Shown piece by piece: positions 1-37,286 of a stretch of DNA of 37,286 bases. The stretch comes from Promethearchaeota archaeon (GTDB lineage Archaea; Asgardarchaeota; Lokiarchaeia; Sigyniarchaeales; SOKP01). Below the pieces are notes generated by a model that saw only the letters and a list, made by a program, of their open reading frames with translations, was not told the origin of the DNA and searched no databases. The DNA lies in assembly GCA_011364975.1 (NCBI GenBank), contig RDOE01000031.1, positions 1 through 37,286 on the forward strand, read 5' to 3'. Every line of letters begins with the position of its first letter. Positions within the stretch are counted from its first letter, which is position 1. The translations under genes were made by a program, and so were the position numbers.

Positions 1-40
1 ATTGAAAAAGAATTAAGAATTTGTAAGGGTACTCATTCAA

Positions 41-760
41 CTATTTCTGATAACCTGTTCTTCGAGCTGCAATTAAGCCTACTTTCCTTCCAGGAGGAGC
101 ATTTCTGCTGGTTGTTGTTGAAATATGAGGATGTTTATGCCTACCTCCACCAAAAGGATGATCACACGCGTTCATAGCACTAGCGCGAACCACAGGCCAC
201 TTTTTCGCTTTTGATTGTACGCTATAGAATCTATTTCCTGCTTTGAGGAAGGGTTTATCGGTTCTACCTCCTCCTGCTACCACTCCGATTGTAGCTAAGC
301 AATTTTGATTGAACCACTTAGTTTTTTTCGAGCGAAATAGTAATTCTACATCCGTTTTTGTTTTATTCCTCACTATAGCAGCGACACCTGAGGCTCGGGC
401 AAACTTTCCTCCATCTTGAGGGGTTCCTTCAACATTAAACACTAAAGTTCCAAGGGGCATTTCACCAAGAGGAAGAACATTTCCTACGTCAATAGGTCCT
501 GTTTTAGCTTGGATAAATTCTTGTCCTTCATACACTCCTTCAGGGGGGAGCCATAGATCTTTTGATTTATCTTCATATTGGATTTTTGCTAAGGGAGCTC
601 CTCGTCCAGGGGAATGTAAAAAATCAACTACTTTAAATTTGATTTGATTCTCGCCTTCTTTAAATGGTCGATATTTAACTCTTCCTACGTGTCGGTGACC
701 GGGGGATCGTGCCCACATATTGCCATGTCCTTTCCGTTGTACTAGAATTCTTTTACCCAT
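41..760 (-). CDS. rpl2: 50S ribosomal protein uL2 (archaeal L2P)
   Basis: MGKRILVQRKG N-terminus, GGKFARASG, C-terminal AMNACDHPFGGG and PPGRKVGLIAARRTG motifs. ATG at 760 preferred over the ORF-track GTG at 769. Confidence 0.97.
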   Translation of the reverse strand: MGKRILVQRKGHGNMWARSPGHRHVGRVKYRPFKEGENQIKFKVVDFLHSPGRGAPLAKIQYEDKSKDLWLPPEGVYEGQEFIQAKTGPIDVGNVLPLGEMPLGTLVFNVEGTPQDGGKFARASGVAAIVRNKTKTDVELLFRSKKTKWFNQNCLATIGVVAGGGRTDKPFLKAGNRFYSVQSKAKKWPVVRASAMNACDHPFGGGRHKHPHISTTTSRNAPPGRKVGLIAARRTGYQK

Positions 761-869
761 GTGATTCACTTATTAGTATAGAATAAATATTTTTAATTAA
801 AGAAGCTATAAATTTTTTATTATTTTGCGTAAAAGTCTTTGATTTTAAAGTTTTCAAAGAAAGGGTTTA

Positions 870-2243
870 TCAAAGCTTATTAGTTCGTAATAATTCATCG
901 ACATTATAATTAAAAGCGATAGGGAGTTCTCGTTCGATAAACTCTCCCGCAATATTAGTCAATAACAAACTTTTTACCTCCTTTGGATCATTAGTTTGCC
1001 CTAAAACCCAACCAAGTTTAACATATCCCACTTCTGGGATCATATTTCTTCCAGGAATTACTCCTAAGTTTTGAAGTTCCCTTCCTGTGGAATAAACATT
1101 CATTCCCACAAAACCGTGTAATGTTTGAGTGGTCATAAGAACAATTATTCCTTCTTGGATCGCCCTTTCGATGGATTTGTAAAGATAGGTGCCAACATGA
1201 CCTAAACCAGTACCAGCGATAACAATTCCTCGATAACTATGGTCGGTACAAAAATCAATTAATTCCGCACTCGCTCCAGGATAGTAGTAAATTAATGCTG
1301 TTTTTTTTTCAAAATTGGTTAAAAGCTCAAGTTTTTGTTTACTTCGTTTTTGGTATTCATTTTCAAAAACTCTAATTTGTTTATCTTTAACCATTCCAAG
1401 TGGAATGCTGTTAATAGTTCGAAATGTATTTCTAACAGAGGAATGCATCTTTCTTACTAACGTACCACGATGAATTAATCCATAATCATGGGAAGTCGAA
1501 CCTAACATCACTACAGTTACTTCGGCGATATCTGAAATAGCCACAGTTGCAGAATTAATTAAATTTAGGGCAGCGTCGGATGAAGGTCTGTCTGAGCTTC
1601 TTTGACTTCCTGTCAAAACTACGGGGATTGGTAGATTCTTTAACATAAACGAAAGTGCAGCACTTGTATAACTCATAGTATCTGTTCCATGACCAATTAT
1701 TATACCTTCTATTCCAGAGTCTATGGCGTTCTTAATTTTTTCAGCTAAACTTTGCCAATTAGTATGGGTCATATTCTCTGAAAGAATCTCAAAAACAACC
1801 TCGCATTCCAGGTTACAAATATCAGCTAATTCGGGTACAGCACTGAACAACTCTCCTGGCGTAAAGGAAGGGATCACCGCACCAGTAGTATAATCTAAGC
1901 GAGAAGCGACAGTTCCTCCAGTTCCTAAAAGTTTCACTGAAGGTAATTCTTTATTAAAGGGGAAGGTTTTTTCAGGTATTTTGTATATTGCTTCTCTCAC
2001 CCCTATTTTTTCAATTTCGAGTACTTCATCAATGTGTATCCCTAAATTATAATTATTTTCTAATTTAATTTCGATGAAATCTGGTAGAGAAAATTCAGCT
2101 CTTGGTAGAATAATTCCTTCTAAAATAGTCTTCTCAGTCTTGATTCGAATGATATCCCAAACACCCAATTTATGATCTTGTAATAATTTTTTAGCTTTTC
2201 CTTTGTAACCTTTTAACTTACTTTCCAATTTTAGCACCTTCAT
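870..2243 (-). CDS. gatD: Glu-tRNA(Gln) amidotransferase subunit D
   Basis: Asparaginase-like motifs TGGTVASRLDY, HGTDT, GSQRSSDRPSSD, RKMHSS; adjacent to gatE. The true start may be TTG at 2228, which follows AGGTG. Confidence 0.96.
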   Translation of the reverse strand: MKVLKLESKLKGYKGKAKKLLQDHKLGVWDIIRIKTEKTILEGIILPRAEFSLPDFIEIKLENNYNLGIHIDEVLEIEKIGVREAIYKIPEKTFPFNKELPSVKLLGTGGTVASRLDYTTGAVIPSFTPGELFSAVPELADICNLECEVVFEILSENMTHTNWQSLAEKIKNAIDSGIEGIIIGHGTDTMSYTSAALSFMLKNLPIPVVLTGSQRSSDRPSSDAALNLINSATVAISDIAEVTVVMLGSTSHDYGLIHRGTLVRKMHSSVRNTFRTINSIPLGMVKDKQIRVFENEYQKRSKQKLELLTNFEKKTALIYYYPGASAELIDFCTDHSYRGIVIAGTGLGHVGTYLYKSIERAIQEGIIVLMTTQTLHGFVGMNVYSTGRELQNLGVIPGRNMIPEVGYVKLGWVLGQTNDPKEVKSLLLTNIAGEFIERELPIAFNYNVDELLRTNKL

Positions 2244-4149
2244 TCATTATTCTTTTTATAGCTTTTTTAAGCTCGTCGGAAACAATTGCCCCATCAACTT
2301 TTCCTCTAACTTTTTTCATTACATCCCCCATTAATGGGCCCATTGCTTTCATTTGACGTTCTTTAATTATTTTTTGATTTTGATTCACAATTTCTTTGAT
2401 TATAGTTTTCAAATCTTGAATTGACACCACTTTGATACCGAGACTTTCTATAATCTCATTAATGGATAGTTGTGGAGATTCAGACTTTAAAACCATGATT
2501 TCTTCAATTGCTTCTTTACTTACTTTATTATCTCTTAAGCTTTTAAAAATCTCAATATAATCATTATCTAATATATTATCAATCTCTTTTCCATCACGTC
2601 TAAGTGCTAAAGTTGTTTCTAATAATATATTTAATACAATTGAAGGATTTTTAGGGTATATTTTTATTAATTTTTCAAATAAGTCTAATTTTTCACTAAA
2701 AATTAATTCCTTTATCATACGCTCTTCTGTTTCATATTGTTCTGAATATTCCTTAATAATATCCCATGGATATTTGGGGATAGTTTGTCTTACTTGATCT
2801 ATTTCCTCTCTTGTATTAATAATAGATGGAGAATCCGTATCAGGATATAATCTAGCTCCTCCATGTAATTCACGTAAAAATTCTGTATTTCCTGTTTCTA
2901 AAGCTTTTCTAGTTTCGGGGGGAACTCCATTAAATGCTAATTTTACACGATTAATAATAACCTTAATAGCCTTATCTACTTCTTTTTGAGTTCCCAGAAC
3001 TAGCACAAAGCAATCTTGACTCTTAGAATTTAATTCATTTCTAATTTTACTGATTTCATTATCATTAAAGTTATATTTTCTTAATCCTTCATCAGAGTGA
3101 ATAATTCCTTTTAAACCACTAATAGACTTTACCTTACTGCTTATTTCAGTCCCAAATCGATAATTTTCCGTTAATTCTTTTCCCAGAATATCTTTAAACC
3201 CTTTAAAGTTTATTCCATAAAGTTTTTTACCAGCTCTTAATCCTTTAGCAATAAAACTTGAGTTAGTATTTTTAAGAAATTTAGAAAGCTCCTTGGGTTC
3301 AGTTTTAAGAGCTTCTTCACTTAATCCTCTTTTATTTAATTCTTCTTTAATTTCAATTAGTTTTAATTGACGTGATATTTCGTTATTAATTAATTTTGGA
3401 ATCCAATCAAGCTTTTGCACTCCTTTAATTTCAATTCTCTTACCTTTTTTTATACTAATATTAATATCTTGTCTGATAGAACCCAAAACTTTTTTTACTT
3501 TAGTAGACCATAATAATAAACCTAAACGTTCTGCACAATCCCTACATTCATATGGATCAGTTATATCAGGATCTGTGGTTATTTCGACCAGAGGTATCCC
3601 GAGGCGATCCAAACGATAGTAGTTTGTTTTATTTTCCGTATTAATTTTACGTGCGGCGTCTTCTTCTAAACTTAAAATATTAATTCCAATTTTTTTTCCG
3701 TTTTCTAAGATTAGATATCCATCGGTTCCTAAAATCATAGTTCTTTGAAAACCACATGGAACACTCCCATCAAGATAATTTTTTCTACATACATGCATCT
3801 CTTCAATTATATTAGCATTAAGGAGAGCTGCTATTTGAAGAGCTATATATCTTGCTTCGTCATTACATGAAAATGGAGGAGTATCATCTAATTCATAGGT
3901 ACAGATAACATCATTATACCCTTCATAAATTGTAGTTATTCCTTTTTCATACTCTGTCAACATAGCTTTATCAAATTTCCCCATTTCACCTAGGACAGGC
4001 CTCATTAATCGCTTTACAGTGAAGTCAGGGTTTCTAGTTCCTTGTAATTCGGCGGGACACCTACAGAATAATTTCTTTTCTGTGTCTAATTGCTGATGGA
4101 TTTCAAGACCACATTTAAGACCTATTTTTTTATAATCGAATTTTTCCAT
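2218..4149 (-). CDS. gatE: Glu-tRNA(Gln) amidotransferase subunit E
   Basis: GLKCGLEIHQQL..KLFC, LEEDAAR, LDRLGIPLVEI, RQDINISI..G.RIEIKGVQ, VPPETR, ARLYPDTD motifs. Confidence 0.97.
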   Translation of the reverse strand: MEKFDYKKIGLKCGLEIHQQLDTEKKLFCRCPAELQGTRNPDFTVKRLMRPVLGEMGKFDKAMLTEYEKGITTIYEGYNDVICTYELDDTPPFSCNDEARYIALQIAALLNANIIEEMHVCRKNYLDGSVPCGFQRTMILGTDGYLILENGKKIGINILSLEEDAARKINTENKTNYYRLDRLGIPLVEITTDPDITDPYECRDCAERLGLLLWSTKVKKVLGSIRQDINISIKKGKRIEIKGVQKLDWIPKLINNEISRQLKLIEIKEELNKRGLSEEALKTEPKELSKFLKNTNSSFIAKGLRAGKKLYGINFKGFKDILGKELTENYRFGTEISSKVKSISGLKGIIHSDEGLRKYNFNDNEISKIRNELNSKSQDCFVLVLGTQKEVDKAIKVIINRVKLAFNGVPPETRKALETGNTEFLRELHGGARLYPDTDSPSIINTREEIDQVRQTIPKYPWDIIKEYSEQYETEERMIKELIFSEKLDLFEKLIKIYPKNPSIVLNILLETTLALRRDGKEIDNILDNDYIEIFKSLRDNKVSKEAIEEIMVLKSESPQLSINEIIESLGIKVVSIQDLKTIIKEIVNQNQKIIKERQMKAMGPLMGDVMKKVRGKVDGAIVSDELKKAIKRIMNEGAKIGK

Positions 4150-4331
4150 AAAAATTCAAACTGAAATTTATATTAGATTATGATCTTTTTAATTAAGGTT
4201 TAAATTTGAATATATGCTATAGCTTTTTCAAGATATCTATGACTAAGTACTTATAACTAAAATGAAATTCACTTAATCCTTACTGAGAGCAATATAATAT
4301 AATTTATTTCAAAATAAAGTTAAGATAGATT

Positions 4332-6659
4332 TTAGAATTTATTATAACGATATCGAACCATTATATCGTCTTGGACTGCTTTTGGTAAATCTATAAACCT
4401 AGCACTATAGCCTGATACTCTAACCATTAAGTCTTTATAAAGATTGGGATTTTTTTGAGCATCTTCTAATGTGTTTATTGAAAAAGCATTAAATTGTAGG
4501 TGAGAACCATTAAGTTTAATGTAACTTCTTAGTAATGATTCAAAGATATCACCATTATTTAACAATGTTATTTCTGGATTTATATTAAATGTACATGCAA
4601 GTCCATTGCCAAAGAGGGAATGATCAATTTTAGTTACACTGTTTATTGCTGCTGTTAATCCTTTCTCAGCACTAGAACCTGGGGCGATATCTCGATTTAA
4701 TGGTTTTCCCTTTTTTCTACCTGAAGGTAAAGCACCAGTAAAAATACCAAAACCTACATGAGTGGTCATAGCATGAATTCCTACTCTATAATCTCCTCCT
4801 CTCGCACTTTTAAGCCCAATAATAGATTGAGCAAGGATTTCTGCAACTTTTTTAGCATAAATATCAGCATTCTCATCATCAGATCCATATTTTGGGCATT
4901 TATAGAGCAAATAATTTTGCAGATGACGATAACCCCTGAAATTATTTTTTAAAGCTGTTATTATTTCGTTCATTGTTGTTTCTTTTTGCTTAAAAACAGC
5001 CCAATCTAGGGCTGCTAATGAATCTACTACATCCGTGAAACCAGTAACGTGTATTCCTGAGAAATTGTATTTTGCAGAACCCTTATTTATATCAACTCCA
5101 CTTTCAAAACACCCACGTATGCATAATGACATCAATGGTGTAGGTTTAAGATTTTTATGTGCTTGTTGATAAGCATTTGCTGTAATTGCAGCCATTTTCA
5201 TCATTGAAGTCAGCTTTTCTTGAAATTTATTAAGAATTTCATTCATTGACAAAAATCCTTCTGATTCAAGATTATTATCAATATAAGAACTCACTATTGT
5301 ATTGTCTAAACCTAATGCTAGTTCTAAAGCTTTTGCGGTATTAAGAAAAACTGCACCAGTATTGTCATAAGAAGTCCCTGAAGTTGATAACCCTACACAT
5401 CCCACAATTCCATAATCGCGAGCTTCTTCTAAAGGTATTCCGTAATTCATTAAACTTTTAATTACGACCTCATCATTATATAATCCAATTAAATTTTTAC
5501 CTTTTGATAAAATTTGAGCTATTTTCTTTAAAAGATTGGATGGAGAGGAATCATGAATTCTTATTACAATATTTGGACTTGGAACAGAAACCTCAGCAGC
5601 AGCTCTTAATATGAGATATGTTAGAGCGTTAGTGGCATCGTAGCCATTTTGATCAACTCCTCCAATTAGCATATTCTGTGTAGTTGCCATACCTCCAAAA
5701 TATTGAGTCGCAACAGTATCATATAATGCAATAATTTCATTTGTTTTAAGAAGGAGATTTTTGAAAATTTTAACAGTATGTTCAATATCACCACTATAAT
5801 AAGGTAGAAGGTATTGATCTATCCTTCCAAAAGAGATACCATGTTCAAAATTTTCCAAATGTAAAGCTAAATGTATGAACCAAATAAGTTGAACAGCTTC
5901 TTGAAGGTTACTTGGTGGTTTAGTAGAAATATTTCTACATGTTTGGGCTATCTTAATCAGTTCTTCCTTTCTAGATGGACTTTCTTCATCGGAAGCGAGA
6001 ATTTCTGCTTTTTCCGCATATTTAGTGGTAAAATTAATTAAAGCTTCACAAACAATTATTATAGCTTTGTAAAAAGCGATTTTTTCATCTGCTGAAATGT
6101 CACTTATTATCAAATTATTAGATTGATCAATCATTTTTTTTGATTCTTCTATATAACTTCTTAGGCCTTTTGAAATAAGACGTTTATAATCTACCACTAC
6201 ATGAGCAATACCTCCTATTTCTGTGGCTACATAAGCACAACCACTAAAAGAAGTCTCGAAAACAATATCAGGTGCCAACTCTCGAGCAAAAGTATCAATT
6301 TTAAAATTATTATAATATGGATATACTTTATTTTTTAATAAGGAAATATCTTCTTCACAAATATTTATAGGATTCACTGATCTCTTTGGGAGAGTATTAA
6401 GTTCTTTAATTATTCTGTAGCCACTTGCCTCGAAGCGAGGAATGGCTACTGGAATATTTTCATCAAATGTCCCAACAATGATTTCATCAGATCTGATAAT
6501 AATTGGCAAATTTTCTAAAGTATTTCTTAATCCTTCTGCTTGCCTTATAATCATGGGCTTTCCTGGATTTTCTTTCAGTGCTTTTGTATAGTATATCGGC
6601 ACTTTAATCGAGATATGAGGTGTTTTCCTAACCAAATCATTTAATAATGCTGAAGTCAA
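4332..6659 (-). CDS. Glycyl radical enzyme (PFL-like superfamily), substrate unknown
   Basis: C-terminal LMVRVSGYSARF glycyl loop, SFGRIDQYL, PKYGSDD, GALPSGR, Cys loop GIVGCVG. TTG start preceded by AGGGGT. Confidence 0.9.
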   Translation of the reverse strand: MTSALLNDLVRKTPHISIKVPIYYTKALKENPGKPMIIRQAEGLRNTLENLPIIIRSDEIIVGTFDENIPVAIPRFEASGYRIIKELNTLPKRSVNPINICEEDISLLKNKVYPYYNNFKIDTFARELAPDIVFETSFSGCAYVATEIGGIAHVVVDYKRLISKGLRSYIEESKKMIDQSNNLIISDISADEKIAFYKAIIIVCEALINFTTKYAEKAEILASDEESPSRKEELIKIAQTCRNISTKPPSNLQEAVQLIWFIHLALHLENFEHGISFGRIDQYLLPYYSGDIEHTVKIFKNLLLKTNEIIALYDTVATQYFGGMATTQNMLIGGVDQNGYDATNALTYLILRAAAEVSVPSPNIVIRIHDSSPSNLLKKIAQILSKGKNLIGLYNDEVVIKSLMNYGIPLEEARDYGIVGCVGLSTSGTSYDNTGAVFLNTAKALELALGLDNTIVSSYIDNNLESEGFLSMNEILNKFQEKLTSMMKMAAITANAYQQAHKNLKPTPLMSLCIRGCFESGVDINKGSAKYNFSGIHVTGFTDVVDSLAALDWAVFKQKETTMNEIITALKNNFRGYRHLQNYLLYKCPKYGSDDENADIYAKKVAEILAQSIIGLKSARGGDYRVGIHAMTTHVGFGIFTGALPSGRKKGKPLNRDIAPGSSAEKGLTAAINSVTKIDHSLFGNGLACTFNINPEITLLNNGDIFESLLRSYIKLNGSHLQFNAFSINTLEDAQKNPNLYKDLMVRVSGYSARFIDLPKAVQDDIMVRYRYNKF

Positions 6660-6920
6660 AAATTACCCCTTTTTTTTAATTGATGTAAATATATATCATT
6701 TTTTGGTTGAATATTAATTAAGTTTAATGGATATAGATGGAAAGGGGGCTATTGATATAAAAAAATAATTCAAACTTCTAAGATTAGTATTTAAATTATA
6801 AAAATTTATTAATTATTTGGAGTATAATTAGAGGAGATTTCTGCCTTATATATATTAAATTTTTAATATTTAAAGATAAAAGTCCTGATATTATTCTAAA
6901 TAAGAGATGTTAATCTCCTA

Positions 6921-8549
6921 TTATAACATTTTTGATACATAAGGACCATCTAACTTATATCCTAAGTCATAAAACCAGTCTCTTGCTCCGATACCACTAA
7001 TAACTGCTAATTTTTTGGTATCAAAATCTTCAGCAGCGATTTTTTCTGCATTGTTCATTAAGAGTTTGCCATAACCCAAATGTTGTACTTGAGTATCCTT
7101 ATATGGTTTTTTATCCTTTGGAACCAATTCACCTACAACTCGGACTTCTCTAACAATCATCGTTTTTCCATCATTTAATTCTGAACGATGGGCATATTCT
7201 GATGGTTTTCTTAGCCTTAAATATCCGATTAATATGTTCCTTTCTTTATTTTCAAGAGATAAGAAAATTTCTTGCCCCTTTGAAGCTTCATAATCTAATC
7301 TATATTCCCTTACATTTTTGAGGAGATCTTTATTGAAATCAATATTTTTAGTGGAAAGTCCATACTCACGGCATCTTATACAATTACATTTCGAATTTAA
7401 CTCTCTTAATCGATTTTGGACTAATTGTCTTAAATTACTTTTATTGCATCCTGCTTCAATTAGGGGAGCAGGAATATCTCTCATAATTCTTTGTATTCTT
7501 ACATAGGGAGGAATTTTAAGTTTTCCTTGAGCAATTAATTCAACCATCTTATCATTAGAATAGGGTGAGTAATCTCCATTTTTCCACCAATCATACAATT
7601 CAGTGCCCTTAATCACTAGACAGGGATATATTTTTAGCATATCAGGTTTATAGTCAGGATCGGTAAAAAGAATATCAAACATTTCCATATCTTGTGTATA
7701 AGTTGTATGTGGAAGGTTTGGCATAATATGTGCATTTACTTTTAATCCAGCGTCCTTAGAGATGCGAATAGCTTCAATACTGTCTCTAGTAGAATGTCCT
7801 CTCTTTATAACTTTATACACATCATCATAGACTGTTTGAATTCCAATTTCAACTCGAGTTGCGCCGTAATTAAGCATTTTATCTACATCAACTTCTTTAC
7901 AAAAATCAGGTCTTGTTTCAATTGTTAATCCAATTATTCTTCTTTTCGAAGTTTCAGCTAATTTTAATACTTCACGTAGGGATTGTGATCGTGAATTAAT
8001 AACACCCCCATATGCACCCGCTACAAAATTTTCTTGATAAGTTGTATCAGATGCTAAGAAAGTTCCTCCCATTATTATTAACTCGATCTTATCGACTTTA
8101 TGACCTATCGCTTTTAGATCCTGAATCCTGCTTTGAACTTGAGCAAAAGAATCATAATTATTATGAATAGATCTCATAGCAGCCGGTTCTTTCCCTGTAT
8201 AAGATTGAGCAACTTTTTCACCTGGCTGAGACTCTTTCCCAGGACAATAAATACAATTACCTGGGCAAGTTAATGGTTTTGTCATAATTGCTATAACAGA
8301 TACACCAGAAATTGATCTAGTTTCCCTTCTTTTCAGAATATGAGATAATCGTTCTCTTTCGGCTGGAGACGCATAATTTAATATGGTTGCGTTTTTTATT
8401 ACTTTATGATATTGATATCTTTTTCCAATCTTACCTTTTAAATTTGTAAAACTATTTTTTGAAATTTTTGGGTTCTCTAGCAAAAATTCTATAATTTCTC
8501 GACAAAGATTTTTTAATTTTTCATCTGAATTTGAGTTTATATTAGCCAT
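6921..8549 (-). CDS. elp3: Elp3 tRNA U34 carboxymethyltransferase (radical SAM + GNAT)
   Basis: CPGNCIYCPG, QSYTGKEPAAMR, IETRPD, GATRVEIGIQ, CIRCRE, QHLGYGK, VISGIGAR motifs. Confidence 0.95.
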   Translation of the reverse strand: MANINSNSDEKLKNLCREIIEFLLENPKISKNSFTNLKGKIGKRYQYHKVIKNATILNYASPAERERLSHILKRRETRSISGVSVIAIMTKPLTCPGNCIYCPGKESQPGEKVAQSYTGKEPAAMRSIHNNYDSFAQVQSRIQDLKAIGHKVDKIELIIMGGTFLASDTTYQENFVAGAYGGVINSRSQSLREVLKLAETSKRRIIGLTIETRPDFCKEVDVDKMLNYGATRVEIGIQTVYDDVYKVIKRGHSTRDSIEAIRISKDAGLKVNAHIMPNLPHTTYTQDMEMFDILFTDPDYKPDMLKIYPCLVIKGTELYDWWKNGDYSPYSNDKMVELIAQGKLKIPPYVRIQRIMRDIPAPLIEAGCNKSNLRQLVQNRLRELNSKCNCIRCREYGLSTKNIDFNKDLLKNVREYRLDYEASKGQEIFLSLENKERNILIGYLRLRKPSEYAHRSELNDGKTMIVREVRVVGELVPKDKKPYKDTQVQHLGYGKLLMNNAEKIAAEDFDTKKLAVISGIGARDWFYDLGYKLDGPYVSKML

Positions 8550-8676
8550 ATGATCAATATTATTTTAAAATTCCATCTATTCTAAATGAAGGATAGATAT
8601 ATTTAATGATAATTAGGGATTAAGTAAATATTTTATGTAAAGGTTTAATAAGTAATTGAAAGTTAAAGTGTTTAAT

Positions 8677-9531
8677 TTAACTAAACGATATTTTTCTCCC
8701 AGTATAATCTCGCTTATAAGAACCGAAATCAATTATTTTACTTAAAGTTTCACGATTAAAAATAGGTCCATCTTTACAAACCAATAAACCTAACGGATCT
8801 AAACTGCATAATCCGCATAAACCACAACCACATCTCATCATTCGCTCAAGACTCGCATAAAATTCGAAATCATATTTTTCAGATAGTTTAAATATTTCAT
8901 ATAACATTAATTCTGGTCCACAACAATAAACCACAACTCTTTTAAGTTCTTTATTTGAATACTTTTTCAATTCTTGCTCAAAAACTGTTGATGCTAGACC
9001 TTTTGTTCCAGAACTTCCATCTTCAGTACAATATATTATATTTGAAATTATATCGATTTTTGAATTAAAATCATCTGTATAGAGTAAATCACCATGTATT
9101 TTTCCACCTTCTATTATATTAAAATTTAACTTATTATCAATTAATATTTTTGATAAACATTTTAAAGGTGCTATGCCAATACCTCCTCCGATTAAATAAA
9201 TTATACTTAATTTATCATTAAGCACTTTAAAGAAATTTCCTAAAGGTCCTCTAATACCTATGTAATCATTAGGTTCTAAATTATGCATTGCATTAGTACA
9301 TTCTCCTATATTTTTAACGGTTATTGACCAATTACCTTCCCCATCAAAATTAGATAGTGACATTGGAATCTCATCAACTCCAGGTACCCATACCATGACA
9401 AATTGCCCTGGTTTTGGAGTTATATAATTTTTACCATGAATCTCTTTCATATTAAAAATTAAGGTTTTTACATTATAACACTCATTAATTATTTTTTTAA
9501 CCTTAACAGTGAATATGGTATTTTCAGTCAC
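8677..9531 (-). CDS. pyrK: Dihydroorotate dehydrogenase electron transfer subunit
   Basis: PGQFVMVW, IRGPLGN, GGGIGIAP, CGPELM, MRCGCGLCGLC...CKDGPIF [2Fe-2S] motif. GTG at 9531 follows GAGGT and overlaps the pyrD stop; the ORF track extends to 9573. Confidence 0.92.
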   Translation of the reverse strand: MTENTIFTVKVKKIINECYNVKTLIFNMKEIHGKNYITPKPGQFVMVWVPGVDEIPMSLSNFDGEGNWSITVKNIGECTNAMHNLEPNDYIGIRGPLGNFFKVLNDKLSIIYLIGGGIGIAPLKCLSKILIDNKLNFNIIEGGKIHGDLLYTDDFNSKIDIISNIIYCTEDGSSGTKGLASTVFEQELKKYSNKELKRVVVYCCGPELMLYEIFKLSEKYDFEFYASLERMMRCGCGLCGLCSLDPLGLLVCKDGPIFNRETLSKIIDFGSYKRDYTGRKISFS

Positions 9532-10450
9532 ATTCAGATACCTCTTGTGTTTCAAATTGATGAGCAAGTCCAATTATGTCCATAATAGATTTAACTTTAT
9601 TTAATTTCAAGAAATTAGATAATCCGCTATTAATAGTTTTAATAATAGAGATATCTTTATGTAACGCAGTTCCAATTTGAACTGCTGAAGCTCCAGCCAA
9701 GAAGAATTCAACTACATCCTGCCAAGACTCCACTCCTCCACATCCAATAATTGGTATCTTCAAAATTTTGTATAAATCATAAACGTGTTTAACTGCAATA
9801 GGGTGAATAGCTTTTCCAGAAAGACCTCCACTTCCATGAGATAATAACGGACATTTTGTGTTGATATCTATTTTCATAGCAGAAATAGTATTTATTGCTA
9901 TAACAGCATCAGCTCCTCCATTCTCCGCAGCTAAGGCGATATCAATAAGATTTGTCACATTTGGATTCAATTTTACAAAAATTGGAATCTTTAAATTTTG
10001 CTTTAAAAGATTAACTAAAGAATAAGTTAATTTTTTATCAATTCCGATTGATGAGACTTCTGCATGAGGGCATGAAATATTAAGCTCAACAGCGTCTGCT
10101 CCAGCTTTTTCAGCTTTAAAAGCTACATCCAAATAAGATTTATTAGAATCCCCGAATATACTTACAATTAATGGGATATTATGGGATTTGATTTCCTTTA
10201 TTTCATTGATGAAATAATCAATACCTGGATTTGCTAAGCCAACGCTATTTAAGAAAGTCCCGGGAGTTATCTCAACAATAGATGGATTTCTATATCCTCT
10301 TCTAGGTATCGGACCAATGGATTTGGTTGTTATAGCACCTAAACCCGAATTAAATAATCGTATCATTGTGGAATAAGATACTCCTAAAATGCCAGAAGCT
10401 AGAATTAAAGGTGAGGTGATTTTTAATCCACATAGATTTACTTCAAGCAT
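9524..10450 (-). CDS. pyrD: Dihydroorotate dehydrogenase family 1B catalytic subunit
   Basis: ITTKS, NSVGLANPG, ELNISCPH, VKLNPN, INT, GGLSG, IIGCGGV, GASAVQIGT motifs. Confidence 0.95.
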   Translation of the reverse strand: MLEVNLCGLKITSPLILASGILGVSYSTMIRLFNSGLGAITTKSIGPIPRRGYRNPSIVEITPGTFLNSVGLANPGIDYFINEIKEIKSHNIPLIVSIFGDSNKSYLDVAFKAEKAGADAVELNISCPHAEVSSIGIDKKLTYSLVNLLKQNLKIPIFVKLNPNVTNLIDIALAAENGGADAVIAINTISAMKIDINTKCPLLSHGSGGLSGKAIHPIAVKHVYDLYKILKIPIIGCGGVESWQDVVEFFLAGASAVQIGTALHKDISIIKTINSGLSNFLKLNKVKSIMDIIGLAHQFETQEVSECD

Positions 10451-10520
10451 TATTAATATAATTTAAGAAATTATTATTATTATTATTTAAGAAATATTAA
10501 TGCAGAATTATTTTTAGAAA

Positions 10521-11744
10521 ATGAAATCTTTTATTATTGATACTTTAATAGGTATATTTGCCGTTGATGAGCTAGGAACCATTCTTAATTTTGCATTTTT
10601 GAATGAAAATGAAAACAGGATGATTAATTTCTATTCTTCTTTAGACAGCGGAATTCTTCTTGAGGAATATTTAAATTTTGTGGGGGAATTGAAGAATTCT
10701 GGGTTTGATGAATTTGTATTTGATAATAAAGAACTGGAAACTCTTACTTCAAAAGATCTAAATTGCAAATCTTCATATAATAGGCAAGCACCGGAGTTTA
10801 TAAACTTTCGAATAAATTTGGAGCATAAATTAAATAGTATTGGTTTCAAAAAATCAGAGGATGAACTTAAACTAATTTTTAAAAGTATTAGTGAAGAATT
10901 AATAAAGAATAAAATAAGTGAAGCTGGAGCTCAAAAAGATACAATTATCATTCAAATTATTGAAACCTTAGATATTATTAAAAAATCTATAAGTTTATTC
11001 AGTAGCAGACTTAGAGAATGGTATGGTTTGCATTTTCCAGAATTAACAGACAAATTAGTTGAAGATAACGTCATTTTAGCAGAAATGGTGGCAGTTTTAG
11101 GGAATAGAGAGAAGTTTACTATTAAAAACCTAAGAGAGAATTTTGACTTTAGTGAGGAAAGAATTAATGCTTTACATCAATTAGCAAATGATTCTATGGG
11201 TGCGAAAATTAATATTAATATTATTCAAGACTATGCAAATCAAATTATTTCACTTGACAAGTATAGAGCATTTCTAGAAAATTATTTAGAAGATTTAATG
11301 GAAGTATCCGCACCAAATTTGACTGGAATTATAGGTAGTTTAATAGGGGCAAAATTAATAGCAAAAGCAGGTAGTTTAAAAAAGTTAGCATTCATGCCAG
11401 CTTCTAGAATTCAACTTTTGGGTGCTGAGAAGGCATTATATCGTTTTTTAAAAAGTGGTGAAAAAAGACCAAAACATGGTTTAATTTTTCAATGGAATCA
11501 AATTAGAGGAAATAAACCTTGGATACGGGGCAAAATTTCTAGGCTTATTTCTGGCAAAATAGGGATCGCTGCTAAGTTAGATTTTTTTAAGGGAGAAATT
11601 ATAGCAGATTTTTTAACTAAAGAAATAGAACAAAAAATCATTGAAATTGAAAAGAAATACCCAAAGCCCCCAAAACAAGAGATTAAGCCCAAAAAGAAAA
11701 AAACTCAAGGTAAAAAGGGATCAAAGAAGAATATTAAGAGGTAA
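10521..11744 (+). CDS. nop5: C/D box sRNP core protein Nop5 (Nop56/58)
   Basis: RLREWYGLHFPEL, APNL, LGAEKALYR, PKHGLIFQ, RGKISR motifs; Lys-rich tail. Confidence 0.95.
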   Translation: MKSFIIDTLIGIFAVDELGTILNFAFLNENENRMINFYSSLDSGILLEEYLNFVGELKNSGFDEFVFDNKELETLTSKDLNCKSSYNRQAPEFINFRINLEHKLNSIGFKKSEDELKLIFKSISEELIKNKISEAGAQKDTIIIQIIETLDIIKKSISLFSSRLREWYGLHFPELTDKLVEDNVILAEMVAVLGNREKFTIKNLRENFDFSEERINALHQLANDSMGAKININIIQDYANQIISLDKYRAFLENYLEDLMEVSAPNLTGIIGSLIGAKLIAKAGSLKKLAFMPASRIQLLGAEKALYRFLKSGEKRPKHGLIFQWNQIRGNKPWIRGKISRLISGKIGIAAKLDFFKGEIIADFLTKEIEQKIIEIEKKYPKPPKQEIKPKKKKTQGKKGSKKNIKR

Positions 11745-11751
11745 AAATAGA

Positions 11752-12441
11752 ATGGACAAAGTTGAAATCAGAATTCACCCTAAATATAAAAATGTATATG
11801 TTTCTGGGTCACCAGAGAATTACAGGTTATATACCAAGAATTTAATTCCAGGTAGAAAAACTATTGATGAAAAATTAATAATCATTGGTGGAGATGAATA
11901 TAGAGAATGGGATCCCTATAGGAGTAAATTAGCAGCCCTTATTTTAGAGGAACCTATGACTAATCTATTTTTAGATAATTTAAATTGCTTATATTTAGGA
12001 GCATCGTCAGGAACGACTATATCCTATCTATCAGACATACTTAACAAGGGTATTATTTACGGAGTAGAATTTGCAGAGCGTAGTATACGTCAATTAATCC
12101 AAAATTGTAAAGATAGAAAAAATGTTATTCCCATCTTGGGTGACGCTAATTTTCCAGAAGATTATGGGCATAATATTTTTACTGCTATTGATCTAATTTA
12201 TCAAGACGTTGCCCAACCTAATCAGGCGGAAATTGCAATTAAAAACGCTGAATATTATCTAAAAAAAGATGGTATCCTCATTATCGCTATAAAGTCCCAA
12301 TCTATTGATAGTATTAGTAAATCTGAAAAAGTTTATGCTCAAGAGAAGCATTATATAGAAGAAAAAGGATATCGGATTATTAAAAGTGTTAATATCCATA
12401 AATATGCCTCTAATCATATCATTTTGATTGTTCAGAGATAA
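11752..12441 (+). CDS. flpA: Fibrillarin-like rRNA/tRNA 2'-O-methyltransferase
   Basis: YREWDPYRSKLAA, LYLGASSGTT, YGVEF, DVAQPNQ motifs. ATG at 11752 lies 7 nt after the nop5 stop. Confidence 0.95.
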   Translation: MDKVEIRIHPKYKNVYVSGSPENYRLYTKNLIPGRKTIDEKLIIIGGDEYREWDPYRSKLAALILEEPMTNLFLDNLNCLYLGASSGTTISYLSDILNKGIIYGVEFAERSIRQLIQNCKDRKNVIPILGDANFPEDYGHNIFTAIDLIYQDVAQPNQAEIAIKNAEYYLKKDGILIIAIKSQSIDSISKSEKVYAQEKHYIEEKGYRIIKSVNIHKYASNHIILIVQR

Positions 12442-12457
12442 GAGAGAACATTAATCT

Positions 12458-13177
12458 TTATTGATTTGTAAATTCGGTTATTTTTTTATTTTTTAACTCC
12501 CTATTAAGAATATTTTTTGTAGTTTGCCACGACTTTCTTACAAAAGGAGGGGTTTTTTTGTGTTCTATAATCCAATTACGTAGCGATTCTATGGTTCTCG
12601 CATCTGAAGGATACCCTGAGCCAAAATCACCGTATTTGCCCTTTAATTCGTTAATGATCGAGTCTCGTAAATCTTTAGCGATAATTGAGCTAGCAGAAAC
12701 TACAGGATATATAATATCTGCTTTATGTCTCGCAATAATCTTTTTAGGTTTATAATTTAGACCCATTTTAATAGAGTTTTTAAATCTTTGTTCATTGACA
12801 TCAACAGCATCTATATAAATTTCGTCGGGAGTCAAATCATTTATAATATTAGCCATATATAGTTCCTCGAGTTGATTTAGCGTAATTTTTTTTTGTTCTC
12901 TTTGATCGATTTCTTCAGCACTTATTTCTGCTATTTTAAGTTTTAAAGCATTTTGTTTAATTATAATGGCTAGTTGTTTTCTTTTTTCGGGAGTTAATTT
13001 TTTCGAATCCTTTACTCCTATAGCTTTTAATAATTCAATCTGATTATCATAAAAACAAACACCACAGATAATCATCGGGCCAAAAACTGGACCTCTACCG
13101 GCTTCATCTATTCCACAAATAATTAGTTTGTTATTTTCCGGATTCTTGAATGAGATCGATGAACTCTTCTTCATCAT
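12458..13177 (-). CDS. rnhB: Ribonuclease HII
   Basis: GIDEAGRGPV, GVKDSKKL, VSASSIIAK, GSGYPSD motifs; PIP-box-like C-terminus. Start codon uncertain. Confidence 0.95.
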   Translation of the reverse strand: MMKKSSSISFKNPENNKLIICGIDEAGRGPVFGPMIICGVCFYDNQIELLKAIGVKDSKKLTPEKRKQLAIIIKQNALKLKIAEISAEEIDQREQKKITLNQLEELYMANIINDLTPDEIYIDAVDVNEQRFKNSIKMGLNYKPKKIIARHKADIIYPVVSASSIIAKDLRDSIINELKGKYGDFGSGYPSDARTIESLRNWIIEHKKTPPFVRKSWQTTKNILNRELKNKKITEFTNQ

Positions 13178-14141
13178 CCACTTCTTCTAGAGTCTTGATT
13201 TTTAATATTGGTATTTTATTAGTTTTTAATGAATCAGGTATTCTTATATCGTTATTAACAATAAATAGAGTATTTTTATTAAATAACTCCTTAAATAAAC
13301 TTAAACATCTCAAATTAAGTTCATTAAGTTTTTTCTCTTCATCAGAAATACCTGAAAAAACTGGAAAGATAGTGTGTTCAGCATCTTTAGTGACTATTTT
13401 TGAGTAAATAGATAACTTAAATGGAATAGTTCCTTTTTTGTACCAATATGAACTTATTCCAATATCATTTAAAATTTCCTGCAAATGATATTCAAATGGA
13501 TTTAGCTCATCCTCTTGATGCATCTCTTCATTATCAATATCAAATTTAAAGTTCCACTCGAAGAGATTAATTCTTTTAAAAATGTCACTACAATCTAAAA
13601 TTTGTGCTATCTTATTTGCTATACTTTCAGAAGGGCGCATACTTTCATTTTCATAAGCACAAACTGTCCTTTTGGTAACGCCTAAAATTTCAGATAATTT
13701 TTTCCGTGATATTAACAAATTTTCACGTATAGTTTTCATTAAATCGCCTTTAATGTAAATAACGCCTCCACCTCTTCTAGCAAGAATATATGGATAACTA
13801 TCTTGGTCTAAAATGTTTTCTAATGTTTTTAATGTAATAAATGGTAAATCTTCTCTTATATAAATAGTATTATCCTCCAATTTTTGATATCTATTTCTTA
13901 TCCCTATAAGTAGGGGTTTAGATTTCAATAGGGCTGATAAGGATTTAATATCATTAATAACATCAGGATTTAAATTATCAATATTTGGAAACACCTTTAC
14001 ACTGAAAACCATATTAGCAATTTTCACTAACAGATCAAAGCAGAAGGTGTTTTTTTTCGTAGAAAAGCTATCTAAGACAAAAGTCTCAAAATTAGCTTTC
14101 TTTAACAAATCATCAATTCTTTGAATTATATTATTGATCAT
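13131..14141 (-). CDS. Archaeal Cro/C1-type HTH transcriptional regulator (COG1395-like)
   Basis: CFDLLVK..SVKV..NIDNL N-terminal domain, ARRGGG, central HTH ISRKKLSEILGVTKRTVCAYEN. Confidence 0.8.
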   Translation of the reverse strand: MINNIIQRIDDLLKKANFETFVLDSFSTKKNTFCFDLLVKIANMVFSVKVFPNIDNLNPDVINDIKSLSALLKSKPLLIGIRNRYQKLEDNTIYIREDLPFITLKTLENILDQDSYPYILARRGGGVIYIKGDLMKTIRENLLISRKKLSEILGVTKRTVCAYENESMRPSESIANKIAQILDCSDIFKRINLFEWNFKFDIDNEEMHQEDELNPFEYHLQEILNDIGISSYWYKKGTIPFKLSIYSKIVTKDAEHTIFPVFSGISDEEKKLNELNLRCLSLFKELFNKNTLFIVNNDIRIPDSLKTNKIPILKIKTLEEVDDEEEFIDLIQESGK

Positions 14142-14260
14142 CAGTCTAATTAATACTAGTAATGTAAAACTATATTATTTTTTCTAGTAAATTTATAGGT
14201 GGAATCTTAATTAATTTAATTGTTTAAGGAATTGAGACTGTATACGAAAACAATTATTAA

Positions 14261-14830
14261 TTATTGATTTGTTAATTTAAGAAAGTTAGAGTCGGTAATA
14301 ATACCAACATATTTTCCTAAATCTTTTACTAAAACTGCGGGATAATTTATAAGTAAATTGGATATTTCTCTAACATTCCAATTTTTCTCCACTTCAGGGA
14401 ACGGTAATTCTTTAATGTCAAATACATTCATATATAAGATATCTGGATTATCAATAATGAATTTTTGAATTTTTTTAGAAGTAATACTTCCTATATTTAA
14501 ACCATTTTGATCCATTATAGGCACTTGTGAAATCTTGTACTTATTCATCAATTCTATCGCATCTTTAACTGTGGATTCTGATGTTAGGTGATAGATTTTT
14601 CGCGTCATTATATCATTAGCCGTAATTAATGCTTGAGATCTTTTAATACTTTCATTTTCCAAATAATCGTAGATTGCTTTAAATTTAGAATAGGGTGGAT
14701 CCATTGTTCCATTCTCGATCCTTGAAATTGTTGATTGTTGTATTCCTAATTTTTGCCCTAATTCTTTTTGGCTTATGTTTAATTTTTTCCGTAATTCCCG
14801 AATTTTTGCGTAATCTGGCAAGCTTTCCAT
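14261..14830 (-). CDS. XRE-type HTH plus tandem CBS domain regulator (COG3620-like)
   Basis: RKKLNISQKELGQKLGIQQSTISRIENG HTH; CBS motifs ANDIMT...ISQVPI...GSIT and VGIITDSN. Confidence 0.88.
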   Translation of the reverse strand: MESLPDYAKIRELRKKLNISQKELGQKLGIQQSTISRIENGTMDPPYSKFKAIYDYLENESIKRSQALITANDIMTRKIYHLTSESTVKDAIELMNKYKISQVPIMDQNGLNIGSITSKKIQKFIIDNPDILYMNVFDIKELPFPEVEKNWNVREISNLLINYPAVLVKDLGKYVGIITDSNFLKLTNQ

Positions 14831-14867
14831 GATAAATTTAATAAAGTTTATTTAGTATAATTTGTAC

Positions 14868-14889
14868 GCATAAAAAATGCATTTTATGC
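14868..14889. promoter_or_regulatory. Inverted repeat, candidate operator between the divergent HTH-CBS gene and mat
   Basis: GCATAAAA-N6-TTTTATGC, perfect 8-bp arms, in the 149-nt divergent intergenic region. Confidence 0.4.
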
Positions 14890-14979
14890 ATATATAATAT
14901 AATAATTATTATATTGGATAATTAATTTAAAAAAATATTTAAAAAACTACTTATATAAATAAGAAATTGGTTAATTAAA

Positions 14980-16221
14980 ATGTTAAAAATAACTCGCGCA
15001 AACTTTTTACCCATCGAAAAAAGTGAATTCCCTGAAATTTGTGAAAGGAAAGGAGTAGGGCATCCAGATTCTGTCTGTGATGCTGTCGCAGACGCATGTT
15101 CAAGAGCTCTATGTCAATATTACCTCTCGAAATATAATCGAGTGTACCATCATAATGTTGATAAAGCTGCCTTAGTAGGAGGTACCGCAAAACCAGAATT
15201 TGGTGGAGGACTAATTATTCAACCACAATATTTTTTAATTGTAGGAAGAGCTATAAATCAAATACTTATAGAATGTGGGTCTGAAAGTAAATTAGAATAT
15301 ATTCCTGTAGCAACGATCTGTATTGAGACCCAACGCCGAGAATTAGAAAAAATATTTAGAAATTTAGATTTAAATAAAGATATTCAATTTGATTATGCCG
15401 TACGCCCTGGTTCCATAGACCTAACTGGTGTATTTGATGAGTCTCATCATACTGAAGAGGTACCTCTAGCTAATGATACTAGTTTTGGGGTAGGTTATGC
15501 GCCATATTCCGATGTTGAAAAAATAACTTTGGAAGCGGAATATCTATTGAATTCTCCTCAATTCAAAGATAAATGTAAAGGTTCAGGCGAAGATATTAAA
15601 ATTATGACTGAAAGAATTGGAAATAAAATCGGTATTACTGTTGCTGCTGCGATGGTGAGCAAATATATTAATGATGCGGATGAATATCTCAGCTATACAA
15701 ACCAGATCAAGGATTCTGTGTTAGATTTGGCTGCTAAAATTATTCCAGAAAAAGAAGTAACATGTCAGGTTAATGTAGCAGATAATATCGAGAAAGGGAT
15801 TATGTATTTAACAATTACAGGTACATCTGCAGAAGCAGGGGATGATGGTGAAGTAGGCAGAGGAAATAGAAGCAATGGTTTAATAACACCTTGCAGAACT
15901 ATGAGTTTAGAAGCAGTTTGCGGTAAAAATCCAATTAATCATGTTGGTAAAATTTATAATATAACCGCAACTGAAATGGCACGTGAAATATATAAACGCG
16001 GAGAAGGTAATATCCTTGAAGCTCACGTTAAACTATTATCCCAAATTGGACATCCAATTACTGAACCTTGGATAAATTCAATAGAATTAGTTCCTGCTGA
16101 TAATGTGAATTTTACAACTATAGAGAAAATCGCTCAAGAAGTATCTCAGGAAATGCTTAGTAAGGAATATTTTATTGATTTACGTAAGCGCTTAATATCT
16201 GGTAAAGTACAAGTTTTTTAA
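14980..16221 (+). CDS. mat: S-adenosylmethionine synthetase, archaeal type
   Basis: [64 protein letters not shown] motifs. Confidence 0.96.
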
Positions 16222-16342
16222 GTGCCAATCCCAATTTTTTTTCCTTAATTTTTGAAAAAATTTATTATAATTCCTAAAATATTATTTAAATTACGTTATA
16301 TAATTTAATGATACAAATTAACTTAAATTCAGTGAACTTTGG

Positions 16343-16591
16343 TTGGGTTTAGATAAATGGATTGCACCTGAAAAAGAGAAAAAGAAAAAAAAAGAAGAAT
16401 CTAAGATAAATTCTCAAGGAATTTCAAATTCTAGAAAGAAAGAAAGAGTAAAAGAAACACCGATTTTAACAAAACACACTCTTATTTGCCCTAAAGCCAA
16501 ATGTAAATACCAAAAGGTTATAGTAAAACGAATATTGACTGAAAAAGATAAAGTATGTCCCAAATGTAAAGGTTTGATGAGGATTAAATGA
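16343..16591 (+). CDS. Small basic zinc-ribbon protein
   Basis: Lys-rich N-terminus; C-terminal CPKAKC...CPKC. TTG start. Confidence 0.65.
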   Translation: MGLDKWIAPEKEKKKKKEESKINSQGISNSRKKERVKETPILTKHTLICPKAKCKYQKVIVKRILTEKDKVCPKCKGLMRIK

Positions 16592-16594
16592 AAA

Positions 16595-16822
16595 TTATTT
16601 AATCGGGAGATTATTTAAATCAAATTCAGTTTCGCAATTGGGACAGCGGTTTTTCTTTTTACTATATTTTAATATCAAATAGATAAAGAATCCTAATCCG
16701 GCGGTTAGAAGGACCATAAAACAGAGTACTTCATGATATAAATGGTCAAAATTTTTTCGCCTTAATATAACCTTTTCTTCGCAAATCGGACAATAAACTT
16801 CTCTTTTGACCAGCAAAATCAA
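16595..16822 (-). CDS. LITAF-like zinc-ribbon membrane protein
   Basis: CPIC, then a ~20-aa hydrophobic segment, then RCPNC. Confidence 0.65.
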   Translation of the reverse strand: MILLVKREVYCPICEEKVILRRKNFDHLYHEVLCFMVLLTAGLGFFIYLILKYSKKKNRCPNCETEFDLNNLPIK

Positions 16823-16930
16823 CCTTTTATGTATAGTTTCTTATATTGATGAAAAGTTTTAATTATTTAATTAATTTACGGGGAGCCAATCCTGAAGCAA
16901 AAATCTAGACTTTACTATAATATAATTATA

Positions 16931-17056
16931 TTATTCTTCTTTTTTCTTCTTTGTTAAATCAGTTAAAATATTCCATGTACTCCCAACTCCTAATTCATTA
17001 AGCTTCTTGCGTTCATTATTGATATCATTTTTATCATTCTTTTCTTCTTCACTCAT
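16931..17056 (-). CDS. Unannotated 41-aa charged small protein
   Basis: Manual translation MSEEEKNDKNDINNERKKLNELGVGSTWNILTDLTKKKKEE*; ATG at 17056, TAA ending at 16931. Confidence 0.45.
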   Translation of the reverse strand: MSEEEKNDKNDINNERKKLNELGVGSTWNILTDLTKKKKEE

Positions 17057-17207
17057 AGTAGGTAAAATTTTAGGGTAATTATAATTTAACAAAATATCTT
17101 TAAATTCAAATTTAAATTTAGGCTTAATATTATTAAGATTGAATTTTATATTTAAAATAATATTAATTCTAAATGAAACTGTAGGTAAAAGCCGGAAGGA
17201 TTATTTT

Positions 17208-18194
17208 ATGCCAGTTTGTTATCATTGTGGAATAAATGCTACGGAGTCATACTTTTGTTTAAAATGCGGGCAAAATTATTGTTCACTTCACAAGGAACCA
17301 ATTGATCATGAATGTAATATTGTTATTGAAAGTTTAAAGCCATCACAATCCCTTCATGTACCCACAGCTTTAAATCAATACTCTCAAATAGCCAATACTA
17401 ATATTGAAACACCTCAAGGATTTGCAGGTGTCATTCGTGGTACGAGTGATGGTACCTATACCTGGTATCGTCAAGAAAAAGCAATACCTCAGGACGCTTT
17501 TGATCCCAATTCTGGAATTAAATTCAAGGGAATAATGTTAGCGCATAAATCAGAGTTAATTCATTTTATAATTGGTTCAACACTGATCTTTATTTTAGGA
17601 TTGATCAGTTTCTATAATCCATCATATGTTGAATTAGGTTATGGATGGGGATTTTTCTTACTTGCTGGTTTTTATACCACAGCCTTTTTATTTCATGAAT
17701 TAGGACATCGGCAGGTTGCAAAACATTTTAATCTTCAGACCAAATTTAGACTTTTGACCTTTGGAATGTATTTAACAACCATTAGTATTATCTTCGGATT
17801 AATGACTTTGTTAAATCTTTCACCACCATTGCCGACCTTAGCCTTACCAGGGGCAGTTGTTGTATTAGGATTAGATAAAATTAGTCGAAAAACAGGTTTA
17901 TGTAAGGCGGCTGGTCCTACCATTAATTTGATTTATGGTGGAATCTTATTTATAGTTTCTTTTTTAATACCTAAATTTCTATTTCCCTTGAACTACTTTC
18001 TGTGCATTGCGGCTAATTTGAATTTTATGCTAGGTAGTTTCAATATGCTCCCGTTTGGGATTTTAGATGGACAAAATATCTGGAAATGGAAAAAAAATGT
18101 TTATTTTGGTTTAATGGGTCCCTTATTGATATTGTTAATTATAACATTAATCATCCTATATAGTGATTTAGTGGTTTTTCTCTACTTCCTTTAA
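17208..18194 (+). CDS. AN1-type zinc finger fused to M50 (site-2) intramembrane metalloprotease
   Basis: CYHC..CLKC....CSLH.....HEC AN1 finger; intact HELGH and NMLPFGILDG; multiple TM segments. ATG at 17208 preferred over TTG at 17139. Confidence 0.85.
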   Translation: MPVCYHCGINATESYFCLKCGQNYCSLHKEPIDHECNIVIESLKPSQSLHVPTALNQYSQIANTNIETPQGFAGVIRGTSDGTYTWYRQEKAIPQDAFDPNSGIKFKGIMLAHKSELIHFIIGSTLIFILGLISFYNPSYVELGYGWGFFLLAGFYTTAFLFHELGHRQVAKHFNLQTKFRLLTFGMYLTTISIIFGLMTLLNLSPPLPTLALPGAVVVLGLDKISRKTGLCKAAGPTINLIYGGILFIVSFLIPKFLFPLNYFLCIAANLNFMLGSFNMLPFGILDGQNIWKWKKNVYFGLMGPLLILLIITLIILYSDLVVFLYFL

Positions 18195-18353
18195 AAATTA
18201 TTACTATTAGCCATATATGGAGTTTGATAACAGATAGAAAGGAAATAAAAAATGTCAAGATTTATTGCTATTCATGCATAAATATAAGTTGATAAGTTCT
18301 TAATTGATTTTAATATAAAATTAGTTTACGAAATAAATAAATCCGAGCCTGTT

Positions 18354-19280
18354 ATGACGTACTGTGAATATTGTGGTGAACCAATAAGCTACTTGCCGTT
18401 TAAGTGTAAATATTGTGGTGGTAATTTTTGTCAAAAACATAGGTTACCTGAAAATCATGAATGTACATTCGAGGTGAGATATAAGCCCCAAGATGAAGAA
18501 TATCTAACTAATTTAAAAAGTAAGCAGAAGACTACTAAATCTAAAGTAGTGTCGACAGATAAAAAATCAATAAAATTAAGAAGGTACATAAAACGACAAG
18601 AAAAAATTGCGAAAACTAAACAACCAAGGACTTATACTTGGAGTAGAAATATTTATGGTACTAAAATTCTTTTAATTATGATTTTGATTACCTCAGTTAT
18701 CGCTTCAATAATATACTATAATGGGCTTGAGGAATACATATATTTTAGTTTAAGTGGTATTATTAACAAATTTGCATTTTATACAATTTTAACCTCCCTA
18801 TTTATCACAGAGATATCGTTATTTAGCCCCTTTTTAATAATTGAAATATTTTTTTTAATAATAATAGTCTTTTTCACCTATGTGCTCGCAAAATCCATAG
18901 AATTAAGGTTTGGAACTTATTTCTTATTCAAGTTATTTATAGTAGCTAGTCTATTTTCTCTATTATTTTATATACCATTACGGTTGACCTTAATTTCGTT
19001 GTTTCCTATACCCCTTGTCACTATTTCTATAGGTTTTGCTTGGGGGGGAATTTTAGGTTTAATTTCTTATTCTCTATTTCCAGCAATGAATCGAGAAATA
19101 ACTGCTATTATGACAATCATTCCAATTAAAATGAGAGGGAGAAGTTTTCTTTATCTTATAATTCTCTTTAGAATTATACCGATTCTTTTTTCGCCACTTA
19201 GTTTTGTCATTTATCTTCCAGATTTAGGAGGAATCTTAGGGGCATATATCGTATATAAATATCAAAGGAAGCATTTATAA
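18354..19280 (+). CDS. AN1-type zinc finger fused to rhomboid-like membrane domain, apparently lacking the catalytic dyad
   Basis: CEYC...FKCKYCGGNFCQKHRLPENHEC; YTILTSLF, SIELRFG; GFAWGG where GxSG is expected; PDLGGILG where HLGG is expected. Confidence 0.75.
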   Translation: MTYCEYCGEPISYLPFKCKYCGGNFCQKHRLPENHECTFEVRYKPQDEEYLTNLKSKQKTTKSKVVSTDKKSIKLRRYIKRQEKIAKTKQPRTYTWSRNIYGTKILLIMILITSVIASIIYYNGLEEYIYFSLSGIINKFAFYTILTSLFITEISLFSPFLIIEIFFLIIIVFFTYVLAKSIELRFGTYFLFKLFIVASLFSLLFYIPLRLTLISLFPIPLVTISIGFAWGGILGLISYSLFPAMNREITAIMTIIPIKMRGRSFLYLIILFRIIPILFSPLSFVIYLPDLGGILGAYIVYKYQRKHL

Positions 19281-19346
19281 AACCATAAAAATTTTCAAGT
19301 AGAAATTATTATGTAATTTAAAAAATAGTTACTATTTTAGCTAAAA

Positions 19347-20006
19347 ATGCCTCAAGATAATACATCTCGTATAATTGAACTAAACGAGGATTTAATACAA
19401 CACAACCAAACCCTAGCACAACAAAATTTAGCATATTTTGAAAAATTTAATATTAAATCTTTTGATATTGTTGGTGCAATTGGAGCGGGTAAAACAGCAT
19501 TGCTTGAAATTATAACTAAGAAATTGTCAAAAGATTATAAAATCCTAGTTATTAATGGTGACGTAGCGACAAGGATAGATGCAGATCGAATTGAAAAATT
19601 TGGTGCTAAGGCAATTCAAATAAATACAGGGAGAGAATGTGCCCTAAACTCTTATCATATCTCCCAAGTTTTAAAAAGTATTGATTTGGGAATGTATAAT
19701 ATAGTATTTATAGAAAATGTTGGTAATTTAATTTGTCCTTCTGATTTCATATTGGGTACGAGTAAACGTATTGTTGTTGTTTCGATTACTGAAGGACCTT
19801 GGGTTATCAGAAAACATCCTATGTTATTTAAATTCTCGGATATTGCTGTAATAAATAAAATTGATTTACTCGACATTATGGATATCAATGTTAATGAAAT
19901 GATAAGAGATGCTAAAGAAATCAACCCAGATATAAAAATTTTACCGATAAGTGCTGAAACTGGTGAAAATATCCCTAAGTTAATAGATTTATTGATTAAT
20001 GATTAA
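19347..20006 (+). CDS. hypB: Hydrogenase nickel incorporation GTPase HypB
   Basis: GAIGAGKT, DADRI, IENVGNLICP, SITEG, KHP, NKIDL, SAETGE motifs. Confidence 0.9.
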   Translation: MPQDNTSRIIELNEDLIQHNQTLAQQNLAYFEKFNIKSFDIVGAIGAGKTALLEIITKKLSKDYKILVINGDVATRIDADRIEKFGAKAIQINTGRECALNSYHISQVLKSIDLGMYNIVFIENVGNLICPSDFILGTSKRIVVVSITEGPWVIRKHPMLFKFSDIAVINKIDLLDIMDINVNEMIRDAKEINPDIKILPISAETGENIPKLIDLLIND

Positions 20007-20088
20007 TACTTTTTCAAAAAATACGAATTAAATTAAGAATAAAAGGTAAATTACATATATTAATTTAAAAACAACAAGTTGATCGAAA

Positions 20089-20508
20089 ATGTCTTTAAGA
20101 CAATATAATACCGAACTTGGTTTGCTACTGGAGAAAATTGTGAAGGTCTATTTAGATCAAGATAAATTCTTTGTGGGTCAATTAAAAGGAGTCTCAGAGG
20201 ACAGTGATCTTATTTTAGTGAATGTTAAAAATGAGAAAAATAAACTTTTCCCTAAGATTTTGATAAGAAATACTTATTACAATTTCGTGAGTGTTGAAGA
20301 AGAACCATTTCCTATGCAAGCATTATCAGATAGAATCGCTACTATATTCTCAAAAGGTCACGTAAATTATATTGAAGATCAGAATATCATTTCGATATTA
20401 AATGGTAAGATCATTGTAGATGAAAATGGAGTAAGAGGAACAGGCCCCTCTGCTGATCGTGTAAAAAAAATTTATGATCAATTTAAAATTGATTTAGAAC
20501 AAGACTAA
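20089..20508 (+). CDS. Lsm/Sm-like protein with C-terminal extension (SmAP3-like)
   Basis: Sm1-like VKVYL..DK.FVGQLKG...DLILVNV, Sm2-like ILIRN, plus ~65-aa C-terminal domain. Confidence 0.7.
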   Translation: MSLRQYNTELGLLLEKIVKVYLDQDKFFVGQLKGVSEDSDLILVNVKNEKNKLFPKILIRNTYYNFVSVEEEPFPMQALSDRIATIFSKGHVNYIEDQNIISILNGKIIVDENGVRGTGPSADRVKKIYDQFKIDLEQD

Positions 20509-20531
20509 TTTTAAATTCTTTATTTTTAAAT

Positions 20532-21032
20532 TTACTCATTATCCTTTAAGATATCTATTAAATTTCCCAATTTCAAATCTGGTAATAGATTTTTGAGAAT
20601 TGCTTTCCCAAGAGGAGTTACTTTAATTATGCCAAGATCTTCCATTTCCCTGAGATAATCGTTCTCTATCAAAAATCTAATATCTGAATTCCATATATCT
20701 TTAAAAATTTCTTGTAAATCTAATATTTTTAAATTTTCATCTAACTCTTTGCTGAGTGCAATTATAAGAGCGAGTGCACCATATTGTATGGGAGTAATTA
20801 GGTCGTCTTTTCCTTCCATAGTTAGGATATAATAATTTTGATCTAAAAAATTGGATTTAATGAAATCAAATCCTAGAGTTTTCAAATTATTATATACATC
20901 ACTAATTATCTCATCAAAATTAAATTCTGAACATAAATTTTGTAAATCCTTTTCTCGAATCATTTTTTGGGGACTTGTTAAAATTATTCTAGTTATGATT
21001 CTTACAGTATCCATATATTCTTTAGTTTGCAT
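20532..21032 (-). CDS. Tandem winged-helix protein, MAGE/Nse3 (KITE)-like
   Basis: FDEIISDVYNNLKTLGFDF...YYILT, YGALALIIAL, FLIENDYL, IKVTPLGK resemble KITE WH-A/WH-B elements; matched by eye. Confidence 0.5.
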   Translation of the reverse strand: MQTKEYMDTVRIITRIILTSPQKMIREKDLQNLCSEFNFDEIISDVYNNLKTLGFDFIKSNFLDQNYYILTMEGKDDLITPIQYGALALIIALSKELDENLKILDLQEIFKDIWNSDIRFLIENDYLREMEDLGIIKVTPLGKAILKNLLPDLKLGNLIDILKDNE

Positions 21033-21042
21033 TTTCTATGAC

Positions 21043-22647
21043 TCAACTCTCTTTTATTGTTATAACTTTTAGATTTCCTATATCATTTTTCATTTCTAGG
21101 TTTGAAAGAACAAAAATTAAATTTAAATCACGTAAGCTCCTATTATTTTCAAATAAAGGGAGAATCTTATTGATTGTTCTAAAAATAGAACCACGTTTAT
21201 TATATTTTGGGGGAAGAAAGAGGTTCGAAAAAATTATGAATTTAGATTTTAAAAGCATTTTTAGGGATATAAACATACCTATAACTGAAAAAATTTTTTC
21301 TGGAGTAGTAAAATCCTTCCAACTTACTAATTCTTTATTTTTACGGTAAAAATTTATTTTAAGATATAATTTTTCATCATTCTTACTGGTTGCGAGTGTA
21401 AACTGAGTTTCAATATTAAGGATTATTAAAAAAGAGTTAAAAATTACCTCTAAATTATTTAATAAATCATTTAATTTTCTGAGTGCTTCCATAATTCCAA
21501 CAAGTTTGACTTCATCTGAGGGTATCAGATATTTTTTCGTATTATTTGTGATTATATCACCGATTTCTGCAAAAGTATTTAATAAAGTATCCAAGTCCGT
21601 TGGCTTCTCTGTATTATAAAAATCTTCAGGAATAGCTGCATTTTTTATTTCTTCAGATACTTTATTATATTCAATCTCAATTGTCCTAATTGGTCTTACA
21701 GATTGTATTTCTTTTTGATCTATATTTTGGAAATCATAGTCCTTACTATTCATAATCTTTTTCTCAAATTCTTTTTTCAATTCATCAAGTTTATGTTCGT
21801 CTTTCGTTATTTCTTGAACTATTATTTGATAATCCATCATATAGCTCTCATATTCTGGCTTAATTTTATCATATTTATTTTTTGCTTCATCTAAAGCACT
21901 AATTAATTGATTAACCTCGAATTGAGCATCTTTTGCCTTTTTTTGTAAAGCTCTTATCTTTTCTGAATTTGTTAAGTTAAGATCAATCCCAAGTTTTTTA
22001 ATTGAATCTAATTTTGCTTTATCTAGTTCTCCTTCCATATTACGTGTAATTTTGTTAATTTGATTGAAACAATCTTTCTTAAGTTGTGTTAACTCGTTAA
22101 TTTTTATAGTCAAAATCTCAATATTATGTGCTAGGTTAGTGATCTGATTTTTAGTATTTTGAAAATCTTCTTCAAAATATCTTAATTTTTTCTTATTTTT
22201 TTTTATTGAATTCATTAGTTTAGATATTAAATCTTTTATTGCCGATAATTGGCTGGATTCACTAGAAAGCATTGCTATTTCCATTTCCTTAGCAAGAATT
22301 TCTTTTTTATTAAGAAGATAAATGTAGTTTGTTATTTGAGAAAATATATCAACGAATTTACAAAAATTTGAAAATTCTTTAAAACCTAAATCAACAATAT
22401 TTTTAAAATTGGCGATATATTTTAAAATACCTATGGCCTTATGTAATCTCTCATATTCAGTTGTATCCCCTTTAAAAATCTCTATTATTAATTCTACGGG
22501 AATAATTTCCATATTTTCAATAATCTTTATAAAATTTTTTAGTTGTTCCCCCTCTAAGAGATTTTTTTTAAATACTCCCTGAATTAGTGTGAATCTGGAA
22601 TCAATTATTATTTCTTGAGTTCCGATTCTTAATGTGGTGTGATTCAT
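21043..22647 (-). CDS. Degenerate SMC/Rad50-like coiled-coil protein
   Basis: Long central heptad region; terminal segments laid out like ABC head halves (FTLIQG; FTTPEKIFSVIGMFISL; FIIFSN; LIFVLSN), with all catalytic motifs lost. Confidence 0.55.
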   Translation of the reverse strand: MNHTTLRIGTQEIIIDSRFTLIQGVFKKNLLEGEQLKNFIKIIENMEIIPVELIIEIFKGDTTEYERLHKAIGILKYIANFKNIVDLGFKEFSNFCKFVDIFSQITNYIYLLNKKEILAKEMEIAMLSSESSQLSAIKDLISKLMNSIKKNKKKLRYFEEDFQNTKNQITNLAHNIEILTIKINELTQLKKDCFNQINKITRNMEGELDKAKLDSIKKLGIDLNLTNSEKIRALQKKAKDAQFEVNQLISALDEAKNKYDKIKPEYESYMMDYQIIVQEITKDEHKLDELKKEFEKKIMNSKDYDFQNIDQKEIQSVRPIRTIEIEYNKVSEEIKNAAIPEDFYNTEKPTDLDTLLNTFAEIGDIITNNTKKYLIPSDEVKLVGIMEALRKLNDLLNNLEVIFNSFLIILNIETQFTLATSKNDEKLYLKINFYRKNKELVSWKDFTTPEKIFSVIGMFISLKMLLKSKFIIFSNLFLPPKYNKRGSIFRTINKILPLFENNRSLRDLNLIFVLSNLEMKNDIGNLKVITIKES

Positions 22648-22665
22648 AATAGCTGTATTCTTGGT

Positions 22666-23706
22666 TTAAATATTATTAAAATGATCTTTATATTCATCAT
22701 ATTCTTCTTTCTTTCTTTTTCTTCGTTCTCTTATTAAATCAATAGGATCTTTATTACTTTCTTCTTTTGTAAGGTATTTTTCTTTAAAATTTTCTTCAAA
22801 TTGAGATTTAAATTTTTCAATTTTTTCAGAAACCTCATTTGATATTACTAATTCTCCTTGAAGATTCTCTTTACTAGCTATATCTGAAAGTTTTTCCCTC
22901 TTTTTTTTTCGTATTCTTCTTTCAAATTCTTTTTCAGAGAGAGTTAAATAATCTTGATATTCATCTTTTCTCTCTTCTTGTTTCTTTTTTAGTTCTTCGA
23001 GATTCTCCCTCTCTTTTCGTCTTTTGATCAATAATTCCTTTTTAATAAGATCCGAACGTTGTTCTCCATCTTCAAATTCTCGTAAAAATTCTTTAAAGGT
23101 AATATCAGGGTTTTCTAAAAATCTCTCCTTGAATTTTAATATCAAATTATTATCAACATTTGGTGGCATTGTTTGTAATTCATTATTAAGACGTTGATTC
23201 AGAATTTCTTCATAATAGGGGATAAATCTTATGATGATCTTTTGAAATATACTATTTTCTTTCATTACATCTACTAATTCAATCCATTCATTTATTCCAA
23301 TTGAATTCACAGAATTAATCTTTTGAGGGATTTTGCTGATTTTCTTTTTATCAATTAAGTATAACCCGATCTTTTTAAGATTCCTATTATTTATTTTTGC
23401 AGTATCTATTGTAGTTTTAATACGAGCTTTATATTTTTCAATTAGATTGTCGTGAAGATTTAAGAATATGTTTATATTGCTATGGAATATAAATTCAAAA
23501 GATTTGATAATTTCTTTGATGACCGATATCAATTCATTAATCTTTTTTGATACTTCCTGATTTTTTAGAGAAATTTCCATTAAATTTTTAGATTCGTTTA
23601 GATTTGATTCAAGAACATTTAATTTATTTATATTTTCTTGAATAATTTCTATTGGGGCCATTAAATCTTTAATTTTGTCTAGATCAAATAGTGTTACTTC
23701 TGACAT
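22666..23706 (-). CDS. Hypothetical coiled-coil protein with highly charged C-terminal half
   Basis: 346-aa ORF in a tight same-strand cluster; E/K/R-rich helices. Confidence 0.75.
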   Translation of the reverse strand: MSEVTLFDLDKIKDLMAPIEIIQENINKLNVLESNLNESKNLMEISLKNQEVSKKINELISVIKEIIKSFEFIFHSNINIFLNLHDNLIEKYKARIKTTIDTAKINNRNLKKIGLYLIDKKKISKIPQKINSVNSIGINEWIELVDVMKENSIFQKIIIRFIPYYEEILNQRLNNELQTMPPNVDNNLILKFKERFLENPDITFKEFLREFEDGEQRSDLIKKELLIKRRKERENLEELKKKQEERKDEYQDYLTLSEKEFERRIRKKKREKLSDIASKENLQGELVISNEVSEKIEKFKSQFEENFKEKYLTKEESNKDPIDLIRERRKRKKEEYDEYKDHFNNI

Positions 23707-23748
23707 TTAAAATTCATATTTCCTAATTAAGACTTATTAAGTAAAAAA

Positions 23749-24990
23749 CTAAATTTCAGGAGGTGTTAATTTTTTTCTTTTATCATTCATAGTAGATTTT
23801 CTAAATTGGTTAAGATTTCTTGCTTCACTTAACTCATCTTGTCTTTCAACATGAATGGCAGTGCCGCCCACTAACATGAGAGAGTTGTAGAATAATTCGT
23901 AGGTTAAACGTTCAGTATTTATCGCTTTTAATACGGCCACTTTTGTTCCTCTCTCAATATCTGAGCCTGAATATCCATAAGTTAAATTAAGCATTCCTTT
24001 CTCCTTATTTTTCTTATTCACTTCGTTCCATAATAAATTATTATCAAATTCAGAAATTGTTTGACCAAGCTTATTTTCTAAGGACATATGAATACCTCTG
24101 ACGGTTTCATATTCATTATTCAAATTAACATAAATTGAATTATCTACTCCAATTTTAGCATTTTCAAGCTTTTTTAGAAAACTTTCTAGTATTCGCTTTC
24201 TTAATCGATAATCTGGGAACTCAAAGCTAAAATGGAAGGTAAATCTTCTCCATATTGCAGAATCCAACTGATGCTGATGGTTTGTAGCTCCGAATATTGC
24301 AAGCGGAACTCCTTTATAATTCACTCTATCAATAACTTGTAAAAATGATATTACCGCTCTTTTTATTTCCCCCACTTCATGAATATTTGAGCGCTCTGAA
24401 CCGATTGCATCTATTTCATCAAAAAATAATATGAAAGAACCTCTATCATTAGCTATTTCTTCAGCTAATTCTACTACATTCCTTATTTTTTTAATAGTAT
24501 CTCCTAATAAGGGAGATACAAGTCTATCTGTCTCTACAACACAAATGGGGATACTATATTCTTTAGCAAAACCTCGCGTTAAGGAAGTTTTTCCAGTTCC
24601 GGGAGGCCCATATAAAAGCACTGTTAAACTAGGATTTAATTTAGCACCTTTTAACTGCTTGGTGAATTCATCATACTTTTTCAATGCTTTAAAGAAATCA
24701 TGCAGAACTTCTTTTTTAATTTCGTTTCCAAGAATATCATCAATTGTTTCTTGAATATCTGAAGGAAAGTACACCGCGCCATATTGACCCATCCTATCTT
24801 TGATAACATCATCAGTATATACTTTTTTACCCCCTCCTTTTTGTTGAGTAGAGGTAATTTTAGAAATAGATTTTTCCCGGTTTCTTTTCCAATCTAAAAA
24901 GGCTTTTGTTTTATTTCCTCTCCAAATTGCTTTTTTTCCAGTTTCTGCTTCATATCTTTCTATCAAGTTATCATCTTCTGTGTCTATCAT
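23749..24990 (-). CDS. Single-domain classic-clade AAA+ ATPase
   Basis: Walker A GPPGTGKT, Walker B FFDEID, SRH GATNHQHQLDSAIWRRF, GYSGSDI; SD GAGGT upstream. Confidence 0.93.
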   Translation of the reverse strand: MIDTEDDNLIERYEAETGKKAIWRGNKTKAFLDWKRNREKSISKITSTQQKGGGKKVYTDDVIKDRMGQYGAVYFPSDIQETIDDILGNEIKKEVLHDFFKALKKYDEFTKQLKGAKLNPSLTVLLYGPPGTGKTSLTRGFAKEYSIPICVVETDRLVSPLLGDTIKKIRNVVELAEEIANDRGSFILFFDEIDAIGSERSNIHEVGEIKRAVISFLQVIDRVNYKGVPLAIFGATNHQHQLDSAIWRRFTFHFSFEFPDYRLRKRILESFLKKLENAKIGVDNSIYVNLNNEYETVRGIHMSLENKLGQTISEFDNNLLWNEVNKKNKEKGMLNLTYGYSGSDIERGTKVAVLKAINTERLTYELFYNSLMLVGGTAIHVERQDELSEARNLNQFRKSTMNDKRKKLTPPEI

Positions 24991-25103
24991 TTTACCTCAG
25001 ATCCTTGTTATTTTTGAGCATTCTAACTTAATTTTATTTATTTTATTTAATTTATCTAAATTTATCTCAATTACTAATTTTTCTCAACTTCTTGTTGGGT
25101 AAT

Positions 25104-26420
25104 TTATTTATTTTTTCTTTCTATATCAAATTTTTCACAAAAATAAGCTATTTCATCAATGAAATCTTTAAGATTATCAATCTTGGACCCAATAAAGTTA
25201 AAAATTTCTTTTCTATATTGAGGAGAATCTCTTATTTTCATTTTATCTAAGCTTAAGTAATTAGCAAAACAAATTAGCTTCATTAAATAAGGTAATATTT
25301 TTTCATTTGTTTGAAGATCTTTAAAAATAGGATAAAAAATGTTCTCATCAGATAATTTCCATTTCAAGATACCCATATATATTAGGAAGGCGAAATTCAT
25401 CGATATCCAATTAATTAATTCTTTCGACAAAAAACCTCTCCTCTGAGAAGCTAATGCTAAGTAATATAAGATTAATGTCTCATTACTAAATTGAGGGGTA
25501 AGTCGTATAATCCCATCAGATTGTTTGGTATCACGTAAAAAATTATTTTCTAGTAAGAGATCCACTAAATCTTCTGATGGTGCTAAAAAAATATCATCAA
25601 TTATTCTTAAGCCTATTCTTTCATTGATACTTTCGATAGCTTCTTCCTCAGCATTAGCAATAGAATCAATATATGGTAAAAAAACATCTGACTTCAATAT
25701 CATGGGGATTTCATGATTAGGTCTTTCCGGAAAAACTCCAAAATTGGGGTCTAAATTAAATATTGATGTGATATTATTAATAATTTGATATACTTTTGGT
25801 GTGATTCCAGGAATTTCAAAGTAATCGGAACTTTCAAGTTTATCTCGATAATAAGTATGTGGCTGTAATAAGTGCCTTTGGCATTCATATAATTGAGGAG
25901 AATGCTCTAATAATTTATTATAAATAAATTTTAAATTTGTCCCACGGGGAAATAACTTTTCCTCAATAAATTTAGTTAGTGTATATAGGAAGGTATTTTC
26001 TAAATTAGCTTCGTCCGGATTCGTTATTTTCCTCAAAATATTTAATGCATCAATTGATTCATACAAAAATTCAATTATATAATCCTTTATATCAATTATG
26101 GGTATTATATCCCGATATTTAAGAATAAAATCCTTTATGATTTCATAAACATTTGATCGATACATCGCAGAAAATTCAGATAGTGCCCTTACTTTACGAA
26201 TATTTCTTTTTTCCTCTTCTTGACGAATTTTATCTAGGATTTCAGTATCAATTAGTAGATCAGCATCTAATTCAATGATGATTCTTCGAGTTTCTCTAAG
26301 AATTGGGCGCATATGACTTATAAAAGTTAAATATCTAGGTAAGATATCCGTCCACTTTTCTCTTTTTCTTCCCGGTTTTACTGTTCTTGATGACTTTTTC
26401 TTATAACTCATTAATCTCAC
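25104..26420 (-). CDS. Hypothetical protein, mostly helical
   Basis: 438-aa ORF with no recognised motif; likely ATG at 26411. Confidence 0.75.
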   Translation of the reverse strand: MRLMSYKKKSSRTVKPGRKREKWTDILPRYLTFISHMRPILRETRRIIIELDADLLIDTEILDKIRQEEEKRNIRKVRALSEFSAMYRSNVYEIIKDFILKYRDIIPIIDIKDYIIEFLYESIDALNILRKITNPDEANLENTFLYTLTKFIEEKLFPRGTNLKFIYNKLLEHSPQLYECQRHLLQPHTYYRDKLESSDYFEIPGITPKVYQIINNITSIFNLDPNFGVFPERPNHEIPMILKSDVFLPYIDSIANAEEEAIESINERIGLRIIDDIFLAPSEDLVDLLLENNFLRDTKQSDGIIRLTPQFSNETLILYYLALASQRRGFLSKELINWISMNFAFLIYMGILKWKLSDENIFYPIFKDLQTNEKILPYLMKLICFANYLSLDKMKIRDSPQYRKEIFNFIGSKIDNLKDFIDEIAYFCEKFDIERKNK

Positions 26421-26435
26421 TAATGTTTAATTTAT

Positions 26436-27572
26436 TTATTCTTCTTCATATCCAACTACAATTTCTGTAAATATATTTGAAATTTCGACAAATATAGGAA
26501 TTTCAACTCTTACAAGTTGACCTAATATCCATTTATTCACATCCTTCAATAAAAATCGTATTTGATTTATTATTTTTTTATTTACTTCAGAATCTATAAT
26601 TTTAGATAACCACAACCCACCCCCTAATCTATAGGCGATGATTTTAATTAATGGCTCGAAAAGTTGTTCTAAAACTTGTTTCATCATCCAGGATTTAGGA
26701 ATAACACTCATATTACTTGAATCATAGGTCGAATCATTTAATATTGGGTTCTTCTCATCAATGCTTAACTTCGGCATAAAACTCAATAGTAATATCAAAG
26801 CAAATATAGCTGAAATTCCATTAATTGTATAGGTTCCTCCAACTTTTTCAAGATCATCTCTGTTAACTGCAATATTAGCGAGGAACATACAAATAAAAAC
26901 ATTCCTGTCAAAATTTTCTGAAACTATTGCATATCCTAAATCTTCGTCTATAATTAGGTATTTTTCTTCAAGTATTTTAATAATTTCATCAGGAAAAGTA
27001 AAAAATGTGTAGATTTTTTGTTCACTTCGTCTTATATCCTTTTCTATTACAAGTTCCTTCGAAATTAAACCAAACATATTTACGAGTTCTTCAAGTTGTT
27101 TCTTAATGTAATGACGAGGTTTATTTGGATCCCCAAACATTGCAAAAAATTGGTGATCCACAATATGAAAATCATTCCTTTTACTAAAGGCTTCAACCAT
27201 TCTATCAATAATCGGCCCTTGAGAGCCCAAAGCAATTGCTTTTGATTTAGAGGTTATAAAGCCATTAATTAACTCGTTGATGATAAAGTCCTGTTCATGA
27301 GTTCTAGATAAAAGAATTTTTTCAAAGGCTTCCGAAAATTGTTTAGTATTTGGAAAGAAAGCATTTTGTATTTTTTCATTAATTGATTTAATAAATAACT
27401 CTCCATCATTTTTAGGAAAATGTACTTTCATGGTTTCTAATCTCTGAATTAATGCTTCCTTTGCTCCAGGAATATTATCAATATCTCTTTTTTCCAAATT
27501 TTCTATTGCAAACTGTAACCCTTTCTCAAAATCTTTAAGAAGATTATTCCAAGTAACGTCTTGGTTTTCCAT
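26436..27572 (-). CDS. Hypothetical protein
   Basis: 378-aa ORF starting 6 nt after the upstream stop; one hydrophobic segment ISAIFALILLLSF. Confidence 0.75.
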   Translation of the reverse strand: MENQDVTWNNLLKDFEKGLQFAIENLEKRDIDNIPGAKEALIQRLETMKVHFPKNDGELFIKSINEKIQNAFFPNTKQFSEAFEKILLSRTHEQDFIINELINGFITSKSKAIALGSQGPIIDRMVEAFSKRNDFHIVDHQFFAMFGDPNKPRHYIKKQLEELVNMFGLISKELVIEKDIRRSEQKIYTFFTFPDEIIKILEEKYLIIDEDLGYAIVSENFDRNVFICMFLANIAVNRDDLEKVGGTYTINGISAIFALILLLSFMPKLSIDEKNPILNDSTYDSSNMSVIPKSWMMKQVLEQLFEPLIKIIAYRLGGGLWLSKIIDSEVNKKIINQIRFLLKDVNKWILGQLVRVEIPIFVEISNIFTEIVVGYEEE

Positions 27573-27578
27573 TGTTAT

Positions 27579-28538
27579 TTAAACCTCCCATTCTAATTTA
27601 TGTGCAATCTTTTTTAATGCTTCAATCAATGGTTTAATCAATTTTTTTTCATAAATATTTGGTGAGGCGATACCTTTCTGAGCTTTCCATCCCATCTGAG
27701 TTCCCTCACCCATTTCACGTTGTCCATATTTTAAGATATTACTTAAATCTCTTACCCACCAATAAAATCTCAACCATTTTTTATCAGGATTGTCTGGAGA
27801 GTAAATAACAACTATAGCCTTCCATTCTCCCATTAACCATTTTACTGTAATTCCACTCACGGGCATATAGAAATTTATTGGAAAATTAGCATGAAAACTA
27901 ATATCGAGATCTTCAGAGGAAATATTAAAGATAGGCTGATTATACCCTTCAAGAACAACAATTTCACCGCAATGCTGACATTCATAGTGAGATTTCATTT
28001 TATCCATCTTTTTAGAACACTTTGGGCAAGTTTTGTTTTCAATAATTCTATATTTGATGATCTCTAAATTTTTCTCTTTTTCTAATAGTTCTTTGCTTTT
28101 TGGCTCTTGTTTGCCATATTTTCCCTTCCAGGTCCAGAATTCATCAAAATTTTTATCGAATCTTTCTAAAGCATTAATAATGTTTTTCAAAACCTCCTTG
28201 TCATAAATTTTAAACATACCAGCATGCTGGTAACTTTTCCACCATGATAATCTCACGTATTTTTCATCTTTTAAGTAAGCACTATGACAAATCAAGACTG
28301 CAAATAATCTAGTTTCAGCTTTATTTATAATTATCCCAGACTCTGCTATTTCATATTGTTTGTTTAAACTCACGTTTTTGTGAAAGTATTCTCCATCAAG
28401 AAAGTCACCATTCTCGATAGTTTCTTTTTCATCCACACTTTTCTCTTCTTTTTGCTTTATGATTTTTCTACACTGCGGACACTGAAAAATTCCAGCAACT
28501 AATGGTTCCATATCAATATCACAAGAAGGACATTTCAA
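27579..28538 (-). CDS. Protein with two tandem [Zn ribbon + PC4-like] repeats
   Basis: CPSC..CPQC and CPKC..CQHC, each followed by an alignable FHxN..SGI..K(Y/W)(V/L)R..WW..IY(D/E)K....I.AL module. Confidence 0.7.
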   Translation of the reverse strand: MKCPSCDIDMEPLVAGIFQCPQCRKIIKQKEEKSVDEKETIENGDFLDGEYFHKNVSLNKQYEIAESGIIINKAETRLFAVLICHSAYLKDEKYVRLSWWKSYQHAGMFKIYDKEVLKNIINALERFDKNFDEFWTWKGKYGKQEPKSKELLEKEKNLEIIKYRIIENKTCPKCSKKMDKMKSHYECQHCGEIVVLEGYNQPIFNISSEDLDISFHANFPINFYMPVSGITVKWLMGEWKAIVVIYSPDNPDKKWLRFYWWVRDLSNILKYGQREMGEGTQMGWKAQKGIASPNIYEKKLIKPLIEALKKIAHKLEWEV

Positions 28539-28540
28539 TT

Positions 28541-29641
28541 TTAATTATCACTACTCATAATAACAAATTTTTCATAATCTAAATTTAGTAATTGTAAATC
28601 CTTTTTTGAAAATTTTAAAAGTTCTTCATTAATTTCTACTAATTTATTTCTTAAATCAATAAGAGTTGATTGAATTTTATCAATAATGCCACCTTCATTA
28701 AATGATATTTTTTCGATAAAATCAAGATAACTATGTGCTTTATTTTTTCCGGAATATGCTTTCTTTAATTCTAATAATTGATTATCTATAAGTTTCATCT
28801 TATAGTTAAGATTTAACAAAATTAGAAGTTTATTTTTCCATGTTTGGAATATTTCTTCATTTGGGTCTATTTTATCAAAAGAAAATTTCCCAGATAATTC
28901 AATCCCTTCATCTTTAAGGTATTTAATAATCTCTTTATTCTCATCTATTGCTTTTTCAACTTTCTTTTTAACGGGTTTATTAATTAATTTAGGATCAAAG
29001 ATTTCCAAAAAAGATTCTATTTTTTTCTGAATCTCAGAAAATCTTTCGTAGAAACCCTCGATGGTTAGCTCAATTTTAATCGTTTGATATATATTTCCAA
29101 ATTGATCTAAAATATAATATAGATCATCTGATATGGTATAATCATGTTCCCCTATTTCATAGATAAAGGGATGTATATTATTGGTTTTTTCACATCTTAC
29201 TCCCTTTAGTTTAGTTAAAGCAAGATTAAAATTTCTTCTAGAGAGAGTTTTAAATTTTTTATTAATTATTAAAAACAAGCTATCATCAGGCACAGAAATT
29301 GTATTTTCTTCAATAGTTATTGTTTCCTCTCCTAACTTAACTAGAAAGTCTGGTTCCTTTTGTTGAAATTCTCTAATGCTTCTAATATTTTTTAATAATC
29401 CTAAATCAATAGCGACTTCAGTAAAATTTTCGTCCCAAAAACTAGTAATATTATTTTTGAAAATCTCATCTAATATCAATATTTTTTCATAATTATCAAT
29501 TAAAGTAGGATCGCTTAAATCTTTAAAAAGGTCATTTCTAATGACATATAAAAATAATGCAACGTACCTCATATCTAAGTCATCAAGAATTTTCTCGATG
29601 AGGTTCTTATCAACCTCTATTGATAAATTTTTATGTTCCAT
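28541..29641 (-). CDS. Hypothetical protein with possible winged helix and C-terminal coiled coil
   Basis: 366-aa ORF, first gene of the minus-strand cluster; helical C-terminal half. Confidence 0.75.
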   Translation of the reverse strand: MEHKNLSIEVDKNLIEKILDDLDMRYVALFLYVIRNDLFKDLSDPTLIDNYEKILILDEIFKNNITSFWDENFTEVAIDLGLLKNIRSIREFQQKEPDFLVKLGEETITIEENTISVPDDSLFLIINKKFKTLSRRNFNLALTKLKGVRCEKTNNIHPFIYEIGEHDYTISDDLYYILDQFGNIYQTIKIELTIEGFYERFSEIQKKIESFLEIFDPKLINKPVKKKVEKAIDENKEIIKYLKDEGIELSGKFSFDKIDPNEEIFQTWKNKLLILLNLNYKMKLIDNQLLELKKAYSGKNKAHSYLDFIEKISFNEGGIIDKIQSTLIDLRNKLVEINEELLKFSKKDLQLLNLDYEKFVIMSSDN

Positions 29642-29840
29642 GCCTAAAATCCACTTACAATTATTTATTTCGGGTAATTTTTTCAGTTAAAAAGAGTGAT
29701 TAAGTAAATATAACATTCCTAAAAAATTTTTCGATTTCCTCTTATTTTCAACTTAAAATACGAAAATTTTTTAGTTTTGAATGATAGATGACTATTAACT
29801 AAGAAATTTAATTCAATTGAAATAAGTATACTGAGAAATT

Positions 29841-30453
29841 ATGGGACGAAGAAAGAGAAAGCAACAAACATATAAGAGAGTCAAGAAAGTTCCAAAGATT
29901 TTCACCTGCCCAAATAACTGAATGGATCTCCCATTCAAATATGGAATGTGGTGAAAAATCTGTTAAAGTAGAGAATATAAGAAAGAGCGCAATAGCCACA
30001 GTTAAATGTGGATATTGTGGTTTGACCAAAGATGTATTAGTTAATTCCATATCTGAACCTGTGGATGCTTTCGGTGATTTTATTGATGTCTATTATGCAG
30101 ATCAAGAACTCCAAAGGTTAGAAAAACGAGTTCTAAAATTGAAAGAGGATAATGAATGGGGGGAATTATCCTTAGCCTATTCTATTCTTTCAGATATTTG
30201 CAGAGCAAAAGCAGCTGAAGCTTTAGAGGATGAAAATGAGGTAAACATGGAAGAAGTAAACAAATGGAAATTACAAGCGGAAGAATATAAACGTCTTGAA
30301 AAAAATGCTTTATTACAGTTAGATAGTCTTGAATTAGAAAAAGGAATTAAGACAGATGATGAATCATTATTCACTGAACATGATGAGAGTGATATCAAGA
30401 AAGAAAAAAAGATAGAAGACATTTTTGAAGATCCCGGTTTTCTAGAATTTTGA
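29841..30453 (+). CDS. elf1: Transcription elongation factor Elf1 with C-terminal extension, interrupted by a 31-nt insert (proposed join 29841..29915, 29947..30453; 193 aa)
   Basis: The frame from ATG 29841 reads MGRRKRKQQTYKRVKKVPKIFTCPN. A different frame continues CGEKSVKV...VKCGYCGL...EPVDAFGDFIDVY. Together they form a full Elf1 zinc ribbon. Confidence 0.85.
29916..29946 (+). other. Candidate 31-nt BHB-type intron in elf1 mRNA
   Basis: In-frame TGA at 29919; hairpin TGAATGG/CCATTCA; exon stem TTTTCACC/GGTGAAAA; central CCAA/ATGG helix flanked by two 3-nt bulges. Removal restores the frame and CxxC. Confidence 0.7.
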
Positions 30454-30454
30454 T

Positions 30455-32125
30455 TCAAGCGTTATATTCCATATTTGATCGCAGAATTCTCTCCTTAACA
30501 TTTAAGGGGATAAATTTCCAAATAGGAAGTCTAATAATCAAGTTAAATAACTCATTTAAGGTAATTTTCTTTTTCTTAATGAGATAGCTCCAATTACGAT
30601 AAGCCAATTTATTAAACAAGCGCATTAAATTAACTCCAAAGATATTATATTTTGAAGTTAGGAATTTTGCAAAATAAGCTCCCAATCTTTTAGTTTGAGG
30701 AACAGATTCCGGGTAAACTGATTCTGAGAGAGGACGATTGAATATTTCATATATTGAAAAGATAGGTATGAGATTTTCGAGATATTCATTGATTATTGTG
30801 ACATAATTTGTATTTTTCGAGGATAAGAGTGATAAATCATTCAGTTTTTTTAGGGCAAAGCTAAAATATTTTTCTTTAAATGATAACCACATGGATGCCA
30901 TATTATTTCTTAAATCCTTAAAAATATGGATTATTTCTTCTTCTTGAAAGAGTAATTCATAATCATTCTCTTGATGCTTTATGTATTCTAAGAATACAGA
31001 ATCAGTATTTTTACTTTCAAAACTATTAAATGCATACTCTCTTGATTCGGTATGAATTGTATGTGTATATAATGGAGTGGTCCATAACATTTGCAATAGT
31101 CTTTCCATAATCTTTAGGTTAAATGAGAGTTGGATAAAGGTTTTATTAATTCTTAAGTTTGATTTATCCATAAATTTTAATTTAGATAACAAATCCTTCT
31201 TTTTCTTTTTACTTTCAAGAATTTTTTTAACCAAGAGATGCCTAATTTTCTTTAGTTTTATAATATAGGAATAAAAATCAACATTATAATGTTCAACAAT
31301 ATATTCATGGGGAATTAAAGCAACATTACGGATCTCTTTATCATTCTTAGAATTAATACTCATTGCGTGATCACCAATAGAATAGGAAAATAGAGTATTA
31401 TCTAAAGCGGAATTAAAATCGGAAAATTTACCCAATCTTTTTGGTGCGTTTGTAAAATAACCATGAAGGAGAGTTTCAATAGCCTTAAAGTTATTATTTT
31501 CATATTCTGATATAATTATAGATTCAAATTCACCTGGATGGTGTCGCTTTATCTTATATTTATTCGCTACAAGATATATAGCCTGATTAGCGCGGTGGCA
31601 TACAGTATGACTCCACCTAAAAATAGTTTCTAAGCATCTACCATACGTAAGGTGATATCCATAAAATTCAGGGCCAAAATAAATAGGGAATCCAAATCCA
31701 CGAGAAGTTGCAAAGGTGAATTGCAATAAGTTTCTTACTTTTTCTCCTTTCAATAATCCGGGGAATTTGTAATGTAGGGCAATCCTTGGAAATAACGCAC
31801 CTATCCCCAAGTTCATCCAAGCCTCAAATAAAATTATACTATCTGGAAATTTAAAAGAGTCCTTTCTAGAGGAGTATTCATCACTCACTTTAGTTAAAGT
31901 AGTTGGAATTGAATATAACCAATCTTTCTCATGTTCTAAGGTTTGGATTCCCATTTTTAATTTTGATAAAACGAGTGGTTTTATCTGATTCTGGACATTA
32001 TTTTTAATGAAGTAATAATTATTTAGTACCCTAATAAATGATGTAATTTCTAAAATACGGGTCTGTAAATTATGTGAGACTTTGATGTTTATAGCCTTTA
32101 ATGTATTCATATTGTAGGGATACAA
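30455..32125 (-). CDS. Hypothetical protein
   Basis: 556-aa ORF converging on elf1 with a 1-nt gap; no recognised family; start uncertain. Confidence 0.7.
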   Translation of the reverse strand: MYPYNMNTLKAINIKVSHNLQTRILEITSFIRVLNNYYFIKNNVQNQIKPLVLSKLKMGIQTLEHEKDWLYSIPTTLTKVSDEYSSRKDSFKFPDSIILFEAWMNLGIGALFPRIALHYKFPGLLKGEKVRNLLQFTFATSRGFGFPIYFGPEFYGYHLTYGRCLETIFRWSHTVCHRANQAIYLVANKYKIKRHHPGEFESIIISEYENNNFKAIETLLHGYFTNAPKRLGKFSDFNSALDNTLFSYSIGDHAMSINSKNDKEIRNVALIPHEYIVEHYNVDFYSYIIKLKKIRHLLVKKILESKKKKKDLLSKLKFMDKSNLRINKTFIQLSFNLKIMERLLQMLWTTPLYTHTIHTESREYAFNSFESKNTDSVFLEYIKHQENDYELLFQEEEIIHIFKDLRNNMASMWLSFKEKYFSFALKKLNDLSLLSSKNTNYVTIINEYLENLIPIFSIYEIFNRPLSESVYPESVPQTKRLGAYFAKFLTSKYNIFGVNLMRLFNKLAYRNWSYLIKKKKITLNELFNLIIRLPIWKFIPLNVKERILRSNMEYNA

Positions 32126-32295
32126 CTATTTTACTAAACTTAATCTTTAATAAGTTATAGTAAATAATTTTGATATTAATTTTTGTTATATTAAAATCAA
32201 TAAAGAAATTAAATAAAGGTAAAATGTATTAAATGAAACATTTAATAAAAGATATTAATTAATTTTTCTAGGATAATAATTTAGACGAATCTAAT

Positions 32296-32739
32296 CTATT
32301 GTTGAGATTGACGCTTAGCAAATAATTGTTTGAGCTCACCCATTATAGCACCTCTTAAACTTTGAGGGTTAGCTGGGCGTTGTGGTCCAGGACTACCAGG
32401 TGGTCCTCCTGGTGGTGGTGGTGGACCTCCAGGGGGTCCTCCAGGGGGTCCTGAAGATGGTGGTGGGACACTAATAGGCGCACTTGGAGAAGCAATAACT
32501 GGAGCCGCTCCTCCACCCCCCCTTGTTTTCAAAGCAGCAAGATCATTATTCATATTATTCATTTTTGATTCAATAGAGGATATTTTTTGGTTAAAATTTG
32601 ACAATGTTTGATCTAATAAATCGGGTATTCTTAAAAGCATTGACATCATTCTTTCCACGATATCTCCAAATGCATTAAGTTTTTCTTCAAGAGGGGCTTT
32701 TCGAGTTTCTTGCATGAAATTTGCGAATTCTTCTGCCAT
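32296..32739 (-). CDS. Coiled-coil plus polyproline plus amphipathic-helix protein, candidate actin/profilin regulator
   Basis: N-terminal heptads; PPPSSGPPGGPPGGPPPPPGGPPG; C-terminal LRGAIMGELKQLFAKR. Confidence 0.7.
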   Translation of the reverse strand: MAEEFANFMQETRKAPLEEKLNAFGDIVERMMSMLLRIPDLLDQTLSNFNQKISSIESKMNNMNNDLAALKTRGGGGAAPVIASPSAPISVPPPSSGPPGGPPGGPPPPPGGPPGSPGPQRPANPQSLRGAIMGELKQLFAKRQSQQ

Positions 32740-32869
32740 TTTTTATTCTCTATTTTTATTAATAAAGTGATATGCTATCCTTTTTCTATTAATTATATAT
32801 TTGATATGTTTAATAAATTTAAGTTCATAGCTTTGTATTAATGGAAATTATGGAAAAAAAAGTTATATC

Positions 32870-33502
32870 TTAACTTGCTTTATTTACGGTATTCTTAAGT
32901 TTGAGCCATAGCTCATCAACTTCGTTCCTAACTTGTATAAACTGATGCATTTTTTTTAGAAAGACATCTCGAGCACGATCGAATTCTTTTTGAATATCAT
33001 TAACCTCTGCTTCAAGAATATGCATCTTTTCTCCTTCAATCAAATCATTTTTCTTTTTTTCAAGAGCTAAAGCTTTTTTAATTACTATACTACGTTTATT
33101 TGCAACTTCACCTAAAGCATCGGCAAATTCGATTTTTTTTTCAATAAAATATTCCTTTTTAAGTGCTAAATCCTTTATTGCATCGATATATGCATTATTA
33201 ACTTTGATATAATCATCATTCCTATGGATTATGTCTTGAAAAATATTAACTTCTTCATCTTTAATATTTGATCTTTTTTCTCGTACCAACGTCTGCATTT
33301 GCTTCAAAACATCTCTAAATATTCTATTAAGCATATCACGATTTAAATTAACTTTCCTCAAATTATCAGCATACTTTTTTTGAGAATCGATAAGATTTTC
33401 TTGAGATTTTGCCAATTTCTTAAATTGAGAAACTAAATCTCTCTCAATTTTAGCAAGCTCGAGTTCGTCTTCATGAGTAATGATTGGGCTCATATTCATC
33501 AA
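32870..33502 (-). CDS. All-helical coiled-coil protein, BAR-domain sized
   Basis: 210 aa, nearly free of Pro and Gly, long amphipathic helices. Confidence 0.7.
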   Translation of the reverse strand: MMNMSPIITHEDELELAKIERDLVSQFKKLAKSQENLIDSQKKYADNLRKVNLNRDMLNRIFRDVLKQMQTLVREKRSNIKDEEVNIFQDIIHRNDDYIKVNNAYIDAIKDLALKKEYFIEKKIEFADALGEVANKRSIVIKKALALEKKKNDLIEGEKMHILEAEVNDIQKEFDRARDVFLKKMHQFIQVRNEVDELWLKLKNTVNKAS

Positions 33503-33589
33503 TTTAAAACTTATTTAATTTAGATTTAATCGTTTTATTATTTTTAAATAAATTCATGATTATAATATTTAGTCTTTTTTGAAATATAC

Positions 33590-34624
33590 TCAAAAAGGAT
33601 ACAATGCAGTTGTGATATTATCTTTATAATTTGCTTTAATTATTTTTGCCGTTACAGAAGTTCCAACTAATCCATCATCAAAAATTAAGGGTTTTTTCAA
33701 TAGGATTTTAATACCAACGTTATCGTCAATTTTTCCAATACATTCATTTTGCCATCTTCCTCTTGATATAATTTTTATCTTCAAAAGATCACCTTTTTGA
33801 TATTTTAAAGATGAAACAGATGTCCTTTTATGAATTCCAAAATCATTAGGACCTAATTTTAACTTTATATTATATTTTTTTTCTAGTTTTGTTAATTGTG
33901 AGTAGAAATAATCCCAGGATTTGGGTCTAATCTTCTTCAATTTTCTCCCTGTTTTATATATTAAATACTTTTGTATACCAATTTGCGTCTGCTGTTCGGT
34001 AAATCCTTCCTTTCTTAAGTTAAGTATAAGTTTTATAATGTCCTCAATATCAGTATCATTTTGGCCAGGAAACCACACTGGGGCTAATAATATATCAATT
34101 TTCGAATCTAAGAGATTATATATATTCTTTATAATCATATCAAGATCATATTCATTACAATTACATAAATAGCAAGCTAACTCTTCATTTAATGTGTTTA
34201 AGCTTAAATTGATCCTTGTGAGGCCTTTTATTTTTAGCATTTTTACAAGATCAGGTGATAATAACAAACCATTACTCTGCATAGAAATAGTTGTGATTCC
34301 ATTCATGTTAGAAAATCGTTCTAATAAGTTGTTTAATTCAGGATAAAGTAAAATTTCCCCATATGGTGCTATATGAATTTCAATATCAAACTCTCCTTTA
34401 ATTTCTACAACTTTCTTCACATTTTCTACTAAATAATCTGAATTAATCATAAAGTTTGTCTCGTAATCATTAGCACTAACAAAACAATATTTGCATTTTA
34501 GATTGCATAAAGTTAGGGGTTTAAGTTCAATAATATTAGTCCCCCGATCAATTACTCCTAAAAAGTCGACACCCATCAACGGGATTTCTGAATCTTTATT
34601 GATATAAATAAGCTCTCTGTTCAT
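33590..34624 (-). CDS. Radical SAM protein (COG2100-like, archaeal)
   Basis: IPLMGVDFLGVIDRGTNIIE, CNLKCKYC (CxxxCxxC), SMQSNG, RINLSL, APVWFPG.ND, DFGIHKR. Confidence 0.88.
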   Translation of the reverse strand: MNRELIYINKDSEIPLMGVDFLGVIDRGTNIIELKPLTLCNLKCKYCFVSANDYETNFMINSDYLVENVKKVVEIKGEFDIEIHIAPYGEILLYPELNNLLERFSNMNGITTISMQSNGLLLSPDLVKMLKIKGLTRINLSLNTLNEELACYLCNCNEYDLDMIIKNIYNLLDSKIDILLAPVWFPGQNDTDIEDIIKLILNLRKEGFTEQQTQIGIQKYLIYKTGRKLKKIRPKSWDYFYSQLTKLEKKYNIKLKLGPNDFGIHKRTSVSSLKYQKGDLLKIKIISRGRWQNECIGKIDDNVGIKILLKKPLIFDDGLVGTSVTAKIIKANYKDNITTALYPF

Positions 34625-34649
34625 ATTTTTCCAGGGTGATATTGGTTTT

Positions 34650-35723
34650 TCATAACTTATATCTTAAAATAGCAATTATTTCTCCTAAATCAATAATTTG
34701 TTGGCCTGTAGGATGTTCACTACTTAAAATGTTGATAGTTCCCCCATTCCTTTCTACATCAGTTATGATCTCTTCAACTTGTAGCTTTTTTTCGTTAGAA
34801 ACTCCTCTAATTACAATATCAGCAACAAAAAGCTCCTTTATGGCTCCTTGTTTGCCTGCATTTGCTATTTCATCAAACCCAATGGCGATTAGATCAGGTT
34901 CGGTACTAAATAAAGTAAGAATTTCTTCAATTTTCTCTGCTTCTTGAAGAACTTTGACCTCTTCCCTAAATTTTAAAAGTTCTTTGGATTTTAAGGTTTC
35001 TAAAATCGCAGTCTCTAACCCTGAGCTTGCATGAATACTATATATTTTTGGTAAATAAGGAGGATTAAATTTTTCCTTAATATATTGGATAAATTTATCA
35101 CGTGTATTTCCAGGACCACATATTATTAATACATCAAATTGAGTAGATTTATAGTTCTCTTCTATAACCTTGTTGATGCTAAGAAAGAATTCTTCCAGAG
35201 CTTTATTTCGATGTGTTTGTTCATACCTTTTTCCGGGGATATTAGTTTTTATTGTGGTGATCTTAGTATGACTATAATTCGTTACTAAATCAATAGTTGC
35301 CAATCCCGTTTCAATCGCCACTATAAGCATAATGAAGTTCACTTTAAACTTCGAGGCTTCTTTTAATCTTTTTAGCTCACTTTTCAACCATTTTTCTTTA
35401 GAGATGATTAATATATCCCCGATTTCGACATTAAAAGTATGATAGGTCCCATAAGATACGAAATCTTCAGGACCTTCTAAGATTGTCCCTTTAATTCTTA
35501 GACGATTTGAAAATTCGTGAAATGCTAATGATTCCACATTTAATTTCAAGTACATTGACTTTCTTTCCCCTTTTGAACCTTCTTTCAAAATGACTCGGCG
35601 TTGTGTTCTTGAACTAACTTTATCGCTCTTTGTTATAACATTATAAAGAGTCCAAAGATCATTTAAATCTTCTACTTTAACCGTAATTTCTTCAAATTTT
35701 TTATCAATTTCTAAAATCTTCAC
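34650..35723 (-). CDS. pelA: Pelota/Dom34 ribosome rescue factor
   Basis: EDLNDLWTLYN, FHEFSNRLRIKG, YHTFNV, IPGKR, CGPG, SSEHPTGQQI..LGEIIAILRY motifs. Confidence 0.95.
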   Translation of the reverse strand: MKILEIDKKFEEITVKVEDLNDLWTLYNVITKSDKVSSRTQRRVILKEGSKGERKSMYLKLNVESLAFHEFSNRLRIKGTILEGPEDFVSYGTYHTFNVEIGDILIISKEKWLKSELKRLKEASKFKVNFIMLIVAIETGLATIDLVTNYSHTKITTIKTNIPGKRYEQTHRNKALEEFFLSINKVIEENYKSTQFDVLIICGPGNTRDKFIQYIKEKFNPPYLPKIYSIHASSGLETAILETLKSKELLKFREEVKVLQEAEKIEEILTLFSTEPDLIAIGFDEIANAGKQGAIKELFVADIVIRGVSNEKKLQVEEIITDVERNGGTINILSSEHPTGQQIIDLGEIIAILRYKL

Positions 35724-35867
35724 GGTTTATTTCATAATTCCGAGGATATCTTTAAATAATAATTAATTTAATGTTTAGTAAAAGATTAATGTTCCTTGAT
35801 TTTGTATCTTTATATTAATTTTCATTAAAATAAAAAAAAGATAAAAAAATTCTTACTTAAAAAAATT

Positions 35868-36023
35868 TTAATCATTTGCTCCTAAAGCTTGTTTTAATTT
35901 ATCTAATTCTTCCATCCGTTTTTTTTTCTCTTCTTCACGCTTCTTTAGCTCTGATTCGTCAACTTTTTGGAGCGATACACCTTTTTTAATTTGCTCTTGC
36001 AATTCCTTGTCTAAGGGCGCCAT
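35868..36023 (-). CDS. Unannotated 51-aa protein with a WH2-like motif
   Basis: Manual translation MAPLDKELQEQIKKGVSLQKVDESELKKREEEKKKRMEELDKLKQALGAND*; GAGGTG just upstream of the ATG; T-rich tract after the stop. Confidence 0.7.
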   Translation of the reverse strand: MAPLDKELQEQIKKGVSLQKVDESELKKREEEKKKRMEELDKLKQALGAND

Positions 36024-36217
36024 TACACCTCAACACCTTTTTAAATTATCTCGTGTGTAAATATTAATCAATTTTTATACACAAATTATAATAGAATTTA
36101 TTTATAAGCTTACCGAAAAATTAGTTTTTTTAAATTAATGCGTATATAATGACTAAAATTCATTTTTAGTTATTACTTGCAAAATACAATTGATAAAATG
36201 AAAAATTTAACCTAAAT

Positions 36218-36667
36218 CTAAATTTCTAATTCCATTAAATACGCATTTTCTTTATGACGATAATAATTCTCTACTTTCTCAGTTATTTTGAAGTTAAATT
36301 TTCTATACAATTTTTGAGCAGTAACATTTTTGGTATTCACATTTAATATAATTCGTTTTATATGAGCTATTTTTTTTATTTTGTCTAACGTAAAATCTAA
36401 TAAAACGCTTCCATACCCTTGGCCCTGAAATCTCTCATCAATAAGAAAGTTAATAATATTCACACTATCTATACTATCCTGTAAAGCTATAGCGAAACCT
36501 ATAATTCTTTTTTGATCATCAGTTATTTTTAAAAAAAGAGTATTACGAATTATTAAACTTCGCAAAATTTCTTTCGAAAAAGCATCCTTATTGAATGTAT
36601 ATTTTTCTAAATTATATATTTCATCTAAGTCCTCAATGATAACATTCTCAACCCACATAATACTCAT
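36218..36667 (-). CDS. GNAT N-acetyltransferase (RimI/Ard1-like)
   Basis: DLDEIYNLEK..F, FQGQGYGSVLL, N..AQKLYRKFNF, ENYY...ENAYLM motifs. Confidence 0.9.
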   Translation of the reverse strand: MSIMWVENVIIEDLDEIYNLEKYTFNKDAFSKEILRSLIIRNTLFLKITDDQKRIIGFAIALQDSIDSVNIINFLIDERFQGQGYGSVLLDFTLDKIKKIAHIKRIILNVNTKNVTAQKLYRKFNFKITEKVENYYRHKENAYLMELEI

Positions 36668-37286
36668 ATTCCTCTTTAAATAGCTTAATTGGAGTTTTTT
36701 CGGTAATTTGACAATATTCTTTTTCCCTAAATGGAGTCATTTCTATGATAAATCCATTTAAGTCATATTCTTCTAAATACTTTAAAAAATCATTATTAAG
36801 GACAATTGATAAAGGTAATTTAAAAGTATTATTCTTAAATTCCATGTATTCTTCGGGTATTTTATATTCTTTGCGTATAAATTTATTGAATTCTTCTAAT
36901 GCATTGATGTTCCCCTCTATTTGTCCAAACATAAGTAAACCCTCGTCATTAATATATTCATATGGAAACTTAATATTGGCAGCTCTTCTTCGATATCTTT
37001 CTTTAAGTTGCCAGAAATCTTTAGCAATAATGGGACAAAAATGAATTTTTATTGAGACTTTAGGAGCCACCCTTTCGATTAATTCTATAGCCCAATCTTT
37101 ACTATTTTCAACCGAAGCAAGAGTTCCTTCTTTTAGTTTAAATCCACGATTTTTCAATTGTTCACTATTTGGAAAACAATATTCAAATTCGTTTAAATTA
37201 ATGAAATCAGCTCCAATAGCATCAAGATGTATAATTAGATTTTCAAGATCATCGATATATTCTTTTTCAGGGATCAACGGAACTTC
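36648..37286 (-). CDS. C-terminal part of a radical SAM protein (COG2108-like), truncated by the window edge
   Basis: FINLNEFE...N...L..RGF and IHFC...AKD..QLKERY.RRA motifs; the frame runs to the window end. Confidence 0.7.
   Translation of the reverse strand, partial: EVPLIPEKEYIDDLENLIIHLDAIGADFINLNEFEYCFPNSEQLKNRGFKLKEGTLASVENSKDWAIELIERVAPKVSIKIHFCPIIAKDFWQLKERYRRRAANIKFPYEYINDEGLLMFGQIEGNINALEEFNKFIRKEYKIPEEYMEFKNNTFKLPLSIVLNNDFLKYLEEYDLNGFIIEMTPFREKEYCQITEKTPIKLFKEEYEYYVG

What the first reader, a model, noticed from the sequence alone, without database searches (positions are those of the whole stretch)
29841..29961. Candidate tRNA-type (bulge-helix-bulge) intron inside the protein-coding elf1 gene
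Seen: ATG 29841 encodes a typical Elf1 N-terminus (MGRRKRK...KVPKIFTCPN) that hits TGA at 29919. The rest of Elf1 resumes in another frame, and removing 31 nt restores CPxC. The flanks pair as TTTTCACC(29899-29906)/GGTGAAAA(29950-29957), extendable by AGA/TCT. The insert holds a perfect 7-bp hairpin TGAATGG(29919-25)/CCATTCA(29931-37). Between them is a central CCAA(29910-13)/ATGG(29941-44) helix (3 pairs plus an A-A mismatch), with 3-nt bulges ATA(29914-16) and AAT(29945-47). Known: archaeal splicing endonuclease EndA cuts after the second nt of each bulge, and the main established archaeal mRNA intron is in crenarchaeal cbf5. Applying that rule removes 29916-29946, exactly 31 nt, giving FTCPN|CGEKS. 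Inference: an EndA/RtcB-spliced mRNA intron in a probable Asgard archaeon, possibly a regulatory switch analogous to non-spliceosomal HAC1/XBP1 splicing. The BHB is relaxed, not canonical.
Basis: partly seen in the sequence, partly recalled or inferred. Interest (0 to 1): 0.93.

Follow-up and report, generated by a model that had tools for sequence, protein, structure and literature searches.

The report
tRNA-type intron in Asgard elf1
The only gene for transcription factor Elf1 in this Asgard archaeon is interrupted by a 31-base insert shaped like a tRNA intron, and 39 related species carry such an insert at the same spot, so this is very probably a rare archaeal messenger-RNA intron, although no RNA data were available to show the splicing.

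Summary
elf1 is split into 29841-29915 and 29947-30453 by 31 nt that fold as a relaxed bulge-helix-bulge (BHB) motif. The cut rule restores the CPNC zinc knuckle.

Comparative data support a real intron:
- A 28-32 nt insert sits at the same codon boundary in 40 of 120 genomes of one Asgard family that have an elf1 match. No interrupted elf1 was seen outside that family.
- Insert sequences differ widely, but the geometry is kept. Nine of 21 modelled pairs show compensatory changes, including exon-intron pairs at the Pro-codon wobble base.
- All 38 complete loci give a 192-194 aa spliced ORF. Median dN/dS is 0.09.
- Intronless relatives are joined exactly at the predicted junction.
- The exon-exon helix is stronger when the insert is present (independent contrasts, p about 0.008).
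- The genome encodes an alpha/beta splicing endonuclease pair and RtcB, and its tRNA introns are of similar size.

Weak points: no RNA evidence exists, and the 4-bp central helix is imperfect in 33 of 40.

Verdict: a new member of the kind known from crenarchaeal cbf5, in a new gene and a new phylum. The proposed regulatory role is untested.

The parts
29841..29915 (+). elf1 exon 1: 25 codons, from Met to the Asn of the first zinc knuckle (C-P-N)
   Evidence: ORF and translation. Pfam PF05129 positions 1-27. 92-100% identical to the N-termini of uninterrupted congeneric Elf1.
29916..29946 (+). 31-nt BHB-type intron. In the exon-1 frame it puts a TGA at 29919-21.
   Evidence: Cutting after the 2nd nt of each bulge removes exactly these bases. 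The resulting junction equals that of intronless orthologues. Homologous 28-32 nt inserts lie at the same site in 39 other genomes.
29947..30453 (+). elf1 exon 2: 168 codons plus the stop, holding the second Cys of the knuckle, the rest of the zinc ribbon and a C-terminal extension
   Evidence: Pfam PF05129 positions 28-78, E 5.7e-10. The spliced ORF is 193 aa, as in relatives.
29899..29909 (+). 5' strand of the outer exon-exon helix (29899-29906 plus 29908-29909; U29907 bulged)
   Evidence: Present in the MFE fold. 96.6% of cells paired over 38 sequences. Watson-Crick pairs average 8.82 of 10 in intron-bearing genes against 5.96 of 10 in intronless genes.
29948..29957 (+). 3' strand of the outer helix, in exon 2
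   Evidence: Same calls as the 5' strand (3, 49, 63, 67).
29910..29913 (+). Central-helix strand in exon 1 (CCAA: Pro codon plus the first base of the Asn codon)
   Evidence: Pairs with 29941-29944 (3 pairs and an A-A mismatch). The wobble base of the Pro codon covaries with the intron (A:U 27, U:A 4, G:C 3, unpaired 4 of 38).
29914..29916 (+). 5' bulge (A-U-A), holding the predicted 5' cut between 29915 and 29916
   Evidence: Sequence. The first bulge base is A in 40 of 40 homologous inserts.
29917..29940 (+). Inner helix and loop of the intron: A29917:U29940, a small internal loop, a 7-bp stem 29919-25/29931-37, and the loop 29926-30
   Evidence: MFE fold. All seven modelled inner pairs show compensatory changes across 38 sequences. 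RNAalifold predicts them without guidance.
29941..29944 (+). Central-helix strand in the intron (AUGG)
29945..29947 (+). 3' bulge (A-A-U), holding the predicted 3' cut between 29946 and 29947
   Evidence: Sequence. The pattern A-N-U holds in 40 of 40. Contigs of intronless relatives in public runs start to align exactly at 29947 (loose ends).

Best explanation
The 31 nt at 29916-29946 are a bulge-helix-bulge (tRNA-type) intron inside the only elf1 gene of this Asgard (Promethearchaeota) genome.

Proposed mechanism, with the status of each step:
1. In the pre-mRNA, codons of exon 1 (Ile-Phe-Thr-Cys) pair with codons of exon 2 (Cys-Gly-Glu-Lys) to form an outer helix. Shown by sequence and comparison.
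2. The Pro codon and the first base of the next codon pair with the 3' end of the intron to form the short central helix. Shown, but imperfect.
3. The rest of the intron forms a hairpin. Shown.
4. This places two 3-nt bulges on opposite strands, 4 positions apart. The heterotetrameric (alpha-beta)2 splicing endonuclease encoded in the genome cuts after the second base of each bulge. Inferred.
5. RtcB joins the exons, and probably circularises the intron. Inferred.
6. The spliced mRNA encodes a 193-aa Elf1 with an intact C-P-N-C zinc knuckle. The unspliced mRNA would give only a 26-aa peptide.

The intron is old within one family and has been lost precisely many times, or more rarely gained.
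For: (1) Split of one domain: Pfam positions 1-27 and 28-78 lie on two frames.

(2) It is the only elf1 above the cut-off in a 99.25%-complete genome.

(3) Same-site inserts of 28, 30, 31 or 32 nt occur in 16 of 37 assessable genomes of the genus. In the family they occur in 40 of 120 genomes with an elf1 match: g1 16, g16 4, g21 1, g22 19. Lengths fall in all three classes modulo 3.

(4) All 38 complete loci give a spliced ORF of 192-194 aa. Pairwise dN/dS has a median of 0.09 and a maximum of 0.37 over 595 pairs, at a median dS of 1.6.

(5) Structure over 38 distinct sequences:
- 92.0% of cells pair, against 81.2% in shuffles (0 of 500 reach it) and 44-49% when slid.
- 9 of 21 pairs carry double changes (78 cells against 24.3 in shuffles, 0 of 500).
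- This includes the exon-intron pairs 23:55 (A:U, U:A, G:C) and 24:54 (G:C, A:U, C:G).

(6) RNAalifold, without guidance, finds the outer and inner helices. It leaves a symmetric 7x7 loop, which is the space a 3+4 / 4+3 BHB needs.

(7) The central helix is a perfect 4 bp in 7 of 40 sequences.

(8) Intronless sister genes at 87-96% CDS identity are joined exactly at the predicted junction.

(9) Outer-helix Watson-Crick pairs average 8.82 of 10 in 38 intron-bearing genes and 5.96 of 10 in 67 intronless genes. In 11 phylogenetically independent pairs the helix goes with the intron in 7.7, against it in 0.0, and does not differ in 3.3 (median p 0.008).

(10) Enzymes:
- A catalytic EndA alpha keeps the residues I recall as the Tyr/His/Lys catalytic triad; its best PDB matches are 3p1z_B and 3ajv_B.
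- A beta-like paralogue has Phe and Ser where the M. jannaschii enzyme 1a79 has Tyr and His.
- One RtcB is present.
- Passages of PMC5829648 say Asgard archaea have the (alpha-beta)2 type with the L1 insert, and that only (alpha-beta)2 and epsilon2 types cut relaxed motifs.

(11) tRNA introns of the same genome are 18-37 nt. When fitted to the BHB rule, their central helices are 4/4 in 6 of 10 and 3/4 in 3 of 10. One has the same bulge letters and a length of 32 nt.

(12) The DNA is real: contigs of 3 of 4 laid runs bridge the insert with 0 gaps.
Against: No RNA evidence: no listed run that holds the locus is on record as RNA. Splicing, cleavage sites and ligation are therefore all inferred.

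The central helix is the weak element:
- It has one mismatch in 32 of 40 sequences and two in 1 of 40.
- 78.1% of its cells pair.
- RNAalifold does not predict it.
- The single-sequence MFE fold holds at least 3 of its 4 pairs in only 17 of 37 distinct sequences. In most g22 sequences the MFE prefers another register.
- In G000 itself the motif is relaxed: an A-A mismatch, a 1x2 internal loop under the hairpin, and a bulged U in the outer helix.

The exon strands of the outer helix are partly complementary even in intronless genes (8.39 of 10 counting G-U). Part of the helix is therefore a by-product of the conserved amino-acid sequence.

The sequences are related, so shuffle-based figures overstate independence.
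Confidence: 0.88

Rival explanations
1. Translational bypassing, as in phage T4 gene 60. The ribosome would take off at the last exon-1 codon, skip the insert over its hairpin, and land just before the Cys codon, so no RNA splicing is needed.
For: In genus g22 the last exon-1 codon and the last three bases of the insert are identical in 15 of 19 sequences. A stop codon follows the take-off codon directly in 19 of 19, and a hairpin follows. In G000 a stop comes two codons after exon 1 and begins the hairpin.
Against: Take-off and landing codons differ in G000 (AAU against GAA) and in 21 of 21 sequences of g1, g16 and g21. The g22 repeat follows from the two-fold symmetry of a BHB with two identical bulges. 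Bypassing does not explain the covariation between the Pro-codon wobble base and the 3' end of the insert, nor the selection for an exon-exon helix. In two g16 sequences the first stop comes only after 7 codons, and in G014 after 12.
Confidence: 0.04
2. A truly split or truncated gene. The cell would make a 26-aa peptide and, from a start codon inside the insert, an N-terminally truncated Elf1. Public gene callers annotate the locus this way.
For: G000 has an ATG at 29941 that opens a 170-aa ORF. Among the best 120 database relatives, 38 are 176-aa and 2 are 170-aa proteins, and the five fetched examples start inside the insert.
Against: The truncated protein lacks the first Cys of the first knuckle of the zinc ribbon. 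Exon 1 stays intact, with its start codon, and is 92-100% identical in protein across the genus. The joined frame is under strong purifying selection. Internal starts are not conserved: most g22 inserts hold no ATG. The model does not explain the conserved BHB geometry or the covariation.
Confidence: 0.04
3. A decaying pseudogene, disrupted by a small insertion.
For: There is a premature stop and a frame change. G000 sits on a rather long end branch of the gene tree (0.32).
Against: No other elf1 lies in a 99.25%-complete genome. The same interruption is kept in 40 species, with 38 of 38 complete spliced ORFs open at 192-194 aa. dN/dS of G000 against other intron-bearing copies is 0.035-0.17, at dS above 1.
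Confidence: 0.02
4. An assembly or sequencing artefact.
For: The window comes from a 200-contig metagenome-assembled genome with 6.09% contamination. Three congeneric genomes have contig ends inside elf1.
Against: Contigs from three runs of three studies bridge the insert without gaps. Thirty-nine other assemblies hold homologous, diverged inserts at the same site.
Confidence: 0.005

Closest known systems
BHB intron in the cbf5 (pseudouridine synthase) pre-mRNA of Crenarchaeota. Source: Watanabe et al. 2002, Yoshinari et al. 2006 and Yokobori et al. 2009. I read passages of PMC2738675; I saw the two older papers only as references.
   Same: Both are short introns in a protein-coding gene with a BHB-like motif that is mostly unconventional or relaxed. 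In both, the cleavage predicted between the 2nd and 3rd bulge residues matches the exon borders. Both hosts have a hetero-oligomeric splicing endonuclease. Both introns interrupt a functionally essential motif: the catalytic Asp codon in cbf5, the zinc knuckle here. Both have a patchy distribution that implies loss and gain.
   Different: The gene differs (elf1) and so does the phylum (Asgard, not Crenarchaeota). cbf5 of this genome is uninterrupted. Splicing of cbf5 was shown by cDNA and enzyme assays; here nothing is shown at the RNA level. Here the outer helix is made of two exon segments, and its codon choice tracks the presence of the intron.
Archaeal pre-tRNA BHB introns, including the many introns of Asgard tRNA genes. 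Sources: bioRxiv 10.64898/2026.10.13.758758, of which I saw the abstract and one passage, and passages of PMC5829648.
   Same: The motif, the cut rule, the size range (18-37 nt in this genome) and the presumed enzymes (EndA alpha/beta, RtcB) are the same.
   Different: The host here is an mRNA. The exon parts of the motif are codons and must also satisfy the protein sequence. Failure to splice gives a truncated protein rather than a defective tRNA.
Non-spliceosomal HAC1/XBP1 mRNA splicing in eukaryotes (recalled; only the title of reference 5 of PMC5829648 was seen).
   Same: Both are protein-only splicing of an mRNA: an endonuclease cuts at paired stem-loop sites and an RtcB-type or tRNA ligase seals. 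In both cases splicing changes the reading frame.
   Different: In eukaryotes the endonuclease is IRE1, not EndA/TSEN. The motif is two stem-loops, not a BHB. Splicing there is a regulated stress switch, and no regulation is shown here.
Translational bypassing in phage T4 gene 60 (recalled).
   Same: In both, a short untranslated gap lies inside a coding sequence, with a stop codon and a hairpin at its start. Part of genus g22 has matched codons at both ends of the gap.
   Different: Matched codons are absent in G000 and in 21 of 21 sequences outside g22. The covariation seen fits an RNA-cleavage motif.

Membership tests
Archaeal BHB (EndA-type) intron | Strict hBHBh' motif: two 3-nt bulges on opposite strands, separated by a perfect 4-bp helix and flanked by helices | tested here: not met
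   In G000 the central helix has 3 pairs and an A-A mismatch. The inner helix has a 1x2 loop and the outer helix a bulged U. The strict form is met in 7 of 40 homologous inserts: G014, five 32-nt g1 sequences and G083.
Archaeal BHB (EndA-type) intron | Relaxed BHB geometry: 3-nt bulge, 4 positions of helix, 3-nt bulge, between two flanking helices | tested here: met
   There are seven bases on each strand between the outer and inner helices in all 38 aligned sequences (only G014 has a gap in these columns, placed by the aligner). At least 3 of 4 central pairs form in 39 of 40.
Archaeal BHB (EndA-type) intron | Cutting after the 2nd nt of each bulge yields the functional mature RNA | tested here: met
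   The rule removes 29916-29946. The junction equals that of 21 uninterrupted congeneric genes and restores a 193-aa ORF.
Archaeal BHB (EndA-type) intron | Helices supported by compensatory change | tested here: met
   9 of 21 pairs carry double changes, 78 cells against 24.3 in shuffles (0 of 500). The outer helix varies on one side only.
Archaeal BHB (EndA-type) intron | The host encodes a splicing endonuclease able to cut relaxed motifs, and an RtcB ligase | tested here: met
   Two EndA paralogues are present, a catalytic alpha and a beta-like one, plus one RtcB. That the (alpha-beta)2 type cuts relaxed motifs is taken from passages of PMC5829648, not tested here.
Archaeal BHB (EndA-type) intron | Excision observed: spliced RNA, a circular or linear intron, or in-vitro cleavage | not testable with these tools
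cbf5-type archaeal pre-mRNA intron | Lies in the cbf5 gene at the catalytic Asp codon | tested here: not met
   The host gene is elf1. The TruB_N matches of G000 lie in one open 345-aa frame without stops. This is therefore a new host gene, not a copy of that intron.
Translational bypass element (gene 60 type) | Matched take-off and landing codons flanking the gap | tested here: not met
   In G000 the codons are AAU and GAA. They match in 15 of 40 sequences overall, all of them in g22.
Group I / group II intron or intein | A catalytic RNA core of hundreds of nt, or an in-frame protein-splicing domain | tested here: not met
   The insert is 28-32 nt. It holds stops or shifts the frame.

The most novel reading that the evidence does not exclude
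The elf1 intron may be more than a passive passenger. It may be a maintained post-transcriptional control that ties production of a eukaryote-like transcription elongation factor to the capacity of the tRNA-splicing machinery. Unspliced mRNA would give only a 26-aa peptide.

Three further points would follow from or accompany that reading:
- The exon codons co-evolve with the intron.
- The at least 11-18 changes of state on the gene tree would reflect frequent precise intron loss in Asgard archaea, by reverse transcription of spliced mRNA or by short conversion tracts. The clustered synonymous differences beside the site in sister pairs fit this.
- elf1 would be the first visible case of a wider set of BHB introns in Asgard protein-coding genes that gene callers now annotate as truncated proteins.
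Probability: 0.2. Interest if true: 0.88.

Novelty: new member of a known kind. Interest (0 to 1): 0.75.

Why it matters
Introns in archaeal protein-coding genes removed by the tRNA-splicing enzymes have rested on essentially one case, cbf5 of Crenarchaeota. That is what the papers I could search show.

A second host gene, in the archaeal phylum closest to eukaryotes, adds three things:
- It shows that the mechanism is not a crenarchaeal oddity.
- It gives a natural series of 40 diverged introns and many precise losses, usable to study how such introns arise, persist and disappear.
- It points to a systematic annotation error. Public databases hold many 170- and 176-aa 'Elf1' proteins that start inside the intron.

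It also offers a compact substrate of about 80 nt for testing what Asgard splicing endonucleases accept.

Tried and rejected
RNA evidence. The look-up of sequencing runs on window 25000-34999 listed no RNA holder. This is no evidence either way. Run X9 laid no contig on the stretch.

Other mRNA introns in this genome.
- A strict BHB scan of both strands required 4/4 central pairs, at least 4 outer and 4 inner pairs, and a length of 14-110 nt. It gave 14,689 raw hits, of which 372 passed an ORF-joining filter.
- Of 41 short-listed hits, most were visibly adjacent genes, for example the carA/carB type, or out-of-frame chance ORFs.
- Four were fetched and their halves scanned with Pfam. None showed one domain split over the two halves.
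- The scan would have missed the elf1 intron itself, because of its mismatch. It therefore says little about absence.

cbf5. The gene is uninterrupted in G000.

Inserts outside the family.
- The phylum search covered 332 genomes of at least 80% completeness; 153 outside family f1 had a match.
- Its match table was cut at 150 rows, so for most of those genomes I judged by the per-genome best E-value (4.2e-15 or better, as for full-length matches).
- The weaker ones were inspected and found uninterrupted: five, and G058, G027 and G029.
- Family f5 and genus g12 have extra Elf1 zinc-ribbon repeats within one open frame, not introns.

Spliced forms in the protein database. Full-length 193-aa relatives up to 98.4% identical to spliced products exist. 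They cannot be told apart as RNA-derived or as intronless DNA, so they are not used as evidence.

Single-sequence MFE folding as proof of the BHB. It reproduces the central helix in only 17 of 37 sequences.

First test of the outer helix. The Mann-Whitney test on 25 against 35 flank haplotypes is not corrected for phylogeny. I replaced it with the independent-pairs test.

Rows dropped.
- The tree has 105 CDS.
- Left out: G097 and G129 (intron-bearing, cut by contig ends); G023, G092 and G072 (cut); G132, G116 and G149 (my start-codon pattern did not find them); and all of g12.
- Alignment A2 holds 38 distinct of the 40 stretches.

Supplements of papers were closed. Those of bioRxiv 10.64898/2026.10.13.758758 and of PMC5829648 might list non-tRNA BHB sites in Asgard genomes, and I could not see them. 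In the main text of the preprint, 'mRNA', 'Elf1' and 'cbf5' occur 0 times.
Full report
OBSERVATION.

An ATG at 29841 opens a 26-codon frame that ends at the TGA of 29919-21. A second frame, from 29941 to 30453, encodes 170 residues.

Pfam puts the first piece on positions 1-27 of the Elf1 zinc-ribbon profile PF05129 and the second on positions 28-78. One domain is therefore cut in two, inside its first Cys-x-x-Cys knuckle.

The complementary stretches, the 7-bp hairpin, the CCAA/AUGG helix with its A-A mismatch, and the two 3-nt unpaired stretches lie at the stated coordinates. I add two more outer pairs directly beside the 3' bulge (29909:29948 and 29908:29949).

The 81-nt region folds at -20.8 kcal/mol (z -3.61; 1 of 200 shuffles as good). 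Removing 29916-29946 restores the knuckle and a 193-aa frame.

IS IT REAL DNA, AND IS IT THE ONLY COPY?

The window is contig C130 of a 3.74-Mb, 200-contig genome (99.25% complete, 6.09% contaminated, 30.6% G+C). No other elf1 reaches significance in it.

Contigs of three public DNA runs from three studies bridge the insert with no gap; one of these may be the source. A fourth run laid nothing.

In the same runs, contigs of related organisms start to match exactly at 29947 and carry an uninterrupted knuckle before it (loose ends).

RELATIVES.

Record titles of congeneric loci name Promethearchaeota, that is Asgard archaea.

The genus holds 42 species genomes.
- 37 have an assessable elf1: 21 are uninterrupted and 16 carry an insert at the same codon boundary.
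- Insert lengths there are 32 nt (5 genomes), 31 nt (G000), 30 nt (9) and 28 nt (1).
- Of the five without a match, three have the 3' part of elf1 at a contig end.

In the whole order, 154 genomes were searched and 136 had a match. Interrupted genes occur only in the window's family. Counts come:
- g1: 16.
- g16: 4 of 4.
- g21: 1 of 9.
- g22: 19 of 49.
- Together: 40 of 120 family genomes with a match.

The 16 matched genomes of the other families of the order are uninterrupted. So, as far as I could judge, are the 153 matched genomes outside the family in a phylum-wide sample. The match table was cut, so most of those were judged by their E-value.

STRUCTURE AND COVARIATION.

The inserts of the four genera share almost no sequence, yet all have the same layout. 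Seven bases lie on each strand between an outer helix made of exon 1 and exon 2 codons and an inner hairpin.

By the BHB rule, those seven bases are four bases of central helix and three of bulge. The exon-1 strand of the central helix is the Pro codon plus the first base of the next codon. The other strand is the last-but-two four bases of the insert.

On an alignment of the 38 distinct sequences, my 21-pair model performs as follows:
- It pairs in 92.0% of cells. Shuffles give 81.2%, and 0 of 500 reach the observed value. Slid registers give 44-49%.
- Nine pairs show changes on both sides: 78 cells, against 24.3 in shuffles (0 of 500).

The most telling pairs link exon and intron.
- The wobble base of the Pro codon pairs as A:U (27), U:A (4) or G:C (3), and is unpaired in 4.
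- The first base of the following codon (Asn, Gln, Glu or Asp) pairs as G:C (14), A:U (5) or C:G (4), and is unpaired in 14.

RNAalifold, given only the alignment, finds the outer helix and both parts of the inner helix. It leaves exactly the 7x7 loop, but it does not call the central helix.

That helix is perfect in 7 of 40 sequences, has one mismatch in 32 and two in 1. Single-sequence folding contains it in 17 of 37. The motif is thus relaxed in most members, G000 included.

Both bulges begin with A in 40 of 40.

THE GENE IS ALIVE.

All 38 complete interrupted loci give a spliced frame of 192-194 residues. Across 595 pairs, dN/dS has a median of 0.09 and a maximum of 0.37, at a median dS of 1.6. 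G000 against other intron-bearing copies gives 0.035-0.17. Exon 1 keeps its start codon and is 92-100% identical in protein within the genus.

EXONS ADAPT TO THE INTRON.

The amino-acid sequence around the site is nearly invariant, but codon choice is not. The ten outer-helix positions form 8.82 Watson-Crick pairs on average in 38 intron-bearing genes and 5.96 in 67 intronless genes.

In 11 phylogenetically independent pairs of genes that differ in intron state, a strong helix goes with the intron in 7.7, against it in 0.0, and does not differ in 3.3 (median p 0.008).

In sister genes 95-96% identical overall, the differences pile up in the three or four codons just before the site.

HISTORY.

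I built a gene tree of 105 coding sequences, with the helix-forming columns left out. It needs at least 18 changes of intron state, of which at least 11 are forced by well-supported branches. Shuffled labels need 31.

Intronless sisters are joined exactly at the predicted junction. Inserts within g22 and within g1 are recognisably homologous across scattered lineages. Repeated precise loss from an old intron is therefore the simplest reading. Transfer of alleles between species cannot be excluded on a 580-nt gene tree.

MACHINERY.

The genome has two EndA paralogues of about 200 residues.
- One keeps the residues that I recall as the Tyr/His/Lys catalytic triad. It is closest to chains 3p1z_B and 3ajv_B.
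- The other has Phe and Ser where the M. jannaschii enzyme 1a79 has Tyr and His. It looks like a structural beta subunit.

One RtcB is present.

ARAGORN finds 22 tRNA genes, 13 of them with introns. Ten of those introns, 18-37 nt long, were fitted to the BHB rule. The central helix was 4/4 in 6, 3/4 in 3 and 1/4 in 1. That fit picked the best of several shifts, so it is generous. One tRNA-Ala intron has the same bulge letters as the g1 elf1 introns and is 32 nt long.

RIVALS.

Translational bypassing has one thing in its favour. In 15 of 19 g22 genes the codon before the insert equals its last three bases, and a stop follows at once. This fails in G000 and in all 21 genes of the other genera, and it does not explain the covariation.

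A truncated Elf1 started inside the insert is what gene callers produce. Among the best 120 database relatives, 38 are 176-aa and 2 are 170-aa proteins, and the five fetched examples start inside the insert. Such a protein lacks a zinc ligand, and the internal starts are not conserved.

A pseudogene and an artefact are excluded by the points above.

KNOWN RELATIVES AND NOVELTY.

Full-text searches found archaeal pre-mRNA BHB introns only for cbf5 of Crenarchaeota. They found no paper that combines Elf1 with archaeal introns, and none that reports such an intron in an Asgard protein-coding gene.

Passages of PMC2738675 describe the same picture for cbf5:
- mostly unconventional BHB motifs;
- cuts between the 2nd and 3rd bulge residues;
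- a hetero-oligomeric endonuclease;
- interruption of a catalytic codon;
- gain and loss, with reverse transcription proposed as the route of loss.

The elf1 intron works like that one but sits in another gene and another phylum, and cbf5 of this genome is intact. I file it as a new member of a known kind. It is not in print as far as these searches reach; subscription journals and supplements were not searchable.

LIMITS.

Nothing here shows RNA. An attempt to find further mRNA introns in this genome gave no supported case, and it was not sensitive.

Noticed in passing
window 29919-29946 and homologous loci (proteins P0001, P0003, P0023, P0090): Public protein collections hold many N-terminally truncated 'Elf1' proteins whose start codon lies inside the intron. 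Of the best 120 relatives, 38 are 176 aa and 2 are 170 aa, and some clusters have up to 85 members. This looks like a systematic annotation error.
   Followed up: partly
L142 (G063, genus g12); G257-G259 (family f5): Some Asgard lineages have Elf1 with an extra or tandem zinc-ribbon repeat inside one open frame. In G063 this is a 153-nt in-frame addition at the same knuckle. Family f5 has two to three Elf1-domain matches in frames of 237-320 aa. These are coding duplications, not introns.
   Followed up: partly
G056:C18, G006:C111, G045:C64 (L059-L061): In three congeneric genomes a contig ends inside elf1, so only the 3' part is assembled. Strain mixtures with and without the intron could break the assembly graph there.
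   Followed up: no
G000 contigs (ARAGORN list), e.g. C129:17369-18082: Only 22 tRNA genes are detected in a 99%-complete genome, and 13 of them have introns. One tRNA-His call has a 622-nt 'intron'. Many tRNA genes are probably hidden by multiple or non-canonical introns.
   Followed up: no
G000:C200:57858-57962: A tRNA-Ala gene has a 32-nt intron at a non-canonical position. It has a 4/4 central helix, an inner stem of 8 bp, and the same bulge letters (AU|A and AU|U) as the elf1 introns of the genus.
   Followed up: partly
sister pairs G099/G095 and G110/G106 (L120/L160, L122/L154): These genes are 95-96% identical overall, yet differ at four to five synonymous sites within the 18 nt just upstream of the intron site. 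This could be a short conversion tract at intron loss, or rapid change once the helix is no longer needed or has become harmful.
   Followed up: partly
G000:C20:2668-2701 (L198): A strict BHB-like element of 34 nt lies between a 504-aa amine-oxidase-like frame and a frame of 402 codons in all (299 within the locus) with ferredoxin-reductase-type FAD and NAD domains and no early Met. Pfam gives no domain split across it, so these are probably adjacent genes, but the case is unresolved.
   Followed up: partly
window 10521-12441 (+) and the neighbourhood 21043-35723 (-): Two + strand ORFs overlap by about 100 nt (10521-11744 and 11641-12441). Most neighbours of elf1 have no Pfam family. Those recognised are an AAA ATPase (23752-24990), a radical SAM protein (33593-34624) and an eRF1/Pelota-type protein (34653-35723).
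   Followed up: no

Follow-up and report, generated by a model that had tools for sequence, protein, structure and literature searches.

Eukaryotic peptides of the WH2 type drive the buffering of actin monomers and the nucleation of filaments. In this study, we ask whether a short open reading frame of a Promethearchaeota archaeon encodes an archaeal protein of this kind. The ORF lies near one end of the window, by which we mean the whole stretch of 37,286 nucleotides that was analysed, and a first-pass annotation made from the sequence alone had taken it for a missed gene encoding a stand-alone WH2 actin regulator. In the available portions of two reports, the actin regulators described for Asgard archaea are profilins and gelsolins (PMC9433394; PMC13716822).

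The ORF was found as that annotation had described it, on the minus strand, 51 aa long and containing both quoted strings, DKELQEQIKKGVSLQKVD and RMEELDKLKQAL. Its absence from the gene track holds for the window only, because the NCBI records of relatives carry the gene as a hypothetical protein. The features of the locus are collected in Table 1.

Table 1. Features at the micro-protein locus, with positions in the window
Feature	Position	Strand	Basis
TATA-like, putative promoter element (TATAAT..TGTGTATAAAAA)	36072..36093	minus	50-70 nt upstream of start; conserved
Shine-Dalgarno-like GGTG motifs: GAGGTG (-8..-3), AGGTG (-15..-11)	36026..36038	minus	sequence
51-aa micro-protein gene, ATG to TAA	35868..36023	minus	ORF, 125 homologues, dN/dS 0.15, orthologue in proteome
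WH2-like segment, residues 4-21 (LDKELQEQIKKGVSLQKV)	35961..36014	minus	invariant I12/G15/L18/K20; aligns to WH2 domains
Predicted long charged C-terminal helix, residues 23-49, core REEEKKKRMEEL	35877..35957	minus	conservation, AF2 model
Two oligo-T tracts, archaeal terminator-like signal, between gene and Pelota	35838..35866	minus	sequence

A word-seeded search with the 51-aa protein returned its homologues at 47-88 bits, nearly all of them 48-52 aa long and named 'hypothetical protein' in records labelled Promethearchaeota, Lokiarchaeota, Hod- or Hermodarchaeota. An alignment and profile (A1) was built from 38 of the 125, chosen across the identity range, and in it I12, G15, L18, K20, R29, E32, K35, R36, E39, L40 and K44 are invariant. 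Selection was analysed over 46 codons at the 12 best-scoring loci of the genus (L005-L016), where variable columns by codon position numbered 16, 6 and 39 and pS was 0.48-0.90 against a pN of 0.09-0.14. The dN/dS value given in the table is the median of the 44 pairs, out of 66, for which dS was finite, the remaining pairs being saturated or identical. The gene is under purifying selection. Across the genus loci the micro-protein is 73-85% identical, compared with 64-70% for the neighbouring Pelota, 45-55% for the GNAT acetyltransferase and 52-61% for the radical-SAM protein.

The 55/69-aa protein of genome G051 is identical in every residue to UYP46132.1 of Lokiarchaeum ossiferum. In the published proteome this orthologue ranks 519th, with values in 15 of 15 replicates (PMC13716822, Supplementary file 13), and the translation for which the first-pass annotation had suggested a proteomic check was thus detected in the orthologue. 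The 51-aa ORF is a real, conserved gene that is translated in an orthologue. The A1 profile matched 39 of 41 relatives, including every one of the 24 from the genus. Of 301 genomes drawn from across the phylum, 71 gave a match, and these comprise the genome of the window, 63 of 68 genomes of its own family and 6 of 7 of a second family of the same order. Outside these two families 1 of 225 genomes matched, weakly and in a 267-aa frame, and searches covering other Asgard families did not turn up the module. By these profile matches the module appears to belong to one order of Loki-type Asgard archaea. In the genome of the window the micro-protein gene is single-copy and stand-alone, with one A1 match.

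The predicted layout of the micro-protein is that of WH2 domains and beta-thymosins. An AF2 model built with A1 (mean pLDDT 87.1) contains a helix at residues 6-14, a coil at 15-22 (pLDDT by block 83-91 in this region) and a helix at 23-49 (pLDDT 91-95), so that a short N-terminal amphipathic helix, with conserved hydrophobic positions L4, L8 and I12, is followed by an extended non-helical stretch, as is asked of a WH2 domain. The counterpart of the LKKT/V-type motif reads L18-Q-K20-V21. Its L18 and K20 are invariant; position 19 is Q, E, D or K in A1, the first basic residue of LKKV being replaced by Q, E or D, and position 21 varies between V, P, A and L. Of the pattern IxxGxxLxKV, for which conservation had been expected, IxxGxxLxK is therefore invariant across the 38 rows, while the final V is not. 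In the HMMER alignment, the motif is spaced just as it is in the N-WASP units.

Scoring against the Pfam WH2 model (PF02205), which had been proposed as a check, failed: the window ORF gave no match at E<=10. The gathering cut-off of 23.1 bits was reached neither in A1, where 1 of 38 members matched at E 0.059, nor among 18 divergent orthologues of the second family (A4), where 1 matched at E 0.067. A six-frame Pfam scan of the genome of the window found no WH2 match over the cut-off, and Pfam Thymosin (PF01290) had no match at E<=10 in the window ORF or in the 38 A1 and 18 A4 members. Profile searches gave a different picture. When 177,635 distinct PDB sequences were searched with the A1 profile (38 rows), the best match was the N-WASP tandem-WH2 construct 3m3n_W (E 1.1e-5, a sum over three units that singly reach i-E 3.5-28 only), and the MIM WH2 domain 2d1k_C (E 0.13) and N-WASP 2vcp_D (E 0.17) were among the six best. 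All three align without gaps to micro-protein residues 4-25. Searching 1.84 billion representative proteins with A1 gave 64 matches at E<=1e-3. P0178 (E 2.8e-4) has a proline-rich stretch and three units and scores 45.8 bits with Pfam WH2 against the cut-off of 23.1, and P0177 (E 2.4e-4) scores 23.3 bits, also over the cut-off. By its invariant IxxGxxLxK, the family profile thus retrieves solved and Pfam-confirmed WH2 domains. The hhalign comparison of A1 with P0178 gave a probability of 27% over 17 columns, and the likeness to WH2 is therefore motif-sized. In the ESM Atlas, the first match with a named family was a cluster in which 26% of members bear Thymosin (score 0.85), which we treat as a lead only.

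The second helix is a different matter. Its invariant residues in the 38 A1 rows are the seven from R29 to K44, and no similarity to any known family was found for it by Pfam or by PDB profile search. The A4 orthologues retain K35, R36 and E39 as invariant, and often lose the Gly; on this comparison the charged helix is the best conserved element of the family, and one with no WH2 counterpart. Against the PDB, the A4 profile did not retrieve WH2 domains (3m3n_W at E 8) and found designed helical proteins only. The stretch EIE..DKSK.xKV of the divergent orthologues gives us the impression of a thymosin; this candidate was rejected, as A4 produced no Thymosin match in either the PDB or Pfam.

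The module also occurs in larger proteins. P0141 and P0142 carry an N-terminal profilin domain, then 2-4 modules, then a C-terminal domain of no recognised family. Their N-termini match Pfam Profilin at E 2.5e-4 and 1.5e-3, both below the cut-off, and in the PDB they match 5zza_P (E 5e-8), 5yed, 5zzb and 7pbh ('Profilin'). We take 5zza, 5yed and 5zzb, whose PDB titles read 'Uncharacterized protein', to be Asgard profilins. Judged by these matches, the module is fused to Asgard profilin, and this fusion links the module family to actin. A 444-aa protein with a profilin-like N-terminus (L026:128-1462, genome G012; the record has a masked run) lies beside a Lokiactin paralogue (L026:1495-2640), and a comparable frame of 420 aa that matches Profilin weakly is present in the genome of the window (G000:C121:19091-19300).

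Other fusion partners are unrelated domains. Leucine-rich repeats, a module and a RING-like zinc finger are combined in P0157, P0161 and P0163; in these and in P0174 the order is leucine-rich repeats, one module, then a RING-like or double zinc ribbon or a ribbon-helix-helix domain. Ribbon-helix-helix domains are joined to the module in P0164, L020:1431-1787 (G012) and L021:1381-1773 (G014), the latter two being CopG/NikA-like and terminating in one module copy. These proteins could be DNA-binding regulators that respond to actin, provided that the module senses it; this is pure speculation. Finally, some ten modules in a row make up proteins of about 480-500 aa (P0128; L017:2309-3748; L034:1495-2961), which occur in 8 of 14 second-family genomes and in none of 131 of the window's own family. 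The 488-aa member in G051 has 10 module matches at permissive thresholds, with a period of about 45-48 aa. Pfam found nothing relevant in the 55-aa orthologue of genome G038 or in a 479-aa repeat protein, and a search with the latter returned 4 close relatives only, none of them named.

A published Lokiactin co-immunoprecipitation bears on the repeat protein. The G051 locus reads RNAP subunit D, SHMT, three unnamed genes, the 488-aa repeat protein, a YggS-type PLP protein and a thermosome subunit, an order that matches GNAMCCOK_04080 to GNAMCCOK_04087 in the table of PMC13716822, and the mass computed for the 488-aa protein is 56.45 kDa, compared with 56.41 kDa listed for GNAMCCOK_04085. We identify the two with each other from gene order and mass, because exact look-up and a word-based search for the 488-aa protein gave no accession. 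GNAMCCOK_04085 was enriched with Lokiactin at a log2 ratio of 4.53 (adjusted p 2.1e-3; 44 peptides, 70.5% coverage, 366 spectra), next to 4.44 for the bait 'Actin' GNAMCCOK_03343 and 3.97 for the best gelsolin, B35_2DGel1 (PMC13716822, Supplementary file 13, CoIP sheet). It is missing from the named-protein list and from the available text of that paper (PMC13716822). The enrichment of the ten-repeat relative with Lokiactin matches that of the bait, which links the module family to actin, and the relative is a candidate for direct binding. Thymosins are abundant as sequestering buffers, and abundance was compared on this basis. The micro-protein orthologue UYP46132.1 was itself not significantly enriched (log2 0.57, p 0.042, adjusted p 0.105), and its iBAQ lies about 11-fold below that of Lokiactin (18.17 vs 21.60 log2; PMC13716822), which is low for such a buffer. 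Entries at the top of the list include acryloyl-CoA reductase (9.18), Lys-tRNA ligase (7.72) and GTP cyclohydrolase (5.11) (PMC13716822); with these three metabolic and translation enzymes ranked higher, the list contains non-specific entries, and with such unlikely partners at its head enrichment alone is no proof. Small unnamed proteins significantly enriched with Lokiactin were GNAMCCOK_03085 (4.41 kDa, log2 2.66), GNAMCCOK_03900 (6.54 kDa, 2.53), GNAMCCOK_02393 (9.24 kDa, 2.67) and GNAMCCOK_02875 (9.51 kDa, 3.96) (PMC13716822).

As for the actin of the host itself, the 99%-complete, 200-contig assembly from which the window comes yielded no canonical Lokiactin, a gene that scores 440 bits in the congeners G007, G012 and G016; an assembly gap is the likely reason. 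The best actin-family gene of this assembly, on contig C142 (L002:1480-2643, minus; Pfam Actin 292 bits), is 44% identical to the Lokiactin of a congener and has one in-frame TAG, at which its orthologue in G007 (L027) has Tyr. The TAG may stem from a sequencing error, reflect a nonsense allele or be a case of recoding.

Taken together, the motif-level similarity, the predicted anatomy, the profilin fusion and the co-precipitation of the tandem relative argue for a WH2-like reading. Against it count the unsuccessful Pfam scoring, a conserved helix foreign to WH2 domains, the fusions to other partners and the fact that the micro-protein itself was not significantly enriched. On balance we lean, with reserve, towards the micro-protein being a candidate archaeal actin-binding module of the WH2/beta-thymosin-like kind. 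Of the stand-alone WH2 regulator proposed at the outset, the real, conserved and stand-alone gene with its invariant IxxGxxLxK stands, and membership in WH2 as Pfam defines it does not. We infer that the micro-protein itself would bind actin, at a particular site and with an effect on polymerisation, in the following way. The gene would encode a free-standing copy of a WH2/beta-thymosin-type module of about 45 residues, whose short amphipathic helix (with L4, L8 and I12) would insert into the hydrophobic cleft at the barbed face of the actin monomer. Like an LKKT/V motif, the extended G15-x-x-L18-x-K20 would follow the surface of actin upwards, and either actin or a partner might be contacted a second time by the charged helix 23-49. 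The micro-protein would in this way buffer or escort monomeric Lokiactin, and relatives may employ the module again after a profilin domain or in tandem arrays of about ten, by which several actin subunits could be held. According to the portion of the source available, the actin residues contacted by the WH2-like motif of the gelsolin linker are conserved in Loki actins (PMC9433394).

The alternative that survives best is that the module is a general unit of interaction or oligomerisation built on its charged helix, with a partner other than actin, the WH2 appearance being due to chance or convergence and the signal of the ten-repeat protein to the stickiness of charged repeats or to cross-reaction of the antibody. 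Conservation is strongest in helix 23-49 and not in the WH2-like part, the module is joined to such unrelated companions as ribbon-helix-helix domains, leucine-rich repeats with a RING-like zinc finger and an unrecognised C-terminal domain, and the A4 profile finds designed helical proteins only, all as this alternative would have it; the missing Pfam WH2 and Thymosin matches, the unenriched orthologue and the odd proteins heading the co-precipitation list fit it as well. A plain coiled coil, however, would have no need of invariant I12, G15, L18 and K20 in a predicted non-helical segment, and WH2 domains come first in unbiased searches. The module is, moreover, fused specifically to Asgard profilin, and the repeat protein, with 44 peptides, reached the enrichment of the bait. 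We regard this alternative, including its account of the co-precipitation, as possible but doubtful.

Far less probable is a translation- or ribosome-associated micro-protein functionally linked to its downstream neighbour Pelota, a case for which the neighbourhood has to be considered. The same-strand neighbours are a radical-SAM fragment, a GNAT acetyltransferase (36218-36667), Pelota (34650-35723, with eRF1 domains 1-3) and a radical-SAM protein, and the order radical-SAM, GNAT, ORF, Pelota, radical-SAM is preserved in 11 of 11 genus loci (GNAT in 10 of 11). This constancy around the ORF and Pelota speaks for a link, as does a protein that is small, highly charged and moderately abundant. 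The upstream GAGGTG and the downstream T-rich tract noted in the first-pass annotation were both located, at 36026-36031, 2 nt ahead of the ATG and with a second AGGTG at 36034-36038, and as oligo-T tracts within about 30 nt after the stop. The proximal GAGGTG does not recur across the 12 orthologous loci of the genus; the distal AGGTG/AAGTG, 10-16 nt upstream, recurs in most of them, and a similar TATA-like element at the same distance and T-rich tracts after the stop are present in 12 of 12. The TATA-like element may act as a promoter, and with these conserved promoter-like, AGGTG/AAGTG and oligo-T elements the gene looks like its own transcription unit. An operon with Pelota was rejected because of these promoter-like and terminator-like elements and because the linkage is lost outside the genus sample. 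In the other family the Pelota linkage is missing, three loci there adjoining a ZPR1-like gene, and Pfam showed no similarity of the ORF or the 38 members to any ribosomal or translation family. We therefore consider a tie to Pelota very unlikely.

The GNAT gene (minus strand) lies directly upstream of the micro-protein gene in those 10 genus loci, and a GNAT 32% identical to it is also found upstream at the G051 locus L043. It could be an N-terminal acetyltransferase for the Met-Ala/Ser start of the micro-protein, a candidate role.

The first-pass annotation had also offered a split-off WH2 plus central-helix module, and a WCA-like fragment activating an Arp2/3-type nucleator would be of this build. 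The WH2-like segment is indeed followed by a second helix with an amphipathic end (M37, L40, V43, L47), but this helix resembles no known family, and nothing was found in favour of a split-off module. The acidic Trp tail is absent from the 51-aa sequence, as had been remarked, and Arp2/3 subunits are not among the Lokiactin partners reported in the available part of the source; we find the proposal scarcely credible. A chance ORF in AT-rich intergenic DNA, to which its shortness, its lack of a Pfam family and its absence from the supplied track might point, was already ruled out by its 125 homologues, the proteomic detection of an orthologue in every replicate, the median dN/dS with its codon-position pattern and its presence throughout the genus and nearly all of the family sample, and has practically no probability left.

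To return to the WH2-like reading, a bolder form of it is that the module is truly related by evolution to eukaryotic WH2 and beta-thymosin and represents a third, pre-eukaryotic class of Asgard actin regulators besides profilin and gelsolin, deployed in free form, fused to profilin and as a protein of ten units holding Lokiactin subunits or filaments. As a whole we hold this only tentatively and think it rather unlikely. Literature searches on WH2 and thymosin in Asgard, Loki- and Promethearchaeota and on Lokiactin immunoprecipitation found no free-standing WH2- or thymosin-like protein described, and searches on accession and locus names found no description of the repeat protein or the family. 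If a WH2/thymosin-like module does exist in one order in free, profilin-fused and ten-fold tandem form, archaeal actin regulation would be richer than described, and an easily synthesised 51-residue peptide would allow the origin of a core eukaryotic motif for actin binding to be tested. The published Lokiactin pull-down contains a top match carrying the module that goes unremarked in the available text (PMC13716822).

Among known systems, the closest Asgard parallel is the D1-D2 linker of two-domain gelsolins, in the available portions of its descriptions a segment of the LKKT type (PMC9433394; bioRxiv 10.1101/2025.11.30.690169), seen on actin in crystal structures (PMC9433394). That motif, in the same portions, comprises four residues only (LVDV/LKDV in Loki) and is calcium-dependent, whereas here an independent helix-plus-motif module stands without a gelsolin domain. 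With beta-thymosins (PF01290) the micro-protein shares a free-standing form of about 45-55 aa and, in the model, two helices, one at either end, with an extended LKKT-like stretch between them, and the module has multi-repeat versions as thymosins do. It differs in a much longer C-terminal helix that is unrelated in sequence, in the missing Pfam Thymosin match and in the level of the L. ossiferum orthologue, about 11-fold below actin and unlike that of a sequestering buffer. WH2 domains (PF02205; N-WASP, WAVE, WIP, MIM, Spire, Cordon-bleu) share with it about 17 residues of amphipathic helix, Gly and Leu-x-Lys-(Val), and both occur alone, in tandem and beside profilin-related functions. Each unit here is, however, followed by a conserved charged helix of 27 residues absent from WH2 domains, the Pfam model is not matched, the first basic residue is Q, E or D, the host is an archaeon and actin binding is putative. 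The tandem-WH2 organisers of the Spire and Cordon-bleu type may find a counterpart in the 488-aa relative, which with its 10 permissive module matches and its log2 ratio of 4.53 in the co-immunoprecipitation is a candidate for direct binding to Lokiactin.
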